Assembly (NCBI GenBank): GCA_041650935.1
Contig: JBAZKH010000001.1
Location: 640,911-704,910 of the forward strand
From: Candidatus Omnitrophota bacterium
GTDB taxonomy: Bacteria > Omnitrophota > Gorgyraeia > 2-01-FULL-45-10
Length of the DNA stretch: 64,000 bases
Direction of reading: 5' to 3'
In this document: in pieces, positions 1-64,000 of the stretch
How the letters are laid out: each line of letters starts with the position of its first letter
Numbering within the stretch: the first letter of the stretch is position 1
Notes under the pieces: generated by a model
What the model was told of the DNA's origin: nothing
Databases searched by the model: none
The model's input: only the letters and a program-made list of their open reading frames with translations
Position numbers and translations under genes: made by a program

Positions 1-253
1 TTTGTCCGGATTTCTTAACAACCCATACTATCGTGCCGCCGCACCTGATCGGGGGGCGCGATTCATCCAAAAATAACTCTACGTCTACCCCCTGGAAGAG
101 GCCGAGATCGTCCTTGAGCAGTACGCAAATGCCGCCGGCGCCGATATTCTCGGTATGCGTAGATATAGTCTTGGCGGTCAGCCTGCGTTTTATGCTGATA
201 AGGCATTTATAATTTGCCCTGGGAAACTTTCTTCTATTTATACCATCCCACAT
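1..253 (-). CDS. PilZ-domain protein, partial (continues beyond window start)
   Basis: Minus-strand frame open from an ATG at 253 to position 1, with a GGGAG SD before the ATG. Translation MWDGINRRKFPRANYKCLISIKRRLTAKTISTHTENIGAGGICVLLKDDLGLFQGVDVELFLDESRPPIRCGGTIVWVVKKSGQ carries PilZ motifs RRxxxR (RRKFPR) and N-x-G-x-GG (ENIGAGGI). Not in the ORF track because it runs off the edge. Confidence 0.55.
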   Translation of the reverse strand, partial: MWDGINRRKFPRANYKCLISIKRRLTAKTISTHTENIGAGGICVLLKDDLGLFQGVDVELFLDESRPPIRCGGTIVWVVKKSGQ

Positions 254-351
254 AGTAACTCCCTTGGATGACGGTCAAATCCAAATAACAAAATCCAAAT
301 TCCAAACATGCCAATTATACATGAGAGATGCGGGAAAAGCAAGAAAAAGAT

Positions 352-380
352 TTGCAACCGTATTCAAGAACGTGTATAAT
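352..380 (+). promoter_or_regulatory. sigma70-like promoter (TTGCAA, 17-nt spacer, TATAAT) for the exeA-like gene
   Basis: TTGCAA at 352-357 and TATAAT at 375-380 with a 17-nt spacer. It lies inside the longest ORF (328..1218), which argues that the real start is the ATG at 406. Confidence 0.45.
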
Positions 381-405
381 TCTGTATAACAACAATAGAA
401 AGTTT

Positions 406-1218
406 ATGTATAGAGAATTCTTTGGCCTCAAAGAAAAACCGTTCAATGTCACAAGCGACCCGAACTTTCTCTTCTTTAGCCGCGTCCATAAGGAAGCTTT
501 TTCGCATATCCTGTATGGGATAAAAGAGCGGAAGGGCTTTATGGAGATAACGGGTGAGATCGGCGCCGGGAAGACGACGCTTTGCAGGGCTATCCTGAAC
601 CAATTCGACGTAAATACCAAGAGCGCATTTATCTTCAACTCCAACCTTCCCGACCTTCAGCTTTTACAGTGCATACTCGAGGACTTTGGTATTGTCGTGA
701 CACAAAAGACCAAAGCCTCTATGCTGCGGCAGTTGAATAGTTTTTTGCTGGATGAACTCGTAAAAGGGAACAACGTCATACTGGTAATAGATGAGGCGCA
801 GAACCTCAAGTCCTCCACGCTCGAAGAGATACGCATGCTTTCGAACCTGGAGACGGATACGCAGAAACTATTCCAGATACTGCTGGTCGGTCAGCCCGAA
901 TTGAAGGAGAAGATAAATTCTCCGCGCCTCAGGCAGCTAAAACAGCGCATCGCCGTCAGGTTCCACATCTCTGCGCTCCAGAAGGATGAAGTCGAACGGT
1001 ATATATATCACAGGCTTACAGTCGCCGGATCGAAGGGTGATATACTCTTTACCGCGGAAGCTATGGATTTCATATTCAAATTTTCCGGAGGTATCCCGCG
1101 TACCATTAATATGGTATGTGATAAATCGCTCTTATCGGCCTACGTCTCGGAAGCCAAGACCATAACTTTACCTATAGTCGAAAAGAGCGCCCAGGAACTG
1201 GAAGGCATAATATTATGA
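406..1218 (+). CDS. ExeA/GspA (MshM)-like AAA+ ATPase (AAA_22)
   Basis: ORF 328..1218. Walker A GEIGAGKTT and Walker B VILVIDEAQ. Family resemblance to type II secretion / MSHA pilus accessory ATPase ExeA. Start moved to the internal ATG at 406 (MYREFFGLKEKPF) downstream of the promoter. Confidence 0.8.
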   Translation: MYREFFGLKEKPFNVTSDPNFLFFSRVHKEAFSHILYGIKERKGFMEITGEIGAGKTTLCRAILNQFDVNTKSAFIFNSNLPDLQLLQCILEDFGIVVTQKTKASMLRQLNSFLLDELVKGNNVILVIDEAQNLKSSTLEEIRMLSNLETDTQKLFQILLVGQPELKEKINSPRLRQLKQRIAVRFHISALQKDEVERYIYHRLTVAGSKGDILFTAEAMDFIFKFSGGIPRTINMVCDKSLLSAYVSEAKTITLPIVEKSAQELEGIIL

Positions 1219-1751
1219 GCATAATCCAGGATGCGCTTAAAAAAGCCCAGCGTACGATAACGCCCCACGATAGGCCCGCAAGAGATCATGTCATCCTCAA
1301 GCCGCCTGTCGAGAAAAAAAATACTGCTAAGGCCGGCGGGAATAAGGTTCCCGTTAAGGCCGGCGGCAAAAAGGGCACAGCCCGTAAATATGTTGTGCCG
1401 GCCGTCCTGGCAGGCCTCTTTCTCTTTTCGATTTTAATCGCGATCTTCTCTTTGGCCCTATTTTCCAACATGCCAAAGGAGAGCGCCGAACCGTCCGCGC
1501 CCGCGCAGCCTCCCGCCGCGGATAAACAGACCGTAGAACAGCTTGTCATCCCAAAAGATGTGTCGGACGTTCCCCGGAACGAATTCAGGCTGGCCGGTAT
1601 CATGCACCTGGAAGACGGCCCGCGCGCTATAATCAATAATTTAAGAGTTGCGGAAGGTGATTATGTGAACGATGCGGTGGTTACTTCGATAACCGATGAC
1701 TCTGTTGTCCTGAAAAGGCGGAATTCGGAGATAACTCTACACTTAAAATAA
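1215..1751 (+). CDS. GspB/PilP-like single-pass membrane protein (ExeA partner)
   Basis: ATGA start overlap with the upstream ATPase. Lys/Gly-rich N-terminus, one TM helix (VVPAVLAGLFLFSILIAIFSLALF), and a C-terminal domain LAGIMHLEDGPRAIINNLRVAEGDYVNDAVVTSITDDSVVLKRR resembling the GspB/PilP periplasmic domain. Confidence 0.55.
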   Translation: MSIIQDALKKAQRTITPHDRPARDHVILKPPVEKKNTAKAGGNKVPVKAGGKKGTARKYVVPAVLAGLFLFSILIAIFSLALFSNMPKESAEPSAPAQPPAADKQTVEQLVIPKDVSDVPRNEFRLAGIMHLEDGPRAIINNLRVAEGDYVNDAVVTSITDDSVVLKRRNSEITLHLK

Positions 1752-2129
1752 GGCGCGGACCTCTTCCGGTATCCTTATCGGCCTGGCGGCCTTATTAGTA
1801 AAGACGTGGACAGAATCACCCGTCGCTATCAATTTCCCGCCCACATATAGATTATAATCGAATTTCATGCTCGAGTTCTTCATCCCGCTGACCCACGTCT
1901 CGATCCGGACAAGATCGTCATAACGCGCCGGTGATTTATAGCGGCAGCTTACGCCCGCTACCATAAGATACATACCCTTCTCTTCCAGTTCGCGGTAAAC
2001 CAATCCGAGCGCCCTTAGATATTCGGTCCTTGCAACCTCGAACCACGTGAGATAGTTGCCATAATAGACGACTCCCATATTATCGGTCTCCTGGTACCTT
2101 ACCCGGATAGTCGTCTCGTACTTTTTCAT
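1743..2129 (-). CDS. YbgC/4-hydroxybenzoyl-CoA thioesterase-like hotdog-fold acyl-CoA thioesterase
   Basis: 128 aa. Motif YQETDNMGVVYYGNYLTWFEVARTEYL is typical of the 4HBT thioesterase family. Confidence 0.75.
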   Translation of the reverse strand: MKKYETTIRVRYQETDNMGVVYYGNYLTWFEVARTEYLRALGLVYRELEEKGMYLMVAGVSCRYKSPARYDDLVRIETWVSGMKNSSMKFDYNLYVGGKLIATGDSVHVFTNKAARPIRIPEEVRALF

Positions 2130-2141
2130 AGCGGCAGGTCC

Positions 2142-2603
2142 TTAAAAATGAAACTCAAGTTTATGTATATTGAAGCCGCCGACTTCCAATTTGTCGGTCT
2201 CTTTGAAACCTTTCTTCACGCAGAGGCGCATCGCATCGTGCATCCTGTCGGTACACTTAAAGTATATCTTCTTGTAACCTTTCCCCCTGCAAAATTCTAT
2301 TGCCTTATCCAAAAGGTTTGCGCCGTACCCTTTCTTTCTATGCCGTAAATCTACAAAGAGGCGCCTTAAGAGCGCTTCCGTCTGGCTCTCTTCTTTTACC
2401 CCGACAGTGCCTACGATCTGGCCCGATTCTTCGGCCACAAGGAACGCTTCTCTCTTCCCGCCATAGGTCTCTCCTATCTTATGCAGGTCGCTGTCGGAAT
2501 ACGCGGATCTATCGAACGGGTACTCCTTGGAAAGGATATCGAGTATAAGATTTTTGACGCTCTCCGCGTCCGATGCGCGAAACACCCTCAGATTACTATC
2601 CAT
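2142..2603 (-). CDS. GNAT family N-acetyltransferase
   Basis: Acetyl-CoA binding motif RRLFVDLRHRKKGYGANLL. The longest ORF begins with an alternative (non-ATG) start; the likely start is the internal ATG giving MDSNLRVF. Confidence 0.75.
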   Translation of the reverse strand: MDSNLRVFRASDAESVKNLILDILSKEYPFDRSAYSDSDLHKIGETYGGKREAFLVAEESGQIVGTVGVKEESQTEALLRRLFVDLRHRKKGYGANLLDKAIEFCRGKGYKKIYFKCTDRMHDAMRLCVKKGFKETDKLEVGGFNIHKLEFHF

Positions 2604-2619
2604 AACCACCACTCTCCCT

Positions 2620-3711
2620 TTAGGCCAGACGGCCCGCAATAGTTTCCTTGACTATATGCTGCGGTATCCCTTCCACTATCCTTGTCCTGCCGATAGCGGC
2701 GGGTAGAACGAACCTGTTCCGTCCGCGGATAAATTTCTTGTCATGGGCAAGCGCACCGCATATACGCGAAACGCTTAAACCTTTTGCCCGGACCGGGAGC
2801 CCGCACTCTTCGATAAGAGCGTTTATCCTGCCGGCATCGGCCGGGGAAAGAATGCGCAATCTCACGGCCATATCCGCGGCGGCGGCCATGCCGATAGCAA
2901 CCGCTTTGCCGTGATCGTACCGTCCGGAATATGCGGATGCGGCCTCGATGGCGTGGCCTACCGTGTGTCCTAAATTCAATATCGCCCGGAGGCTCTTCCT
3001 GTCGAACTCATCCTTAGAAACCAGGCCGGCCTTTATCCGGGCGCACCGGGAGACGACGAACTCCAGCGCCGCCGGCTCGGCCCCTAAAATCTTGGCATGA
3101 TTTTTTTCGACGAATTCGAAGAGCGCCCTCTCTTTTATTACGCCGTATTTTATTATCTCGGCCATGCCGTTTTTAATCTGTCTTTCAGGAAGAGACTTCA
3201 GGATAGCTATGTCGCATAGCACTGCTTTCGGCTGGTAGAACGCCCCTGCGAGATTTTTGGCCGCCGGAAGATCTATCGCGGTCTTGCCGCCTATAGCGGA
3301 ATCGACCTGCGCGAGAAGCGTGGTAGGTATCTGGACATACGCAATGCCCCTTTTGTATATAGAGGCCACGAAACCCGTAAGATCGCCGATCACGCCGCCG
3401 CCTAACGCTATAAGGAAGATCCTGCGGTAGCTGTCATGCGCGGCGATGCGGTTCAGCAGAGATGTTGCCGTCGCGCTCGATTTTGCTTTTTCGGAATCAG
3501 GGACAATGGCGAACGCTGCAGTAAAACCGCTCTTCTTTAAAATAACGGCAAGCGTATTGCCGTACAAATTAAATATGCGCCGGTTGGTGACGATGACGGC
3601 GTCGTTGCCCAGATCGAGCCTTTTAAGCAGGCCGCCCGTCTTTTTAAAAAGCCCGCGTCCTATCAGGATGTCGTAGGACCTATTCCCAAGGGCAACTTTT
3701 ACCTTCATCAA
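2620..3711 (-). CDS. aroB: 3-dehydroquinate synthase
   Basis: 363 aa. GGGVIGDLTGFVA, the NLGHTVGHAIE metal-binding motif and overall AroB architecture. Confidence 0.9.
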   Translation of the reverse strand: MMKVKVALGNRSYDILIGRGLFKKTGGLLKRLDLGNDAVIVTNRRIFNLYGNTLAVILKKSGFTAAFAIVPDSEKAKSSATATSLLNRIAAHDSYRRIFLIALGGGVIGDLTGFVASIYKRGIAYVQIPTTLLAQVDSAIGGKTAIDLPAAKNLAGAFYQPKAVLCDIAILKSLPERQIKNGMAEIIKYGVIKERALFEFVEKNHAKILGAEPAALEFVVSRCARIKAGLVSKDEFDRKSLRAILNLGHTVGHAIEAASAYSGRYDHGKAVAIGMAAAADMAVRLRILSPADAGRINALIEECGLPVRAKGLSVSRICGALAHDKKFIRGRNRFVLPAAIGRTRIVEGIPQHIVKETIAGRLA

Positions 3712-4035
3712 TTATTTAGCTTCCTTCTTGCCTTCGCCGGCCGGTTTCGCCGCGGCTTTCGCGCCCGGAGCCGCTTTAGCTCCCGCCGCGGCCTTTGCTG
3801 CCGGTGCCGCCGCCGGGGCTTCCGCGCCCGGCGCAGCGGTTTCCGTACCCTCAACCGCCGCCTTCTCCTTCTTGATCTTGAATTTAACAATCTTGACCTT
3901 TGCCAGGCCAAAGACCGATTTTCCCTCGTCCCATTTTTCCTTTTCCTTCAGGACCTTGAGTTTTTCATATCGTTTCAATACCGACCTATGCTGCTTGCCT
4001 TTGTCTGATGAACGCAGGCTTGGATGCTGAGACAT
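3712..4035 (-). CDS. small basic protein with Ala/Pro/Lys-rich low-complexity tail (histone-H1-like); function unknown
   Basis: 107 aa with GGAGGT SD. C-terminal AAPGAEAPAAAPAAKAAAGAKAAPGAKAAAKPAGEGKKEAK. The opposite-frame Arg-rich ORF 3708..3911 is a composition artefact. Confidence 0.5.
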   Translation of the reverse strand: MSQHPSLRSSDKGKQHRSVLKRYEKLKVLKEKEKWDEGKSVFGLAKVKIVKFKIKKEKAAVEGTETAAPGAEAPAAAPAAKAAAGAKAAPGAKAAAKPAGEGKKEAK

Positions 4036-4113
4036 TCTAGTACCTCCGATTTGTTGTTGTTTTACCCCGACAGATCATTCCGTCCCCCGCCTTACTCCGG
4101 GCGGGGCCATCAG

Positions 4114-4758
4114 TTATTTCAGTTTCAGATACGCGTCTTTATATAGACGCCGCATTTTTTTTAAATCCTTCTGGCTCTGCGGGCCCGTCTTGTCGGAATA
4201 CGCCCCGACGCAGACAAGAAAATACCGGCCGCTCTGTATTAAGGCAGTATCGAGCCCCTGTCCTTTTAACTTATTCATCTCCTGCACAGCCAGATCTTTT
4301 TGGACGAATGTAACCGCCACTATCGTATATGGGCCCGCCGCTGTGCTAATCGGACGGATTGCCGCCGGCGGCGGTCTCTTTACTGCCGGCTGTGCCGGGG
4401 ATGCGATGGGCCTGGGCACTGCAGAAGGTGCCGCAATACGCATAACTGCCTGTGCCTGGACCGGCGCCGGCAAATTCAACCCTTCCTTCCCGGGTTCTAC
4501 GGTAACCGTCTTCTGCGCAGTTTCTTCGAGTCTTTGCTTCCCTTTCTCGACCCCGAGAGCGTATACAGCCACCATAACCATAATAATGCCTATAGCTATG
4601 AAGACAGCTCTATCCAGGGTAATCGTAAGCACTACGTTCCTTTCGAAATCGGCCTTTGGGAAAAAATCGGACAACTTCGGGAAGAAACGTTTGGGTTTTT
4701 CGAACTCGAAGAGTTCCTTCTGATATTTCTCGTCTTCCATAACTTTATTTTGGAGCAT
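4114..4758 (-). CDS. SPOR-domain membrane protein (DedD/FtsN-like cell-division peptidoglycan binder)
   Basis: N-terminal TM segment, Pro/Ala-rich linker, and a C-terminal SPOR-like domain YTIVAVTFVQKDLAVQEMNKLKGQGLDTALIQSGRYFLVCVGAYSDK. Confidence 0.7.
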   Translation of the reverse strand: MLQNKVMEDEKYQKELFEFEKPKRFFPKLSDFFPKADFERNVVLTITLDRAVFIAIGIIMVMVAVYALGVEKGKQRLEETAQKTVTVEPGKEGLNLPAPVQAQAVMRIAAPSAVPRPIASPAQPAVKRPPPAAIRPISTAAGPYTIVAVTFVQKDLAVQEMNKLKGQGLDTALIQSGRYFLVCVGAYSDKTGPQSQKDLKKMRRLYKDAYLKLK

Positions 4759-4810
4759 TATAACATATATGAATATTTAAATCAATCCCTTGGCTGGCTA
4801 GATGCCGGCT

Positions 4811-5530
4811 TCACGTGCCCGAAACGGCTTTTATATTCAGCCGGAAGAGCTTGCTCGATACCTGTATGGCAGGTTTGCCCGGATCGCCGGCAACCCGCAC
4901 AGAAAGCGACATCCATCCGTCCTTTTCGCCCGTAAGGAGCGCATTGGCCAATTCCGGGGGGATCTTGGCGGTAAGTGTGGGGGAAAAATATATTACGATA
5001 TCGGACTCGATCGTCCCGTTATAAAATAGATCGCCGTTAACGATAAGCCTGATATCGTCGCTTAATAACTCGAAATCCTTTATTCCGATACGCTGTACGG
5101 CGGGCTCGATCCGTCCGCGTATATGGCTATACTTCCACCTGTTATCGAACGGCGTTGCGATGAGCGCGCCGATAGTATCGTAACGGATATCTTTCTCTTT
5201 CGTCTCCTTCGCAAAATTGACGTCCTGAAGATCGAAATTCAACGCAGCGTTCCTGGGGCCAAAGAGGGGTCCGATCCGGGCGTTCCTGCAGATAAAACCG
5301 AACCCCGTTTTCCGCGATATGATCGACAAATCTTTGAAAAGCAGGTCTCGGGAAAAATTTAGCGAAGATTTTTTATAGTTTATATCGATATCGTAAGCCG
5401 TCTGGAAACGCTCCAGGTCGCAGGTCTTTTCTACCAGGTAAACGGCTATAGGGCCGGAATAGAAGCATGCGGCCGCCAGCAATATTACCGGTATTGCCAA
5501 TACTATAGAAAGTTTTCTACCCAATCTCAT
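4811..5530 (-). CDS. hypothetical membrane-anchored protein (AsmA-C-terminal-like?)
   Basis: 239 aa with an N-terminal signal anchor MRLGRKLSIVLAIPVILLAAAC. No confident family assignment. Confidence 0.45.
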   Translation of the reverse strand: MRLGRKLSIVLAIPVILLAAACFYSGPIAVYLVEKTCDLERFQTAYDIDINYKKSSLNFSRDLLFKDLSIISRKTGFGFICRNARIGPLFGPRNAALNFDLQDVNFAKETKEKDIRYDTIGALIATPFDNRWKYSHIRGRIEPAVQRIGIKDFELLSDDIRLIVNGDLFYNGTIESDIVIYFSPTLTAKIPPELANALLTGEKDGWMSLSVRVAGDPGKPAIQVSSKLFRLNIKAVSGT

Positions 5531-5533
5531 AAG

Positions 5534-8500
5534 TTATTCCCAGCATATCGAATCGAAGTCGCATCTTCCGCACCGCTTTTCGTCGCGGTCCGGCAGTTTT
5601 TTGAAATCGAGCGCCTTGATCCCCGCCCAAACTTTTTTTATCACTTCTTCCACATCTCTAACCATCGAATCGGATATCTCCACGCTTTTGGCGACATGCG
5701 CGCCTTTTTTATAACCCTGCCGCCGCAGGTCAGACTCCACGGGTTCTATGAATACGAGCACTCCGCTGCGCGCGCGCATACCGCGCGATTCCTTTTTGTC
5801 TTTTTCGAAGAGGAGGCGGTAACAGACAAGCTGTCTTAAGTATCCGTCGCAGTCGGGACTCGATAAGTCCTTAATATTATCTATCGCTTTAAGGTGCTCG
5901 TCGGGTTTTCCTGTCTTATAGTCGAGTATCCTTACTATCCCCTTCCCCTCGTCCTCAAATTCGACCTTATCGTATTTACCGGTAAATATTATATTGTCGC
6001 CTATAGTGATAACGAGCTTTCGCTCCAGCCCCACCGGCATGACGGGATCCCGCGCGACAGAACTAAACCAGCCTTTTATCGTATCGGCCTTCTTGAGACA
6101 GTAACGCTCATCTACCTTATCGACCCCCTGAAATTTAAGCTCCCGCTTGAACGCAGTCATAAAGAAACGGAAGGCCGGGAATCGTTTCGCTGTCATGAAA
6201 TCCCTGTAAGTCTCTTCGAGGGCCTTGTGGACGCAATTACCGAATACGAGGCTCCGTTTCTTTGCCCCGGGCAGTTTTAAAAGATCATTATACAGGAACC
6301 GCCTTTTGCATGATATGTATGTATTGAGCCTGGTGGGGTTAAGGCTCAGGTTATCTACCATATCTTTCAGCACCGCATCGGTTCCAATGAAGGGGTCTTT
6401 CAGGCCGGTCGACTCAATAGACTTTTCCAGGAGCGCCTCCTCGCCGGAACTGCCGGCGCCTTCCCCGGAGATGCCGAGCCGCGTCAGGTATAAGCTCGAG
6501 ACCGAATCTTCCGTCGGGCTTGCCGTAAAGATGAGGTTCGATTTCGCTCTTGTCATGGCCACATAAAATAAACGCGTCTCGTCCTGGAGCGCAAGGGCTT
6601 TTGCCGCCTCCTTATCGCGGGCGGCGGCCCTGGCCTTGAATAAGTCCGAAGGCATGCGGATCTTTTCCGGTATCGGCCGCGCCGGCCAGTTCTTGTTATT
6701 GAGGCAGAACGGTATTATTACGGAGTGAAACTCCATCCCCTTGGCCCCGTGCGCGGTATAGACCCTGACGCCGGCCTGCGAAAGCGTTACGAGGTCCCCC
6801 TGGACGGGCAGGCCGTGGTCCTTTCTCGTCTTCATCTCGTCCAGGAAATCGTCGAGCCTTACCCCGGGCGCCGCGATATCGCTCGTCTTTACCATGTTCA
6901 CAAATGACGCGAGAGCCCTCAGCTGGCGTATGCGGAGCAGTTTATTTTTTGAATATTCTTTCAATACATACTTGAAAATACCGGCGTCTTTTATGAAATC
7001 CAAGAGAAGCGAATGGACCGGTCTGGCTCTCGCGTCCCGCAGGAGCTTCTTTACGGTATCTGCCGCCTGCCGGAATTTTACAGGGTCTTTAAACGGGATA
7101 TCTTTCCGCCCGGACTCAAAACAATCCAGAAACTCCGATAATATCGTTGTGCTTCCGTTTTTGCCCGGGGACTGCTTGCGGTTGACGAAGTTTATGAATC
7201 GCAGTATGTCCGAATGCGGTATCTCGAAGTAATCCGCGGACAAAACTTTGTAGAGGGCAAGATCGGAGGAGCCGCGTTCCGCGGGATCGATATGCGCCAG
7301 CTCCAGCACATCGGTAAGCTGCTTCACGCGCAGTTCACCGCTTATATCTTCTTTTCCATCGGTAGCATACGGTATGCCGGCCTGCAGGAAGGCGTCTATT
7401 ATTTTAAGTATACTGCTGCGTTTCCTGACCAGGACTGCGATATTATTGTAGGGGTTGGCGCGCTCCGCCTCCGTCAAGAGCTTATCGGATTCAATCTCAT
7501 CCTTTAACTGCCTGACCTTATCGATTATATAAAGCAGTTCTTCCGACGCGGCAGTAAATTCTTTGAATAGGATCTCTTTTTTTGCGTAATCTTTTTTTGC
7601 CGCGAGTTCTTTCGAACCCATCCGCTCGGCGGACGGGATGGACTCTATTACTTTGTTCGCGACATTTATCAATTCTTTCGTCGAGCGGTAATTCTCCTTA
7701 AGCGACAGTATCGCCGCTTCGGGGAAGCGTTTCGTAAACAGCTTGAAATTACCGATATTGGCGCCCTGGAACCTGTATATGGACTGATCGTCGTCACCTA
7801 CGCAGAGAAGATTGGGTTTCTTGCAATCCATAAGGCTGAAGAGCAGTTCCATCTGCGCGCCGTTCGTGTCCTGGTATTCATCAACCATGACATATTTATA
7901 CTGCTCCGCATATTCCTTCTTCAGGTCAGGTTCTTCTTTCAGCACTTTGGACGCGAAGAGTATCATGTCGTCGAAATCATATCTTCCGCGCTCGTCGAAT
8001 ATATCCTTACTGCGCCCCTCCTTAAGCTCTTCATACCGCCTGTAGGCTATCGCGAGCGCGCTCAAGCGCTTGACATGTTTCTCTTCGAATAACCGGTACA
8101 GGCTCTCTTTCTTACCCAGATAATCATCAAGACCGGCGGGATATATGCCTTCCCGCTTCAGGTCGCTTATCTTCTGCAGTGTCTCCTTAAGATAAGTGTA
8201 CGGCGCGCGGAATGGGCGTATCTGGTCAAGTCCGTCCGTATTGTCGAGTATATATTCCATAGCCTTCATGCGCTCGACCTCGCTTAGCTGGACCTTGTCG
8301 CCGATATAATTGGCGGCCTCTTCCGACTCCTGTATGAGATTATTGGCAAAACTGTGAAATGTCCCTACCTCAACATCGTAACCGGCCAGACCTATGACCG
8401 CGGCAAGCCGTTCTTTCATGGCCTTGGCGGCCGTGTTGGTATAGGTTAGTATAAGGATATTCTCCGGACCGGCTTTTTTACGGTCGACAATAAGGGCGGC

Positions 8501-8629
8501 GCGCACGGAAAGCAGCTGCGTCTTCCCCGTGCCGGGGCCGGCGAGGACGAGGAGGGGCCCCTCGGTGGTATCGACGGCCTGTCTCTGATGATCGTTTAGC
8601 TGGTTGTAGAGCTTAAGGTAATTACTCAT
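5534..8629 (-). CDS. UvrD/PcrA-family SF1 helicase fused to a C-terminal PD-(D/E)XK nuclease with Cas4/AddB-like 4-Cys (Fe-S) cluster
   Basis: 1031 aa. N-terminal Walker A AGPGTGKTQLL and UvrD motifs (VMVDEYQDTN). The C-terminus has Cys spacing C...CGRCDFDSICW, characteristic of Fe-S nucleases. Confidence 0.85.
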   Translation of the reverse strand: MSNYLKLYNQLNDHQRQAVDTTEGPLLVLAGPGTGKTQLLSVRAALIVDRKKAGPENILILTYTNTAAKAMKERLAAVIGLAGYDVEVGTFHSFANNLIQESEEAANYIGDKVQLSEVERMKAMEYILDNTDGLDQIRPFRAPYTYLKETLQKISDLKREGIYPAGLDDYLGKKESLYRLFEEKHVKRLSALAIAYRRYEELKEGRSKDIFDERGRYDFDDMILFASKVLKEEPDLKKEYAEQYKYVMVDEYQDTNGAQMELLFSLMDCKKPNLLCVGDDDQSIYRFQGANIGNFKLFTKRFPEAAILSLKENYRSTKELINVANKVIESIPSAERMGSKELAAKKDYAKKEILFKEFTAASEELLYIIDKVRQLKDEIESDKLLTEAERANPYNNIAVLVRKRSSILKIIDAFLQAGIPYATDGKEDISGELRVKQLTDVLELAHIDPAERGSSDLALYKVLSADYFEIPHSDILRFINFVNRKQSPGKNGSTTILSEFLDCFESGRKDIPFKDPVKFRQAADTVKKLLRDARARPVHSLLLDFIKDAGIFKYVLKEYSKNKLLRIRQLRALASFVNMVKTSDIAAPGVRLDDFLDEMKTRKDHGLPVQGDLVTLSQAGVRVYTAHGAKGMEFHSVIIPFCLNNKNWPARPIPEKIRMPSDLFKARAAARDKEAAKALALQDETRLFYVAMTRAKSNLIFTASPTEDSVSSLYLTRLGISGEGAGSSGEEALLEKSIESTGLKDPFIGTDAVLKDMVDNLSLNPTRLNTYISCKRRFLYNDLLKLPGAKKRSLVFGNCVHKALEETYRDFMTAKRFPAFRFFMTAFKRELKFQGVDKVDERYCLKKADTIKGWFSSVARDPVMPVGLERKLVITIGDNIIFTGKYDKVEFEDEGKGIVRILDYKTGKPDEHLKAIDNIKDLSSPDCDGYLRQLVCYRLLFEKDKKESRGMRARSGVLVFIEPVESDLRRQGYKKGAHVAKSVEISDSMVRDVEEVIKKVWAGIKALDFKKLPDRDEKRCGRCDFDSICWE

Positions 8630-8640
8630 CTAATGAGGGT

Positions 8641-8910
8641 TTACGCGGACTTTCCCGTTTTAAGGAGCTTTCTGACCTTCGAAATGAGCTTGTCGTCGTT
8701 GGTATAACTGTAACCTGTCGTGGAAGTTGCGCGGTGAGCCGCAAGTATCCCGGCCTTAACGAGGTCCTCGAGCGCATTCTTCACCTTCGAGCGCTCCTCG
8801 CCCACCCATGTCGCTACACCGCGCGGCGTATCGATCGAGGCCTGGTTCTCATGGAAAAATTTTATTATTTTTAGATGAATCTCCGACCGGAAAAGTTTAT
8901 TTATGTCCAT
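8641..8910 (-). CDS. small winged-helix (MarR/ArsR-like) putative transcriptional regulator
   Basis: Start moved to the internal ATG (MDINKLF...) to remove a 92-nt overlap with the downstream HD-GYP gene. Pattern LEDLVKAGIL is wHTH-like. Confidence 0.5.
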   Translation of the reverse strand: MDINKLFRSEIHLKIIKFFHENQASIDTPRGVATWVGEERSKVKNALEDLVKAGILAAHRATSTTGYSYTNDDKLISKVRKLLKTGKSA

Positions 8911-10420
8911 AAAGTTCTTTCTCCAGTGCCTGTTGTACATCTTTCCTGCCGATGACGCGCAAAAATACGCTGACGACTTTTGGATCAAATTGAGTGCCCG
9001 AATTCTTTTTGATCTCTTCGATGGCGTCGGATATTTTTCTGACCGTGCGGTAGGGCCTCTTTGTAATCATCGCCTCAAAAGCGCTGACGACGGCCATTAT
9101 ACGCGCTCCTATAGGTATCTGTTCCTTTTTTAATCCCTTCGGATATCCGGTGCCGTCATAGTTTTCATGATGGTATAAAATTATAGGGGTCACGGATTTC
9201 AGGGCCTTCAAATGCTTTATCAACTCCACCCCGGCCATCGGGTGGCTCTTCACTATCTCGTATTCCTTGCCCGTAAGTTTAGACGGTTTGGTGAGAAGCT
9301 CGTATGGAACGACTATCTCGCCCGCATCGTGGAGTATGGCGGCGTATTCGAGGCTCTTCACGTTGTCCGCATCCAGATGCATCTCCTGGCCTATCAGAAG
9401 GGCTATCTTCAAAAACGATGCGCGCGGCACGTAGGTGCCTGGCGCGCGGGTATCGAGCACCTTGGCCAGCGACTTGATGCTGCCCATCGTGATCCGCTCC
9501 TGCTCCTTGTAAAGCTGGGCGTTCTTTATCGCTATTACGGCCTGCTCGGCCAGGGTCGATATTATCTCCTGGTCAAACTGGCTGAAAGGTTTCCTGTCTA
9601 TCTTATCATAGACGGTTATGACGCCGATCGTGTCCTCGTCTATCAGCGGAACGGCCAGGTAGTCACGGCCCCGTATGGGCCTGCCGTACTTAAATGCCTT
9701 GCCGGGGGCGTGTCTGCCGACCTTTACTTTCTTGAGCATAACATTCTTTTTGCGCAGGTCCACGGTGGCCTTGGGCAATAATATCTTTCGCTTCGAATCG
9801 ACGAGCTTTATCGAGCATCTATTCGCGCGCATTATCTGCAGGCTGAGGCGCGCTATGCGCGGGATGAGCTCCGTAAGGTCGAGCGTAGAGCTTATGAGCC
9901 GGTGGACCGTGTGGACGGTTGAGAGCGCGATGGCGCGCGGCCGTATCGTTTCGTATAGCTTGGAGAGCTCCAGTTCCTTCTGTATCTCGCGTACGATCGT
10001 ATCCGTGAAAGCGGCGAATATATCCAGAACTTGCGGCGAGACGTCGCGCTTCTTATAACATGACCCTATGTAACCGTATAGCGCGCCCCCCTGGACTATC
10101 GGGTAGATGAAACCGTGCAGGCTGTGGACGCAGGTAAACTTTGTAAGTATTTTTGTTTCGCGGGCCTTCTGGATAACCTTAAATATTATTTTTAGACAAT
10201 CAGTATCCCTGTTTATCGAAGCGCTCTTGTAGTGCGGGCACGTGCAGGATATCAGCTTCTTCAGATCCGCCGGTTTCGGGTTCGGTTTTTCTATCGTCCA
10301 CCAGGATGCCGGATTTATGAGACAGCCGACACATTCCTCTTCCTTCTTCAGGCTCGCGCTCCGCCCGAGCTTATCGAAGAGCTCCTTATGGTATTGGATA
10401 TTATTCTTTTTCTCATCCAT
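8897..10420 (-). CDS. HD-GYP domain c-di-GMP phosphodiesterase with N-terminal Cys-rich region and GAF domain
   Basis: C-terminal HD...HHENYDGTGYP signature. Central GAF-like region. The N-terminus holds at least seven Cys (CVGC, CTC, ...). Confidence 0.85.
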   Translation of the reverse strand: MDEKKNNIQYHKELFDKLGRSASLKKEEECVGCLINPASWWTIEKPNPKPADLKKLISCTCPHYKSASINRDTDCLKIIFKVIQKARETKILTKFTCVHSLHGFIYPIVQGGALYGYIGSCYKKRDVSPQVLDIFAAFTDTIVREIQKELELSKLYETIRPRAIALSTVHTVHRLISSTLDLTELIPRIARLSLQIMRANRCSIKLVDSKRKILLPKATVDLRKKNVMLKKVKVGRHAPGKAFKYGRPIRGRDYLAVPLIDEDTIGVITVYDKIDRKPFSQFDQEIISTLAEQAVIAIKNAQLYKEQERITMGSIKSLAKVLDTRAPGTYVPRASFLKIALLIGQEMHLDADNVKSLEYAAILHDAGEIVVPYELLTKPSKLTGKEYEIVKSHPMAGVELIKHLKALKSVTPIILYHHENYDGTGYPKGLKKEQIPIGARIMAVVSAFEAMITKRPYRTVRKISDAIEEIKKNSGTQFDPKVVSVFLRVIGRKDVQQALEKELYGHK

Positions 10421-10429
10421 AAGGTTTGA

Positions 10430-10843
10430 TTATAAACCGCCCGCGGGGCCGGTGTCAATGCCAAACGACGTATTACCCAGTATTTTTTCGATATGGTCGA
10501 GCAGTTCTTTTATCTTTACCGGTTTAGCCATAAAAGAGTACCCTCCTATAATGCCGCCTCTCTCGGTCACTTCCTTTTCCGTCAAGACCGCTGTCAAAAA
10601 GACCACGGGGGTATTTTTAATCTCCTCGTCTTCCCTGATCTGCATGGCTAATTTATCGCCATTAATGCCGTTCGGCATCATTATATCGAGTAATACCAGG
10701 TCCGGCCTGAACTCCCGGATAAGCTCAAGCGCGCCCACGCCGCTGTTTTGCGTCCGGACCTCATACACACCTCTCGCCTCAAGGGTCATTTTTATCAATT
10801 TTGTGAAATCTTTTTCGTCATCGATAACCAATATTTTCTTCAT
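10430..10843 (-). CDS. stand-alone CheY-like response regulator receiver
   Basis: 137 aa. Receiver motifs ILVIDDE, the phospho-acceptor DLVLLDIMMP, and conserved T and K. Confidence 0.85.
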   Translation of the reverse strand: MKKILVIDDEKDFTKLIKMTLEARGVYEVRTQNSGVGALELIREFRPDLVLLDIMMPNGINGDKLAMQIREDEEIKNTPVVFLTAVLTEKEVTERGGIIGGYSFMAKPVKIKELLDHIEKILGNTSFGIDTGPAGGL

Positions 10844-10855
10844 CCGTCGCCCCCC

Positions 10856-12007
10856 TCACACTCTCTCGTACGGTTCGAAAAATTTCTTATACTCATCGAG
10901 GGCGTAGCGGTCGGTCATCCCGGCAATATAATCGCAGATGACGCGGCGCTCATCCTCTTTTGCAAGCCGGGATTGTGTCGTCGGCGGAAGTTGTTCGGAC
11001 TTCTCCATGTAGATATCGAATAGGCTCGTTATGAAGCGAGCGGCTTTATTCGACATCCTGACGACCCGGTAATGATGGTAAAGATTTTTCGTGAGAAAAT
11101 CCCGCATCGGCATCCTCAGGGCCTGCATGGCCTTTGATACCGTAACTATCCTTTCGGGGATCCCGACAGCGTCCCCCGTCTTGCGTATCTTAAACTTCTT
11201 TATATTGGTTTCGGTCTGGTCGATCACATCGGTGACCTGGAGATCGATCAGCAGGCGGATTATCTGATATTTTTTAACCTCGCCCTTTATGGCCGAGTAC
11301 CGCTTTCTAAAATCCCTCTCTTTGTCAGCCCATAGCTTGATCCCGGACAGATCCTCCTCTTTTATAAGGCCGCTCTTTATCCCGTCATCCAGGTCATGGT
11401 TATCGTAAGCGATCTCGTCGGCTATATCTACCGCCTGGATCTCGAGTATGGGCGAGCCCTTGGATTCGAACGGTATCGCGGGCCTTGGCCGGTCGAAAGG
11501 GGTGGAATGTTTTATTATCCCCTCCCTCACCTCGAAGCTAAGGTTCAGGCCCGGAAAATCGGGATATCTCTCTTCCAGCAGATCCACGACGCGCAGACCC
11601 TGGGTATTATGGTCGAACCCGCCGTAATCCCTCATTATCTCATGCAGGGCGTCCTCGCCGGAGTGGCCGAACGGTGTATGGCCGAGGTCGTGCGCCAGGG
11701 CTATCGCCTCGACTAGATCCTCGTTCAGGCCGAGAGCGCGGGCAATGGACTTCGCTATCTGGGCAACTTCCAGCGTGTGTGTGAGGCGGGTGCGGTAGTA
11801 ATCGCCTTCGTGATTTACAAAGACCTGGGTCTTGTATTCCAGCCTCCTGAAAGCGGTCGAGTATATGATCCTATCCTTATCGCGCTGATAGCAGGACCTG
11901 TACTTGTGCTCCTCTTCTTTATAGACCCTTCCCTTGGTAAATTTACTCCTTTGCGCATAGGGCGCGAGCAGATCTTCTCTCTTTTCCAGGTCTTTTCGTT
12001 TCAGCAC
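10856..12007 (-). CDS. dgt: dGTP triphosphohydrolase-like HD-domain phosphohydrolase
   Basis: 383 aa. HD motif HTLEVAQI...LAHDLGHTPFGHSGE typical of the Dgt family. Confidence 0.85.
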   Translation of the reverse strand: MLKRKDLEKREDLLAPYAQRSKFTKGRVYKEEEHKYRSCYQRDKDRIIYSTAFRRLEYKTQVFVNHEGDYYRTRLTHTLEVAQIAKSIARALGLNEDLVEAIALAHDLGHTPFGHSGEDALHEIMRDYGGFDHNTQGLRVVDLLEERYPDFPGLNLSFEVREGIIKHSTPFDRPRPAIPFESKGSPILEIQAVDIADEIAYDNHDLDDGIKSGLIKEEDLSGIKLWADKERDFRKRYSAIKGEVKKYQIIRLLIDLQVTDVIDQTETNIKKFKIRKTGDAVGIPERIVTVSKAMQALRMPMRDFLTKNLYHHYRVVRMSNKAARFITSLFDIYMEKSEQLPPTTQSRLAKEDERRVICDYIAGMTDRYALDEYKKFFEPYERV

Positions 12008-12477
12008 TTGCCGTTACCTTTCAGTATCCTGCACATCGCGTCTAGAGATTCCGATACAACCTTTGTGCCGGCTGTCACAGGCATGAAATTAGTATCGCCA
12101 ACCCATCGCGGCACGATATGGATATGCGCGTGTCCGGCAAATCCGGCCCCGCCTATCCGGCCGACGTTTAATCCGATATTGTAACCATGGGGTTTGAGAT
12201 TCTTGTCCAGGTCGCGTTTCGTCGTATTTACCAATTTCATGAGGTCGATCAATTCGGTATCTGTCAACAGCTCCAGGCTCTTGACATGCCTGTAGGGCGC
12301 CACCATGACGTGGCCGTTATTGTACGGAAACAGGTTCAACATCGAAAATGAATGCGCCGAAGCGCGCAGTAGATACCTGGTCTTTGACCGCGGGTTCTTA
12401 TTGCCGCAGAATATGCACTTCTTATGTTTGCGAAGATATATATATTTACTGCGCCACGGCGCCCACAACTTATCCAT
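12001..12477 (-). CDS. HIT-family nucleotide hydrolase/transferase
   Basis: Histidine triad HAHIHIV. CxxC near the N-terminus. Confidence 0.75.
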   Translation of the reverse strand: MDKLWAPWRSKYIYLRKHKKCIFCGNKNPRSKTRYLLRASAHSFSMLNLFPYNNGHVMVAPYRHVKSLELLTDTELIDLMKLVNTTKRDLDKNLKPHGYNIGLNVGRIGGAGFAGHAHIHIVPRWVGDTNFMPVTAGTKVVSESLDAMCRILKGNGKC

Positions 12478-12508
12478 GTCAACCTTTCTTTAAGTACTAA
12501 ATCCGAAG

Positions 12509-13321
12509 TTATTTTTCATTCTTGAGTTTCTCTTCCGCGTCTTTAAAGAACGGCCTGGCAAACTCGGTCGCCCAGGTCCGCTCTGCGAAAGACCTTTCCG
12601 AAACCATCTTCTGAAACCGTTTGAATTCTTCATGGTAGCTCCCGTAGATGTGGAAGCTGTCGCTTATATCGACATATCTTCCGACGGAAACCGGAGCGCC
12701 CAGCCCCTCCGATATCCGCCCGGCCATGACCCTCTGCAGGTCGGTAAGGGCAAATATATTCATGAAACTTGCTTTGAAAGCGTCTCGCGAGCGCCAGTGC
12801 GTATTCATGTTCAGCGCATACCGTTTATCGTCGAGCCTGACAAGACGGCACCATATCCGCTGCAGGCACGGCGGATCGTCGGTGACGGGATCCGTCTTGG
12901 GGTTCCAGGTTATGCCCTGGGCGCGTCTCGAATACGGCGTCTGGATAAGCCTCCTGATAATGTAATCGATCTGGTCCACCCGCATACCCTCTATAGGATA
13001 ATCCGTCAATCTCTGGTGATAGGTGTATGTCCACTTACCCTCCTCGGGCTTTATCCAGTGGTCGTGGATACCAAGGACAACCTCCTGCCGGTAAACTTCC
13101 AGGTCCTCCAATCCGCCGGGAAACGCCCTGTGGATCCTCGGTTCCTTCATAGGCTCATTAACGACCATAATCATCGTGCAATCCTTGCTAAGAGGGTCGC
13201 CGGCTTTATCGTATTCCGTCTTTATATCGAGGCCGCCTGTCCATGTCGCCATTACCGCATGCTCCCATGCCTCGGGCAGCGTGACCCCTTCGACCTTTAT
13301 AACCGGTATGTCGTTTATCAT
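12509..13321 (-). CDS. thymidylate synthase (ThyA) family enzyme, divergent
   Basis: 270 aa. RRAQGITWNP, DPPCLQRIWCRL (catalytic Cys) and the RSRD motif align with ThyA family landmarks. Membership in a dUMP/dCMP hydroxymethylase subgroup cannot be excluded. Confidence 0.7.
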   Translation of the reverse strand: MINDIPVIKVEGVTLPEAWEHAVMATWTGGLDIKTEYDKAGDPLSKDCTMIMVVNEPMKEPRIHRAFPGGLEDLEVYRQEVVLGIHDHWIKPEEGKWTYTYHQRLTDYPIEGMRVDQIDYIIRRLIQTPYSRRAQGITWNPKTDPVTDDPPCLQRIWCRLVRLDDKRYALNMNTHWRSRDAFKASFMNIFALTDLQRVMAGRISEGLGAPVSVGRYVDISDSFHIYGSYHEEFKRFQKMVSERSFAERTWATEFARPFFKDAEEKLKNEK

Positions 13322-13800
13322 ATTTTAATTATCTTCCCTTCTATCTTTTTATCGGTTATCTCAAGGATACCGTATGTATTAATTTGCGCAAAGACCTTGT
13401 CGGTAGGGCTGCCGGGATTGAAAAATAGCACCCCGCTCTTGACAATGTTGACTGCCGAATGCGAATGGCCGAATATTATCGCATCTACATCTTTAAATTC
13501 GGACTCGACCGTGTCGAGCATATTCGCAGGAGCGCCATAACCGTGGATGAGCCCTATCCTGAATTTACCCGCCTCGAAGACCTCTTTCGGCTGCAGTATA
13601 TTTCTCAGTTCCGGCGAATCCATGTTTCCGCAAACGGCCTTCATCGGCCGCATAGTTTGCAGTTTTTCGAAAAAATCCTTTTCCACAAAATCTCCGGCGT
13701 GAACTATCATATCGACGCCTTCTATCGCCTTATAAACGGCTTCGGGCATGTCGTGTGCCGCGCGCGGGACATGGGTATCGGAAAGCACCAGTATCTTCAT
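13318..13800 (-). CDS. YfcE/MJ0936-family metallophosphoesterase
   Basis: MKILVLSDTHV, GDFV and GHSH motifs in a 160-aa protein. Confidence 0.85.
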   Translation of the reverse strand: MKILVLSDTHVPRAAHDMPEAVYKAIEGVDMIVHAGDFVEKDFFEKLQTMRPMKAVCGNMDSPELRNILQPKEVFEAGKFRIGLIHGYGAPANMLDTVESEFKDVDAIIFGHSHSAVNIVKSGVLFFNPGSPTDKVFAQINTYGILEITDKKIEGKIIKI

Positions 13801-15449
13801 AAAGCGACCATTCTCTTCATTCCATACGAAACAAAAAGTTTATTTATGATATCGCCGTCCCAGATGGCTATCTTAAGCTCTTTTGCGAGCAATTTTGCGT
13901 TCTCATCTATCCCTTTAAGGGCCAGCAGGACTTTGTTCGAGATCTTATATTCCGATGCTTTTGCGTTCTTAATGAAGCTTATTATATCTCCCTCATTTAT
14001 GGGCCGGTCATATACCTGGACCAGCCAATAACTGCCCCTGAAAGATGCGGCGATCATCGAAGTCAAGTCCGGCAGGGCCTTGACATCGACCTTCGTGAAG
14101 TGAGGAAGGCGGATAAGCCTGGAATCGATCGATACCATTTCGTTGGCGAAAAGATTGAAGAGCTCCGAGACCCGCCTGGCAGAAGATTTAGAGCATTCGT
14201 TCACATAGTCGGAAATGTGCAGGGCTATATCCTTCCGAAATAGCTCCATCCGGTCGAACGTCCCGTCTACAAGGATCTCTTTGCGCCGCTGGTAGACCGA
14301 TTTGAGCCAGAACGCAAGCATCGCATCCCCTATTTCGTAGAATACCCCGTTCTTCGAAAGGAGCCCTAACTCGGTCATACGCGACAAGCTCTTCGACAGG
14401 TCGCCATGCTTGGTCTTGATTTCACGCGCTATGCCGGATTGGGTGTTACGTCCTCTGGCTATCGCTATAAGGATACCCAGATGTTCGTCCCGGTTCTTTG
14501 TATCGAGGATGCTGAGCACAAAATTCATAAGATACTGGTGGATCACGCCGTTGGCATGGTAAACGAGTTCCAATATCGATTGGGCGAGAATATCCTGATC
14601 GACGCAGGTCGACGGGCGCTCCAGGGCGATATCGCGGGCCCTGAGCAGTATCCGGCCAAGGTAGAACGGATTCCCATCGGTAAACATTATGAGGAATTTC
14701 TTCAGGGCCGCGCTTGTTTCGAGCCCGGCGAACTTCATATCGATAAATCTTGCCGCGGTCCTGATATCGAAGTTCGCAACTTTTACCACCTCGAAATTCC
14801 CGAAAAGGAGAGAAAGTTTTTCCGAAATTATCTTCTTTATAGCCTCGTTACGCGAACTGGATACTATGTACATTGTATCCTTCTGCACCATTATTACCTT
14901 ACCGAAGCCCAGGAACGGATTCTTGATCCCCAGATGTTCCAGGTTGTCGAATTCATCCAGTATCACGACACAGGAAAGGCCCGACTCTTCTTTCAGCGTC
15001 GAGGTCAGGCCGAGGAGCCCCGTATAGGCCTCTTCGGTGTCACCTTTCTCTATCGAAGCGATCACCTGTTTTGCCGTCTGGCACGTCTTAGGAAGAGCTT
15101 TTTGCGCAAGATCCAAAAGCCGCGCTATCTCCGGTTCGGCGGGCTGTCCCAGCTTTTTAAGCGAATTATACAGCACCGTGGCGATAAATTTGTTTGCGAA
15201 GACCCTGAACGGTTCTTTCACCACTTCCATATAGACAGGTATCAGGCCTTTGGAATCGACGGTATGCAGGAAATGGAGGATGATCGAAGACTTGCCGGAA
15301 AGACTCTGCCCGGTGAGCGCGACGTTCTGCCTGTAGCCGTCTCTAAGGGCCAGGACGCGTTTATTGAGAAGTTCAAGCACTTCCTCGCGGCCGAAAAACT
15401 TTTCCCCCATAACCGGTTCGCTAAACATTCTGTTACGCTCTCCTGTCAA
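13797..15449 (-). CDS. AAA+ ATPase of the archaeal-ATPase (PF01637-like) family with C-terminal wHTH/DUF234-like region
   Basis: 550 aa with a TTG start. Walker A GQSLSGKSS and Walker B VVILDEFDNL. The C-terminal third looks like a restriction-endonuclease-like/wHTH fold. Confidence 0.7.
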   Translation of the reverse strand: MTGERNRMFSEPVMGEKFFGREEVLELLNKRVLALRDGYRQNVALTGQSLSGKSSIILHFLHTVDSKGLIPVYMEVVKEPFRVFANKFIATVLYNSLKKLGQPAEPEIARLLDLAQKALPKTCQTAKQVIASIEKGDTEEAYTGLLGLTSTLKEESGLSCVVILDEFDNLEHLGIKNPFLGFGKVIMVQKDTMYIVSSSRNEAIKKIISEKLSLLFGNFEVVKVANFDIRTAARFIDMKFAGLETSAALKKFLIMFTDGNPFYLGRILLRARDIALERPSTCVDQDILAQSILELVYHANGVIHQYLMNFVLSILDTKNRDEHLGILIAIARGRNTQSGIAREIKTKHGDLSKSLSRMTELGLLSKNGVFYEIGDAMLAFWLKSVYQRRKEILVDGTFDRMELFRKDIALHISDYVNECSKSSARRVSELFNLFANEMVSIDSRLIRLPHFTKVDVKALPDLTSMIAASFRGSYWLVQVYDRPINEGDIISFIKNAKASEYKISNKVLLALKGIDENAKLLAKELKIAIWDGDIINKLFVSYGMKRMVAL

Positions 15450-15463
15450 GCGGTGAAGTAGAA

Positions 15464-16117
15464 TCAGTGCGGCAGATAGTATGCCGGATTCTGCGGTTCA
15501 CCGTCCCTGCGTATCTCGAAATGGAGCATCGGCGTCCTTGCCCGCCCCGTCCTGCCTACCTTTGCTATAACCGTATTCTGCGCGACCTGTTCGCCGACCT
15601 TGACAAGTATATCCGAATTATATGAATATACCGTTTGATAGTTGTCGCCGTGGTCGAGAATTACCGTCTTACCGAAACCTTTAAGGAACTGATCGCAATA
15701 GACAACCTTGCCGGATCGGGCGGCGCGGACACCCGCGCCATCCGCCGCCTTTATATCGATGCCTTTATTCAGCACATTTTCTGTCATGGCCCCATACGGA
15801 ACGGTCAGGGCGCCTCTTACCGGCCATATGAAGAGCTCGCCGGGAACATTCCGGCTTGCTTCCGCCTCGGGCAGGGCACCTGAACGCGGGATGAGGAGCG
15901 CCTGTCCGTTTTCAATAACACCGTTCGTGTAGAGAATCGGGTTCGCTTTTATAAGGCTCTGCAGATGCACCCCGTACCTCCTGGAGATGCTCCAAAGGGT
16001 ATCGCCGTGTCTTACCGTGTGGTATAAAGCGCCCGGCACCTTCCGCGTTTCTACCGGCGTCTCCCGCTTTGGAACCGTTGCGCATCCGGAGAGAAATGCC
16101 AGTAACAAAATTGTCAA
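15464..16117 (-). CDS. LysM + M23 family peptidoglycan endopeptidase (lipoprotein)
   Basis: LysM segment HTVRHGDTLWSISRRYG and M23 motifs HGDNYQTVYSY ... HFEIR. The longest ORF (to 16231) runs through the tRNA-Gly gene, so the start is placed at a TTG giving MTILLLAFLSGC (lipobox). The exact start is uncertain. Confidence 0.8.
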   Translation of the reverse strand: MTILLLAFLSGCATVPKRETPVETRKVPGALYHTVRHGDTLWSISRRYGVHLQSLIKANPILYTNGVIENGQALLIPRSGALPEAEASRNVPGELFIWPVRGALTVPYGAMTENVLNKGIDIKAADGAGVRAARSGKVVYCDQFLKGFGKTVILDHGDNYQTVYSYNSDILVKVGEQVAQNTVIAKVGRTGRARTPMLHFEIRRDGEPQNPAYYLPH

Positions 16118-16146
16118 TAGTCTAACTGCTGACGGGCGCAGCAGAA

Positions 16147-16221
16147 TGGAGCGGGTGAAGGGAGTCGAACCCTCGTATCCAGCTTGGGAAGCTGGAACAC
16201 TAGCCGTTGTGTTACACCCGC
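16147..16221 (-). tRNA. tRNA-Gly (anticodon CCC)
   Basis: Minus-strand GCGGGTGTAACACAACGGCTAGTGTTCCAGCTTCCCAAGCTGGATACGAGGGTTCGACTCCCTTCACCCGCTCCA. Cloverleaf with a 7-bp acceptor stem, anticodon loop TTCCCAA, T-arm GGTTCGACTCC, and encoded CCA. Confidence 0.9.
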
Positions 16222-16245
16222 AATTTGCCATTGTCTTGATCCCGC

Positions 16246-17145
16246 TTAAAATTTCGTTATCGAACTGAAATGCTTGTAACGCTCCTCAATCTCGCCGGTA
16301 GTAATCTCAAGCATCCTGTCGATACTAAAATCCTCGACGGCAAATGACGCGAGGATGCTTCCATATATTACGCTCTTGCGGATATTGGCCTCATTTATCT
16401 TACCCGCCTTGCTCAGGTATCCTATCATTCCGCCGGCAAAGGTGTCTCCGGCGCCGGTCGGGTCATAGACGGTCTCGAGGAGATAGGCCGGGGCTATGAA
16501 ATGCGTATTTTTCGAAAAATATATAACCCCATGCTCGCCTTTCTTTATGATGACGGCCCTCGGTCCGAACGATATAATGACGCGCGCCGCCCTCATAAGA
16601 TTGGGCTCGCCGGTAAATTGCCGCGCCTCCGAATCGTTAAGGAGTATTATGTCGACCTTGTCGAGAAGCCGCTCGAACTCTTTCTTTTTATGCTCGAGCC
16701 AGTAGTTCATCGAATCGCAGGCAACGAGTCTGGGCCTGGTAACCTGCTTCAGGACGCTATACTGCAGTTCCGGGTCGATATTTGCGAGGAAGACGAACTT
16801 CGAATCCTTAAGCGCGCGCGGGACCTCCGGACGGAAGTCCCGGAAAACATTTAGGTGCGTCGAAACGGTATGCGCGGTATTCAGGTCATAATCGTACCAG
16901 CCCTTCCACCTGAAGGTCTTCCCTTTCGCGATATGGATACCCTTGGTGCCGATGCCTTTCGTCTTGAATAGGGTCAGGTATTTTTTCGGGAAATCTTCGC
17001 CCACCGTGGCGACGATATTTACTTTGCTGAAAAATGATGCGGCTATAGAAAAATAAGTGGCGGAGCCGCCCAGCGCTTCCAGCCTCTCGCCGAACGGCGT
17101 CTTCACCGAATCTATCGCTACCGAACCGACAACCAGTATGCTCAT
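16246..17145 (-). CDS. PfkB-family carbohydrate kinase, possibly heptose-7-phosphate kinase (HldA / RfaE domain I) by context
   Basis: 299 aa. Ribokinase signature DPTGAGDTFAGG. gmhA and the rfaE adenylyltransferase domain lie 2-3 kb away. Confidence 0.8.
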   Translation of the reverse strand: MSILVVGSVAIDSVKTPFGERLEALGGSATYFSIAASFFSKVNIVATVGEDFPKKYLTLFKTKGIGTKGIHIAKGKTFRWKGWYDYDLNTAHTVSTHLNVFRDFRPEVPRALKDSKFVFLANIDPELQYSVLKQVTRPRLVACDSMNYWLEHKKKEFERLLDKVDIILLNDSEARQFTGEPNLMRAARVIISFGPRAVIIKKGEHGVIYFSKNTHFIAPAYLLETVYDPTGAGDTFAGGMIGYLSKAGKINEANIRKSVIYGSILASFAVEDFSIDRMLEITTGEIEERYKHFSSITKF

Positions 17146-17157
17146 CTTTTTCGCTCC

Positions 17158-17349
17158 AAATTTTTCGTATCAGTCGAATGTGATGTGTCGATGTGGTTCG
17201 CTGCCATAAAAAATTTTAACGCCTTAGCTCACTACATCGCCACGTCACATTTTCACTATGAACCGTAATAACTTCCTCGCTCCTCCGGTAACTATTTCCA
17301 CCCCGGGGTGGAAATATCTTTTCCCCGCTTTCGCAAGAACGAAAAATTT
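17158..17349 (+). repeat. MITE-like intergenic repeat, copy A (TIRs AAATTTTTCG/CGAAAAATTT; ~30-bp imperfect inverted arms; distal palindrome TTCCACCCCGGGGTGGAA)
   Basis: Direct sequence comparison with the copies at ~20132-20300 and ~42793-42934. A and C share about 80% identity over the arms, including identical arm mismatches. Confidence 0.6.
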
Positions 17350-18632
17350 TACCTTTTTAAACACTTTTCGGAAATCTTGATCGAACAATATTCGCCGCAC
17401 ATCGTACAGACGTCTTTGGTGCCGGGTTTCGAGCTCGCGCGATACTTTTTCGGCCGCTGTATGTCTATGGCAAGCGCAAATTGCCGCTCCCAGTTCCGCT
17501 GTCTCCGCGCCCGCGATATTGCGATATCCCGGTCGATGGAGCCCTTTACACCTTTCGCAATATCGGCCGCGTGGGCCGCGATCTTCGATGCGATAACACC
17601 TTCCCGCACATCCTCGAGGGTCGGCAGTCTCAGGTGTTCCGACGGAGTTACATAACACAGGAAGTCGGCGCCTTTACTGGCCGCTATGGCGCCTCCGATC
17701 GCTGCCGTAATATGGTCGTAACCCGGGGCTATATCTGTCACGAGCGGACCCAGGACATAGAAAGGCGCGCCGTTACAAACGGACTTCTCGAGAATAACAT
17801 TCGCCTCGATCTGGTCGATCGGCACGTGCCCCGGACCTTCGATCATGACCTGTACCCCGCGGCGCAAAGCGCTCTTCTGCAATTCACCAAGGGTTAAAAG
17901 TTCCAGGATCTGCGGGGAGTCGGTCGCGTCCGCGATAGCGCCCGGCCTCAGGCCGTCGCCCAGGCTTAGCGTAACATCGTGCCGCTTTGCGATATCGATA
18001 ACTTCGTCAAAATGGTCGTAAAACGGATTCTCTCTATTGTTTTCGAGCATCCACTCGGCCAAAAAGGCTCCGCCCCGGCTCACGATGTCGAGTATGCGCG
18101 GATACTTACTCAAAGCTTTAAGCGCCTGTTTCGTGACACCGGCGTGTATGGTAAAAAAATCGACGCCCTCCCCGGCCTGGCGTTCGAGAACCTTCAGCAT
18201 GTAACTTACAGGTATATCCTTGATACGGCCGTATCTCTTTAGAGCCGTTATCACGATCTCGTAAATGGGCACGGTCCCGACCGGCACGCCGGACTTAGCG
18301 AGTATCTTTTTACGGGTCGCGTTTATCATCCGTCCCGTAGAAAGATCCATTACCGTATCGGCGCCAAGGTCTATAGCAGCCTTTGTCTTCATCAATTCGA
18401 TGGAAATATCGGACGAATCCCTGGAAGTGCCGATGTTCGCATTTATCTTGGTCCGCAAGCCTTTGCCGATGCCGCATGGCCTGGAGACGCTGCGGTTCCT
18501 GTTTTTCGGGACCACGATAACCCCGCCGGAAAGACCCTTGCGCACCATCTCCGCGCTTACATTCTCGTCTTTAGCTATCCGCGCGACTTCGGGTGAGATC
18601 TTACCCGCGCGCGCAATATCAATCTGCGTCAT
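17349..18632 (-). CDS. thiC: phosphomethylpyrimidine synthase
   Basis: 427 aa. C-terminal CxxCxxxxC radical-SAM-type motif CTMCGEYCSIK and ThiC family conservation throughout. Confidence 0.92.
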   Translation of the reverse strand: MTQIDIARAGKISPEVARIAKDENVSAEMVRKGLSGGVIVVPKNRNRSVSRPCGIGKGLRTKINANIGTSRDSSDISIELMKTKAAIDLGADTVMDLSTGRMINATRKKILAKSGVPVGTVPIYEIVITALKRYGRIKDIPVSYMLKVLERQAGEGVDFFTIHAGVTKQALKALSKYPRILDIVSRGGAFLAEWMLENNRENPFYDHFDEVIDIAKRHDVTLSLGDGLRPGAIADATDSPQILELLTLGELQKSALRRGVQVMIEGPGHVPIDQIEANVILEKSVCNGAPFYVLGPLVTDIAPGYDHITAAIGGAIAASKGADFLCYVTPSEHLRLPTLEDVREGVIASKIAAHAADIAKGVKGSIDRDIAISRARRQRNWERQFALAIDIQRPKKYRASSKPGTKDVCTMCGEYCSIKISEKCLKR

Positions 18633-19044
18633 TCAGCCTCTTCATAACCTTTTTTTCTATCGCGTATGTTTTAAACCTCAGGCCGCAAAATTTTGAGGAG
18701 CCCCTTAGGTCTATCAGCTTAAATAGCTCCTCCAGGACCCGCAATGACTCTTTTACGCGCTCGATATTTGCGGCAAATACATCCGAAAGCGACTTGCGCC
18801 GCATCTCGGTTTCGAATCTCGAGTGCCGCAGGACATCGCCCGCCGCATCCCGGGACAGAGTCAAAGCGCTAAATTCCGCGGCGGAGGATTTCGCTATATC
18901 GGAAACAGCGTGCCGGACAGCTTTTAGCTGCCCGGTGAGAACCTTTGAGTTCAATGCGAACCTGGCTATATCCTCACAAACCCTTAGGCCCTCGCGTGAG
19001 CGGTTAAGGTTAGCGTCGATAATGCGGTAGAGTTCGCGTTTCAT
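18619..19044 (-). CDS. hypothetical conserved protein (14-nt overlap with thiC)
   Basis: 141 aa, co-directional and translationally coupled. No confident family call. Confidence 0.45.
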   Translation of the reverse strand: MKRELYRIIDANLNRSREGLRVCEDIARFALNSKVLTGQLKAVRHAVSDIAKSSAAEFSALTLSRDAAGDVLRHSRFETEMRRKSLSDVFAANIERVKESLRVLEELFKLIDLRGSSKFCGLRFKTYAIEKKVMKRLNDAD

Positions 19045-19047
19045 TGA

Positions 19048-19527
19048 TCAGTTTCCCGATATCCTTCGCACTAACGATGTCGTAGAATAACCGTTCACAA
19101 AAGAGACTATGCCGACCTTGCCGCCGTAAGACTTCACGAACCGCCCGCCCACTATACTGGACTCATCCCAATCCCCGCCTTTTACAAGAAAATCCGGCCT
19201 GACCTTCCTTATGAGACGTTCCGGCGTATCTTCATTAAATATTACCACGTAATCGACAAACCGGAGAGCGGCCAGGACCTTAGCGCGGTCGCTTTGCTTG
19301 TTTATCGGACGGGACCTGCCTTTAAGGCGCCTGACGGAAGCATCGCTATTCAAGCCGATCACAAGCAGATCGCCCATCCGCCGCGCCCTGGAGAGGTATT
19401 TGACATGACCCGTGTGGATTATATCAAAACATCCATTGGTAAAGACTATCTTTTTACCTTTGGCGCGTAACGGGGACAATATTTTTGACAAACTCCCCTG
19501 ACCGATCACCCTGCCGGAAGCCTTCAT
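19048..19527 (-). CDS. D-glycero-beta-D-manno-heptose-1-phosphate adenylyltransferase (RfaE domain II, cytidylyltransferase fold)
   Basis: Nucleotidyltransferase motif IVFTNGCFDIIHTGHVKYL. Start moved to the ATG that overlaps the gmhA stop (ATGA). Confidence 0.8.
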   Translation of the reverse strand: MKASGRVIGQGSLSKILSPLRAKGKKIVFTNGCFDIIHTGHVKYLSRARRMGDLLVIGLNSDASVRRLKGRSRPINKQSDRAKVLAALRFVDYVVIFNEDTPERLIRKVRPDFLVKGGDWDESSIVGGRFVKSYGGKVGIVSFVNGYSTTSLVRRISGN

Positions 19528-20093
19528 TTTGTAATTTCGTTCTCCACAAGCTCGCATATAATATGGCCGACCATGATGTGGGATTCCTGTATGCGGGCCG
19601 TATCTTTCGATTGGATCGTTATAAGGCAATCGCACAACTCCTTCATGGCGCCGCCGCCTGAGCCCGTCAAGCCGATCGTCCTTACTTTAAGTGCCCGGGC
19701 CTTATCCAGGGCCGCCAGCACATTTTTGGAATTCCCGCTCGTCGAAATACCCATCGCAACGTCGCCTTCTTTCGCGAGCGCCTCAACCTGGCGCGAAAAA
19801 CTGACGTCGTACCCATAATCATTGGCTATCGCCGTCAACGTAGAAGTGTTGGTCGTAAGCGCTATCGCCGCCAGCGCCCGCCTCTCTTTCTTAAAACGTC
19901 CGACAAGCTCGGCCGCGATATGCTGGCTATCCGCGGCGCTGCCGCCGTTGCCGAAAATAAGGAGTTTTCCGCCGGAATTAAGGGAGACCGTGATGAGCCG
20001 CACCGCTTTTTCGATATTCTCGACCTGGCTCTTGTGCAGATCCTCTTTAACTTCTATGCTCTGCTCTATCCTCGCCCGTATCGTGTTTTTCAT
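19524..20093 (-). CDS. gmhA: phosphoheptose (sedoheptulose-7-phosphate) isomerase
   Basis: 189 aa SIS domain with GNGGSAADSQH and ISTSGNS motifs. Confidence 0.88.
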   Translation of the reverse strand: MKNTIRARIEQSIEVKEDLHKSQVENIEKAVRLITVSLNSGGKLLIFGNGGSAADSQHIAAELVGRFKKERRALAAIALTTNTSTLTAIANDYGYDVSFSRQVEALAKEGDVAMGISTSGNSKNVLAALDKARALKVRTIGLTGSGGGAMKELCDCLITIQSKDTARIQESHIMVGHIICELVENEITK

Positions 20094-20131
20094 ATTGTTT
20101 GCCTCATCATTACTTCCCGCTTCCCTAGCTC

Positions 20132-20300
20132 AAATTTTTCGACAACTCATGAAACACAATGTGGCGATGTGGTGAGTAGGGCGTAAAAATTTCGAGGCAG
20201 CGTACGAGAAATTTTTCCGAGCGCAATTTTCACATGGCTGAAAATTGCGCGTCCCTACGAACCACATTGACGCATTGTGTTCTACTGATACGAAAAATTT
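20132..20300 (-). repeat. MITE-like intergenic repeat, copy B (inverted relative to A and C; carries a ~65-bp internal insertion with a perfect 12-bp palindrome GCGCAATTTTCA/TGAAAATTGCGC)
   Basis: The reverse complement aligns with A and C: TTTTTCGTATCAGTAGAACACAATGCGTCAATGTGGTTCGTAGGGACGCGC ... GCCCTACTCACCACATCGCCACATTGTG. AAATTTTTCG-type TIRs at both ends. Confidence 0.6.
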
Positions 20301-20309
20301 ATCCCTTCT

Positions 20310-21359
20310 TTATCCAAAGAAGGTTTTGGCCATATCGTAGAATTTCGCGTCGACGGTCTTGAGTTTGCCGACGGCTTCCTCTATCGGCACTTCCCGTATC
20401 TCAGTGCCGGAGAGACTCACCATATAGCCGAACTTTCCCTCGAGCGCAAGCTCCATCGCCCTTACGCCGAAACGCGTTCCGAGAACCCTGTCGAACGCGG
20501 TCGGTGAACCGCCTCTCTGTACGTGGCCGAGAACCGTCACGCGCGTCTCGAACTTCGTCCTCTTCTCCACTTCCTCAGCCAGGGTCTCGCCTATGCCTCC
20601 CAGCCTTACATGTCCGAAGGCATCGAGTTTCTCCTCTTTCGTCACAACCTGCCCTGTCTTAAACTCCGCACCTTCGGCAACCGCTACGATAGAGAAGAGC
20701 CTGCCGCGATTATAGCGTTTTTTCAGAAGATCGCATACTTCGTCCAGGTCGATAGGTATTTCGGGTATGAGGATTATATCGGCGCCCGCCGCAAGGCCGG
20801 CGTGCAGGGCTATCCATCCCGCGTGCCTGCCCATTATCTCAACGACCATTACCCTGTGATGACTCTCAGCCGTCGTATGGAGCCTGTCTATGGCCTCCAT
20901 CGCGATATTTACCGCCGTATCGAATCCGAATGTATAATCGGTCGCATTCAGGTCGTTGTCGATCGTCTTGGGAACGCCGACGACATTTAACCCTTTGTTC
21001 TCCCTGCAAAGCTTATTGGCGACCCCGAGAGTATCTTCGCCGCCTATCGCTATCAACGCATCGAGCTTGAGTTTCTTGTAATTAGCAATTACTTTATCCA
21101 CATCGCCCGGCTTTTTATATGGATTCGTCCTGGATGTGCCCAGTATCGTGCCGCCCTTCGGCAGTATCCCGGCTATCGCATCGATATCAAGAGTCATGGT
21201 ATCGGCTTCGACCAGACCTTTCCAGCCGTTCTTTATGCCCACTACTTTGACATCATTAGGAATCGCTTTTTTGACAACCGCTCTTATAACCGCATTTAAG
21301 CCCGGGCAATCACCGCCGCCCGTCAAAACCCCAACCCTTTCCATTTTACTAACCTCCAT
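20310..21359 (-). CDS. pfkA: 6-phosphofructokinase (ATP- or PPi-dependent)
   Basis: 349 aa. GVLTGGGDCPGLNAVIR, IGGEDTLGVANKL and MGRHAGWIAL motifs. Confidence 0.88.
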   Translation of the reverse strand: MEVSKMERVGVLTGGGDCPGLNAVIRAVVKKAIPNDVKVVGIKNGWKGLVEADTMTLDIDAIAGILPKGGTILGTSRTNPYKKPGDVDKVIANYKKLKLDALIAIGGEDTLGVANKLCRENKGLNVVGVPKTIDNDLNATDYTFGFDTAVNIAMEAIDRLHTTAESHHRVMVVEIMGRHAGWIALHAGLAAGADIILIPEIPIDLDEVCDLLKKRYNRGRLFSIVAVAEGAEFKTGQVVTKEEKLDAFGHVRLGGIGETLAEEVEKRTKFETRVTVLGHVQRGGSPTAFDRVLGTRFGVRAMELALEGKFGYMVSLSGTEIREVPIEEAVGKLKTVDAKFYDMAKTFFG

Positions 21360-21403
21360 TTTATCTGTTTAATATCCCCCGCCAATAACCTGACGACCGG
21401 CAG

Positions 21404-22012
21404 CTAATAATTCCCGTACTCTATACTGCCCCTGAATTGAGAGGAGGGCTTCTCCTCTTTATTCTGCCCCTTAGGGGGCTCTTCCTTGTGCACTATCTTT
21501 ACCACGTGCACCCGTATACTGATAGGCTCCTCTACGCCCAGCATATCCTGTACGCGGCTCTTGACGATATTCTGTATCTTTTCGGTAGTTTCCGGAATAT
21601 TCACATCGGAGAATAAGGTAACTTTATTTATTATTATTATCCCTTTTTTCCCGGCGCGGACATTGGGCTTGAGCTCTTTTACTTCCGGAAGCTGTCTGAG
21701 CGCGCGGCGTATAAAATCTTCTATGGCGCTTAACGCTATCGTGACCTGCCCGTCGGGATTCTCGAACGCGATCGTCTTCTCCCGCCGTATCTTTCCGACC
21801 GTGAGTTGGACGACCATGATGCTTATGAAGATGAGAACGAGCCCTGTCAACCCAAGGATAAGGCGTATGTTGGTCATTGCATAAAGCATCGCTATGGTGT
21901 CGACGATCGCCTCCTGGGAAATGATGTTCAGCGATACCGCAACAAAAAGGCCTCCGATTGTCAAAAATACCAGCGTATAAAAGAATAAAGTCAGTCCGCT
22001 TACTATCCTCAT
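21404..22012 (-). CDS. Asp23 membrane-anchor protein AmaP-like (DUF2273)
   Basis: Two N-terminal TM helices, then a cytoplasmic domain. Adjacent to Asp23. Start placed at the internal ATG (MRIVSGL...). Confidence 0.6.
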   Translation of the reverse strand: MRIVSGLTLFFYTLVFLTIGGLFVAVSLNIISQEAIVDTIAMLYAMTNIRLILGLTGLVLIFISIMVVQLTVGKIRREKTIAFENPDGQVTIALSAIEDFIRRALRQLPEVKELKPNVRAGKKGIIIINKVTLFSDVNIPETTEKIQNIVKSRVQDMLGVEEPISIRVHVVKIVHKEEPPKGQNKEEKPSSQFRGSIEYGNY

Positions 22013-22028
22013 AATAGTCCTCTCTTTC

Positions 22029-22403
22029 TTAAACCGTCCGGGAGCGCACGCCCTCGACGACAACATCGACTTCGGTCAGGATAAGGCCCGCCATCTTTTC
22101 GACGGCCCTCTTCACGCTCTCCTGCACCTCGTCGGCAACCCTGGGAATATCTACGCCGTACTCCACTATTATCGAGACGATAAGCTTTACTTCGCTTTCG
22201 TGCATATGGATACTGACGCCCCGTGACGAAAACCTGTTCAATAGAAAATCGACAAATGCCCTCGAAACGCCCCCGCCCATCCGCTCGACGCCCTTCACTT
22301 CCATAGCGGCAATAGAAGCTATCGCGGCTATAGCGTCGTTACTTATCCGCACCACACCCAGGTCTGTCGACCTGTCCCTGTTAAGCTGCTGTTCTTTAGC
22401 CAT
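22029..22403 (-). CDS. Asp23/Gls24 (alkaline shock protein) family protein
   Basis: DUF322 conservation: GVVRISNDAIAAIASIAAMEVKGV. Confidence 0.8.
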   Translation of the reverse strand: MAKEQQLNRDRSTDLGVVRISNDAIAAIASIAAMEVKGVERMGGGVSRAFVDFLLNRFSSRGVSIHMHESEVKLIVSIIVEYGVDIPRVADEVQESVKRAVEKMAGLILTEVDVVVEGVRSRTV

Positions 22404-22414
22404 AACATTACACC

Positions 22415-23767
22415 TCACTCTGTTTCTGCAAAAAGTTTTTCCACGAAATCCGTAGAGAATTTTCCGCGTATGAACGCGGGGTTGTTCATAACGTTCTTAT
22501 GGAAGGGGATTGTGGTCTTTATCGGCTCGACTACGAATTCATCGAGCGCCCTCTTCGCTATATTGATCGCATCGGACCTGTCGTGACCATGTACGATCAA
22601 TTTGCCAACCATCGAATCATAATAAGGCGGAATATCGTAACCTGTGTAGACGTGGGTATCAAGACGCACGCCGCGGCCGCCGGGGAGATGGAGAGTCGTT
22701 ATCTTACCCGGGGAAGGCATAAAGTCGTTATCGGGGTCCTCGGCGTTTATCCTGCACTCGATCGCGTTCCCGACGAATTTTATATCTTCCTGCTTATACA
22801 ATATCTTTTCTCCGGCGGCTATCCTTATCTGCTCTTTTATAAGGTCGATACCGGTAACCGTTTCGGTTATGGTATGCTCGACCTGGATGCGGGTATTCAT
22901 CTCCATAAAATAGAATGAATGGTCCTCGTCCAGCAGAAACTCTATCGTGCCGGCATTGAGATAGCCTATCGATTTCGCGCATTTTATGGCGGCTTCGCCC
23001 ATCTTTTTGCGCATCTTGCTGTCGAGAACCGGCGACGGCGTCTCCTCGATCAGTTTCTGGTGACGGCGCTGTATGGTGCAGTCACGCTCACCCAGATGCA
23101 CAATATGACCGTATTTGTCGCCCAGGATCTGTATCTCGATATGACGCGGCCGTTCGATATATTTTTCTATATAAACATCGGGGTTGCCGAATGCGGCCTC
23201 CGCTTCCCTCTGGGCGGTCAGAAGCGCTCCTATAAGGCGGACGTCATTATGGCAGATACGCATGCCCTTGCCGCCGCCGCCTGCCGCCGCCTTGACTATG
23301 ACGGGATATTTCATCTCTTTGGCAATTTTCAGCGCTTCCTCCTTCGTCTTTATGACCGCTTTCGAGCCCGGAATGATCGGGACGCCCGCCTTGCGCGCGG
23401 ACTCTTTTGCGGCCATCTTGTCGCCCATCCGTCTTATGTTGTCCGGCGTAGGGCCGATGAACTTTATCTTGCAGGATTCACATATCTCGGCGAAATGGGC
23501 GTCTTCGGCAAGAAAGCCATAGCCGGGATGTATCGCCTCGACATCCGTTATCTCGGCGGCGGATATTATGCTTGGGATATTGAGATAACTGGAAGAGCTC
23601 GCGGCAGGACCAATGCAGATCGCCTCATCGGCGTACCGGACGTGCAGGGAACTGATATCAGGCTGTGAGTATACTGCCACAGTCCGTATGCCCATCTCTT
23701 TGCAGGCCCTTATTATCCTTAGCGCTACCTCACCCCTATTTGCGATCAATATCTTTGTAAACATCAT
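22415..23767 (-). CDS. accC: acetyl-CoA carboxylase biotin carboxylase subunit
   Basis: 450 aa with ATP-grasp and [23 protein letters not shown]. Confidence 0.93.
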
Positions 23768-23772
23768 CTCTC

Positions 23773-24219
23773 CTATACCGCAGGCTCTATCACAAAGAGG
23801 ACCTGGCCAAATTCTATGGGTTCGGCATTATCGGCCTGTATCTCTGTGATCTTGCCCTTGACTTCAGACTTAATCTCATTCATGAGTTTCATTGCCTCGA
23901 TGATACAGACAACCTGGCCGACCTCTATGGAATCGCCCACGCTTACGTAAGGCGGGGCTTCGGGAGACGGCGAACGATAGAAGGTACCTACCATCGGCGC
24001 CTTTATCTCCACGACATTCTTCTTCTGAACTTTCTCTTCCTGCGGCGCCTTCTCCTGCGCGGCGGCCTGTTTGGGCGCGGCATACTCAACCGCCTTTTCA
24101 TAAACGCCGCCCGCGCCTTTCTTGAGGCGTATCCGCACGCCGTCTTTTTCGACCTCAAGTTCCGTCAGGCCGTTCTCGTTCATCAAATTTATCATATCTT
24201 TGATCTCTTTTATGTACAT
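23773..24219 (-). CDS. accB: acetyl-CoA carboxylase biotin carboxyl carrier protein
   Basis: Biotinyl-lysine motif [22 protein letters not shown] before the ATG chosen as start (the longest ORF begins at a TTG). Confidence 0.88.
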
Positions 24220-24240
24220 ATCGCCCTCTTTCCTATTTAA

Positions 24241-24300
24241 TGACAAATTTCAATTTTGGTCATTAACGATTGATTTGTCATTTGGATTTTGTCATTTGTC
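24241..24300 (-). promoter_or_regulatory. array of ATGACAAA direct repeats (3 to 4 copies) plus an inverted copy in the accBC leader/promoter; putative operator
   Basis: Minus strand reads AATGACAAATGACAAAATCCAAATGACAAATCAATCGTTAATGACCAAAATTGAAATTTGTCATT immediately 5' of the accB RBS. Confidence 0.35.
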
Positions 24301-24301
24301 A

Positions 24302-25360
24302 TTATCTTGACAGTATCTTGCACCCTTTATCCGTTACCAGCACCATATCTTCGACCCTTACCCCGCCGAACCGCGGTATGTATATAGCCGGCTCTACGGT
24401 AAATACCATACCGCTTTGCAGCCGTCCTTCGCTCATAGGCGAAATGTTCGGTTTTTCGTGCACTTCCATGCCTACGCCATGACCGAGAGCGTGGCCGAAA
24501 TATTTACCAAACCCTTTGTTCTTTATATATTCCCTGGCCGCCGCGTCGACCTTGGCGATATCACCGCCGGGCCGGATAAGGTCGATTGCCCTGGCTTGAG
24601 CATCGCTTACAACCTTCCATATCTTATCCATGCGGGGCCGGGCTTTTCCCACAACTACCATGCGCGTCATATCCGATGCGTACCTTTTAAGAAGACAACC
24701 GATATCGATCATAACATAACTATTCCGCGTTATCCGCCGCGCCGCAGGAACGGCGTGCGGTTTCGACGAATTCGCGTCTGCCGCGACTATAGGATCGAAA
24801 CTCGGCCGCGCGCCGCTTGCAAGGATAGCCATCTCTATTTCGCGGGCAATCGACTCTTCGGTCGCCCCGGGTTTTATAAAGGATCCTGCCTTCTTAAATA
24901 TATCGTGTGTCAGCCGGATAGATCTTTTAATAACAGCTATCTCGTCCGCGTCTTTTATGGCCCTCAATTCCTCAACCGGCTCCTGGGCGGGTAAAAACAG
25001 GCTCTTTGCCAGAGACTTTTTTAATCGGACGGCCACTTCATACGAGAGGTTTCTCGATTCGAACCCTATCCTCTTCAGCCTTTCGGCGGCAGTTATCTCT
25101 TCGATAATCTTATAAAGGGATCCCCGGGCCAGCCGGATATCGAACCCCGTAACGGAATCCCCGGCGTCTTCTATATACCGGGAATCGGTTATGAAGAAAG
25201 ATTTGTCCGGAGTGACGATGATCGTAGCATCGTGTCCCGTAAAACCGCTCAGGTACGAAATATTGATGTCGTTTGTCACAAGGAGCGCGTCTAGCTTATC
25301 CCGCCGCAGTCTTTTTTTTAAAAGAGCGAGTCTTTTACCGGATACGGTATCAGGGGTCAT
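24302..25360 (-). CDS. M24B Xaa-Pro aminopeptidase
   Basis: HGVGMEVHE metal-ligand motif and a creatinase/prolidase N-terminal domain. Confidence 0.85.
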
Positions 25361-25794
25361 TTGTCTATCAAGCTTATGGCGGCTTCGAGACCTAAAAGAT
25401 AGCTCAACTTCCCGAAACCAGAAACCTGCCCTCTGGCGACCGGCGCGATAAGGGAGGTATGTCTGAATTCTTCACGGCCGTATATATTCGAAAGGTGTAC
25501 CTCGACGGCAGGAATACTGACCGCGCTTATGGCATCTCGTATCGCTACGCTCGTATGCGTATAAGCCGCCGGATTTATCAGTATGGCGTCGAATTTTCCT
25601 TTAGCGCGGCCTATCCGTTCGACGATATTGCCTTCGTGGTCGGACTGCATTATTTCAAGCGCAACCTTCCGCGTCTTTGCCAGCTTCTCCAGATCCCTGT
25701 TTATCTCATCGATCGTTACGCTGCCATAAACATCCACTTCCCGCGTTCCGAGGAGATTCAGGTTCGGCCCATGTATTACGAGTATCTTGCGCAT
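25357..25794 (-). CDS. aroQ: type II 3-dehydroquinate dehydratase
   Basis: 145 aa. [16 protein letters not shown] and [12 protein letters not shown] motifs. Confidence 0.9.
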
Positions 25795-25800
25795 CGTATT

Positions 25801-25974
25801 TTAACCCTCTCTTTCGCCGGTCTCCTCCGCCGCCTCGATGAGCATAACGGGGATATCGTCTTTTACGGGATATGCCTTACGGCACTTGACACAGATTATC
25901 TTATCGCCTTTAAGTTCCACACTGCCTTTACAGGCCGGGCAGGCAAGTATATCAAACAGTTCTTTATCGATCAT
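25801..25974 (-). CDS. Trm112-like / UPF0434 zinc-ribbon small protein (57 aa, below ORF-track cutoff)
   Basis: MIDKELFDILACPACKGSVELKGDKIICVKCRKAYPVKDDIPVMLIEAAEETGEREG. ATGA overlap with the upstream gene stop. Confidence 0.65.
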   Translation of the reverse strand: MIDKELFDILACPACKGSVELKGDKIICVKCRKAYPVKDDIPVMLIEAAEETGEREG

Positions 25975-26966
25975 ATGCGGGCGCTCTTCTCCATATCGCC
26001 CAGCCGGATCTTAAATTGCGGGCTGAACGCATAGACGAGCCCGCCCGCTACGCTTGTAACGAGCGTGACCAGGAACCATAATATACCGACGACAAAGGCG
26101 TTCTCGCTGCCTATTATCGGCCCGAAGAGCACTACGGTCGAGCCTTCCCTTACACCCAGGCCGTTTATCGACGGCAAGAGGCTGAGGGCGCTGATTATCG
26201 GCATCCTGATCAGTATCTCCATCGGAGGTATCGCCGCGCCGATGCCCCCGGCCAGGATACCGATACTCATAAAGAAGAATATCTGGCTCACTACGGAGAT
26301 TGCCAGGGATTTGATCATGAGAGCGGTATGGTCTTTGTAAAGGTGCATCGCGTTGTATATCTTCCGGAGAGTCTCTTCGAGAGGGCGAACAAGCGCAAGG
26401 ACAGCGGAAAATTTCTTGGCAAATTTCTTGTTCATTATGAAAAGTACGGCAATAAGCGAGCAGGCTGTAATGGTGTATATCGCGTACCGGATGTTCGTAT
26501 CTATGATCTGGTTTTGCATAAACAAGAGAGCGGCGGCGGCCATCATTATCATAGTAAACAACCCGATCGCCCTGTCGACAAATACGGCAGTGAAAGAAGC
26601 CAGTTTTTTCGAGCTTTTCTTGGAAAGGTAATACGCCTTGGCCACATCCCCGCCTATAGATGTCGGAAGAAAATTATTAAAAAAATACCCGATGAGCGTA
26701 AGCGATACGGTCTCCGCCAGGGTTACGCGGGCCACCTCCTGCGCATCCACGATAAGCTTGAGCCGCGCGGAAGCCACTATCGCGGCCAGGATGAAAGCGC
26801 CCAGCCCCAGCAGCATAAATACGGGATTGGCGCCTTTTATCGCACTCAATATCTGCGCATATTTATCTCTCATCATATATAGTAATATTATGATAAGAGC
26901 AAGGCTTATAAACGCCTTAAGAAAGATTGATAAGATCTTTTTTGCCATGGGTAAATAATTTAACAT
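25971..26966 (-). CDS. flippase-like / lysylphosphatidylglycerol-synthase TM-domain (UPF0104) membrane protein
   Basis: 331 aa with about 8 TM helices. Family-level resemblance only. Confidence 0.7.
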   Translation of the reverse strand: MLNYLPMAKKILSIFLKAFISLALIIILLYMMRDKYAQILSAIKGANPVFMLLGLGAFILAAIVASARLKLIVDAQEVARVTLAETVSLTLIGYFFNNFLPTSIGGDVAKAYYLSKKSSKKLASFTAVFVDRAIGLFTMIMMAAAALLFMQNQIIDTNIRYAIYTITACSLIAVLFIMNKKFAKKFSAVLALVRPLEETLRKIYNAMHLYKDHTALMIKSLAISVVSQIFFFMSIGILAGGIGAAIPPMEILIRMPIISALSLLPSINGLGVREGSTVVLFGPIIGSENAFVVGILWFLVTLVTSVAGGLVYAFSPQFKIRLGDMEKSARI

Positions 26967-27005
26967 ACCGGTAATTATATGTAAAGAGGAATTTGTCCGA
27001 AAAGG

Positions 27006-27941
27006 TCAGGGCGTCTTATACTCCAGCCCCGAGATGTGCTGGTCGAGCCTGGTAATCGCGCCCTGGGCCTCGTTATTGTGCTTTGAATGGGCGTTTTCCA
27101 CATGGCTTATGATTATATTGTAGATGGTTTTGAAGCGTTCATAGTCGTTGCGCAAACCGGTTACTTTGGCCAGTATCTCTTTGGCGTTCTCTTCTATCTT
27201 AAGCGCTTTCATACCCTGGATAATGGTCATAAGGTACGGGTATATGGTCTGCGGTGACGTCGGATAGACCTTCTTCTTCAGCGCATAGTCGATAAGGTTA
27301 TTATCTTCGCCGAATTGCTTATCTTTAATAAACGCTTCATAGTAGACGCTTTCGGAAGCGATATACATCAGGGCAAAATCCGTCGTCTTTTCGCCCGGCA
27401 GGATGTATTTCGATGTCTCGTCTATGCGTTTCTTCACTGCCGCCACAAACGACTTCCAATAAGGTTTCTTCGCCGCCTCATCCGCAGCCGAGAGCATCTT
27501 ATTGTAATCCTCAAGGGAGAGCTTTGAATCTATAGGGACAATGTAATCCTTGAACTTTATCACAAAATCGACCGTCCCGGAACTCAACCGGACCTGCGTC
27601 CGGTACATATCGCTTGAGAGAATATCGTGGAGCGACTTTTCCAGGAGCCTCTCCCCGGCGGAGCCTGCCGCCTTTGGCATGGTGAAGAGGTTGCGCAGGC
27701 TCGTGACTTCGGACATTATCGCGCTTATCTGCTGAGCCTTCTGGTTAAGACTGCCCATCCGCTCGTTCAGGCTCTCTATTGTGCTCGAAGCCTGCCGCTG
27801 CATCTCGTCCGTCAACGGAAGGCGTTCATTCAGCCTGAAGACCTCCTTCGAAACATCTTTTAACCGTATGATGAGATAGAATATCGCAAAACTCAGCACT
27901 GTAAGGACGAGCGCCAGGAACGCGATAAATATTACCGCCAT
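27006..27941 (-). CDS. rmuC: DNA recombination protein RmuC
   Basis: N-terminal TM helix plus a coiled coil, and a RmuC-family C-terminal region (TVDFVIKF...IDSK). Confidence 0.8.
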   Translation of the reverse strand: MAVIFIAFLALVLTVLSFAIFYLIIRLKDVSKEVFRLNERLPLTDEMQRQASSTIESLNERMGSLNQKAQQISAIMSEVTSLRNLFTMPKAAGSAGERLLEKSLHDILSSDMYRTQVRLSSGTVDFVIKFKDYIVPIDSKLSLEDYNKMLSAADEAAKKPYWKSFVAAVKKRIDETSKYILPGEKTTDFALMYIASESVYYEAFIKDKQFGEDNNLIDYALKKKVYPTSPQTIYPYLMTIIQGMKALKIEENAKEILAKVTGLRNDYERFKTIYNIIISHVENAHSKHNNEAQGAITRLDQHISGLEYKTP

Positions 27942-28726
27942 AATGGTAACCTCAACGCTTTCTTTAAACGCGGCAGCGCTTCTTCGGCGGCCTGCGCGCC
28001 CCTCTGCACAGTTTCGCGCGATCTGTCAAAGGCAACCTGATCTATGTGACCCAGGTCCACCTTTATCACGAAGTCGGCATGCCGCGACTGATACTTATTC
28101 AGTTCTTCCCCGGTTATCTGGAAGGCCTGCAATATGATCTGGAATATATTCTTTATCGGATCTTCCCTGACGCAGAACCCGACATCGACGGCCACGACAT
28201 AATCCGCCCCCAGAGCTCTCGCTATCCCGGCCGGAACACTATTTTTAATCCCGCCATCCACCAGAAGCTTCCCATCGATCCTTACGGGGTTGAATATCCC
28301 GGGCCAGGAACAGCTTGCGCGGATCGTCTTGACCAGGTCACCGTTCTGGTGGACTACCTCCTCCCCGGTCTCGATATTTGTCGTGACGACGGCGAATGGT
28401 ATCTTGCAGTCCGAGAAGGCTTTGTCGGTGATGAGCTCGCGTATCGCGTCCTCCAACTTTTCGCCTGCCAGAAGACCCATTGTGGGTATTGTGGGATCGA
28501 GCAGTTTATTTGCGGTAAAAGAGTAGGCATCGACTTCCATGGCCGGGATGGAAATACCGAGCGAATAGGCGGCGCCGATCAGGGCCCCCATACTGGTCCC
28601 GACGATCATGTCGAAATGCACCCTCTCCCTCTCCAGCACCTTCAGGACACCTATGTGCGCAAGACCCCTCGCGGACCCTCCGCCAAGGACAAGTGCCACT
28701 TTCTTCTTTCCAAAAAGATTAAACAT
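27932..28726 (-). CDS. patatin-like phospholipase
   Basis: GGGSARG oxyanion motif, GTSMG serine motif and a DGG aspartate. Confidence 0.85.
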   Translation of the reverse strand: MFNLFGKKKVALVLGGGSARGLAHIGVLKVLERERVHFDMIVGTSMGALIGAAYSLGISIPAMEVDAYSFTANKLLDPTIPTMGLLAGEKLEDAIRELITDKAFSDCKIPFAVVTTNIETGEEVVHQNGDLVKTIRASCSWPGIFNPVRIDGKLLVDGGIKNSVPAGIARALGADYVVAVDVGFCVREDPIKNIFQIILQAFQITGEELNKYQSRHADFVIKVDLGHIDQVAFDRSRETVQRGAQAAEEALPRLKKALRLPLWR

Positions 28727-28748
28727 AGCGCCTTACTCCTCTTTTACG

Positions 28749-29564
28749 TCAATATATAACCAGTCCCGCATAACCTACCACCGACGAGTAATCCCCGGTC
28801 GCGTCACCGCTCGTCGCGTATTTCACGAGCTCCGCTTTTCGCGCCCCGAGCGCCTTGGCCGCGGCGATCATAATCGTTACCGGCGCGTACCCGCACATCG
28901 TTATGCCTGACGATACTACCCGGTCTAGTAAAGCCTCCTCATCCAGGTCCAGGATCGCCTTTATCGCCTCATCGTCTTTCTTTTCGGCGCTGGAGAGCGG
29001 CTCATAATGCGTCATATCGCTGGAAGCTACTATCACCGCTTTCCCGTCCAGGCCCTTTTCTTTAAGCGTCTTCGCTATGGCCGCGCCCACCTGCCGGTAG
29101 GCCGCAAGATCCGCATGCGACGCTATGATCGCCACGATCCTGAAGCTTTTCTGCAGATACTGTAAAAACGGCAGCTGGACCTCTATGGAATGTTCGAACT
29201 TATGCGACAGGTCATCGTCTTTGATATACGCGCAATTCTTTTTTATTGCCGCGGCAAGGGCGGTGTCGACAGCTACTTCACCCAGCGGCGTTTTCCATGA
29301 ACGGCTCGTCGATAATCCAAACTGCAGGCCAAGCCCGGTATGGTTTGGTCCTATGATCACATATACCGGCACAGGTTCGATGCTTGCAAAGACGCTCCCC
29401 GCAACACCGCCGGAGTAGATGTAACCCGCGTGCGGCGAGACGATGCCCACAACGCTGCGCCTGGGAGCTTTCGCGACAGCCAGGCCGCCAACCTCCCTGG
29501 CCAGCGCCGCTTTCGTACCCGGATAAAACTGCCCGGCAACAACAGGTTCTCTTGTCATCCGCAT
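28749..29564 (-). CDS. Memo-like protein (AmmeMemoRadiSam system protein B family)
   Basis: 271 aa. EPVVAGQFYPG N-terminus and SPHAGYIYSG motif typical of MEMO1/UPF0103. Confidence 0.8.
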   Translation of the reverse strand: MRMTREPVVAGQFYPGTKAALAREVGGLAVAKAPRRSVVGIVSPHAGYIYSGGVAGSVFASIEPVPVYVIIGPNHTGLGLQFGLSTSRSWKTPLGEVAVDTALAAAIKKNCAYIKDDDLSHKFEHSIEVQLPFLQYLQKSFRIVAIIASHADLAAYRQVGAAIAKTLKEKGLDGKAVIVASSDMTHYEPLSSAEKKDDEAIKAILDLDEEALLDRVVSSGITMCGYAPVTIMIAAAKALGARKAELVKYATSGDATGDYSSVVGYAGLVIY

Positions 29565-29568
29565 ATTA

Positions 29569-32211
29569 TTATAACGCTTGTTCCCCCGCGATTACAACCT
29601 CAGAATAACGATCCGGATCTAAATACTTAACGGCAACGCGTTTCACATCCTCCCCCGTAACGCCTTCTATCCCTGCTTTATATCGGAATATATCGTCGCA
29701 GCCGAGTCCATACAACTCGTCTATGGCCGCCGTTTGTGAAAAATATTCGTTAGTCTGCATCTTTACCCCGTGGCTGCAGATAAGTTCCCGCTTGGCAGGA
29801 AGGAGCTCCTCGTCCGCAAGACCTCTTTTCCTTATATCCTCGATCTGGCGCATCAGGCCCTGCTCCACCCTGGATACTTTTTCCTTGGCGCATGCCGCAT
29901 AAAGCGCGAAGAAACCCGCATGAGACATCGATTTATAGAAGCAGCCGAGCGTATACGCAAGAGGCGCTTTATTCCGGATGGAGTCGAACAGCCTGCCCGA
30001 ATGGCCGGAAAGCACCGAGCTCAACACTTCGAGCGCGTACCTGTCCGGGTCAAGCGCGCCGGCCGTCATAACGCCCATTACCACAAGGCTCTGCTCTTTT
30101 TCCATTCGTATCGTCCTGACGTTTACCCTGCCGGGTGCGGCGCAGTCCATCTCCTTTTTAAGGATCTCCCCTGACCGCAGGGCGGAAAAAATCTTTGTCA
30201 TCTTACCCGCAAGCGCGTCCGGATCGACATCGCCGGAGATCGAAATTATCATGCTGCCGGGCAGGGTATAAGTTTTGTAAAAGTTCACGATAGAGCGCCG
30301 CGTAAGCGAGCTTACAGCCTCTCTTTCGCCGGCATGACGGAGAGCATAAGGTGAATTACCGAATAACTCTTTCCGGAATAGATAGAATCCTCTCTGGAAT
30401 ATATCCTCATCTTCCGCGCGGATCGCGGCGAGGATAAGGGCGCGCGCTTTTTCTATTTCGTCCTCCGGAAAGACCGAACTTGCCAGTATGTCATACAATA
30501 GCGAAATAGCCGTATCGAGATCTCCCGAGAGAACGTTTATGGTCACGCCGAAACCGTCGAACCCGCTAAACGGGGTTATGTTACCGCCCAGTTTTTCAAC
30601 GGCACCTGTTATTTCATCTTCTTTCCTGTTAGACGTCCCTTTCAGGAGCATATTGGCGGTAAAATTAGAAATGCCGTTATCCGGCAGCTTTTCTACCGCC
30701 AGGCCGCCTGCCATAAGAACCGTTATCGAAACCGTCGGCGTCTTCTTACTTTGTCTTATCACGATATTCAACCCGTTAGGCAGGACTATTTTCTTAGCCG
30801 GAAGCTCAGCGGTTGAAGGGACTAAACCGCCTTCCGGGTATTCTTTAAAGGTCTCCGGAACTATCGCGGCTGTCGTAATGCCGTCGTCGCGCAAGTATTT
30901 ATTTGCGACACGTTTCAGGTCCTCCAAAGAAACCGCCTGTACCCCTTTTAGATACCTTTCGGAAAAGCCGCAATTCCCGGTAAAAAGATAATCGGAGGTT
31001 ATATTGCCCGCCTGGAAATCGAGCGTTTCGAGATTGAAGATATAATCGCCGATAACCATGCGCCTGGCGCCCTCGAGCTCATCGGAAGAGATCGCGCCGG
31101 ACCTTACCCGCGCTACCTGGCCGGCTATCGCTTCCGCGAGCGCCGTCAACTTGCCGGGATCGAGGAGGGCCGTTATGACGAACAGCCCGGGGTCGCGCGG
31201 CGTGAAGTTCCAACAGGTTACGGAATGAGCAAGTCCCTGCTGCTTCACCAAAGAGGTATTGAGCCGCGAATTATCGCCGCGGCCGATAATGATCGAAAGA
31301 ACATCCATCGCGAACAGGTCCTCGTCGAGAATACCGGTCGAATGGAACGCGACCGCAAGGTAGGCAAGGTTTGTCGCGATGGTCTTCCGGGCATCCCTCC
31401 TCCCGATCTGAGCAGGCTCCTGCGGGCTCAAGCCTATTACCTTATAATTGGGCGGCCGGAAATCCTTGAATTCGGATTCGGCTTTCGCCAGGATATCGTC
31501 CGGCTTTACGCCGCCGGCGATAGCTATCGCCATCCGGTTCGGCGCATACATACGGTTATAATACTTAACGGCGTCATCGCGCCTAAGCGCGCGGAATTTA
31601 TTCTCGTACCCTATCAAAGGATATTTGTAGGTATGGTACAGGTACGCCGTTTCATTAAGGAGCCTCATAAGCAGACTTTGGGGCTCGTCGTTATTGAGCC
31701 GCAGCTCTCTTAAGATGACTTCCTTCTCTTTATCGAATTCGGCGGCATCGAAGGCTGCGTTGAGAAGCATATCTTTAAGTAATGAAAGCGCATGTCCGGC
31801 ATGCTCGGCCGGGAGTATTATGGTATATTCCGTCAGGTCCTGACTGACAGAGCCGTTTATAAAACCCCCATACGATTTTATCTCTTTCTCGATACTGCCC
31901 GGGCGGCGCGTCCGCGTACCTTTAAAGAGCATGTGTTCGACCAGATGAGAGATGCCGGAACCGAGGTACTCCTCCTCGAGGCTTGACCCGGCCCTTACCT
32001 TTACGCTTATGCCGACCAGGTCTTTGGGCAGACTCTCTTTAGCAAAAAGAACGAGGCCGTTTTCCAATACCTTTTTGGAAACGGCCTCGTTCGACAACTC
32101 TATCACTCCGGGACTGCCTCCGGGCGCGCTCGCAAAAGACTGAATGGAGACTGACGCCGCAAGCGCCGCCGCGGCAAAAATTATGAATACCTTCTTCAGA
32201 ATGACTTCCAT
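29569..32211 (-). CDS. secreted tandem M16 (pitrilysin/insulinase) zinc peptidase
   Basis: 880 aa. Signal peptide. Inverzincin motif [10 protein letters not shown] in the first M16 unit and a second inactive-type M16 unit. Confidence 0.85.
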
Positions 32212-32366
32212 CCCATTTTTCTTTTGCGGCGTTTCCGCTCGCTAGGTTTCTCGTAGTGCTTTCTCGCCTTGAGCGTCTTCAGGATACCTTCGATCTCTAT
32301 CTTCTTTTTAAAACGTCGCAGCGCCTTCTCCAGCGGTTCATTCTCGCCAACGCTGACTTTCGGCAT
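32196..32366 (-). CDS. rpsU: 30S ribosomal protein S21
   Basis: Not in the ORF track (56 aa). [50 protein letters not shown]... with a GAGGTGAGG SD. Its 3' end overlaps the M16 peptidase start by about 16 nt. Confidence 0.8.
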
Positions 32367-32399
32367 TATCTCCTCACCTCTTTCATCATAGTTTATATA

Positions 32400-32428
32400 A
32401 TTCTAACAGGCATCTTCATGCTTGTCAA
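32400..32428 (-). promoter_or_regulatory. sigma70-like promoter (TTGACA, 17-nt spacer, TAGAAT) for rpsU
   Basis: Minus-strand TTGACA at 32428-32423 and TAGAAT at 32405-32400, about 35 nt before the rpsU SD. Confidence 0.5.
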
Positions 32429-32455
32429 GGTCAACTTAAACTCAAGACGCTTATT

Positions 32456-32836
32456 CTACTTGATTTTATTCCAAAAATCCCCGCTCTTCACGGGCACGGC
32501 GCAGCAGTTCTTTGCATAAAAATATATATCGCCGTCGGAACTCACGACCCGCAGATTCGGCCGCTGCCTGTCCGGTGTCCGGTCGATATATCGCTTGATG
32601 TAGAAATCCGCATCACGCGCCGGCACAACCTTTAAGAGCGCGGTATCGGCATACTTTATACCGAGATATTCATTTGTGCTGTCGAATACCAGGATTATCG
32701 GGTCCTTGTGAGCGGCCTGAAAATCGCGAAGGCAGTTTATGAGCGCGGAGGCCGCCTCCAGCGAATCGCCTTCGAGATCATCTATGGCAGAATTATGGTC
32801 CCGGATAAGGTTCCAGCCGTCAATAATTATAGGCAT
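32456..32836 (-). CDS. YacP/Rae1-like NYN-domain endoribonuclease
   Basis: MPIIIDGWNLIR..., VFDS, SSDGDI acidic motifs matching the NYN (PIN-like) fold. Confidence 0.7.
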   Translation of the reverse strand: MPIIIDGWNLIRDHNSAIDDLEGDSLEAASALINCLRDFQAAHKDPIILVFDSTNEYLGIKYADTALLKVVPARDADFYIKRYIDRTPDRQRPNLRVVSSDGDIYFYAKNCCAVPVKSGDFWNKIK

Positions 32837-33071
32837 TCTGCAGCGCCGCCATCTCTTTCATAAAGCTCCGATATATATCGGCCGTAGCCTTGACCATCCA
32901 TATCGTGATAGCGGCAAGCGCTATGGTTATAGCGATCTTGTGCCACTTTTTCAGCGCGGGGCTCAGCCAGACCAGCGGTATGGCGAGCGGCCCCACCGCC
33001 AGAATACCGACGAAGATCCATACCGGCTTATAACACCACTTCACCGCGCTATTCTTCTCTTCTATCTTCAT
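32820..33071 (-). CDS. small two-TM membrane protein, hypothetical
   Basis: 83 aa. Overlaps both neighbours, so it is operonic. Confidence 0.4.
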   Translation of the reverse strand: MKIEEKNSAVKWCYKPVWIFVGILAVGPLAIPLVWLSPALKKWHKIAITIALAAITIWMVKATADIYRSFMKEMAALQNAYNY

Positions 33072-33073
33072 CT

Positions 33074-33724
33074 TTAAGATAATTCCGCCTCCAGCTTATT
33101 TATCAGGTCCGACATCTCTTTTACAAGTCCGGCCGGGAGGAGTTTTTGGACCTCGATATCGGACTTCAGCATCTTAAGCGACGAGACCGCCCTCTTGATC
33201 ACGGCAGTCTTCCGTCTCTGCCTTGCCTCGTCCGGGCTAAGTTCTTCCCGCTGCCTCATCAGGCTCGTCAGGTCTCTCTTGACCTCGACCGGATCCCTGC
33301 CCGTCTCCAGCACGTCTTTCCGGAAACGCTGGTAATCATCCCTATCCAGAGCGTTCCTGTTCTTGGCAAGGCGGAGAAGGTTGACTGATTCGTAACTCGG
33401 CACGGCCGCGGGGGCCTGCGATTCGGAATACTCTTTTTGCAGGTAGGCCGGCTCTTCTTTTTCAAGAAAATAGTAGGATTTCAGAAGCTTCATAGCGGTA
33501 GGTTTTTTTACGCCTATCTCTTTTTGCGTATAAGCGTCGAAGGTCAGGTAACCCCACTCCCTGTACGACTTATCCTTCCATACGGCATAGAGCGCCTGGC
33601 CCAACTCTACCCAGGAGGTCTTAAAATTCTTTGCGCTCTCGAGAACTCTGTAGCGGAGGGAATCCTTATCGACACCGTCCATCCTCTCTTCAAGACGTTC
33701 AAGTGATTTTGTTTTCATATCCAT
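33074..33724 (-). CDS. hypothetical protein
   Basis: 216 aa. Conserved-looking core WVELGQALYAVWKDKSYREWGY. No family recognised. Confidence 0.4.
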   Translation of the reverse strand: MDMKTKSLERLEERMDGVDKDSLRYRVLESAKNFKTSWVELGQALYAVWKDKSYREWGYLTFDAYTQKEIGVKKPTAMKLLKSYYFLEKEEPAYLQKEYSESQAPAAVPSYESVNLLRLAKNRNALDRDDYQRFRKDVLETGRDPVEVKRDLTSLMRQREELSPDEARQRRKTAVIKRAVSSLKMLKSDIEVQKLLPAGLVKEMSDLINKLEAELS

Positions 33725-33766
33725 GATTATAACTCAAATGTCTTTTTTTTCAAACCATTTTCGTTA

Positions 33767-33795
33767 TTGACATGGCCGCCGCGATACTTTATTAT
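33767..33795 (+). promoter_or_regulatory. sigma70-like promoter (TTGACA, 17-nt spacer, TATTAT) for plsC
   Basis: TTGACA at 33767-33772 and TATTAT at 33790-33795. The ATG is at 33802. Divergent from the 33724 gene. Confidence 0.5.
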
Positions 33796-33801
33796 TATTA
33801 A

Positions 33802-34518
33802 ATGTTTAAAAAAGCGCTGGTATCTATATTGATCTGGGCCATCGGGACGACGTTGACCATACTTTTATTTTTCGCCATGTTATTTGTTATCGCCCTCCAT
33901 CCGTTCGACAGGTCGAGAAGGGCCGCACATGCGCAATGTTTCTGGTGGGCGCGATCGCTAGTTGCCTTAAATCCTTACTGGGGTATCGCCGTGAGCGGAC
34001 TTGAAAACATAGATAAGAAGCGGACCTATGTGCTGGTGGCAAATCACCAGAGCCTGGCAGATATCATAATCGTCTACCTGACTGGTATACAATTCAAATG
34101 GGTGGCAAAGGAGAGCCTCTTCAAAGTGCCGTTCGTAGGCTGGTGCCTGTCGCTGGCAAGGCATATCAAGCTTGAGAGGGGCGATTTCGGAAGCATAAAG
34201 AAGGTCTATCGCGCGGCGGCACAATGGCTGAGAAGCGGTATGTCGGTCTTATTCTTTCCCGAGGGGACGCGCTCGAACACCGGAGAGATGAAGGACTTCC
34301 AGAACGGCGCTTTCAAGCTGGCGATAAAAGAGCATGTTCCCATACTTCCCATATCCATAAAAGGGACCGGCAATGCCATCCCGAAAGGAACCTGGCTCTT
34401 CCAGACGAAAACGCCGGCCATTATAACGGTACTGCCGCCGATCGAAAGCTCCGGCTTTACCCCTGCCGAATTCGCGAAATTACGGGATGCGGCCCGCGCG
34501 GCGCTCGAAAAAGCCTAG
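33802..34518 (+). CDS. plsC: 1-acyl-sn-glycerol-3-phosphate acyltransferase
   Basis: HX4D motif VANHQSLADI and FPEGTRS motif. Confidence 0.85.
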   Translation: MFKKALVSILIWAIGTTLTILLFFAMLFVIALHPFDRSRRAAHAQCFWWARSLVALNPYWGIAVSGLENIDKKRTYVLVANHQSLADIIIVYLTGIQFKWVAKESLFKVPFVGWCLSLARHIKLERGDFGSIKKVYRAAAQWLRSGMSVLFFPEGTRSNTGEMKDFQNGAFKLAIKEHVPILPISIKGTGNAIPKGTWLFQTKTPAIITVLPPIESSGFTPAEFAKLRDAARAALEKA

Positions 34519-34533
34519 CAAGCGCGCCGGACG

Positions 34534-37023
34534 TTATCGCTTTCCGGATGCGTATGAGATTTTCCAAATATCCTTGGCGTAATCGGCTATGGTCCTGTCG
34601 CTCGAAAATTTCCCTGACCTGGCGACATTCTCTATCGACTTCTTTATCCAGTCCGCCCTCTTTTTGTAAGTCTCCGAAACGCGACCCTGGATGTCCAGGT
34701 ATCCTTCGAAATCCGCGCAGATGAAGAAACTGTCGCTTGCGGTAAGGCTCTCGACTATCGGGCTAAACAGGCCGAATTCAACGGGCGAAAGAAAGTTACT
34801 TCCGATAAGACCGATGATCTCTTTGAGCGATTGGCACCTTTCGATATATTCGTTGGGATTATATCCCCGGCATCTCAGGCTCTCTATCTCATCCGCCTTA
34901 AGCCCGAAGATAAATATGTTCTCTTTCCCGACCGCCTCCGCTATCTCTATATTCGCGCCGTCGAGCGTCCCTACGGTGAGGGCGCCGTTCACCATAAATT
35001 TCATACAACCCGTACCGGAGGCTTCCATCCCGGCAGTCGATATCTGCTCGGAGAGATCGCTGGCCGGGAATATCTTTTCGGCCAGGGACACGCAATAATT
35101 TTCTAGAAAGGCCACCCGCATCTTCCCGTCGATGGCCTTATCCCGGTTAACAACGTCGGCCACGCTATTAATGAACTTGATTATAAGTTTGGCCATGGCG
35201 TAGCCGGGAGCCGCCTTGCCTCCAAATATGAAGGTGCGCGGCATAAAGTCGGCTTTAGGATCCTTCTTTATCCTGAGATATTGCGACAGGACGTAGAAAG
35301 CAAAGAGCAGCTGCCTCTTATATTCATGCAGGCGCTTTATCTGCACGTCGAATAGGGACGCGGGGTCGACTTTTATTCCGGTCGTCGAGTAAATATAATC
35401 CGCGAGACGGGCCTTGTTCTGTTTCTTCACATCGTCCCACTTATCCCTGAAGGATTTGTCGTCCTTGAAACGCGATAGCTTTTCCAGTTCATACAGGTCG
35501 GTCACCCACTTGTCGCCTATCGCGCTGGTAATGAGACCGGAGAGCGGTTCATTCGCTTTCCTGAGCCATCTCCTTTGCGTGATCCCGTTCGTCTTGTTAT
35601 TGAATCTCTCGGGGAACATATCATAAAAATCCTTAAAAAGACGGGTCTTCAAAAGCCGCGAATGAAGCTCCGAGACGCCGTTTATCGAATGGCTTCCGAT
35701 AACGGCGAGATGTGCCATGCGGATCTTTTTGACATCGCCTTCCTCGACAAGCGACATCCTTCTCAACCGATCATTATCTCCCGGGAAGGCTTCCGCCACT
35801 TCATTCAAAAAGTTCAGATTTAGCTCATAAATTATCTGGAGGTGGCGGGGCAGGAGTTTCTCGAACAGGGTCACGGGCCAGCTCTCGAGAGCCTCCGGCA
35901 TGATGGTGTGGTTTGTATAAGCAAATGTATTGACCGTCGTATTCCAGGCGATCTCCCAATCGAGCCCTTCCTCGTCCACCAGGATACGCATAAGTTCGAC
36001 TATCGCTATAGAAGGATGAGTATCGTTTAGTTGTATGGCCGCTTTATCAGCCAGCTTCCGTATATCGTTATTTTCCACCTTGAAGCGCCTGAATATATCT
36101 GCCAGCGACGCGGCGGTAAAGAAATATTCCTGTTTGAGCCTCAATTCCCTGCCCTGGCTCACGTTGTCGTTAGGATACAGGACCTTCGAGATATTCTCGG
36201 TCATCATCTTGCCAAGCACGGCCCGCTCATAATCTCCGTCGTTAAAATAGCTGAGGTCGAACTCCTCGCTGGCCCTGGCGGACCACAAGCGCAAAGTATT
36301 GACTATATCGTTTTTGTAACCGGGCACCGGCATGTCATACGGTGTAGCCAGCACGTTCTCGGTATCGACCCAGCGGACCACGGTCCGGCCATGTTCGTCC
36401 TTTTCCGTATATGTGCGGCCGTAAAACCTGACATTCATTGTATATTCCGGCCTCTGGAACTCCCACGGATTGCCGCTCCTCAACCACTCGTCGGGAAATT
36501 CTACCTGGTAGCCGTTTATTATCTTCTGGGTAAAGATGCCGTATTCGAACCTTATCCCGTAACCATGCGCCGGGATCCCCAGGGTAGCCATCGAGTCCAG
36601 GAAGCATGCCGCAAGTCTGCCAAGACCGCCGTTGCCCAATCCGGCATCGGCTTCGTTCTCGCATATTTCATCGATATCGAAGCCCATTTCTTTGAGCGCT
36701 TCCCGCGTCTCCCGCTCCAATCCGAGGTTTATAATATTTGCCCCCAGGAGCCGCCCTATAAGGAACTCCATCGAGAGATAGTATACCCGCTTGCGGTTTT
36801 CGTCGTGATACCGCTCCTGCGTCACCATCCATCGTTCGACCAGGCGGTCCCTGACGGCTATGGACGTGGCAAGAAAGTCGTCATGCATGGTAGCGGTATA
36901 TTTATCTTTGGCAAGATTATATTCGCGGTTCGCTATGAAAGAGAGGCGCAGTCCGCCCTTCGTCATATCCTTGTAGTATCTCTTCACCGTCGCCTGCTGG
37001 CTATTTGCGGCTTTTGTTTTCAT
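34534..37023 (-). CDS. glgP: glycogen/maltodextrin phosphorylase (GT35)
   Basis: 829 aa. PLP-site signature EASGTGCMKFMVNGALTVGTLDGANIE. Confidence 0.93.
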   Translation of the reverse strand: MKTKAANSQQATVKRYYKDMTKGGLRLSFIANREYNLAKDKYTATMHDDFLATSIAVRDRLVERWMVTQERYHDENRKRVYYLSMEFLIGRLLGANIINLGLERETREALKEMGFDIDEICENEADAGLGNGGLGRLAACFLDSMATLGIPAHGYGIRFEYGIFTQKIINGYQVEFPDEWLRSGNPWEFQRPEYTMNVRFYGRTYTEKDEHGRTVVRWVDTENVLATPYDMPVPGYKNDIVNTLRLWSARASEEFDLSYFNDGDYERAVLGKMMTENISKVLYPNDNVSQGRELRLKQEYFFTAASLADIFRRFKVENNDIRKLADKAAIQLNDTHPSIAIVELMRILVDEEGLDWEIAWNTTVNTFAYTNHTIMPEALESWPVTLFEKLLPRHLQIIYELNLNFLNEVAEAFPGDNDRLRRMSLVEEGDVKKIRMAHLAVIGSHSINGVSELHSRLLKTRLFKDFYDMFPERFNNKTNGITQRRWLRKANEPLSGLITSAIGDKWVTDLYELEKLSRFKDDKSFRDKWDDVKKQNKARLADYIYSTTGIKVDPASLFDVQIKRLHEYKRQLLFAFYVLSQYLRIKKDPKADFMPRTFIFGGKAAPGYAMAKLIIKFINSVADVVNRDKAIDGKMRVAFLENYCVSLAEKIFPASDLSEQISTAGMEASGTGCMKFMVNGALTVGTLDGANIEIAEAVGKENIFIFGLKADEIESLRCRGYNPNEYIERCQSLKEIIGLIGSNFLSPVEFGLFSPIVESLTASDSFFICADFEGYLDIQGRVSETYKKRADWIKKSIENVARSGKFSSDRTIADYAKDIWKISYASGKR

Positions 37024-37040
37024 GAAGTAGGTCCCTTTCG

Positions 37041-38216
37041 CTAGGTTTTACTGCCTGCCATAAAAATAGACGAGTCCCCGTATTTCTCTCTTATCCTGTC
37101 GAGCGCCCTGTGGGTCGCTTCGCATTTATTGTCGGCCGGTCCGCTAAAAAGGCTGTCCGGGAATCCCGCGCGGCAGAAATTAGACGCTCTTACGCCCAGG
37201 AGGCGGATCCTCTTACCTTTTGTATCGAAGTTCCTGTGCAGTGTTTTCACGGTCCTGTATAAAATATCTATAAAATTGCTGGCATTATCGATCGTGGCGG
37301 CGCGGGTAAATGTGCTAAAATCCTCGAGCCGTATCTTTAAGGTGATCGTCCTTGCTTTAAGCCCGGCCTTGCGTAATCTCAAAGAAACCCTCTCGGACAG
37401 ACCGAGGAGCGCCCCCTCGATCTTCTGGGGCTCTAAAGTATCGACGTCGAACGTCGTCTCATTGCTGACGGACTTTGCCTCGCGCGCCGGTTCGACCTTG
37501 CTCTCATCGATGCCATGAGCCAATCTCCAAAATCCCGCGCCGTTCCTGCCGAATAGAGAAGTCAGTCTTTTAGGGTCGGAATCGGCCAGCTCCCCGATGG
37601 TCCGGATCCCAAGCCTCGAGAGCGCCTCTTCACCCTTCCTGCCCAGACCCCATATCCTGCGCACCTCGAGAGAACGCAGGAAACCATCCAATCCTTCTTT
37701 TGTCACCGCGACTAAACCGTCAGGCTTATCGATATCGGAAGCTATCTTGGCGGCCATCTTCGTGGGCGCCAACCCTACAGAAGCCGTAAGGGCCGTCAAT
37801 TCCTTTATCCTGGACTTAATGAGCATGCACGTATCGATCGGTAAAGCGCCGAAGAGATGATAACTCCCGGTTATATCCAAAAACGCTTCATCTATGCTTA
37901 CGGGCTCGATATCCGGCGAGAATGAATATAATATTTCGTATATCTCACCGGATACTTTGCTGTATTTATCGATATCGACCGGGAGAAAGACGGCGTCCGG
38001 ACACTTCCTGAAAGCCGTGGAGATAGGCATGGCGGAATGGATGCCGTATTTGCGCGCCGCGTACGAGCATGTCGAGACCACGCCGCGGCCTTTACCGCCG
38101 AGGGGATCGGCCCCGACTACAATGGGCAGTCCCCGCAGGGCCGGGCGGTCCCGTTCCTCTATGGACGCGAAGAACGCGTCCATATCGATATGAACTATAC
38201 AGCGCTTCTTTGTCAA
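37041..38216 (-). CDS. dinB: DNA polymerase IV (Y-family)
   Basis: IVHIDMDAFFASIE catalytic N-terminus, then little-finger domain. Confidence 0.9.
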   Translation of the reverse strand: MTKKRCIVHIDMDAFFASIEERDRPALRGLPIVVGADPLGGKGRGVVSTCSYAARKYGIHSAMPISTAFRKCPDAVFLPVDIDKYSKVSGEIYEILYSFSPDIEPVSIDEAFLDITGSYHLFGALPIDTCMLIKSRIKELTALTASVGLAPTKMAAKIASDIDKPDGLVAVTKEGLDGFLRSLEVRRIWGLGRKGEEALSRLGIRTIGELADSDPKRLTSLFGRNGAGFWRLAHGIDESKVEPAREAKSVSNETTFDVDTLEPQKIEGALLGLSERVSLRLRKAGLKARTITLKIRLEDFSTFTRAATIDNASNFIDILYRTVKTLHRNFDTKGKRIRLLGVRASNFCRAGFPDSLFSGPADNKCEATHRALDRIREKYGDSSIFMAGSKT

Positions 38217-38226
38217 ACCGTTTAGG

Positions 38227-38634
38227 CTATCCTTTGAATACGACCAGCGCTTTCTCGTTATCGCTCGTCGATACTATGATCGTGGCCGCGCACCCGCCGG
38301 AACACGTCGTGCCGTAGAGATACCGTATGTCGATCTTCGCGTCCGATATCCTGGCCGACAGGCTCTTAAGCGCCCCCGGTTTATTCTCGAGCTCGACTAC
38401 CACGACTTCTTTGGTCTCTATAGCCTTGAAACCCGCCTTCTTCAGCGCGTCGCCTGCGCGAAGGATATCGTCGGCTACGATCATTACCTTTGCCTCGTTA
38501 CCAATAGCGTAACCGGCAACGCCTTCGATGTTGATACCGTGATCGGCGAGTATCTTGGAGACATTCGCCATAGTGCCCATCTTGTTCGGAACGGTCAATA
38601 CCAATTCCTTTCCCAACTCCGCATTCTTAATCAT
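38227..38634 (-). CDS. tandem ACT-domain small protein
   Basis: 135 aa. Two beta-alpha-beta-beta-alpha-beta units (LVLTVPNKMGTMANV...; VVVVELENKPGAL...). Confidence 0.6.
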   Translation of the reverse strand: MIKNAELGKELVLTVPNKMGTMANVSKILADHGINIEGVAGYAIGNEAKVMIVADDILRAGDALKKAGFKAIETKEVVVVELENKPGALKSLSARISDAKIDIRYLYGTTCSGGCAATIIVSTSDNEKALVVFKG

Positions 38635-38655
38635 GACACTCTCCTTTCTTTGTTT

Positions 38656-39270
38656 TTATGGTTTAATGTTAAGAGTTTCCTGTTCCCGGATAGCATTCGT
38701 CCACTGCTTAGAATAGGCTATATCTTCCACGTCCTCTATGCCATACGATGCCATGACAGCGAGTTCTTTTTCGAAGACTCTCCATGCCATAGATGCGTCG
38801 GCAAGGGCCCTGTGTTCGAGCGGCGTCTCTATGCCGAGGTGCCGGGCAAGCAGTCCCAGGTTATATCTACCGGCCTTTGGAAAGAATCTTCTCGCGAGCC
38901 CAAGGGCATCGACAACAGGATAATCCCTCAGGTTTTCCCGCTCTTCACCCATCGCGCTCTCCAGGAAGGCGAGGTCGAAGCCCGCGTTATAAGCGACCAG
39001 GACGCTTCCTGCCGCGAATTTGAAAAAATCCGGGAGGACCTTATCGATAGTGGGCTTACCGGTAACCATCTGGCTCGTTATGCCGTTGATCATAAAAGCG
39101 CCGTAAGATATGGGGCGGAGCGGATCGACCAGACAGTCGAATTTCCCGGTCTTTTTACATGAGTAGTCGACCCTTATGGCGGCAATTTCACAGATCCTGT
39201 CGCCCGTGTATGGCGCCAGACCCGTCGTCTCGACATCGAATATCGTAAAATCGCACTCTCTCAATTTCAT
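38656..39270 (-). CDS. DnaQ-like DEDDh 3'-5' exonuclease
   Basis: Exo I FDVETTGL, Exo II VAYNAGFD and Exo III HRALADA motifs. Confidence 0.8.
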   Translation of the reverse strand: MKLRECDFTIFDVETTGLAPYTGDRICEIAAIRVDYSCKKTGKFDCLVDPLRPISYGAFMINGITSQMVTGKPTIDKVLPDFFKFAAGSVLVAYNAGFDLAFLESAMGEERENLRDYPVVDALGLARRFFPKAGRYNLGLLARHLGIETPLEHRALADASMAWRVFEKELAVMASYGIEDVEDIAYSKQWTNAIREQETLNIKP

Positions 39271-39902
39271 TTGGCACCTATCGGCGGCAGGGCTGCCACC
39301 AGCTTTCGGATCTCGTCCGATATCTTATCGAACGCTTTTTCCGCCAGCCACTCTTTCCTGAATATACTTGCGCCGAAACTGACCGCGGCGGCGCCGCTCC
39401 TGAAGTAATCGGCAATATTCCCGGCCGTTACGCCGCCGCATGCCATAAGCTCGATATTCCCGAACGGCCCTTTGACTTCTTTAAAATAACCGGGGCCAAA
39501 AGCTCCGGACGGGAAGACCTTCACCATCGTAGCGCCAGCGTTCCAGGCGCGGTATATCTCGCCGGGCGTGAGAGCGCCCGGGAATACAGGTATCACGTTT
39601 TGCGCGCAATACTCCATCACTTCGTCTATTACCACAGGCATCACTATAAAAGTCGCCCCGCTGTCGAGAGCCGTCTTCATCGATTCGATATTCAGGACGG
39701 TCCCGGCGCCTATCATAAGGCGCGGGCCGGCCGACTTGACCGCCCGGCCTATCAAACGGGGAGCGCCTTCGGTATTCATGGTTATCTCCAGGGTTTCCAG
39801 TCCTGCGGAGATCGCCGCCGCGACAATGGGCTCGACCGAATCCTCGTCTATCCCCCTCAATATTCCCATTACCGGAAGTCTCCTGAATCTCGCTATATCC
39901 AT
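39267..39902 (-). CDS. eda: KDPG/KHG aldolase
   Basis: 211 aa. GILRGID..., the GAG..FVMPV and Schiff-base-Lys region MVKVFP. Confidence 0.85.
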   Translation of the reverse strand: MDIARFRRLPVMGILRGIDEDSVEPIVAAAISAGLETLEITMNTEGAPRLIGRAVKSAGPRLMIGAGTVLNIESMKTALDSGATFIVMPVVIDEVMEYCAQNVIPVFPGALTPGEIYRAWNAGATMVKVFPSGAFGPGYFKEVKGPFGNIELMACGGVTAGNIADYFRSGAAAVSFGASIFRKEWLAEKAFDKISDEIRKLVAALPPIGAK

Positions 39903-39904
39903 AA

Positions 39905-40855
39905 TTAATCGAGCCCCGAGGCGGTAAGACTGTCGTAAAACTCGCGGTAATTTTCCTTTTTATGCGTTGCGCGCAGTTCCATCGCCGCTTTCGGATGTTC
40001 ATCGAGCATGCCGGTGATAGCGTACGGTATTATATAACCCCACTCCAGTTTCTCCCTTAACGGGATGAACTCATGCGATATCAGATCGAGTATCGGACGA
40101 ATATCGAATTTCGGATTTTTGAGGAACCCTATCAAAAGCTCAAGGGGACAATTGCCCGCGGCCCTGCCAAGCCCGTAGACGGTCCCGTCGACGTAATTCG
40201 CGTCGTGTATGATCGCCTCTATCGTATTGCCAAAAGCAAGCTGCTGGTTATTATGGGCATGGATACCGAGTTCTTTCGTCTTGAGGATATCCCTGGCCTT
40301 CTTGATAAGGAATTCCGTCGATTCCTGGTAGAGCGCGCCGAAACTATCCACAATATAGACCACTCCCGCCTGCGACTCTTCCTCAAGCTGGTGCAGCGCC
40401 TCGTTCAATTCGTTGTCGAGGGCGCGCGAAATGGCCATGATATTAACCGTCGTCTCATAGCCTTTCTGGGCGAAGTGGTTAACTAGATATATCGCCTTAT
40501 CTATATCCTTTACATACGAGGCTACCCGTATCATGGCTACGGGGCTTTCCTTGCGCGGCTTCACGTCATCCACGTTGACCCTTCCCACGTCTACCATAAC
40601 CGATATCTTGGTCTTTGACTCGATCCCATCGGTGACCCGCTTTATCACATCGTCGTCGCAGAACTTCCAGGCGCCGAATTCTTTCTCGGAAAATAGTTCC
40701 TTGGAATTTTTGTAGCCGATCTCCATATAGTCTACGCCCGACGCGGAGAGCGCTTTGTATACCTCCCGCACGAATCTGTGGTCAAAATCGTGTTTATTTA
40801 TCAAACCGCCGTCCCTTATGGTGCAGTCCAAAACTTTTATCTTTTCTCTGAACAT
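39905..40855 (-). CDS. DRE-TIM metallolyase (HMGL-like / pyruvate carboxyltransferase family aldolase)
   Basis: VLDCTIRDGG N-terminus and HAHNN metal-ligand motif. Specific substrate unknown. Confidence 0.6.
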   Translation of the reverse strand: MFREKIKVLDCTIRDGGLINKHDFDHRFVREVYKALSASGVDYMEIGYKNSKELFSEKEFGAWKFCDDDVIKRVTDGIESKTKISVMVDVGRVNVDDVKPRKESPVAMIRVASYVKDIDKAIYLVNHFAQKGYETTVNIMAISRALDNELNEALHQLEEESQAGVVYIVDSFGALYQESTEFLIKKARDILKTKELGIHAHNNQQLAFGNTIEAIIHDANYVDGTVYGLGRAAGNCPLELLIGFLKNPKFDIRPILDLISHEFIPLREKLEWGYIIPYAITGMLDEHPKAAMELRATHKKENYREFYDSLTASGLD

Positions 40856-40885
40856 CTCTCTCCTCGATTTTTGCGGCTATCAGTC

Positions 40886-41299
40886 CTATTTTCCGCCCGT
40901 CCTGTCCTGTCCCTTCAGGAGCAGGTCTATGAATTTCGTAGAAGGTTCGCTCTGGGCCTTTGCATTCGAATAGTACGAGAACAGGTTCAGCGCCTTCAGG
41001 TAATCCAGTCCCAGCGCTTCTATCACGCCCTTATATTGCGCTTTAAGCTCGCCGAGATACTCACTGACGAACCGCTCCTTTTGCAGGTCTGTCAGCATAT
41101 ACCACTCGCTCATAGTTACTTTACTGCCGTCCCACCGCGCTTTCTCTTTCGGAAAGAAAAATACCTCCGGGATGTCGTCATCGCTATAGCTATATATCGA
41201 CCCCTCCATCTTTGCCGACGGCTGCGCGGTATCCGCAAAAACATACGGGCCGCATAATAGTAATGAAACCGCTATAAAAACAGGTAAAATTTTACTCAT
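40886..41299 (-). CDS. secreted hypothetical protein
   Basis: Signal peptide MSKILPVFIAVSLLLCGPYVFA. 137 aa. Confidence 0.4.
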   Translation of the reverse strand: MSKILPVFIAVSLLLCGPYVFADTAQPSAKMEGSIYSYSDDDIPEVFFFPKEKARWDGSKVTMSEWYMLTDLQKERFVSEYLGELKAQYKGVIEALGLDYLKALNLFSYYSNAKAQSEPSTKFIDLLLKGQDRTGGK

Positions 41300-42770
41300 A
41301 TATTATGTGCTTACGCTTCTTCTTAATGGGATTTGCGCGTATCTCTTTTACAATATTCCCTGGGATTCCCGGTTTTTGCAGCTTGTAATACATGTAATTC
41401 TTATAGCCCTCCACGCCGAGTTGATCATAAGCATTTATATTCAAAAGCTCTCCTTCGTATGCCGTAGCCATCTCGAAGAATAGTATCAGCCCTCCCCACG
41501 CAAAAGGCGTCACCCGCGGCATTATTATCGTGCAGTTGGGCTTTGCTTCCTTGACGAGCGCCCACTCGGTGGCTTCTTCCGCGACCGATAAAAGCTTCGA
41601 GAAGCGCCGCCCGGCGAGGAAATCGCCCGTGCCGCGCAGTTCTATATCGTGCCTGAACGCGTCGACCCTTATAAACGTGACCACTTTATTATTTTCGCCT
41701 TCGATATTATTCTGCTGTATGGAGTGAAGGTCGTTTGTGCCGCGCGCGGGTATCGGCGTACGGCCGACATTGACCGCTTTGCGCAGGTCCGCCTGCCATA
41801 TTTCCGTACCGTCCTTGGCGGCGTTTATAGTCCTGGAATATTTCTTTCCCAGGCTTTCGGCAAGAAGTTGTACGTACCAGTCGGCGGTGGATTTCAATGT
41901 CTCCGAGAACGGCATCATGACGGCGATAGACTTGTTCTTCTTCCGGTAAAGTATCGTATGCAGGGCGGCGTACATGAGCGCGGGGTTATCACTCAGGCGC
42001 CCCGCCAAAGACCGCTCCGCCATGGCCGCCGCGCCGTCGAGGACATCCTGGACCCTGACCCCTATGATAGCCATATGGAGAAGGCCTATATTGAGTTCGG
42101 AGAACCTGCCGCCGACACCCTTCATGACCGGCAAATTCCGGAAACTCAAGGGATCCTTAGCCTGCTCCTCTTTTACTCTCCGGCGCAGCGCGCCCGAGAC
42201 AGGATCGGTTATGGCAAAGATCTGCCGGCCGTAATTCCGGCCGACGCCCGTCTTCAGCCATTCCTCGATTACCGTAAATGCCGCTTTGGGCTCCGTAGTC
42301 TCCCCCGACTTCGATATTACTATTACGAAAGTATTTTTCGGATCAAGATTTTTGAGCAGGACCGTCAATGTCTCCGGGTCGAGGTTATTGCCCTCGAAAT
42401 ATATCCTGGGCCTGCCGCCTCGAACTTGAGCGAAGTCGTTATAATACGGCAGCTGTAATGCGTCCTGCGCGGCCTTGAGCCCCAGATAAGAACCGCCGAT
42501 GCCGAGAGATATGACATTTGCGTACGTCGAGGCTATCTCGTCACCCAGGCGCTGTAATTTGGCTGTGTGCTCCCTGTCCTGGTACGGCAGCCGCGTCCAC
42601 TCCAGGCCTATATGGATACGGTCTTTTTCGTTTGCGAGGAGTTTTTTGATATGCCGCAGGGCCTTCCTGGCCCCCGGCGCAATAGCGGCGAGATCTTTAT
42701 CCGTCACCCCGTGCCGAGCGCCGACGGCATGGCTGAACATGTTATTAAAGTCGAACCTGAGTTTTTCCAT
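41292..42770 (-). CDS. pgi: glucose-6-phosphate isomerase
   Basis: SIS domains and SKSGETTE motif. Start moved to the internal ATG (MEKLRFDF) because the longest ORF begins with a TTG lying inside repeat copy C. Confidence 0.88.
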   Translation of the reverse strand: MEKLRFDFNNMFSHAVGARHGVTDKDLAAIAPGARKALRHIKKLLANEKDRIHIGLEWTRLPYQDREHTAKLQRLGDEIASTYANVISLGIGGSYLGLKAAQDALQLPYYNDFAQVRGGRPRIYFEGNNLDPETLTVLLKNLDPKNTFVIVISKSGETTEPKAAFTVIEEWLKTGVGRNYGRQIFAITDPVSGALRRRVKEEQAKDPLSFRNLPVMKGVGGRFSELNIGLLHMAIIGVRVQDVLDGAAAMAERSLAGRLSDNPALMYAALHTILYRKKNKSIAVMMPFSETLKSTADWYVQLLAESLGKKYSRTINAAKDGTEIWQADLRKAVNVGRTPIPARGTNDLHSIQQNNIEGENNKVVTFIRVDAFRHDIELRGTGDFLAGRRFSKLLSVAEEATEWALVKEAKPNCTIIMPRVTPFAWGGLILFFEMATAYEGELLNINAYDQLGVEGYKNYMYYKLQKPGIPGNIVKEIRANPIKKKRKHIIYE

Positions 42771-42792
42771 AGCCAACCCTTTCACCTCCGGC

Positions 42793-42934
42793 AAAATTTT
42801 TCGTACCGGTCGAATATGATGTGTCAATGTGGTTCACAGGGACGCGCCCTGTTCACACATTGCCACATCATATTTTTATCATTCCACCCCGAGGTGGAAA
42901 TGTATGCTAATCTATTACGTTATCGAAAAAAGTT
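42793..42934 (+). repeat. MITE-like intergenic repeat, copy C
   Basis: AAAATTTTTCGTACCGGTCGAATATGATGTGTCAATGTGGTTCACAGGG ... CCCTGTTCACACATTGCCACATCATAT ... TTCCACCCCGAGGTGGAA ... CGAAAAAAGTT. Same architecture and orientation as copy A. Confidence 0.6.
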
Positions 42935-42937
42935 GCC

Positions 42938-43513
42938 TTAAAATATCTCTACTCCTATTTTACGGAATATTTTTGCCAGCTTAGCAAGCGGCAAACCTAC
43001 TACATTATAGAAACATCCTTCTATGCGGTCAATAAATATACTCCCCGGCCCCCGGACATCGAAAGAGCCGGCCTTGTCGAACGGCGATATCTTTTTGAAA
43101 TAGCGCTTTATCTGCGCTTCGCTCAAGGGATACATATAGACTTTCGTCTTTTCGTAATCGGTATAAACTTTTTTCTTATCGACATCTATTACGGCCAGTC
43201 CCGTATATACCCACTGGGGTTTACGCGACAGGACCCTCAGCGCTTTATACGCGTCGTTAATGGTCCGGGGTTTGCCTATTATCGATTTACCGACGAGCAC
43301 GACCGTATCGGCCCCTATGACAACGCCGGAATCCAGCCTCGCGGCAACTCCGCGCGCTTTCCGGAGCGCATTTTTGATTACGAAGTCGCTGCACCGGCCT
43401 TTGAGCCTGCTATCCTCCCTGACACGCGAATCGGCTACGCTGAATTCCAGGCCCACCTGCTTTAAGAGGTCCTGTCTTGCCCGCGATTTTGACGCAAGTA
43501 TTATCTTACGCAT
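42938..43513 (-). CDS. maf: Maf-family nucleoside triphosphate pyrophosphatase
   Basis: ILASKSRARQDLL N-terminus and the Maf fold. Confidence 0.85.
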   Translation of the reverse strand: MRKIILASKSRARQDLLKQVGLEFSVADSRVREDSRLKGRCSDFVIKNALRKARGVAARLDSGVVIGADTVVLVGKSIIGKPRTINDAYKALRVLSRKPQWVYTGLAVIDVDKKKVYTDYEKTKVYMYPLSEAQIKRYFKKISPFDKAGSFDVRGPGSIFIDRIEGCFYNVVGLPLAKLAKIFRKIGVEIF

Positions 43514-44750
43514 CTGCCGCCTTCTCCCCGGCAAGATAACCGGTGGAAAACGCCTGCTGAAGGTTGTATCCGCCGCTTGGCGCCCCGCCCGCGATCACTT
43601 CGCCCGCAAAATATAATCCCGGCACTATCCTGGACTCCATCGTCCTTGGATTTATCTGGCTAACCGATACGCCCCCGCAGGTAACCATTGCCTCCTCGAG
43701 AGGCAAGGCGCCGGTTACCGTCAGAGGGAACGCCTTGAGCGTATCTATAATAGCGCGCCTCTGGGCCTGCGTAACCTGGTTCGTCCGCAGGTCCTCGCCG
43801 ATATTCAGAAGCTTTAAAAACCTGGCAATTAATCTCTGCGGAAGGATATCCTTCATAAGATTCTTGAGAACGATATTACCTTTAATCTTGAATTTATACA
43901 ACAATTTACTCTCGATCTGTTCCTGCCTTAAGCCGGGTTTGAGATCGATCTTGAGCCGTACCTCTTTATGCTCCTTTAAAATATCCATTACCTGCGAGCT
44001 TAAGTCCAGCACCAGCGGCCCGGAGACCCCGAAATGCGTAAACATAAGCTCCCCCACATCCGAAACCAGCCGTTTTTTTCCGTATTCAAAGCTGATCCTG
44101 ATATTATCCAGGGATAGGCCCTGAAGCTCCTTGATCCAGGAGTCTTTGACGACGAGCGGCACGAGCCCCGGCGTAAGCGGCGTTATCTCATGTCCTAATT
44201 CTTCGGCTATCTTAAACCCGTCACCGGAAGAACCTGTCGCCTTGTATGAAGCGCCTCCTGTTGCCAATATTACCTTTGTTGCCGCGAGCCCCTGAGCGTC
44301 TTCTACGGTGATATGAAAGACGCCGGCCGTTCGCTTGATGCCGCTGGCCCGCGTCTTATAAAGAACCTCGACGCCGTTTTCTGCCAGGACCTTCTCCATG
44401 GTCTCCACGACAGCTCTTGCCTTATCATTTACGGGGAATATCCTGCCCTGACGCTCTACTTTTGTCTCGAGGCCGTAATTTTTAAAAAAATCGGCCAGGT
44501 CGTCATTGGAGAAGGCATGAAATGCGCTCCGCAGAAACTCTCCCTGTTTTCCGAATTTTTCGATGAAAGCGGTAATGTCGGCAGTGTTGGTGAGATTGCA
44601 CCTGCCTTTGCCGGTAATGAGGATCTTTTTACCGATCGAATCGTTCCTTTCAATAAGCAGTACTCTTTTGCCAAGCTGCGACGCCCGGATCGCGGCCATG
44701 GTACCGGCGGCGCCGCCGCCTATAACGATAATGTCGTAAGGATCTTTCAT
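43506..44750 (-). CDS. HI0933-like FAD-dependent flavoprotein (aminoacetone oxidase family)
   Basis: YDIIVIGGGAAGTMAA dinucleotide-binding motif and GKGRCNLTN. Confidence 0.8.
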   Translation of the reverse strand: MKDPYDIIVIGGGAAGTMAAIRASQLGKRVLLIERNDSIGKKILITGKGRCNLTNTADITAFIEKFGKQGEFLRSAFHAFSNDDLADFFKNYGLETKVERQGRIFPVNDKARAVVETMEKVLAENGVEVLYKTRASGIKRTAGVFHITVEDAQGLAATKVILATGGASYKATGSSGDGFKIAEELGHEITPLTPGLVPLVVKDSWIKELQGLSLDNIRISFEYGKKRLVSDVGELMFTHFGVSGPLVLDLSSQVMDILKEHKEVRLKIDLKPGLRQEQIESKLLYKFKIKGNIVLKNLMKDILPQRLIARFLKLLNIGEDLRTNQVTQAQRRAIIDTLKAFPLTVTGALPLEEAMVTCGGVSVSQINPRTMESRIVPGLYFAGEVIAGGAPSGGYNLQQAFSTGYLAGEKAADA

Positions 44751-45958
44751 AGGCCGTTCCCCGCGGCCGCGGCGCCTGCCATGTATCCCGACGCCCATGC
44801 CCACGCGAGATTGTACCCTCCGCGGCAGCCGTCTACATCCAGTATCTCGCCCGCAAAGTAAAGGCCCTTTTTAAGTTTCGATTCCAGGCCCGGCGCGGTA
44901 ACTTCCGCCGTGTCTATACCGCCGGCGGTGAAATCAGCCTCGTTCCACCCGCGTGTTCCCGTAATAATGAACTCCCTTGCTTTCAAGTTTTTCGCGATCG
45001 ATGAGGCATCTTTCATCCCTAGTAATTTTACAAGCGCGGCGCCGAATTTATTCGGCAGGATCCCGGCAATCAAATCGTGGGAAGAGATACCGTCTTTTAT
45101 CCTGCGGCCAAGTTCCGTCTTCAGGGCTTCGCCGGCCATAAAAGGCACCATGTCCAGAATGATCGATACCCTGCCCGTCCGCAGCCTATTGAGAGCTATG
45201 GAGATTTCCCGGGAGACGTCGAGTATGGCCGTTCCCGAGAGACCGTACTTCGTAAATAAGACTTCCCCGCCTGCTTTCACGTAGACCCTGCCTTCGACCA
45301 GCCCTTTGGCGTGCGCAAATATCTTCTGCCCCTGCAGGATATGGCAGAGCGGGTCCTTTGCCGTCAGGGCGACCGCGGTGGGAACGGGCAGGACTATCGT
45401 ATGCCCGAAACGCTCGGCAATTTTATAGCAACTCCCGTCCGAACCAAGGGCAGGATAGGTCATACCGCCGCCTGCAATTATGACGGTACGGCACGAGATC
45501 TTGCGGCCCGACTTGTCCGCAATAAGAAAACCTTTTCCGTTATCGGATATATCGAAGGCATGGAAGTTGAATTCCGTCATTATGGAAAGCCTCTCGAGCT
45601 CGATCTCGAGGACCCTCAAGACGGACGATGACTGGTTGGAAACAGGAAAGATGCGGCCCGCCTCGGAGTACGTCCGAAGGCCAAGGCCGTTAAAAAAATC
45701 GAGGATCGCAGCCTTGCCGAACCGGGAGAATACACTCTTGACCAGGGGTCTTGCCGCAGGATTATAAAATTCTTCGGAAAGGGATTCGTTCAGGAGGTTG
45801 CATCTGCCGTTACCGGAAGCGAGAACTTTTTTGCCGAGACGCGGCATCCGTTCGCAGATTATTACCGGCTTATCCGCCCGGCGCGCGCTTATCGCCGCCG
45901 CAAGGCCTGCGGCGCCTCCGCCTATTACCGCAACTTCGACGTTCGCGGTCGCGGCCAC
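44747..45958 (-). CDS. HI0933-like FAD-dependent flavoprotein, paralog 2
   Basis: VAVIGGGAAGLAAA and GNGRCNLLN. Tandem paralog of the previous gene with a 4-nt overlap. Confidence 0.8.
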   Translation of the reverse strand: MAATANVEVAVIGGGAAGLAAAISARRADKPVIICERMPRLGKKVLASGNGRCNLLNESLSEEFYNPAARPLVKSVFSRFGKAAILDFFNGLGLRTYSEAGRIFPVSNQSSSVLRVLEIELERLSIMTEFNFHAFDISDNGKGFLIADKSGRKISCRTVIIAGGGMTYPALGSDGSCYKIAERFGHTIVLPVPTAVALTAKDPLCHILQGQKIFAHAKGLVEGRVYVKAGGEVLFTKYGLSGTAILDVSREISIALNRLRTGRVSIILDMVPFMAGEALKTELGRRIKDGISSHDLIAGILPNKFGAALVKLLGMKDASSIAKNLKAREFIITGTRGWNEADFTAGGIDTAEVTAPGLESKLKKGLYFAGEILDVDGCRGGYNLAWAWASGYMAGAAAAGNGL

Positions 45959-45964
45959 GGTCGC

Positions 45965-46519
45965 TTATGCTCTCCCTAGATATTCGCCCGTCCTCGTATC
46001 CACCATCACCGTCTCGCCTTCCTCGATGAAGAGCGGTACGTTGACGACGAGCCCCGTCTCGAGCTTTGCCGGCTTCATAGCTTTTCCCGAGGTATCGCCT
46101 TTGGCGCCGGGCGCGGATTCTATGATCTTCAACGCAATGCTGACCGGGATCTCGATGGTTACCGGCTTATGCTCATAATAGAGGAGTTTCGCCTCCTGGT
46201 TCTCCTTCAGATAATCCTTCGTAAATCCGACCATCTCATCGCTAAGCGTCAATGTCTCGTAATTCTCCATATCCATGAAATGAAAACCGGTATGATCTTT
46301 ATAAAGGTACTGCACCTTCTTCGATTCGAGGTCCGCTTTTTCCACGTTGTCGGAGGGGCTGTAACGTTTGTTCAATGTCTTGCCGGTCAGAAGGTTCTTG
46401 ATGGTCGACTGGTATATCGCCCGGAGGTTGCCCGGCGTCCTGTGCTCCATCTCTATAACTATAAAAAAATCACTGCCGTCCTTGATTATCATGCCTTTTT
46501 TTAATTCCGACGCTTTCAC
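45965..46519 (-). CDS. efp: elongation factor P
   Basis: 184 aa with the KOW/OB architecture and KPAKLETG near the end. Confidence 0.92.
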   Translation of the reverse strand: MKASELKKGMIIKDGSDFFIVIEMEHRTPGNLRAIYQSTIKNLLTGKTLNKRYSPSDNVEKADLESKKVQYLYKDHTGFHFMDMENYETLTLSDEMVGFTKDYLKENQEAKLLYYEHKPVTIEIPVSIALKIIESAPGAKGDTSGKAMKPAKLETGLVVNVPLFIEEGETVMVDTRTGEYLGRA

Positions 46520-46534
46520 AAAAAATCCCCTTTC

Positions 46535-46948
46535 TTACTGTACGCTTACTTTTACAGCCTCTTCTTTAGCGCCCTTCTTCTTCGGGAGAACTATCTGCAA
46601 TACGCCTTCGGCGTACGTTGCCTTTATGCCGCTATTTTCACATTCCGCCGGAAGTTCGAGCGTCCGCGTAAAATGGCCGCTCGACCGCTCCTGTCTTATA
46701 ACGCCGGGGCCGGTCTGTTCCATCATAACCGCCCTGGAACCGGCGATCGTCAGCATCCGGTTATTTTGCAGGGTTATATCGATCTTGTCCTTGCTCATCC
46801 CGGGCAAGTCGGCTTTGACTATGACATTACCGGCGTCCTGCGCAATATCTACCCGCACGTCCTGGCCAAAGACGGCCGTATTGGCCCCGCCTATATCGGC
46901 ATAAGAGCCTATGATATCTTTCATGAACCGGTCCATCTCTTTTTTCAT
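46535..46948 (-). CDS. Hsp20/alpha-crystallin small heat-shock protein
   Basis: ACD core VRVDIAQDAGNVIVKADLPGMSKDKIDITLQNNRMLTIAG...GHFTRTLELP...GVLQIVLPK. Start placed at MKKEMDRF. The upstream out-of-frame signal-peptide mini-ORF is discussed in findings. Confidence 0.8.
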   Translation of the reverse strand: MKKEMDRFMKDIIGSYADIGGANTAVFGQDVRVDIAQDAGNVIVKADLPGMSKDKIDITLQNNRMLTIAGSRAVMMEQTGPGVIRQERSSGHFTRTLELPAECENSGIKATYAEGVLQIVLPKKKGAKEEAVKVSVQ

Positions 46949-47166
46949 CCGCACAAGCTTATCGCGAGTGGCCGAGGTTCCGGTAATCTTCTTCCGTTGG
47001 GATATCCTGGGCCCATGCCGCGCAGACGACCAAACTAAGGAATAACGCAATCGCAGCCAATCTCTTCATACGTACCTCCGCCTTCCTTTGCGGTTAATAA
47101 GTAGTATTAGAATAGACTAAATCCGGAAAAATTTCAAGCGAAAAGTCCGACGAAACACGGCAAAAA

Positions 47167-47595
47167 TCAGTTATCGTTATTTTTGAAGGAGACCGCGAGA
47201 CTGAATGGAAGCTGTACGCCGTCCAGCGTATCAGGGAAAGACGGGAACGGAGACGCCTCCCGTATGCTTAAGACCGCGACATCGATGAGCTTCCTGTTTT
47301 TGGTCGAGCCGGCCGTATCGACATCCAGCCTGTATAACGAACCGTCGTGATTCAGGATGAAGAAGAGGTTGACGTCGCCGTTATGGTAATAGCTCCTGTA
47401 GTTACGTTTAAGTTCTTTAAGTATCTTTTCCCTGATTACGTGGTAATAATTGATATACTCCGTCGTCTCTTTCTGGTATAAAATCTGGTAGGATCGCATA
47501 TCGTCCTCCAGGCTAAAATAAGCAAAGCCCGCCTGCGAAAATAAAGCTACCAGCGCCGCGCATAAAACAAGGATCTTTTTCATCCCTTTCCTCAA
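47167..47595 (-). CDS. secreted protein with TonB C-terminal-like domain (no TM/Pro-rich region)
   Basis: Signal peptide, then VDTAGSTKNRKLIDVAVLSIREASPFPSFP resembling the TonB-C fold. Sits directly downstream of the TonB-dependent receptor. Confidence 0.55.
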   Translation of the reverse strand: MRKGMKKILVLCAALVALFSQAGFAYFSLEDDMRSYQILYQKETTEYINYYHVIREKILKELKRNYRSYYHNGDVNLFFILNHDGSLYRLDVDTAGSTKNRKLIDVAVLSIREASPFPSFPDTLDGVQLPFSLAVSFKNNDN

Positions 47596-47605
47596 AAGTT
47601 AAGTA

Positions 47606-49438
47606 TCAAAATTCCGCTTTTATTCCGCCCGACATGGAGAATAACGGCACCGGGTAGTCCCTGACAACCTGATACCGCGCATTGAACAGGTTTTCAAGCG
47701 TCACAAAATATGTAAAGCCTTCCTTGAACTTCTTAGACACGCTCAGCTTTGCATTAAAAAATTTCTTCACTTTTATATTATTCGCGGGGTCATGGAACCT
47801 ATGGTCGACAAATTGTCCGGTCAGGTCACAGATAAGCCCGTTCTTATCTTTATATTTTAACGCTATATCCACCTTACTCACCGGCTGGTAGATAAGATAT
47901 TTGTTCGTCTGGCCGTCTTTGGCCCGCAAATAAGTATACGCGGAATCCAGTTCCAGGTCGCCGGTGAGGACAACTTTACCCTGGACTTCTATGCCGTTTA
48001 TGACCGCCGAATTTATATTTGTCGGCTGCCACAGGACGGCCTGCTGGACCCAGTTGATCAGGTTTAGAAAACTCGACCTGTAATATGTTATGCCTGCCGA
48101 GAATATGTCGCTTATCCGCGTATCGTAGCCGGCCTCGACCGTCCATCCGCGTTCCGGCCGCAAGGCCGGATTGCCGCTGACCCACCCGTCGTTCGGCCAG
48201 TACAGGTCGTTAAAGGTCGGCGCCCTGAATGAGCGGCCCAGCGAAGCGCGGATCGAGTTTTCGTCATTTATCTTATAGAGCCCCGTAAAGCTGGGACTGA
48301 TCTCGGAGCCGAAGTTCGAATAGCGGTCAACCCTGGCGCCGGCGGTCAGTTTCAGGCGCTTGAAGAGCTCGATCTGATTATCCATATAAAACGCCCAGAC
48401 GTTATAGTTATGCTTCGCGCTCGTCGTGCTGTCGTTAAAATTATAAGCATAATCGATGCCCATCAGTAATTTATAGATACTATAGAATTCCTGGGCTATC
48501 TGAGCGTTTATGCCGCTGACTTTGGTCGTCTGGACATCGTTTACGAAAGGAGCCGTATTGTATATGAACTCCAGCCTGTCGTTGATCTGGTATGCTTTTA
48601 CGGAAATATCGGTAGTCGCGTCCGGGGCATAATTCCAGCCGAGGTCGTAGAAACTCCTGTATGTCTTCTGTTTCTGCACGCTCGACGGCATAGTAGTGGA
48701 ACCGGGCGCGCCTGCCCTCGATTGATAGACCCCGGAATTGAATGTCAGGGTATTGTCCGGCCTGATATCATATTCAAGCTTCGCGTTCAGGTCCTTGGAA
48801 TTAAATTCGGAATTTTCCCGGAAGCCATGGTCCTCCTGGTAGTTGCCGCTAACCATATAACCGAGCGCTTTAAACCGCCCGCCGTGCGAGAACGTCTCGC
48901 TAAATTCTTTATAGCTGCCGAAAACAGTGGTCGACTCCGTCTTCTGGCGTTCTTTCGGCGGCTCTTTTGTTATGATATTTATGGTGCCGCCCATCGCCTG
49001 AGAGCCGTAGAGGCTCGAGGACGGGCCGTATACGACCTCTATCCTGTCGATATTATCGAGCGGTATACTGCTGAGGTCTACCTGGCCGTCTCTAGGGCTG
49101 TTGAGAGGCCTGCTATCGATCATTATAAGGACCTGCGCCGGGTTCGCCCCGCGCATCCGGACGGACTTTTGCGCGCCGAGCCCGCCGTAATCGGTTATAT
49201 CCACCGAAGGCAAATTTGTCAGCACGTCGCTCAGGTCCTTGGCGCCCGACGCTTCTATGTCGGCGCGCGTTATCACCTCTATCCTCCTAGGCGAATCGCC
49301 CTGCCGCTCTTCCATCCTGGACGGAGTCACTACTATCTTTTCGAGCTTTATCTTCTCCGCAAAAGATGAAGTACCCGTGAAAAATACCACCGCAAGCCCT
49401 CCTGCCGCCATTATTACCGCTCTTCTTGACTTTAGCAT
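47606..49438 (-). CDS. TonB-dependent outer-membrane receptor (BtuB-like by context)
   Basis: 610 aa. Signal peptide, TonB box EKIVVTPSR, plug domain, and a C-terminal beta-barrel ending in an aromatic residue (...GGIKAEF). Confidence 0.85.
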   Translation of the reverse strand: MLKSRRAVIMAAGGLAVVFFTGTSSFAEKIKLEKIVVTPSRMEERQGDSPRRIEVITRADIEASGAKDLSDVLTNLPSVDITDYGGLGAQKSVRMRGANPAQVLIMIDSRPLNSPRDGQVDLSSIPLDNIDRIEVVYGPSSSLYGSQAMGGTINIITKEPPKERQKTESTTVFGSYKEFSETFSHGGRFKALGYMVSGNYQEDHGFRENSEFNSKDLNAKLEYDIRPDNTLTFNSGVYQSRAGAPGSTTMPSSVQKQKTYRSFYDLGWNYAPDATTDISVKAYQINDRLEFIYNTAPFVNDVQTTKVSGINAQIAQEFYSIYKLLMGIDYAYNFNDSTTSAKHNYNVWAFYMDNQIELFKRLKLTAGARVDRYSNFGSEISPSFTGLYKINDENSIRASLGRSFRAPTFNDLYWPNDGWVSGNPALRPERGWTVEAGYDTRISDIFSAGITYYRSSFLNLINWVQQAVLWQPTNINSAVINGIEVQGKVVLTGDLELDSAYTYLRAKDGQTNKYLIYQPVSKVDIALKYKDKNGLICDLTGQFVDHRFHDPANNIKVKKFFNAKLSVSKKFKEGFTYFVTLENLFNARYQVVRDYPVPLFSMSGGIKAEF

Positions 49439-49469
49439 CTTCTCTTTCCTCCTGTTTCGCGAGAGTACT

Positions 49470-49640
49470 CACCTTTTTAAGAGCGTGATCGACCGGGCTA
49501 TATAGTGAATAGTGTATAGTGGATAGCGAATAGTAAGTCTGGTTGACTTTTAGGCCTATGCACTCTCCGCTAGCCGCTATTCACTAAAATTACCGTTGCG
49601 CGACAGCGCCTGGGATCTCACCAGGACTTCCTTCACTTGC
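49470..49640 (-). promoter_or_regulatory. possible second (degenerate) cobalamin riboswitch aptamer preceding the receptor gene
   Basis: Minus strand: GAAGGAAGTCCTGGTGAGATCCCAGGCGCTGTCGCGCAACGGTAA resembles the Cbl core (AAGGGAAnCCGGTGAAAATCCGG...CCCGCCACTGTAA). Followed by a B12-box-like AGTCAACCAGACTTAC and alternative pairings around the AGGAGG SD. Confidence 0.4.
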
Positions 49641-49661
49641 TCCAGGTTTTTAACTTCGCTT

Positions 49662-50336
49662 TTATGCGTATTTTTTAATATCCAAAAACCAATGCTTCCA
49701 GTACCCTTCTTTTAAGACCGGTTCGGCATCCAATATCCTGACCGGCTCCTTAAATATCGGGCCGTCTACTACCAGAGTATGGAACTCCCCGTTCTCCCCG
49801 CAGGGGCAGACTCCTTTCGCTTTGAATTCAGCCGCCAGATCCATATCCAGGAACCTGCCGACATACTCCTTCCCGAGTTTATCGGCCTGACAGCTCACTA
49901 TTATGGTCTTAAAGCCAAGGGCGGTAAATTCACCGACCAGGCTCATCGGATCGCGCTGCCACAGAGGCTCGACAGGCGAGACCCCCATATCGCCGCAGAC
50001 CCTTTCGACCCAATTTACCATGTCGGCAAGATAGATGTCGCCAAAGACCACGGTTTTGAAACCTTTAGCCCTAAAACCGGATACAGCCTCCCGGAACTCT
50101 TCCTCGTATTTCTTCATATCGGCAGTCACTTCTTTCTGGACTAAAGGGATCCCGATCTTTTGAGCCTGCAGAGAAAGGAGTTCCGACTCGATGCCGTGAA
50201 AACATCCGCGCCGGGATTCCCGCGAAATAAAAGTCAGGAGATACTTAACGTCGTATCCGTCGTTCATCGCTTTGTAGCAGGCGAGACAGCTGTCCTTGCC
50301 GCCGCTCCAGGAAGATATAGCCGCTACCCTATCCAT
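49662..50336 (-). CDS. PP-loop ATP pyrophosphatase of the DUF71 / Dph6-MJ0570 family
   Basis: 224 aa. SGGKDS PP-loop at the N-terminus. Start overlaps the cobS stop by 13 nt. Confidence 0.75.
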   Translation of the reverse strand: MDRVAAISSWSGGKDSCLACYKAMNDGYDVKYLLTFISRESRRGCFHGIESELLSLQAQKIGIPLVQKEVTADMKKYEEEFREAVSGFRAKGFKTVVFGDIYLADMVNWVERVCGDMGVSPVEPLWQRDPMSLVGEFTALGFKTIIVSCQADKLGKEYVGRFLDMDLAAEFKAKGVCPCGENGEFHTLVVDGPIFKEPVRILDAEPVLKEGYWKHWFLDIKKYA

Positions 50337-51076
50337 AAAACCGTCCTTTCCAGGATCGCAATACCGAACAGGACGGCTACTTCGGTTATTTCGCTTACCG
50401 CACCGATCGTGTCTCCGGTAATGCCCCCTATTTTTCTTTTTATTAATGCTCCCGCCATGTATGCGAATAAAACCGTCATTCCTAAAAGAACCGTCCCCGC
50501 TGTCCCGGCTATCAAAAAGACCACCGCCAGCGCCGAGAGCATTGCCGCCGCCGCTATACTTTTCTTTTTTCCGTCGATAAAGGCCCTGGCCTTGCCCTCA
50601 ACCCTTGCGTATGGGAACGCATATAATGAAACAACCATCGACGACCTGCCCAGCACACACATAAGGACGAGCGCCGTCTCTTTGGCCGTGCCTATTGCCG
50701 AAATAAATGCCACTTTAAGCATCACGACTGAGATGAGCGCAAGTACGCCCATTACGCCCGCATGCGGATCGCGCATGATATTCAGCATACCTGCCCTCTC
50801 CTTTCCGCTGAAGAGCGCGTCGCAGGTATCCGATAACCCGTCGAGATGCATGCCTCCGGTCAATAGTACGAGCAGGACAACTATAATTACGCTAGATGTA
50901 AAAGTCCCGAATTGGACGGCGGTCAATAAAAGACTCGCCGCGGCCAGCACCATCCCCAGCAGCAGCCCTACGACAGGAAAAAAAGCCGCGGCGCCGGCAA
51001 GGTCCTTTCCCGTCATGCGCTTTATCCGGATGGGGATTACCGTAAGAAACTGCGCCGCCGCCAGGAGGCTCTTCAT
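50324..51076 (-). CDS. cobS: adenosylcobinamide-GDP ribazoletransferase (cobalamin synthase)
   Basis: 250-aa polytopic membrane protein; CobS family conservation at the N-terminus (AAQFLTVIP). Confidence 0.88.
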   Translation of the reverse strand: MKSLLAAAQFLTVIPIRIKRMTGKDLAGAAAFFPVVGLLLGMVLAAASLLLTAVQFGTFTSSVIIVVLLVLLTGGMHLDGLSDTCDALFSGKERAGMLNIMRDPHAGVMGVLALISVVMLKVAFISAIGTAKETALVLMCVLGRSSMVVSLYAFPYARVEGKARAFIDGKKKSIAAAAMLSALAVVFLIAGTAGTVLLGMTVLFAYMAGALIKRKIGGITGDTIGAVSEITEVAVLFGIAILERTVLWIG

Positions 51077-51080
51077 ATCG

Positions 51081-52139
51081 TCACGAAACCTTTTTAGAAA
51101 CGCTTGCGCTTTCGAATGTCGCCATCTCGGAGAGTATCTTTGCGGAGGCGTCTATAAGGCAAAGCGCGAGCGCCGAGCCCGTGCCCTCGCCCAGCCTAAG
51201 GTCGAGATCCAATACAGGTTTAAGGCCCAGCTCCGCCAGGATAAATTTATGCCCGCTCTCGACCGAACAATGGCTCGCTATCATGTAATCTTTTACCGTC
51301 GGATGCAGTTTGTACGCTACAAGCGCGGCCGCGCCCGAAATAAAACCGTCGATAACCACCGGCACCCTCCTGGCAGATGCCGCAAGTATTATGCCCGCCA
51401 GGCCGCCTATTTCAAACCCGCCAACCTTCATCAGGACATCGATAGCGTCTTCAGGGTCGGGGCGATTTACATCCAAAGCCTTCTCGACGATCCTTATCTT
51501 ACCGGCAAGCGCCTTATCATCGAGACCGGCGCCTCTGCCCGTAACTTCTTTGACGGGCCTGCCGGTAAAGAGAGCCGTTATCGCGCTTGCGGCGGTAGTG
51601 TTGCCTATCCCCATCTCGCCCGTGCAGACTATATCTATACCTTTTTTGAATTCCGACTCAAATATATCTATCCCCGACCCTATGGCCTTTAGCGCTTCCG
51701 CGCGCGTCATGGAAGGACCCTTGACCATATTCCGCGTCCCGTAATTTATCTTCCTTATAATAAGGCCCGCGCCGGCCTTGATATCCTCGGCAACCCCCAT
51801 ATCGACCACCACGACCCTGGCGCCCGCGTGCCTTGCCAGGACGTTGATAGCCGCCCCGCCCCGTAAAAAATTATAGACCATCTGGGCGGTCACCGCTTTT
51901 GGATACGGGCTCACCCCCTCGTCGGTAACGCCGTGATCGCCGGCCATCGTGAAGATGACCTTATTTGCCAGTGGAGGCGTTTCGCTCCCCGTCATCCCCG
52001 TAATGCTTTTGATCAATTCCTCCAGCCTCCCAAGACTCCCCAGCGGCTTTGTAAGATTATCGAGCCTGCTTTGCGTCTTTGCCATTACGGCGCGATCGAG
52101 CGCTCCGATCGATCTCCTGACGCGATCCAGCTTCTCCAT
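51081..52139 (-). CDS. cobT: nicotinate-nucleotide--dimethylbenzimidazole phosphoribosyltransferase
   Basis: GDHGV, the GEMGIGNTT motif, and overall CobT length. Confidence 0.9.
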   Translation of the reverse strand: MEKLDRVRRSIGALDRAVMAKTQSRLDNLTKPLGSLGRLEELIKSITGMTGSETPPLANKVIFTMAGDHGVTDEGVSPYPKAVTAQMVYNFLRGGAAINVLARHAGARVVVVDMGVAEDIKAGAGLIIRKINYGTRNMVKGPSMTRAEALKAIGSGIDIFESEFKKGIDIVCTGEMGIGNTTAASAITALFTGRPVKEVTGRGAGLDDKALAGKIRIVEKALDVNRPDPEDAIDVLMKVGGFEIGGLAGIILAASARRVPVVIDGFISGAAALVAYKLHPTVKDYMIASHCSVESGHKFILAELGLKPVLDLDLRLGEGTGSALALCLIDASAKILSEMATFESASVSKKVS

Positions 52140-52655
52140 CTACTTTATCCTCAACGGTATACCGGATATCATAAAAACCATCCGGTCCGATCTTTCCGCC
52201 GCGATCTTATTTATCCGGCCGGCGATATCCCGGAATTTCCGGCCCAATTTTGTATCCGGAACTATCCCGAGCCCAACCTCATTCGATACTATAGCGGAAC
52301 AGCCCTTTCGCTTTTTAAGGGCCGCGATCGCAGAGATCGTCTCTTTTTCAATGATCTCCGGAGACTCTTTTGCGTGCATCATATTCGATACAAAAAGAGT
52401 AAGACAGTCTATGATGATGAAGTCATGCCCGGCGGGAAGGGTCCCGGCCAGCCGCGCCAGACGCCGCGGCTCTTCGTAAGTTACCCAGTTCTTCGGCCTC
52501 TCGCTCCTGTGCCTCTTTATCCGCGCGGCCATTTCGTCATCGAGCGCTTCGCAGGTCGCGATGAAAGCCGGGTTCTTCGCTTTAGCGGCAAGCGTAAGGG
52601 CGTAGCTGCTCTTTCCGCTTCTTGCGCCGCCGACTATGAACGTTATCTTTCCCAT
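52140..52655 (-). CDS. cobU: adenosylcobinamide kinase / adenosylcobinamide-phosphate guanylyltransferase
   Basis: P-loop GGARSGKSS at the N-terminus of a 171-aa protein. Confidence 0.88.
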   Translation of the reverse strand: MGKITFIVGGARSGKSSYALTLAAKAKNPAFIATCEALDDEMAARIKRHRSERPKNWVTYEEPRRLARLAGTLPAGHDFIIIDCLTLFVSNMMHAKESPEIIEKETISAIAALKKRKGCSAIVSNEVGLGIVPDTKLGRKFRDIAGRINKIAAERSDRMVFMISGIPLRIK

Positions 52656-53250
52656 CGTTTAGATGAGCCGTATCATTTAACAATACGGCCTTAGCCTTTC
52701 CTCTTATGAATTCTATTACCGTAAGGCTCGTGTGCCCGGGAACGAAGTCCCGGCGCTTGAGCGCGCCCAGCATCTCGCCGGCAATGATATTTATCACGCC
52801 GCCATGGGTCACTATCGCGACCGCGTCATCCTCTTTGCGGCGGGTTATCTTTTTAAAGGCCTTAAGTACCCTTTTCTTGAATGCCGAAGGAGTTTCGCCG
52901 CCGGGTATCTTGACACCGAACGGGTCGGCCAGCCATTTAATATGGAGCCGCGGGTACCGGGCCATGATCTCGTCATACGTAAGCCCTTCGAAGATACCGA
53001 AGCATATCTCTTTTAAGCCGGGCTCGGACTTGAGGGGCCTGTCGCCGAATATTATCCGCGCAGAACCGATCGCCCGTTTCCTGTCGCTTGTGTAAACAGC
53101 GCCTATATCTACGTCCTTAAGGCGGCGGGCGAGTTTTTTCGCCTGCGCCCGGCCTTTCGCGTTAAGGTCCGTATCGCTATGCCCCTGGTACCTGCCGAGA
53201 CGGTTCCAGTCCGTCTCCCCGTGACGTATAAGTATTATTTTTTTAGCCAT
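52582..53250 (-). CDS. cobC: alpha-ribazole-5'-phosphate phosphatase (histidine phosphatase family)
   Basis: LIRHGETDWN catalytic RHG motif. Start set at MAKKIILIRHGE. 74-nt overlap with cobU. Confidence 0.75.
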   Translation of the reverse strand: MAKKIILIRHGETDWNRLGRYQGHSDTDLNAKGRAQAKKLARRLKDVDIGAVYTSDRKRAIGSARIIFGDRPLKSEPGLKEICFGIFEGLTYDEIMARYPRLHIKWLADPFGVKIPGGETPSAFKKRVLKAFKKITRRKEDDAVAIVTHGGVINIIAGEMLGALKRRDFVPGHTSLTVIEFIRGKAKAVLLNDTAHLNDGKDNVHSRRRKKRKEQLRPYACR

Positions 53251-53261
53251 AAATGACCCTA

Positions 53262-53580
53262 AGGATAAATAAAAATCCCCACACCTTCGCTTCACGAAAG
53301 TATGGGGCAAGTTCCCTGTTCTACTAAAACCCACACATGACGATGCTCGCACGGCATCGCACTGCTATCATATGGGCAGGTCTTCTGACTACCCCGGCCT
53401 TATCGGCTGCCTTCCCATTCCGAAAAATGCGGAAAAGTGGCATGATTCACCGACAGGCTCCTCTTAATAACGCAAGAGGCCGGGGCTACAGCGGCGGGAC
53501 CGTTTCCGTTTTGCGCAAACTTTGCCAAGCAGCGCTTGCTCGGAATTCCCTTTTAAGCCCTTTCGGGCGCCCATATAGCT
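53262..53580 (-). promoter_or_regulatory. cobalamin (AdoCbl) riboswitch with intrinsic terminator controlling cobC-cobU-cobT-cobS and downstream genes
   Basis: Minus strand contains AAAAGGGAA, CGGAAACGGTCCCGCCGCTGTAGCC (CCCGCCACTGT core), GGGAAGGC and the B12 box AGTCAGAAGACCTGCC (plus coords 53374-53390). Then a hairpin CCCCATAC...GTGTGGGG plus U-run ATTTTTATTT (plus coords 53266-53307) directly 5' of the cobC start. Confidence 0.8.
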
Positions 53581-53656
53581 TTATCTGTCAAACAGCCAGA
53601 GATAGGGAGATTTTACCCTAAAAAATTTATATGTCAAGTAATATCGTAATCATGAA

Positions 53657-55267
53657 TTACGACTTTTTGTACACCACGTTGTTTGAATAAGTAACGTTTC
53701 CTGCCGCATCCATCGCTGCTGCCCTAACCTTGTAAGATCCGGCAGATAATCCCGACACGTCCCACGTAGTAGAATAGCTGTTACCCGCGGTATTGTAGTC
53801 GCATCCGATCGCTCTCCATATCGCACCATCTTCATATTCGAAACCGACATTCTCCATCGTGGCATCCGAGATACGGGAAGAAGCCGTACACGCTACGGTC
53901 AGCTGATTACCGGATCCCGACACGGCTAGATTCCCGGGTTTTGCCGGAGCCGTTGTATCCGGGGCATAACCATCGGCCTCGAACTGCACTTCGTCTATAT
54001 AGAAATCGCCGGCAAATACCCCGTAGTCCCAATCACCCGGCCATCGGGACATCCAGCCATCCCTTGTGAATACGATCTCGCCGATCGAATTAGTCTTATT
54101 CACCGCGGTTATGGAAGTCCCCTGCCCCGCCCAGCCCTTCGTAGTGAACTCGGACAACGGCACCGTAACCTTTGTCCATGAAGTATTCGTGAAAGTATAC
54201 TTGAAAAAATGGAAATAATTATTAAGGTACGTCGGGCAGTGTAATTCCATTTTAAGACATCTCACGTTAGCCGAGCTCGACTTACACGAAAATGTTATGT
54301 TGCTGTACGCGCTGAAATTCCTGGGCTGCGGAGTCGACCCCGAATCACCGCCGCCAACAACGGAGGCGTACGCGTAATAGCGATGGTCGGCCGGAGTATC
54401 GGTATCCCAGCAATCCTGGAAATGGAAGTCTAATCCGTTTGCATAATCGACGTACTGGCTGTTTGTGTAGCTAAAACTACCGTGGACAGGACTGGTCTCG
54501 GAAGCGCCGCCGCAATTCCCCCCTAACGCGTTCTTGCTGACCTTGTCGCCAAAGTGATCGATCCTTACAAAACCCAGGAATTGTTTGCCGAAACATATAT
54601 TATCGATATAAACCGTGCTGTTTTTGGGACTACCGTTTAAAGCGGCTTGCGTATTCTCGAAAGTTATTGCGATCTCTTTGATCCGTGACCGGTCTGTAAT
54701 GTTGGCAAAAGCATCCAGCGGAATAACCACTTTCCGCCATGCCGTAGCAACTCCGCCGTCGAGATAATCCGTAACATAGACCGAGGCATTGTAATCGTTA
54801 TTATGGCCTACTGACTGTGTCGGATCGAAGTTTGTATGATGAAGCTCTATCTTAAAATATTCGCCGCCATTTAATCCCTTGACCCAGAAGGACAAATAAT
54901 TATAATCGCTTATGCTGTCGCCTCCAAGGGATGTGTAATATGTTGCCCAGCTATCCGTGTAATTAACATCATAGGTCAACTGCAGGGAGTGGCCCGCGTT
55001 GCCGTAAGCGGCGGTATCACCTACGTAACTTCCGACGATAGACGCGGTAGTGTCGCTTTTGGCAAGCGTACCGCTTATATTACCCCAGAGATTTACGCTG
55101 GAGCCGCTATTGAAATCATCGAGCATCGGCCCGGGAGTCGCAGAGACCGTCCCCTCGCTTTTAATCGCGACCGCGTCCGCCAGCGGCTGATATGCCGAGA
55201 TATGGCCATTATCCCGGATCATGATAACCGCGGCGATCGATATCAAAATAATAAGTTTTACCTTCAT
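53657..55267 (-). CDS. secreted protein with two beta-sandwich CBM-like modules and a C-terminal Fn3/Ig-like domain
   Basis: 536 aa with a signal peptide. The repeated LDDFNSG.../DHFGD... modules resemble carbohydrate-binding beta-sandwiches. 4-nt overlap with the upstream gene. Confidence 0.5.
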   Translation of the reverse strand: MKVKLIILISIAAVIMIRDNGHISAYQPLADAVAIKSEGTVSATPGPMLDDFNSGSSVNLWGNISGTLAKSDTTASIVGSYVGDTAAYGNAGHSLQLTYDVNYTDSWATYYTSLGGDSISDYNYLSFWVKGLNGGEYFKIELHHTNFDPTQSVGHNNDYNASVYVTDYLDGGVATAWRKVVIPLDAFANITDRSRIKEIAITFENTQAALNGSPKNSTVYIDNICFGKQFLGFVRIDHFGDKVSKNALGGNCGGASETSPVHGSFSYTNSQYVDYANGLDFHFQDCWDTDTPADHRYYAYASVVGGGDSGSTPQPRNFSAYSNITFSCKSSSANVRCLKMELHCPTYLNNYFHFFKYTFTNTSWTKVTVPLSEFTTKGWAGQGTSITAVNKTNSIGEIVFTRDGWMSRWPGDWDYGVFAGDFYIDEVQFEADGYAPDTTAPAKPGNLAVSGSGNQLTVACTASSRISDATMENVGFEYEDGAIWRAIGCDYNTAGNSYSTTWDVSGLSAGSYKVRAAAMDAAGNVTYSNNVVYKKS

Positions 55268-56085
55268 TTTGTAATCACTTCCCCCGAGTTATTTACTTCA
55301 AACCGTTTCCGCGATAGGGCAGTCTTTTCTTTTGTATACATTTTACCATATTTCATAATTATTTCCACCGTATACATACCCGCTTTAAGCTCAGGGACAT
55401 CCCAGGAGACCGAGTATGTATTGGTCTGGCACGGTAACATGCTTTTACCACAGGGCAGGTCCAGCTTCTTTATCTCTACTCCTTTTTCGTTCTTAATAAG
55501 CGCCTCCATAGACGCGGGTAATATGTGCACATTGCCGGAATTCGCGACCGATATCATTATATTCAAGGATTCTTTTCCGTCTTTAAGCAATTTCGAAACA
55601 GCAACATCTTTTATCTTTGCTTCCGGCGTTTCGGTTCCTTTTATAGCTACATACAGCACTGCCCCCAGCCTTGAGCGAATACCGGTTTCCGGGGTGGCGC
55701 CTGCCTCGACTACCACCGAAGAAAAATATACCTGGACAGCTACCTCACCCTTTACATTGGTCGGAGTCCTCACTTTAAGTTTGATTTTTTTTATTTCCCT
55801 GGGTTTTAGGTCAAATTCATAAGTATCCAGGGTTATCCAGGACTTTACGGGTAGATCCTTATAGCCATGCGCATACGCACCCCAATTTTCCGGCTCAACG
55901 ACTACATGCATAGTACCTTCTGTATCGTTCTGCGCATAGTAATCGATTACCGTTACTTCACCTGCAGGAAGACGCGTTTCAAGGCGCGCAGGTCCGATAA
56001 CCAGTGCGTAGGAATTGACACAGGTCAGAAAAAAACTCACTGCCAGGATACAAAAAGATATAGTATATTTACGCATCTTTACCAT
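55264..56085 (-). CDS. secreted Ig-like (PapD/MSP-fold-like?) protein, putative periplasmic partner/chaperone
   Basis: 273 aa with a signal peptide. All-beta composition. Start 7 nt after the giant gene stop. Confidence 0.4.
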   Translation of the reverse strand: MVKMRKYTISFCILAVSFFLTCVNSYALVIGPARLETRLPAGEVTVIDYYAQNDTEGTMHVVVEPENWGAYAHGYKDLPVKSWITLDTYEFDLKPREIKKIKLKVRTPTNVKGEVAVQVYFSSVVVEAGATPETGIRSRLGAVLYVAIKGTETPEAKIKDVAVSKLLKDGKESLNIMISVANSGNVHILPASMEALIKNEKGVEIKKLDLPCGKSMLPCQTNTYSVSWDVPELKAGMYTVEIIMKYGKMYTKEKTALSRKRFEVNNSGEVITK

Positions 56086-56092
56086 CCCGCCT

Positions 56093-59000
56093 TTATGTGT
56101 GATAAATATCTACCGTCAACCTGCTCGTACGGTACTCCTGGGCAGGCGCGCCGCTAAAATCTGCCGCCAAATAGACATAAATAGCATTACCTACCGCGGT
56201 CGTCCTGGGCCAATAACCCGGAGGCGGATATGCCAGTGGAACCGGCGCGCCAAGCTCGCCGTTACTATTGATCAAAGTCCGGTAATTACGCACATACTGG
56301 TCCTTCGACCAATCAGGGTCGCTCTTATCCATCACAAAGGCAAATTCCGCCCTGTCTCCGTCATTGACCGTAGTATCGAATTCCGGGGTTTCGGCCCCAT
56401 TATAATAACCCTTCCGGGCATCCCAGACTTGCCATATCATCGGAACTCTATAGCCCGAATTCGACACTCCTATTAATCCGTTTGCCTGGGCGCCTGTTCC
56501 GGAATATTTTGGATATGCATTATCCGCCTTATTGTCGGTATATATTTGTATACCCCATGTCCCGGAACTCTTATAATCTATCTGCAGATACTGGTTTGCA
56601 AGAACTTTTGGCTGGGAGGCTGTGGCCTGCCCGAAATCTACTCCTGTGGCCTGGATACCGGACGCGCCGTCCAGTATCGCGATATCCAATTTGTCACCGG
56701 TGAGATCGACGGGGTCAAATTCCGCTTCGTCAAAATAGAGAGTGATCGGCTGTAGCGTATCCGCGGAAACAATATCGACTGCCGCTATGCTCGAAAGATT
56801 CACCGCGGCGGGAAAATCACTCAATAAGACGTGCATCTCCTGCCATACTCCGCCGGTTGCGACCGTAAACGTCATTTGCGCTTCCGTATTGCCGGAATCC
56901 CGCAGGCGAAGCGTAAATTTTTCTCCGCCATTCTCTCCCATAACCCTGAAAGATATCATGGTCGCGTCTGATATATTTGAGTTATTAAGAGCTATCGTAT
57001 TCTTCTGGCCCGGCTGTAAGATTGCTTTGCGCACTTTTCCGGCCGTGCCGTCGTATCTCAACGCGTCGACAAAGACCGTATCTCCTATGGTCAAACCGCC
57101 GTTATCAAGAGTAAGACCTCCGAATACGTTCGGCTCATGTCCGTCGCCGTAATCCAACCGGTATGTGCCCGTAATTATTTTGATCTCGGCGGAATTCGCA
57201 GATTCGGTATTATCGCTCTTTACGGACCTGACCACATAATAATACGGCGTACCATTACTAAGACCGCTGTCTGAATAGGTTACCGCGGGACCATCTACAG
57301 AGCCCGCCATTATATAAGGCCCTCCCTGCGCGCCTGAGCGATATATGTTATATTTTGCCGCGCCGTAAACGGTATTCCACCTCAGATGCGTTTTGTCTTT
57401 ACCAAAGGATGCTCCGATAACTTCGGCCGGCGGTTTAAGGACCGGCGGTATGGCCTGCGTAAGACCAAAACTATCCCACCGTATCCACCCGCTTGGGGCA
57501 GTTGTGGTAATGCCGGGATGATAGAGCGTTATTACATTCCATCCTTCATTGACATAGAATCCTTGCGTGACTACCTGGTCGCCTTCCGAAACCTGACCGT
57601 TGAAGATTAATTCGGAATTATTGACGAATATAACCAGGTTGTTCGACAATTGGTTCTGGGTATCCAAGACCTTAAAAGTGATCGTAGCGTAATCCGTAGT
57701 TTCGTTATAGAAGATTATATTACTAAAATTTTCGGTATCCTTGTCCAGCTCTTGAGAAAACGTATTTATATCGGCCCCTACATAATATGTAGAATCGAGA
57801 CGGTATTTGTTGCCAAAGAACGACTTTGGAGTAGAAGATTCATTACGCGCCATAACCCATGTATCATGAACGGATGGACTCGTTATTTCTATGTTCTGCC
57901 ATGCGAACCATTTGGCGCCGGCGGTACCGCTCTGCCACTGGAAGGCAAGCGTGTTAACCCCGGTCTTTAAGGCCGCGTTGTCTATAGCTATATATTGTAT
58001 AAGCTGCGGGTCGATACTGGAGCTATCATAAGTGAATGTTATCGACCCACCGTCGATATCGTTCAACTTTATACCGAGCGTAACCGTATGACTCCCGAGC
58101 GCTTTATTCACAAATTGGTGTATTGTAAGTAGATACGCCTTGTTTTCTACGGAATCCAGGTTAAACTGTACGGTCTGCGAAGGATTTTCCGCGCTCACCT
58201 GCCCCATATGAAAATTCGAATTACTATCCGGGTCATCAACCGTAATAGCACATACATTGTCGGCAGCGAATCCTAATTTCTGTATTATGGTATCCTTCAA
58301 GGTCTTGCCCGGCTCAAGCTCGAAACCTCCGAAATTATTCCATATAAGACCGGAATCGCGGTTCTCCGCCATAATAAGCGATATGCCCATATCGATAGCG
58401 CAATAGAACGACGCTATCGGGAACGGCTCCTCATTCAGGCTACTGCCCATCCTGAACGAATTTACAAAACCGTAATCTCCCCATATCTGATAACCATAAA
58501 CGTCATACAGCTCCTTCATCTTCTTAAGGGCGCGCTGGCACTCATCCGGCAGCATGGCTATCGATCCTCCGGCCGCCGAAGGATGGACCGTACCATCGGC
58601 TCCACGCACGTCTCCCGACGGAATCGCAACGCCTGCCGGCGGGGCACCGTAAACATTGTAACTGAATCCACTGCTGTACCCGCTTGTCAATCCCCAGAGA
58701 TCTTCCTCACCCGCATAATTCGCAATATTATCGTTGCAGAACTGCTTATTTGCCTTTGTCGCCTCAACAGAGTTCTGCCACCAGTCAATACCTTCCTTAT
58801 CATATAGCGGGAGACCTGAGGCATCTTTAAAATTAAAGAAGGCCTGCGCATACTGATAAACGAAGAGCGGGCCGAACCACGACTTTACCATAGGGTTACT
58901 GTCCGCATTGTAAGTGCCAAGCTCGCGCCTGAATGCGTAGAATGTTTCGGCGGGTATCGCGTGATCGGAATCCGGAGCCGCCGCCGCAAGGATGTAGATC

Positions 59001-62000
59001 AGCATACATTCGCTTGTGTAATCCCAATGGTCGAAGAATTGATTCGCGCCGGTCCGGTCGGGGTCCCATGCGTGATACAGCTGGTTATAATACGGATTTG
59101 CCACTTCGTGGCCGTCCTGGACGGTTTTGTTTTGATCCAGGAAAGCTTTCCAGTTGATATTTTTGTATATCAGCAGGGCCTTGTCTTTCAAATCTCCGCC
59201 GAAATATTCACCGGCAGTCAGGACGCCGGCAACGAGTATTGCGGTATCGACCGTCGAAACTTCCGAGCCGGCCCATCTTTCGCCGGTTTCGATATTGACG
59301 TAATGATAGAATAAACCGTCCCTTCCCCATGTTGAAAATGTAGACGGATCAGCCGAGTTCTGATTACCCTGTATCTCGAGCAGTTTATCGAATATCAGCG
59401 TAACCCTTGCTTTCAGTTTGTCCGGGTCCGCCTCCTGCCAATCCGGATTTGTCCCGTCGCCGTAATGTTCGGCCGCAACGCACATTGCCGCAAGACCGAA
59501 TCCGGTAGCCGCCATGCTCGCCATATTGTAATGCGTGTCCCATGTCGCGTTACGGTTGGCAGGATCGACCGGCAATCTGTCACGCACAAATCCCGTGGCC
59601 GGATTATCGGTCTCATGCCAGAAATATTTGAATGAGGTTATGAGTATCTGCTCCTCGATAGTCAGACTCGCTGTAAAGAGAGCCGTTACCGACTTATTAG
59701 CGTTCATTGTTATGGTAGCGGGGTTTGTAGAGCCGGTTAGGTCGCCTGACCAATTGGAGAACGAGTATCCGCCAGCCGGCGCAGCTGTCAGGGTAACTAC
59801 TTCACCAGCAGTATAAGTGGTCTTATCTGGTGACTTCGCTATGGAACCGTTAGAGGCCGTAAGAGTGAGAGTGTACGCAGGTACTTCAGTGAAGCTCGCG
59901 GCTATCGTGTGGTTTGTAGTTACATTAGTGAATGTGTAAGTGCCGCCCGAGAGCGTAACAGGCGCGCCGTCCACTAATACCTGGTCGATATTGTAACCTG
60001 TGTCGGCAGTAACCGTGAATGTCTGGCTTGCGCCATTGGCTACGCTTACAGCGCCTGAAGGCGATATGTCACCGCCGGTACCCGCTGTAGCGTTGATCGT
60101 AAGAGCCGGCAGTACTGTAAACAGAGCCGTTACCGACTTATTAGCGTTCATTGTTATGGTAGCGGGGTTTGTAGAGCCGGTTAGGTCGCCTGACCAATTG
60201 GAGAACGAGTATCCGCCAGCCGGCGCAGCTGTCAGGGTAACTACTTCACCAGCAGTATAAGTGGTCTTATCTGGTGACTTCGCTATGGAACCGTTAGAGG
60301 CCGTAAGAGTGAGAGTGTACGCAGGCGTCGAACTCTCCGTAACCGTCACATGCCATTCGAACGGTGTGGAGACTGCCGGGGTGCCGTTATCGGTCAGTAC
60401 TACCTTTATATAGTACTCGCCCTCCGGTAGAGCCAATGCGCCGCTCTGCGCGTTCTGTAGTTCCGCAAGCTCTGTATACGAACCTCCTGCCGGCTTCTTG
60501 TACCACTTGAAACTTACCGATTGCCCGCTGTCGGGATCATGATACTGTTTTACTTTAAACTCACAACTTTTAACCTCGCCCGGATGGATAGTTATGTTAA
60601 CATCCGCCGCGGCAGGGGTGATCTCGTCGATAACCGGAGCGTTATTACCGGTAACCGTCACATGCCACTCGAACTGCGTAGACATCGCCGGAGTGCCGTT
60701 ATCGGTCAGGACTACCTTTATATAGTGTTCACCCTCCGCGAGAGCCAATAGACCGCTCTGCGCGTTCTGTAGTTCCGTAAGCTCTGTATACAACCCGCCT
60801 GCCGGCTTCTTATACCACTTGAAACTTACCGATTGCCCGCTGTCGGGATCATGATACTGCGTTACTTGGAACGACTGCTGTTTAGTCTCGCCGGCCTTAA
60901 CGTTAATATTGACTTCGGCCGCGGCGGGGGTAAGCGCATCTATGACCGGCGCGTGATTCGCGGCATCGCTGACGACTTCGACCGCCCAGGTAAACGAGGA
61001 AGAATTACCATTACAATCCGTAGCGGTTACGACGATCGTATAGTCGCCCGTGCCGAATATAAGCGAGAGTATGGAAAATTCACTCGGCGTACCGTTTATC
61101 ACTTCCCCGTTCACCGTCCACGTAATCGTTACCGGCGTATCGGGATCTGAAGCCGATGCCATAAATACCGTAGATTCGTTCTTGTGCAATGTTACGGAAG
61201 ATTCGCTGGGAGTTACCGTCAATACGGGAGGCGTACCGCTGACTGTAATCGTTATATCTTCGCTATCCTGCAATGCGCTGGAATTATCCTCCCGCGCGAT
61301 GAAACGGAGATTCTTAACCGTGTCCTCATCGCTTTCGGCAGGAGTCCAGCTGAATACTTTATTATCGAACGCCGCGCCGACGGGTAGGCCTTCGGCTAGA
61401 TAGAGAAGCGGGTCGCCATTAGGATCGGCGGCATTGATATTGAATATAAGTTCTTTCCCCACGCCGATCGTCTTATTTCCTATAGGATCCAGCACGGGCG
61501 GCTTATTTACCGCACTGCTCACCAATATGCGCAGAGCGCTTCCGCCCACTATGATATCCAGCGCGCCGTCGCCGTTAATATCCGCCAGTTGGACATTTTG
61601 GCCTCCGATAAGCGCCGGGGTGCTCCGGTAATCCGGCAGTTTTATAGACGCGTCGATATTTTTGAATGAGCCTGCCTTATCATTCATATAAAGCGATATG
61701 CTGTCCTCTCCAAGCACTACCGCGTCCAGCCGGCCGTCGCCGTTCAGGTCTCCCAGCTTAATGTCTCTGGAATTAAAATCGTTCGCAGGCATCAGGTCGG
61801 CCGTCTTATCCGCGAATGAGCCGTCGCCATTATTCATAAGAAGCAGGTTTTGTGTAAAACATGCCACGACAAGATCTATCTTTCCGTCGCTATTTACATC
61901 GCCCGTATCCAGGACTTCGCTATATTCGCTATCGTCGGGAAGAAGCGCATTCGTAGCATCGGTAAACCCGCCTGAGCCGTTATTTATATAGACACGATTC

Positions 62001-63352
62001 CGTAAATCGCTGGAACCGACGATCTCGTTATTGGTCGTAAGGATATCGAGCCGGCCGTCGCCGTCGACGTCGCAGAATCGTATATCGGAACTGCCGTCGA
62101 TAACAGCGGGCAGGTTAAATTGCGTATCTTGTGAGAATTTGCCGGCACAATCGTTGACGAGGAGGAGGTCCTGCGAGCCATGGACCGCTACCACAATGTC
62201 GAGATAACCGTCGCCGTTTACATCGCCCAGATCGAGAGCGGCCGCGTCCTGTGCCAGAGCCGGAGTGCCGTCGGAGACGTAGGTAAACACGCCTGCGCCG
62301 TTATTCGAAAATAACTTTATAGCCTGGCCCTCGGAGTACGTAAGGAAGAGTTCCGGGAAACCGTCACCGTTAATATCGCCAAGGGCCGCATCGGTAATAA
62401 TAGAAGCGCTATTCTTAATCTCATCCGGCAGTGCCCCGTTGGTAAATCTACCGCTTCCATCGTTAACAAGCAGGTATACCTTCTTCAAAACCGTATCGAC
62501 TACCAGAAGATCCAGGTCCTTGTCGCCGTCTACATCGCCGGTCCTGATTATAGATGAATCGCTTAAACTGATCGCGGAGTCAAGGAGCGCTGTTGTCTGA
62601 TCTACAAAGACCGACCCGGCCGTATCGCCGAGTATATCGAACATCCCCATCTTGCCGCTTACCGTATCCACGCTCACCGTAATATCGGTAAACCCTTCGG
62701 GAAGCCCTTGCGGAACGGCGGCGCAAATCTGGTTAGCCGATACCACCGTTACCGTATCGGACTCGGTATCGCCGAATTTAACCGTATCTTTGGCTGTAGC
62801 GCTGAAACCTGCGCCCTGTATAGTAACGGCAACACCCGGGATAGCGCTATTTGGAGTTACGCCGGTCACGTATACCGGCGCCGGGCTGGACGAACTGCCT
62901 TCAGAACCGGTCCCGCTATCACCATCACCCGGATCATCAGTTGTGGTGGTATCTAACACGCTGCTCAGACCATAGACCACACTATCATCGTCCGAAGAAT
63001 TGGACTTTGAAGGCGCTTCAGGAGTATCGCTGGAGTTTGCTTGCAAAGAAGGGCTGGTAGATACAGTTTTTTCCTGGGGAGTATCCGGGCTATCATAATC
63101 CGATGTGTTGTTATTAGCGGTAGAATTATTCAATGGCGTAAAGTTCTGTAAGGCTGTGCCATTCCTGGATGAAGCAAGGGGAACCGAAATATTTGTCTGC
63201 GAAGATTCTTTGTCCGGCGATTGATACGCTTCCGCTACTAAAGGCGCGGCGGTAGGGGCATGGAGGATTATCTCTTTATCCCGTATCGAGACAAGAGTAA
63301 GGATCGAGATCGCCGCCAATATCCAAAACTTGATCCTTCGCATCGTCCTCAT
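56093..63352 (-). CDS. giant (2419 aa) secreted multidomain surface protein
   Basis: Domains seen: signal peptide; S/T/N-rich linker; IPT/TIG; at least 7 FG-GAP/VCBS repeats (D.DGDG..D); tandem PKD-like domains; 3 InlB-B-repeat-like domains; a six-hairpin glycosidase-like domain; Fn3. Conserved C-terminal tail AIYVYLAADFSGAPAQEYRTSRLTVDIYHT. The likely start is the ATG at 63343 (MRRIKFW), which has a better SD. Confidence 0.8.
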   Translation of the reverse strand: MRTMRRIKFWILAAISILTLVSIRDKEIILHAPTAAPLVAEAYQSPDKESSQTNISVPLASSRNGTALQNFTPLNNSTANNNTSDYDSPDTPQEKTVSTSPSLQANSSDTPEAPSKSNSSDDDSVVYGLSSVLDTTTTDDPGDGDSGTGSEGSSSSPAPVYVTGVTPNSAIPGVAVTIQGAGFSATAKDTVKFGDTESDTVTVVSANQICAAVPQGLPEGFTDITVSVDTVSGKMGMFDILGDTAGSVFVDQTTALLDSAISLSDSSIIRTGDVDGDKDLDLLVVDTVLKKVYLLVNDGSGRFTNGALPDEIKNSASIITDAALGDINGDGFPELFLTYSEGQAIKLFSNNGAGVFTYVSDGTPALAQDAAALDLGDVNGDGYLDIVVAVHGSQDLLLVNDCAGKFSQDTQFNLPAVIDGSSDIRFCDVDGDGRLDILTTNNEIVGSSDLRNRVYINNGSGGFTDATNALLPDDSEYSEVLDTGDVNSDGKIDLVVACFTQNLLLMNNGDGSFADKTADLMPANDFNSRDIKLGDLNGDGRLDAVVLGEDSISLYMNDKAGSFKNIDASIKLPDYRSTPALIGGQNVQLADINGDGALDIIVGGSALRILVSSAVNKPPVLDPIGNKTIGVGKELIFNINAADPNGDPLLYLAEGLPVGAAFDNKVFSWTPAESDEDTVKNLRFIAREDNSSALQDSEDITITVSGTPPVLTVTPSESSVTLHKNESTVFMASASDPDTPVTITWTVNGEVINGTPSEFSILSLIFGTGDYTIVVTATDCNGNSSSFTWAVEVVSDAANHAPVIDALTPAAAEVNINVKAGETKQQSFQVTQYHDPDSGQSVSFKWYKKPAGGLYTELTELQNAQSGLLALAEGEHYIKVVLTDNGTPAMSTQFEWHVTVTGNNAPVIDEITPAAADVNITIHPGEVKSCEFKVKQYHDPDSGQSVSFKWYKKPAGGSYTELAELQNAQSGALALPEGEYYIKVVLTDNGTPAVSTPFEWHVTVTESSTPAYTLTLTASNGSIAKSPDKTTYTAGEVVTLTAAPAGGYSFSNWSGDLTGSTNPATITMNANKSVTALFTVLPALTINATAGTGGDISPSGAVSVANGASQTFTVTADTGYNIDQVLVDGAPVTLSGGTYTFTNVTTNHTIAASFTEVPAYTLTLTASNGSIAKSPDKTTYTAGEVVTLTAAPAGGYSFSNWSGDLTGSTNPATITMNANKSVTALFTASLTIEEQILITSFKYFWHETDNPATGFVRDRLPVDPANRNATWDTHYNMASMAATGFGLAAMCVAAEHYGDGTNPDWQEADPDKLKARVTLIFDKLLEIQGNQNSADPSTFSTWGRDGLFYHYVNIETGERWAGSEVSTVDTAILVAGVLTAGEYFGGDLKDKALLIYKNINWKAFLDQNKTVQDGHEVANPYYNQLYHAWDPDRTGANQFFDHWDYTSECMLIYILAAAAPDSDHAIPAETFYAFRRELGTYNADSNPMVKSWFGPLFVYQYAQAFFNFKDASGLPLYDKEGIDWWQNSVEATKANKQFCNDNIANYAGEEDLWGLTSGYSSGFSYNVYGAPPAGVAIPSGDVRGADGTVHPSAAGGSIAMLPDECQRALKKMKELYDVYGYQIWGDYGFVNSFRMGSSLNEEPFPIASFYCAIDMGISLIMAENRDSGLIWNNFGGFELEPGKTLKDTIIQKLGFAADNVCAITVDDPDSNSNFHMGQVSAENPSQTVQFNLDSVENKAYLLTIHQFVNKALGSHTVTLGIKLNDIDGGSITFTYDSSSIDPQLIQYIAIDNAALKTGVNTLAFQWQSGTAGAKWFAWQNIEITSPSVHDTWVMARNESSTPKSFFGNKYRLDSTYYVGADINTFSQELDKDTENFSNIIFYNETTDYATITFKVLDTQNQLSNNLVIFVNNSELIFNGQVSEGDQVVTQGFYVNEGWNVITLYHPGITTTAPSGWIRWDSFGLTQAIPPVLKPPAEVIGASFGKDKTHLRWNTVYGAAKYNIYRSGAQGGPYIMAGSVDGPAVTYSDSGLSNGTPYYYVVRSVKSDNTESANSAEIKIITGTYRLDYGDGHEPNVFGGLTLDNGGLTIGDTVFVDALRYDGTAGKVRKAILQPGQKNTIALNNSNISDATMISFRVMGENGGEKFTLRLRDSGNTEAQMTFTVATGGVWQEMHVLLSDFPAAVNLSSIAAVDIVSADTLQPITLYFDEAEFDPVDLTGDKLDIAILDGASGIQATGVDFGQATASQPKVLANQYLQIDYKSSGTWGIQIYTDNKADNAYPKYSGTGAQANGLIGVSNSGYRVPMIWQVWDARKGYYNGAETPEFDTTVNDGDRAEFAFVMDKSDPDWSKDQYVRNYRTLINSNGELGAPVPLAYPPPGYWPRTTAVGNAIYVYLAADFSGAPAQEYRTSRLTVDIYHT
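59679..60325. repeat. intragenic tandem duplications in the giant gene
   Basis: 59679-59881 and 60123-60325 are identical over 203 bp (period 444 bp = 148 aa). 60339-60547 and 60651-60859 are about 90% identical (period 312 bp = 104 aa). Confidence 0.8.
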
Positions 63353-63370
63353 CCCCCTTTAGCGTGCCTA

Positions 63371-63441
63371 TAAAAAACCGGACTACCAATCCTGATCGAT
63401 TTGGTAATCCGGCTGCCCAGTACCAATATACCGGTACTGGG
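63371..63441 (-). terminator. tandem stem-loops with a U-tract in the leader of the giant gene (terminator/attenuator-like)
   Basis: Minus strand: GCCCAGUACC-loop-GGUACUGGGC, then CCGGAUUACCAA-AUCGAUCAGGA-UUGGUAGUCCGG followed by UUUUUUAU about 20 nt before the SD/ATG. Confidence 0.4.
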
Positions 63442-63523
63442 CCCGTGATTTTGCGCCCCCGCATTACTGCAGGTTTGCCTTTTTCAGTCAATCATTTCAA
63501 AACTATCTGCCAAGCTCTAGAAC

Positions 63524-63562
63524 TTAGCTAAACCTTCCTTAAGATAAAGAAGGTTTAGCTAA
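63524..63562. terminator. perfect 14-bp inverted repeat TTAGCTAAACCTTC/GAAGGTTTAGCTAA, 6 nt downstream of the upstream gene's stop
   Basis: Read directly. No U-tract follows on the minus strand. Either a Rho-dependent/weak terminator or a protein-binding palindrome. Confidence 0.3.
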
Positions 63563-63567
63563 TTCTA

Positions 63568-64000
63568 TTAGTCCTGCACCTCTTCGATATAAAGCTTCGA
63601 CGTCGTATAGTTCTGCGCGGGCTTATTCCTGAAATCGGCGCCAATGTAGATGTATATACCGCTGGTGAGGTTTCCCGGCACGTTCTTTGTAAAATCGCCG
63701 GCGCACGCCGCAGTAAGGTCGGGCACGACACAGTTATAGTTTGTACCGTCATAGCCCAGGCTGAAAGCAGTGGTTGCGATACTCTTATAGAGCGCCATAC
63801 CTGCAAGCGTGTTGTCGGAACCATTACTAATTATGTGAACAGTTGCCGATGTCCAGTAATCTTCCGTCCAGCTCTGGGGCATCAACCCATCACCATCCTT
63901 GTTTTCCACTGCCACGCTGCTGGTTGTAGTGCCTTTATACAACGTAGCGTTGTCAAGGGTACTGTTGATTGTCACGTATTTGTACGAATTACCCTTGTCG
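63568..64000 (-). CDS. secreted/surface protein, C-terminal part (frame open to window end); shares C-terminal domain with the giant protein
   Basis: Frame open from 64000 to the stop at 63568. Ends ...GIYIYIGADFRNKPAQNYTTSKLYIEEVQD, matching the giant protein's C-terminus. Confidence 0.5.
   Translation of the reverse strand, partial: DKGNSYKYVTINSTLDNATLYKGTTTSSVAVENKDGDGLMPQSWTEDYWTSATVHIISNGSDNTLAGMALYKSIATTAFSLGYDGTNYNCVVPDLTAACAGDFTKNVPGNLTSGIYIYIGADFRNKPAQNYTTSKLYIEEVQD

Follow-up and report, generated by a model that had tools for sequence, protein, structure and literature searches.

Three related elements lie in the window analysed here (a stretch of 64,000 nt, or 64 kb, from the MAG of an uncultured Candidatus Omnitrophota bacterium), and they represent a family, not catalogued before, of a well-known type of miniature mobile DNA; they are not a gene regulator. 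The unit is inserted, repeated and non-coding, and it shows insertion polymorphism between genomes. It is probably a mobile, non-autonomous repeat of about 140–200 bp, non-coding and resident in Omnitrophota chromosomes. The more specific description of a non-autonomous MITE/REPIN-like repeat, probably mobilised as a folded single strand and co-transcribed within operons, has about an even chance of being correct. Omnitrophota are mostly ultra-small, host-dependent bacteria. Bacterial genomes are shaped by small palindromic repeats, which fragment assemblies, interrupt operons, give rise to rearrangements and can alter how mRNA is processed.

A sequence-only reading of this DNA had described a three-copy repeat family with 10-nt termini, the second copy being inverted, and the sequence indeed reads as it described (Table 1). 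Copy B has the same termini as A, AAATTTTTCG and CGAAAAATTT, in the inverted orientation, in agreement with its inverted-repeat matches to both A and C. At the left end of copy C, AAAATTTTTCG is read from position 42793, with one extra A, and AAATTTTTCG from 42794, the right end being CGAAAAAAGTT at 42934; these termini differ by one or two changes from those of A and B. Repeat finding in the window pairs A with C as a direct repeat (42 nt, 90% identity); B matches each of them as an inverted repeat of 43–67 nt with 79–84% identity. An nhmmer profile built on the left 58 nt matched A, B and C at E = 1e-16 to 1e-17 and detected no further copy in the 64-kb window, where ATGNGTCNATGTGGTTC occurs exactly three times. 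The density is thus 3 copies per 64 kb in the window, and it is about 1 per 35 kb in the related genome GCA_028699255.1. Full copies measure 141–199 nt, are non-coding and have no conserved ORF.

Table 1. Element copies in the window and their structural features (window positions)
Feature	Positions	Strand	Description
Copy A	17158–17349	+	192 nt, long form; antisense to flanking genes; between ThiC stop (17349–17351) and PfkB start (17145)
A, left terminal inverted repeat	17158–17167	+	AAATTTTTCG
A, long imperfect hairpin	17176–17252	+	left arm GAATGTGATGTGTCGATGTGGTTCGCT, preceded by tag GTCG; right arm AGCTCACTACATCGCCACGTCACATTT
A, 18-nt perfect palindrome	17296–17313	.	TTCCACCCCGGGGTGGAA; long-form module
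A, right terminal inverted repeat	17340–17349	+	CGAAAAATTT
Copy B	20132–20300	-	169 nt; gene sense; between PFK stop (20310) and SIS/gmhA start (20093)
B, long hairpin	20152–20282	-	stem extended by GTAGGG/CCCTAC
Copy C	42794–42934	+	141 nt, long form, short loop; between Maf stop (42938–42940) and PGI start (42770)
C, long hairpin	42812–42875	+	apical CAGGG-ACGCG-CCCTG
C, palindrome	42882–42899	.	TTCCACCCCGAGGTGGAA

Read on its '+' strand, the element starts with the terminus AAATTTTTCG, followed by about 8 nt (TATCAGT), a tag GT(A/C)G, the left arm GAATGTGATGTGTCGATGTGGTTCGC, GGACGC and a loop of 5 to ~95 nt; beyond the loop come ACGCC, the right arm GCTCACCACATCGCCACATCACATT, 10–100 nt and the terminus CGAAAAATTT. 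Across the copies, the inverted termini are 10–13 nt long and the imperfect stem comprises about 27–33 bp. Neither arm is self-complementary: the two are inverted copies of each other and jointly form a single stem. At the foot of the left arm, the tag is GTCG in A and C, GTAG in B and in D, and GCAG in E (D and E being full copies in related genomes, detailed below). Its last G is paired with the right arm; in copy A this base is the G of GAATG.

The palindrome TTCCACCCCG(G/A)GGTGGAA, for which 0.05 occurrences are expected by chance, had been assigned to A and C, and within the window it is indeed confined to these two copies. Where present, this GC-rich module lies between the stem and one terminus, and in A it is terminator-like on the + strand only. 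No relationship is seen between the loops of different copies, each of which contains its own perfect small palindromes. The loop of B (~70 nt) holds a perfect hairpin, GCGCAATTTTCA...TGAAAATTGCGC, together with two terminus-like motifs arranged as an inside-out pair (CGGAAAAATTT ... GAAATTTTTACG). The apical loops of D, E and B (L129:4520-4620, L146:3690-3785 and window 20179-20256, respectively) each contain a long perfect palindrome that differs from one to the next, for example GACCTACGCGGTCGACAT...ATGTCGACCGCGTAGGTC in E, and other small palindromes seem to land or expand preferentially in the apical loop. Both strands of all three window copies fold far better than shuffled sequences (z = -4.4 to -9.1), as expected for a structure that is a palindrome at the DNA level.

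The genes of the window are tightly packed and nearly all lie on the minus strand. According to the Pfam matches, A is found between ThiC and a PfkB-family kinase, B between a phosphofructokinase (PFK) and an SIS/GmhA-type isomerase, and C between Maf and glucose-6-phosphate isomerase (PGI). Every element is a filler between two co-directional genes and ends 0–9 nt from the upstream stop codon; at site A, the third base of the ThiC stop codon, which is on the other strand, is the last base of the right terminus. The downstream start codon follows at 12 nt in the case of A (PfkB), 38 nt for B (SIS/gmhA) and 23 nt for C (PGI), which agrees with the earlier statement that all copies sit within 10–40 nt of the start of a sugar-phosphate gene. 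The accompanying proposal of insertion into AT-rich promoter regions is not borne out, since the sites are junctions of co-directional genes just after stop codons, which measure 3 nt or overlap in relatives. No sigma-70-like promoter was predicted in the elements. A terminator-like arrangement is seen at site B, where the 9 nt leading up to the element pair with the 3' end of PFK and the T-run of the element comes next.

The Pfam scan covered about 59 ORFs of the window, a few of them without any Pfam match, with the four largest ORFs outside; for two of these four, the orthologues in relatives carry the annotations UvrD and glycogen phosphorylase. Among these ~59 ORFs, no domain of a transposase or recombinase, those of the RAYT/HUH type included, was detected. 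This accords with the earlier remark that the window contains no transposase, and the element would thus be non-autonomous. Beside site A, a tRNA-Gly(CCC) gene (window 16147-16221, minus strand) lies directly downstream of PfkB, in the same place as in relatives; the listed ORF 15464-16231 overlaps this tRNA, so that its true gene start must be further in.

Orthologous regions in relatives were found through ThiC and PGI homologues, among others in GCA_028699255.1 (regions L128, with ThiC 78% identical, and L129), GCA_030691985.1 (L125, 82%) and GCA_041643055.1 (L149, PGI 72%). The search for empty sites proposed in the sequence-only reading was informative, each occupied junction being empty in at least one related genome. 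Site A is empty in L128, where ThiC and PfkB overlap as ATGA; site B in both L125 and L128, where the gap between PFK and gmhA is 3 nt; and site C in L149, where Maf and PGI are 11 nt apart. In this compact and streamlined lineage, the family can serve to mark recent changes of the genome, including insertions into gene junctions of 0–3 nt. Other differences were observed around these loci. In L125, four small genes (DUF6485, PspC, DUF5674 and one unknown) are found between ThiC and PfkB (L125:4692-5725), and this junction seems to be a hot spot for gain and loss. The same region has a 680-nt non-coding stretch upstream of PFK (L125:166-847), with several GC-rich inverted repeats and no Rfam match, at a place where the window holds a protein-coding gene. 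The N-terminal extension of P0122, the closest PGI, is unrelated to the element.

The empty sites bear directly on the possibility that the element is a cis-regulatory leader or operator of a sugar-phosphate regulon (heptose kinase PfkB, gmhA, pgi), acting either as an RNA switch or as a palindromic binding site. The position of the three window copies, 12–38 nt upstream of genes for sugar-phosphate enzymes, and the conserved structure would fit such a role. However, orthologous pfkB, gmhA and pgi genes do without the element in relatives, and its orientation is not constant, B being inverted and D and E being inverted relative to C at the same gene. In L129, another gene even separates copy D from pgi. 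A loop, and thus an arm spacing, of 5 to ~95 nt is incompatible with a fixed dimeric operator. No Rfam family reached its gathering score in A–C, D or E: the best scores were 11–36 bits, against gathering scores of 33–110, and they came only from generic hairpin (miRNA precursor) models. The sequence-only reading, which had preferred a mobile element to a cis-regulatory RNA and had named a match to a known ncRNA as an argument to the contrary, is upheld on this point by the empty sites, the variable orientation and the lack of an Rfam family above threshold. The regulon-leader explanation is largely refuted by the empty sites and very improbable. The tie to sugar-phosphate genes suggested earlier is better explained by where insertions are tolerated, as relatives run these genes without the element.

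The Maf–PGI junction provides a more complex picture. Two full copies, D (L129:4474-4670, GCA_028699255.1) and E (L146:3638-3831, contig 505 of GCA_041643075.1), lie directly after the Maf stop codon, in the orientation opposite to that of C. Uncompensated mismatches and an indel are seen in this pair of copies. The termini of D are A.ATTTTTTGAT at both ends, with TTTTTTGAT where A–C have TTTTTCG, and those of E are a diverged form of the D pair, AAATTTTCTGAT / ATCAAAAAATTT (with the diverged pair TTTTCTGAT/ATCAAAAAA): between copies, the termini change in parallel at both ends. Remnants were also found at this junction, with two termini only in L148 (contig 781 of GCA_041643075.1) and two termini plus a few subterminal bases in L130/L131 (GCA_029004355.1). 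Such termini-only remnants look like the result of a deletion of the hairpin. Copy A is closer to D (88% over 49 nt, in the loop and right arm) than to its neighbours in the window, the loci of A and D being different. The 3' end of Maf, GA(A/G)ATTTTTTGA, is native coding sequence, present even at the empty site in L149, and the element terminus closely resembles it (GAAATTTTTTGA). Within the bolder and rather unlikely proposal discussed below, this resemblance would mean that the family may have been born at, or may home to, the Maf 3'-end sequence. Farther down the same region of GCA_028699255.1, 75–160 nt upstream of pgi, the segment L129:5838-5925 shows weak similarity to the right-end module of A and C, with TTTTTCG, GTTCTGCGAAGC and TTTCCACC-loop-GGTGG in this order and in the same orientation as C. 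It may correspond to a second, partial element at Maf–PGI, upstream of which D and a DUF2934 gene would have been inserted.

The persistence of an element at the Maf–PGI junction in several genomes is one of the observations that could point to a function for the host. The element would then be a structural one, an RNA hairpin internal to operons or a DNA site, which would stabilise, process or terminate transcripts, selected at gene junctions and rarely spread by recombination in place of a dedicated transposition system. Every copy follows a stop codon closely, with genes in the same direction on either side, and would be transcribed, the folds are very stable on both strands, pairing in the stem is kept by compensatory changes and the terminator-like pairing with the PFK 3' end at site B could be read in the same way. 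Nevertheless, close relatives express these operons without any element, the junctions being 3 nt wide or overlapping, and the Maf-junction copies decay, D and E being mismatched and those of L130 and L148 reduced to their termini. Orientation varies even at the same junction, and recombination alone does not explain near-identical units at unrelated sites. This host-serving function appears thus improbable, although less so than the regulon leader.

Short-read assemblies give another view of the family. In the sample carrying the genome of the window (SRR8542065), the Logan contig L001 opens precisely with the 30 nt (k-1) at the end of A. Such a boundary is expected of a de Bruijn graph if the same end has another flank, which suggests, indirectly, that at least one more copy exists with the end of A and a different flank. 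Two other contigs end within elements: L127, also from Logan SRR8542065, does so inside both B and A, and L147 (Logan SRR23936503) breaks off within the loop of E. Assemblies of these MAGs appear to be fragmented by the family, whose profile is usable to annotate them and to explain contig breaks.

How the element moves can be approached through the evolution of its stem. Each left arm of copies A–E was aligned by hand with the reverse complement of its own right arm. Of the 27 stem columns, eight contain at least two types of Watson–Crick pair, as illustrated by TGTG in A, TATG in C and CACA in B, each with matching partners. For the count of pairs, the alignment of the five sequences was restricted to the arms, with two indel columns removed and the loop swapped for an artificial GAAA linker. 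In this arms-only alignment (n = 5), 94.5% of the cells are paired and 8 of 22 pairs show a two-sided change, a count which is matched by none of 500 shuffles and falls to 0–2 when the register is slid. With five sequences and an alignment chosen by hand, this covariation lends support but does not settle the matter. Each one-sided change is restricted to a single copy or to the orthologous D and E, the pattern that decay following insertion should leave. The copies form a small natural data set in which to separate selection for the folded form from such decay.

None of the five copies is paired at three of the stem columns (13, 23 and 24). On the '+' strand, the mismatch of column 13 is T·C, and in columns 23–24 TC stands opposite TC; read on the '-' strand, they become a G·A plus a tandem GA/AG. 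The earlier description of stem mismatches common to A and C is correct as far as it goes, but B shares them too. Likewise, the G-U wobbles noted on the top strand stand in part, with three G·U pairs in A and one in C. Their use as a hint that RNA is made from one strand had to be abandoned: the two private mismatches of B wobble on the opposite element strand, so that A and B favour opposite strands, and the events are too few. Neither element strand is consistently the sense or the leading strand.

Two-sided changes of the stem would not arise by neutral decay and must thus have been fixed in lineages that were still multiplying, from which we infer that the folded form is needed for multiplication. 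Taken together, these changes, the invariant mismatches, the GT(A/C)G tag and the lack of a visible target duplication favour movement by a structure-specific single-strand route, to which we would give slightly less than an even chance. The mobilising enzyme would then recognise the folded single strand, and probably not a duplex sequence. It would act in trans, being of the REP/REPIN–RAYT or IS200/IS605 HUH type and encoded elsewhere in the genome. The short gap that separates a stop codon from the following ribosome-binding site would be the only place where copies survive. Since the elements lie inside operons, they would be co-transcribed, which would place long RNA hairpins in the mRNA in either orientation, with a possible side effect on mRNA processing or stability.

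The termini weigh against this single-strand route, since their 10–13 nt co-vary between the two ends, an observation that recognition of duplex ends fits equally. That neither strand is consistently sense or leading counts against it as well. The termini lead to a less probable but still substantial alternative, that of a classical MITE, in which an internally deleted IS would have 10–13 bp termini bound as duplex by a DDE transposase encoded elsewhere, the stem being an extension of these ends. Terminal inverted repeats are indeed clear in every copy and change in parallel at both ends, the boundary of the Logan contig falls exactly at the outer end of the terminus, and the units are small, non-coding and intergenic, with filled and empty sites. 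The outermost part of the terminus, AAATTT, is its own reverse complement, and a 6-bp target duplication hidden there would mimic an outer inverted repeat. However, AAATTT is absent from the empty sites A and B of relatives, and no direct repeat flanks the termini at any of the five full copies, which leaves the classical MITE without an unambiguous target-site duplication. Stem positions 4–7 differ between copies in one genome and are thus not read by a transposase; that they changed on both arms is not explained by recognition of duplex ends. The three mismatches that are invariant in all copies also speak against it, and no parent element is known.

Searches outside the related genomes returned nothing that resembles the element. 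No match was obtained by BLAST in plasmid and phage records. With the pattern ATGNGTCNATGTGGTT (14 specified bases), no element was present among the 120 matches listed in genome contigs (BLAST and nhmmer). In metagenome contigs, AAATTTTTCG-N17-21-GTCNATGTGGTT gave three matches, all by chance and none element-like, two of them inside an aspartokinase-like coding sequence; in viral contigs, the right-arm motif gave chance matches only. A literature search combining Omnitrophota and MITE found no report of such elements.

Two other classes of structured DNA were considered and rejected. For an integron attC site, no RYYYAAC / GTTRRRY core sites were seen by eye at the ends of A–C, there is no array, the neighbours are housekeeping genes that keep their synteny in all relatives, and the scanned ORFs contain no integrase domain. 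For a retron msr/msd, no reverse transcriptase domain was found among the scanned ORFs, and the element is multi-copy.

The window contains other structured features of its own. A c-di-GMP-I-GGC riboswitch (63399-63488, minus strand, 68.8 bits, Rfam) lies 47 nt upstream of an ORF of 2419 aa (56093-63352, minus strand), the L149 orthologue of which has TIG, FG-GAP, PKD and Glycoamylase domains. Taken together, this suggests a giant surface protein under second-messenger control. The giant ORF includes direct repeats at 59671-60872 (211 nt, 100% identity, spacing 444 nt; 222 nt, 88%, spacing 312 nt) and shorter periodic repeats of the GCCGTCGCCGTT-type motif up to about 62550. A cobalamin riboswitch (53358-53589, minus strand, 76.3 bits) is found directly upstream of a His_Phos_1 (CobC-like) gene (52582-53352), which is followed in relatives by CobU, CobT and CobS. 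An inverted repeat at 49503-49586, with 31-nt arms that are 77% complementary and 22 nt apart and with TAGTG/ATAGTG-like short repeats, occupies part of a 340-nt gap before plus-strand genes (49779-51692) that have no Pfam match.

Among known systems, the element has the general features of MITEs: it is small (less than about 500 bp) and non-coding, has terminal inverted repeats and occurs dispersed in several copies, the occupied sites differing between genomes. Bacterial MITEs of 100–200 bp with terminal inverted repeats and a long foldback structure include the Correia elements of Neisseria and the ERIC/IRU sequences of enterobacteria. They are imperfect palindromes found in either orientation in transcribed intergenic regions of operons, where their RNA hairpins can be processed, and their size variants result from internal indels. 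The likeness to our element, which is a comparison by description, concerns size, termini, foldback and operon setting; no sequence similarity was expected or found. In contrast to these families, the element shows no visible TA or other duplication, and it has G·A-type mismatches and a GT(A/C)G tag that are not features of theirs. Its termini are also much shorter than the 26-bp Correia repeats.

In the miniature elements derived from IS200/IS605 (PATEs), the two ends have separate subterminal hairpins and lack terminal inverted repeats. Insertion takes place 3' of a fixed tetra- or pentanucleotide, and there is a strand bias with replication. What our element has in common with them is the lack of a visible terminal duplication, imperfect hairpins with conserved irregularities read on one strand and a mobilisation that would occur in trans. 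No common flank of the kind seen at PATE targets was detected at the sites of A–C, D and E, and unlike PATEs the element shows no replication strand bias (2:1 in the window).

The REP/REPIN family offers the comparison that comes closest to the favoured single-strand route. Its repeats reach high copy numbers in extragenic space and are mobilised by RAYT (TnpA-REP) transposases, Y1 HUH enzymes whose gene is usually flanked by the repeats. REPs with an unpaired GTAG (or CGTC) tag at one end of the palindrome are described, and tagged REPs are reported in 8 phyla, of which the abstract names some (PMC3733652), and REPINs have a hairpin-forming doublet architecture (PMC3116915). Like REPINs, the element is extragenic and non-coding, with two inverted arms, a variable spacer and a hairpin in ssDNA or RNA (PMC3116915), and it has a GT(A/C)G-like tag at one foot of the stem, comparable to the one described for REPs (PMC3733652). 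An imperfect stem with conserved irregularities, the lack of a visible target-site duplication and a location mostly downstream of coding regions, between co-directional genes and in both orientations, complete the likeness. The differences are nevertheless clear. REP hairpins are two in number and 20–40 nt long, whereas the arms of the element are not palindromes and form one stem of 27–33 bp. The element has terminal inverted repeats of 10–13 nt outside the stem, which REPs proper lack, and in three of the five copies its tag departs from GTAG, being GTCG or GCAG. The scanned ORFs of the window include no RAYT gene, and the host phylum is Omnitrophota. A bolder and rather unlikely proposal is that the G·A and GA/AG mismatches, the tag and the compensatory changes are the mark of a REPIN-like single-strand transposition system, built on one long stem capped by inverted termini and active in Omnitrophota. 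Mobilisation would be due to a divergent RAYT or to an enzyme not yet described. If a structure-specific enzyme does stand behind the family, biology of the REP/RAYT type would be extended to a new phylum.

Follow-up and report, generated by a model that had tools for sequence, protein, structure and literature searches.

A DUF71 PP-loop gene in a riboswitch-led cobalamin salvage operon of an Omnitrophota bacterium and its possible role in corrinoid amidation

Most B12-using microbes cannot make B12 and depend on scavenging from a chemically mixed corrinoid pool. Genes of the DUF71-B12 subgroup are among the most widespread genes of cobamide uptake and salvage operons that are still without a demonstrated reaction, and knowing their chemistry would close a gap in the picture of corrinoid salvage and sharpen the prediction of the corrinoids usable by the members of a community. 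The window analyzed here, a 64-kb stretch of DNA from a Candidatus Omnitrophota bacterium, contains such a gene, so it is interesting to ask what a PP-loop enzyme does among the genes of cobalamin salvage. The link between bacterial DUF71 proteins and B12 salvage is not new, as it was published in 2012 with neighbourhood and phyletic analyses (de Crécy-Lagard et al., Biol Direct, PMC3541065), and the B12 role put forward in the original prediction for this locus matches that paper. The accompanying statement that bacterial DUF71 proteins have no assigned function is true experimentally, and a literature search for biochemical or genetic work on DUF71-B12 proteins gave the 2012 prediction and its citations only; as to prediction, the statement does not stand, since a salvage role was already proposed in that paper.

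The gene and its operon

The DUF71 gene (49662..50336, minus strand) encodes a protein of 224 amino acids with the N-terminus MDRVAAISSWSGGKDSCLACY. It matches PF01902 (Diphthami_syn_2, formerly DUF71/ATP_bind_4) with 174.6 bits against a gathering score of 23.2 (E 2.7e-51), residues 7-223 being aligned with positions 4-217 of the 219 in the profile, and the SGGKDS loop expected of the family lies near the N-terminus at residues 11-16. The AlphaFold2 model (mean pLDDT 97.4) has the two-domain fold, and Foldseek gives TM 0.81-0.86 to the archaeal PH1257 and PF0828 (2d13, 3rjz and 3rk1). The full-length match above the gathering score, the loop and the fold place the protein in PF01902, in agreement with the PP-loop DUF71 enzyme that had been read from the letters of the window. 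A chance ORF is ruled out by the HMM match, the structure model and the synteny kept across phyla. A protein identical to the product is deposited at NCBI from a Candidatus Omnitrophota MAG under the name "diphthine--ammonia ligase".

The ATG of DUF71 is at 50336, that is, 13 nt within the 3' end of cobS (ATGGATAGGGTAG), because the cobS ORF extends over 50324..51076; an AAGGA Shine-Dalgarno-like motif is located 7-11 nt 5' of this ATG. The original prediction had described both the 13-nt overlap and the embedding of the gene in a cobalamin salvage operon, and both are confirmed by the overlap and by the identities of the four genes upstream. The order on the minus strand is a promoter, a Cobalamin riboswitch, a terminator, cobC-cobU-cobT-cobS-DUF71, a spacer of 223 nt and then btuB. 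The promoter is a Sigma-70-like one just 5' of the riboswitch (53610..53637; TTGACA, 16 nt, TAAAAT; 11/12 matches), called by a consensus scan only. The aptamer (RF00174, 53358..53589) is a full-length match to the model with 76.3 bits against a gathering score of 31.5 (E 5e-17); it is the only riboswitch over the Rfam threshold here, and since it lies 5' of cobC on the strand of the operon, it heads the whole unit. A terminator-like hairpin with a 14-bp stem and a T-run (53267..53307), between the aptamer and the ATG of cobC at 53250, is likely to be its expression platform.

The genes that follow, all on the minus strand, are a cobC-like α-ribazole phosphatase gene (His_Phos_1, 52582..53250, 222 amino acids from the ATG at 53250; TIGR03162, 154.5 bits, just under the cutoff of 162.9), the adenosylcobinamide kinase/cobinamide-phosphate guanylyltransferase gene cobU (52140..52655; PF02283, E 2.5e-54; NF004469, 176.4 bits, cutoff 161), the nicotinate-nucleotide-dimethylbenzimidazole phosphoribosyltransferase gene cobT (51081..52139; PF02277, E 4.3e-138; TIGR03160, 456 bits, cutoff 319) and the adenosylcobinamide-GDP ribazoletransferase gene cobS (PF02654, E 2.1e-52; TIGR00317, 138.4 bits, cutoff 110). 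The maximal ORF of cobC starts at 53352, as against the called ATG. Downstream of DUF71, a BtuB-like TonB-dependent outer-membrane receptor of 610 amino acids is encoded (47606..49438, minus strand) with the Plug and TonB_dep_Rec_b-barrel domains, whose best NCBIfam match is TIGR01779 (TonB-B12) with 226.7 bits, under the cutoff of 599.7. Directly 3' of it, an ORF of 142 amino acids (47167..47595, minus strand) without any Pfam or NCBIfam match is possibly the last gene of the transcription unit; the gene at the corresponding position in one related locus (L090) gives a faint TonB_2 match. Among the other ORFs examined in the window, no further B12 genes, including those for CbiZ and CbiB, were found.

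The receptor had also been described as riboswitch-associated, and here the outcome is divided: it does follow DUF71, and the element 5' of it (49461..49656, minus strand), a candidate variant cobalamin riboswitch, reaches only 22 bits for RF01482 (AdoCbl-like), under the gathering score of 50. The core of this element is kept in the equivalent position in two other Omnitrophota species (L002 and L008), the L008 counterpart scoring 37 bits (E 1.3e-5) against the same gathering score; five of 21 pairs are compensatory among three sequences only, and the element in the window carries an insertion of about 85 nt compared with its counterparts. With a sub-threshold match but a conserved core with compensatory changes, the association of the receptor with a riboswitch is no more than probable.

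Signature motif and relation to Dph6

Dph6, an ATP-dependent carboxylate amidoligase, is the only characterised DUF71 enzyme (PMC3541065, PMC3585130), and the best NCBIfam match of the protein in the window is TIGR03679 (Dph6_archaeal). This match and the NCBI name speak for a reading in which the gene has no B12 role and encodes either a genuine diphthine-ammonia ligase or, as a chance neighbour of the cob genes, an unrelated PP-loop enzyme such as one acting in tRNA modification or in Fe-S-dependent thiolation. However, the score of 143.9 bits is under the equivalog cutoff of 197.3, and the catalytic EGGE/DxE motif with Glu188 is not present: ENGEFH at residues 181-186 aligns with EGGEFE of PF0828 and PH1257, therefore the glutamate at position 188 is replaced by a histidine (His186 here). 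Because of the sub-cutoff score and this replacement, a true Dph6 is ruled out; in addition, diphthamide is reported to be absent from bacteria (PMC3541065). A thiolase-type enzyme dependent on an Fe-S centre is also ruled out, since there is no conserved Cys cluster, only C179 at 78%.

E181, G183, E184 and H186 are invariant across 106 diverse relatives, in which the ATP-site residues S11, G12, G13, K14, D15 and H47 show a conservation of 90% or more. The pattern ExGE[FY]H[TS] occurs in all of the 127 readable sequences among the best 150 cluster representatives, the stretch being unreadable in the remaining 23, which are mostly short or partial. ENGE[FY]H, with His at the position of the Dph6 glutamate, is the signature described for the DUF71-B12 subgroup (PMC3541065), and the protein in the window has both this motif and the physical clustering with B12 transport and salvage genes by which the subgroup is recognized, so it is almost certainly a member. 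Bacterial DUF71 copies are widely named "diphthine--ammonia ligase", a spreading misannotation which known chemistry would correct.

Gene neighbourhoods and a proposed reaction on corrinoids

The neighbourhoods of 80 GTDB species-level loci from many phyla were compared, a locus being counted as having B12 context if cob or btu genes or a cobalamin riboswitch lie no more than 8 kb away. Such a context was present in 45 of the 80 loci, across phyla, which answers the objection raised with the original prediction that DUF71 might fail to co-occur with B12 genes in other genomes. Among the hosts with B12 context at the DUF71 locus are the cultured Roseivirga sp. E12 and Lutibacter agarilyticus, and in a Thermodesulfovibrio MAG (L038) the late-pathway cluster is complete. 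B12 genes make up about 29-30% of the immediate neighbours, all on the same strand, and about 6% of those three to seven genes downstream. Unbiased clustering of the neighbours gave B12 families in all of the top nine places, namely an ABC ATPase (27), BtuF (24), BtuC (19), TBDR (18), CobS (14), CobU (13), CobC (12), CobT (11) and CobA (8), while CbiB, CobD and CobQ, at 5 loci each, rank next among a few small non-B12 clusters. The family itself is large: of the first 599 pattern matches listed from species-representative genomes, 597 were confirmed as relatives, and a large protein library contains 4584 cluster representatives.

Moreover, Rfam-confirmed Cobalamin riboswitches were found in 18 of the 22 DUF71 loci scanned, one of them (in L024) directly 5' of DUF71, and the arrangement [riboswitch]-btuFCD-cobCUTS-DUF71-btuB is shared by relatives with 63-67% identity. 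In the locus with the closest cobS relative and the same upstream synteny (L088), which belongs to a sister Omnitrophota lineage with de novo B12 synthesis, cobS is followed by cobD-cbiP-cbiB-cbiA-cbiX, and DUF71 and btuB are both missing, in line with a gene specific to salvage. Chance juxtaposition is ruled out by the synteny conserved across phyla. The 35 loci without B12 context within 8 kb, which carry the same His signature, might be counted for the absence of any B12 role; against it stand not only the score and the histidine but also the fact that the gene order, the adjacency on one strand and the control by riboswitches recur in Omnitrophota, Chloroflexota, Nitrospirota, Bacteroidota, Acidobacteriota and others, and we regard it as very improbable. 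Because of these 35 loci, the members of the DUF71-B12 clade may differ in function. For the protein in the window, a role in corrinoid salvage is highly likely.

As for the reaction, DUF71 would be co-transcribed with cobC-cobU-cobT-cobS under the cobalamin riboswitch, and the module would be made only at cobamide scarcity. The enzyme would bind ATP by its conserved SGGKDS loop and adenylate a side-chain carboxylate of an imported corrinoid that is incomplete or partly deamidated, with release of pyrophosphate; free ammonia, or possibly an amine, would then displace AMP to form the amide. Free ammonia is suggested as the donor because DUF71 has no glutaminase domain. The product would be a cobinamide-type corrinoid to be finished by CobU, CobS, CobT and CobC, and the invariant His186, in place of the catalytic glutamate of Dph6, may take part in binding of or catalysis on the new substrate. 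That DUF71 serves as a DUF71-B12 enzyme of a riboswitch-controlled uptake and salvage module and adenylates a corrinoid carboxylate for amidation is the explanation we favour, and it seems fairly probable as a whole; the chemical part by itself, in which a corrinoid carboxylate is adenylated and turned into an amide, is plausible at somewhat below even chances, with the amidoligase Dph6 as a precedent in the family. Re-amidation of a cobyric-acid-like intermediate, as suggested in the original prediction, differs from the 2012 proposal; it is chemically reasonable, and it fits the cobyric acid synthase and AsnB-like neighbours described below. Only tentatively can DUF71-B12 be specified as an ammonia-dependent, AMP-forming corrinoid carboxylate amidoligase, a new step repairing or completing under-amidated environmental corrinoids before nucleotide-loop assembly, with His186 contacting the substrate or the cobalt. 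Against an amidoligase it may be said that canonical cobinamide salvage (CobA, CobU, CobT, CobS and CobC) needs no extra enzyme, and that the published anticorrelation of DUF71-B12 with CbiZ points to pseudo-B12 remodelling and not to re-amidation (PMC3541065).

That anticorrelation, reported as strict in bacterial genomes, supports the 2012 proposal that DUF71-B12 functionally replaces the bacterial CbiZ in pseudo-B12 salvage (PMC3541065). In this reading the enzyme takes off or circumvents a lower ligand or nucleotide loop that is not wanted, as in pseudo-B12, which would yield a cobyric-acid-type intermediate, or it opens a different route of pseudo-B12 remodelling. The same paper reports cbiB adjacent to DUF71-B12 in 18 of 102 cases, and the five loci with CbiB in the DUF71 cluster point in the same direction. 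A Pfam scan of 150 unlabelled same-strand neighbours, which covered loci, not whole genomes, did not give CbiZ as a recurrent family, and this is consistent with mutual exclusion. However, PP-loop ATPases are adenylating ligases, and there would be no precedent for one working as an amidohydrolase, as a reviewer of the 2012 paper pointed out (PMC3541065). A hydrolase would not need the strictly conserved ATP-binding residues, CbiB is never an immediate neighbour of DUF71 in the loci compared, and the operon, in the window and in the Omnitrophota relatives, includes cobU but lacks any cbiB or cobD that could use adenosylcobyric acid. A functional analogue of CbiZ is therefore unlikely in our judgement.

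The neighbours of DUF71 bear on a further reading, in which the enzyme bypasses CbiB as a cobyric acid-aminopropanol ligase, adenylating the f-carboxylate of cobyric acid and joining free (R)-1-amino-2-propanol to it to give cobinamide, the substrate of the CobU kinase. Argininosuccinate synthetase and TilS are PP-loop enzymes which use amines larger than ammonia. A true cobyric acid synthase is encoded beside DUF71 in five uptake operons (L090, L057, L050, L038 and L071) and AsnB-like synthetase-only proteins in three (L032, L042 and L070); in L090, L057 and L050 the synthase occurs with DUF71 and cobU and without cbiB or cobD within range, therefore the CbiP product has no consumer in the operon except DUF71, but cbiB could sit elsewhere in these genomes. 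Among the best 120 CbiB matches no large DUF71 contig of Omnitrophota appeared, and the sole apparent overlap (8455 nt) is a coincidence; since MAGs consist of many contigs, this leaves room for cbiB on other contigs. CobU is also a frequent immediate neighbour (6 loci), along with BtuF, TBDR, CobC and CobS. On the other hand, DUF71 occurs together with cbiB and cobD in four loci (L022, L038, L071 and L076), which, like the reported adjacency to cbiB (PMC3541065), is unexpected for a CbiB substitute, and five operons (L046, L059, L081, L085 and L086) consist of transport genes and DUF71 only. This reading is considered quite unlikely.

DUF71 directly follows cobT and cobS here, so it might act on the lower-ligand or nucleotide side and adenylate a base or an α-ribazole-type intermediate instead of the corrin ring. 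PP-loop adenylation of ring carbonyls is known from GMP synthetase and tRNA-modifying enzymes. The strongest association of DUF71, however, is with transport genes (BtuF and TBDR), the gene also occurs in operons without cobT and cobS, and no supporting fusion or context was found, so there is little probability in this reading. A role as ATP:corrinoid adenosyltransferase is ruled out, because CobA/BtuR is encoded in the same operons (L008, L019, L024, L071, L072, L087, L089 and L090) and PP-loop chemistry cuts ATP between the α and β phosphates.

Comparison with known enzymes

If the amidoligase reading is true, DUF71-B12 would be a fourth kind of corrinoid-processing salvage enzyme beside CbiZ, CbiR and CobS-mediated remodelling. 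With Dph6 (archaeal PF0828 and PH1257, and yeast Dph6) the protein shares the fold, 29-30% identity, the SGGKDS loop and H47, and presumably the adenylation chemistry; unlike Dph6, it has His in place of the catalytic Glu, falls below the TIGR03679 cutoff and is found in the context of B12 salvage, not translation, and bacteria do not contain EF-2 diphthine, on which Dph6 acts. The amidotransferases CobQ/CbiP and CobB/CbiA also carry out ATP-dependent amidation of corrin carboxylates, and CobQ is encoded beside DUF71 in several salvage operons, but they have another fold and a fused glutaminase domain and are ADP-forming, whereas DUF71, lacking this domain, would give AMP and PPi. CbiZ (adenosylcobinamide/pseudo-B12 amidohydrolase), proposed as the counterpart in 2012, is likewise an accessory enzyme specific to salvage, and its gene lies with btu and cob genes; it has no sequence or fold kinship with DUF71, however, and hydrolyses its substrate without ATP to a product that depends on CbiB, absent from this operon.

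The closest known system is the DUF71-B12 subgroup itself (COG2102/PF01902; SEED "Duf71-B12"; PMC3541065), with which the protein shares ENGE[FY]H, the PP-loop and ATP-contact residues, the clustering with B12 transport and late cobamide genes and a bacterial host without diphthamide. It differs in coming from Omnitrophota, a group not mentioned in the accessible portion of that paper, and the paper is silent on riboswitches. Moreover, while the 2012 paper stressed adjacency to btuCDF and cbiB, DUF71 stands here in fifth place, after cobC-cobU-cobT-cobS, in a unit headed by a riboswitch, and its start lies within cobS. The window thus adds no new concept, but it gives a clean riboswitch-controlled example from Omnitrophota and a contrast with a sister lineage producing B12 de novo.

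The DUF71 gene and its operon

The original prediction placed a DUF71 gene at 49662..50336 of the window, starting 13 nt inside cobS, and both points are confirmed, the second exactly (ATG at 50336, cobS end at 50324). The ORF, on the minus strand, encodes 224 residues with the N-terminus MDRVAAISSWSGGKDSCLACY, almost the full length of which matches PF01902 (Diphthami_syn_2, formerly DUF71/ATP_bind_4; E 2.7e-51) in a Pfam search. An identical protein, named "diphthine--ammonia ligase", is deposited in NCBI on a 710-kb contig of a Candidatus Omnitrophota MAG. The AlphaFold2 model, for which 106 diverse relatives were the input, has a mean pLDDT of 97.4 and superposes on the archaeal Dph6-type proteins PH1257 (2d13) and PF0828 (3rjz, 3rk0 and 3rk1) with TM scores of 0.81-0.86 at 29-30% identity. 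Because of this family match, the deposited protein, the model and the superposition, the gene is real and its position correct.

The operon, all on the minus strand, opens with a strong sigma-70-like promoter (53637..53610, consensus scan), a full-length Cobalamin riboswitch (RF00174, 53589..53358, 76.3 bits in Rfam) and a 14-bp terminator-like hairpin with a T-run (53307..53267). These are followed by cobC (53250..52582), cobU (52655..52140), cobT (52139..51081) and cobS (51076..50324), all strong family matches, and by DUF71, which begins within cobS (ATGGATAGGGTAG) with an AAGGA motif upstream. A spacer of 223 nt separates the DUF71 stop from a TonB-dependent receptor of 610 aa (47606..49438) with Plug and beta-barrel domains, whose top NCBIfam model is a B12 receptor, scored below that model's cutoff. 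A 142-aa ORF with no family assigned comes last. The overlap of cobC and cobU is 74 nt in the window (52582-52655) versus only 4 nt in relatives, and CobC has 222 aa versus 198-200 aa; the basic tail of 24 residues would fit translation running past the position of a lost stop codon, the loss being a mutation or an assembly error. Just upstream of the operon, a cluster at 53657-63352 (minus strand) looks like c-di-GMP-controlled giant surface or glycan-binding proteins: a c-di-GMP-I-GGC riboswitch (RF03167, 68.8 bits, 63399-63488, minus strand) lies directly 5' of an ORF of 2419 aa, whose product would have a glucoamylase-like domain as well as FG-GAP repeats and InlB-type B-repeats. An ORF of 273 aa comes next, and then a CBM30/CBM11 protein of 536 aa.

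The receptor had also been called riboswitch-associated. This is likely in view of a conserved element in the spacer, but it is the aptamer at the head of the operon that passes the Rfam threshold, and the element near the receptor scores below it. The spacer has no Rfam match at the gathering threshold; at relaxed thresholds it matches the AdoCbl riboswitch RF01482 with 22 bits, where the gathering score is 50, and about 85 nt of inserted sequence splits the match. Two other Omnitrophota species (loci L002 and L008) have a short element at the same position, its core, GGAAGnCCUGGUnnAnnCCCAGGnnCUGUCGCGCAACGGUAAU ... AGUCCGGUCGACC, near-identical to that of the window, and the L008 element, which is without the insertion, reaches 37 bits (E 1.3e-5), still below the gathering score. 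Compensatory changes occur in 5 of 21 predicted pairs, from three sequences only. Judged from this sequence comparison, the element ahead of btuB is a candidate cobalamin riboswitch, probably of a variant type. The insertion (about 49497-49585, minus strand) is rich in repeated CACTAT/ATAGTG-like words; it may be a peripheral stem of greater size or a repeat element that inserted there. In the relative L005 there is no spacer, and the receptor and DUF71 genes share 4 nt.

Dph6 or DUF71-B12

DUF71/COG2102 was divided into Dph6 (diphthine-ammonia ligase) and "DUF71-B12" by de Crécy-Lagard, Forouhar, Brochier-Armanet, Tong and Hunt (Biol Direct 2012, PMC3541065), with the ENGEF/YH motif as the defining mark of the latter. 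The ENGEFH of the window protein aligns onto EGGEFE of PF0828 and PH1257, and a His stands at the position of the Glu to which the same study assigned catalysis near the diphthine site. Among 106 aligned relatives taken from 50%-identity clusters, E181, G183, E184 and H186 are invariant, and the PP-loop residues S11, G12, G13, K14 and D15 together with H47 are at least 90% conserved; ExGE[FY]H[TS] is found in all 127 readable sequences among the top 150 representatives. The ATP-binding PP-loop apparatus is conserved, and around the substrate site of Dph6 the residues have given way to a new invariant set.

A diphthine-ammonia ligase was rejected on the replaced Glu and on a TIGR03679 score of 143.9 bits, short of the cutoff at 197.3. 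An enzyme of the Fe-S thiolase type was likewise excluded, since the aligned relatives have no conserved cysteine cluster. Bacterial members are commonly named "diphthine--ammonia ligase" in NCBI, yet their scores do not reach the equivalog cutoff for Dph6 and the catalytic Glu is missing from them, so that the name is likely a propagating over-annotation; a few records use the more cautious "Dph6-related ATP pyrophosphatase". Unusual architectures also occur among the His-type proteins (P0122, P0160, P0195, P0222 and P0139): one is a tandem double DUF71 of 458 aa, another of 2455 aa bears the domain at its C-terminus, and extra regions resemble by eye acetyltransferases (N-terminal in P0160, C-terminal in P0195) or a methyltransferase (N-terminal in P0222).

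Association with cobamide genes in other genomes

In the 2012 paper (PMC3541065), B12 transporter genes adjoin 75 and cbiB 18 of 102 DUF71-B12 genes, the family anticorrelates with bacterial CbiZ, and a role in pseudo-B12 salvage is proposed. Thus the hypothesis of the original prediction and its proposed check are already in print. The interpretation given there is supported in part: the link with B12 salvage is robust, though not new, and the chemistry is a proposal.

Scanning GTDB with a single genome for each species gave at least 599 pattern matches and at least 597 confirmed relatives, the best 80 loci of which were sampled. These come from Omnitrophota, Chloroflexota/Dehalococcoidia, Nitrospirota, Bacteroidota, Acidobacteriota, Desulfobacterota, Planctomycetota and Lentisphaerota, and also from several archaea. 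ORFs were called, and 1082 neighbour proteins were clustered without labels, the largest clusters being annotated afterwards. The top nine clusters all belong to transport (ABC ATPase in 27 loci, Peripla_BP_2/BtuF 24, FecCD/BtuC 19, TonB receptor 18) or cobamide families (CobS 14, CobU 13, CobC 12, CobT 11, CobA/BtuR 8); CbiB, CobD aminotransferase and CobQ (5 each) rank among a few small non-B12 clusters, namely CbpB radical SAM, short-chain dehydrogenase and histidine kinase. A dedicated cobamide biosynthesis gene is present in 31 of these 80 loci, BtuF, BtuC or a TonB-dependent receptor in 30, and a cobalamin riboswitch in 21 (nhmmer; in 19 it lies upstream in the same orientation); at least one of the three occurs in 45. 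Rfam at the gathering threshold confirmed riboswitches in 18 of 22 loci scanned, a biased figure as it includes 11 of 11 loci picked for nhmmer positivity. The riboswitch lies 145 nt upstream of DUF71 itself in L024 and heads a receptor-DUF71 pair alone in L059, L081 and L086. B12 genes make up 29-30% of neighbours at -1 and +1, all in the orientation of DUF71, and about 6% at three to seven genes downstream; the adjacency is far from a matter of chance.

Within 8 kb, 35 of the 80 loci lack cob genes, btu genes and riboswitches alike (for example L052, L061, L063, L064, L068, L030, L033, L037, L044 and L053; hosts include Tenacibaculum, Algoriphagus, Methanosarcinaceae and Bathyarchaeia). The His-type clade may therefore be mixed: some members may have another role, or the B12 genes may be unlinked there. 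No alternative neighbour recurs among the 35.

In close relatives (63-67% identity) the conserved arrangement is [Cobalamin riboswitch]-btuFCD-cobC-cobU-cobT-cobS-DUF71-btuB, in some cases with cobA in front. The closest cobS relative (57% identity), at L088, shares with the window the upstream synteny of a giant protein, a CBM30 protein and cobC-cobU-cobT-cobS, and continues with the de novo pathway (cobD, cbiP, cbiB, a cobopeptin-type radical SAM gene, cbiA and cbiX), with DUF71 and btuB absent within 7 kb. In contrast, three Omnitrophota loci read cobA-btuFCD-cobCUTS-DUF71-btuB (L089), btuF-TBDR-DUF71-cobCUTS (L091) and cobA-btuFCD-cobCUTS-cbiP-DUF71-btuB-TonB-like (L090), TBDR being the TonB-dependent receptor. 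DUF71 thus accompanies the form of the module that is built for uptake. In addition, a radical SAM/SPASM enzyme (TIGR04163, rSAM_cobopep/CbpB; 505-514 bits, cutoff 375), already described in NCBIfam as peptide-modifying, recurs inside cobamide operons (L002 6640-8134, L010 6339-7697, L088 11291-12924, also L032, L054, L057 and L067), adjoining DUF71, cobU, cobT or cbiB; an ORF of 52-55 aa precedes it in L002 and L088.

The proposed reaction compared with those of Dph6 and CbiZ

The locus matters as that of a very widespread salvage-operon gene still without a demonstrated reaction; a full-text literature search found no experimental characterisation of DUF71-B12. The operons in which the gene lies are headed by riboswitches and also encode proteins for corrinoid import and loop assembly, with which it is presumably co-expressed. 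The enzyme would still adenylate an oxygen nucleophile of its substrate, which would be a corrinoid, and the favoured reading is adenylation of a corrinoid carboxylate and then amide formation. Functional replacement of CbiZ, the published model, is possible and is the only one with whole-genome phyletic data behind it; a reviewer's objection, printed with the 2012 paper (PMC3541065), was that a PP-loop ATPase is likelier a ligase than a hydrolase.

Amidation is favoured by the immediate DUF71 neighbours in the best 80 loci, which are BtuF, the receptor, CobU, CobC and CobS and never CbiB, and by an amidation theme around the gene. True cobyric acid synthase genes (NF001989, >590 bits) adjoin DUF71 in L090, L057, L050, L038 and L071. 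Genes for AsnB-like proteins, of the asparagine synthetase type, lie directly upstream of it in L032 (3977-4927), L042 (7030-8007) and L070 (7057-7989), within riboswitch-controlled B12 uptake operons, and one gene downstream in L047 (1092-1685); by sequence, their products would be a second adenylating amidoligase-type enzyme in this context. These products have the synthetase domain only (310-325 aa, no glutaminase domain) and score below all equivalog cutoffs.

Since the Omnitrophota operons have cobU and lack cbiB and cobD, a product feeding CobU fits better than adenosylcobyric acid, which requires CbiB. Aminopropanol as the nucleophile, bypassing CbiB, is a possible variant that would make operons such as L090 self-sufficient. 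Amidation of an adenylated carboxylate is also favoured by comparison with Dph6, the sole characterised member of the family, which does the same, and the lack of a glutaminase domain fits the use of free ammonia.
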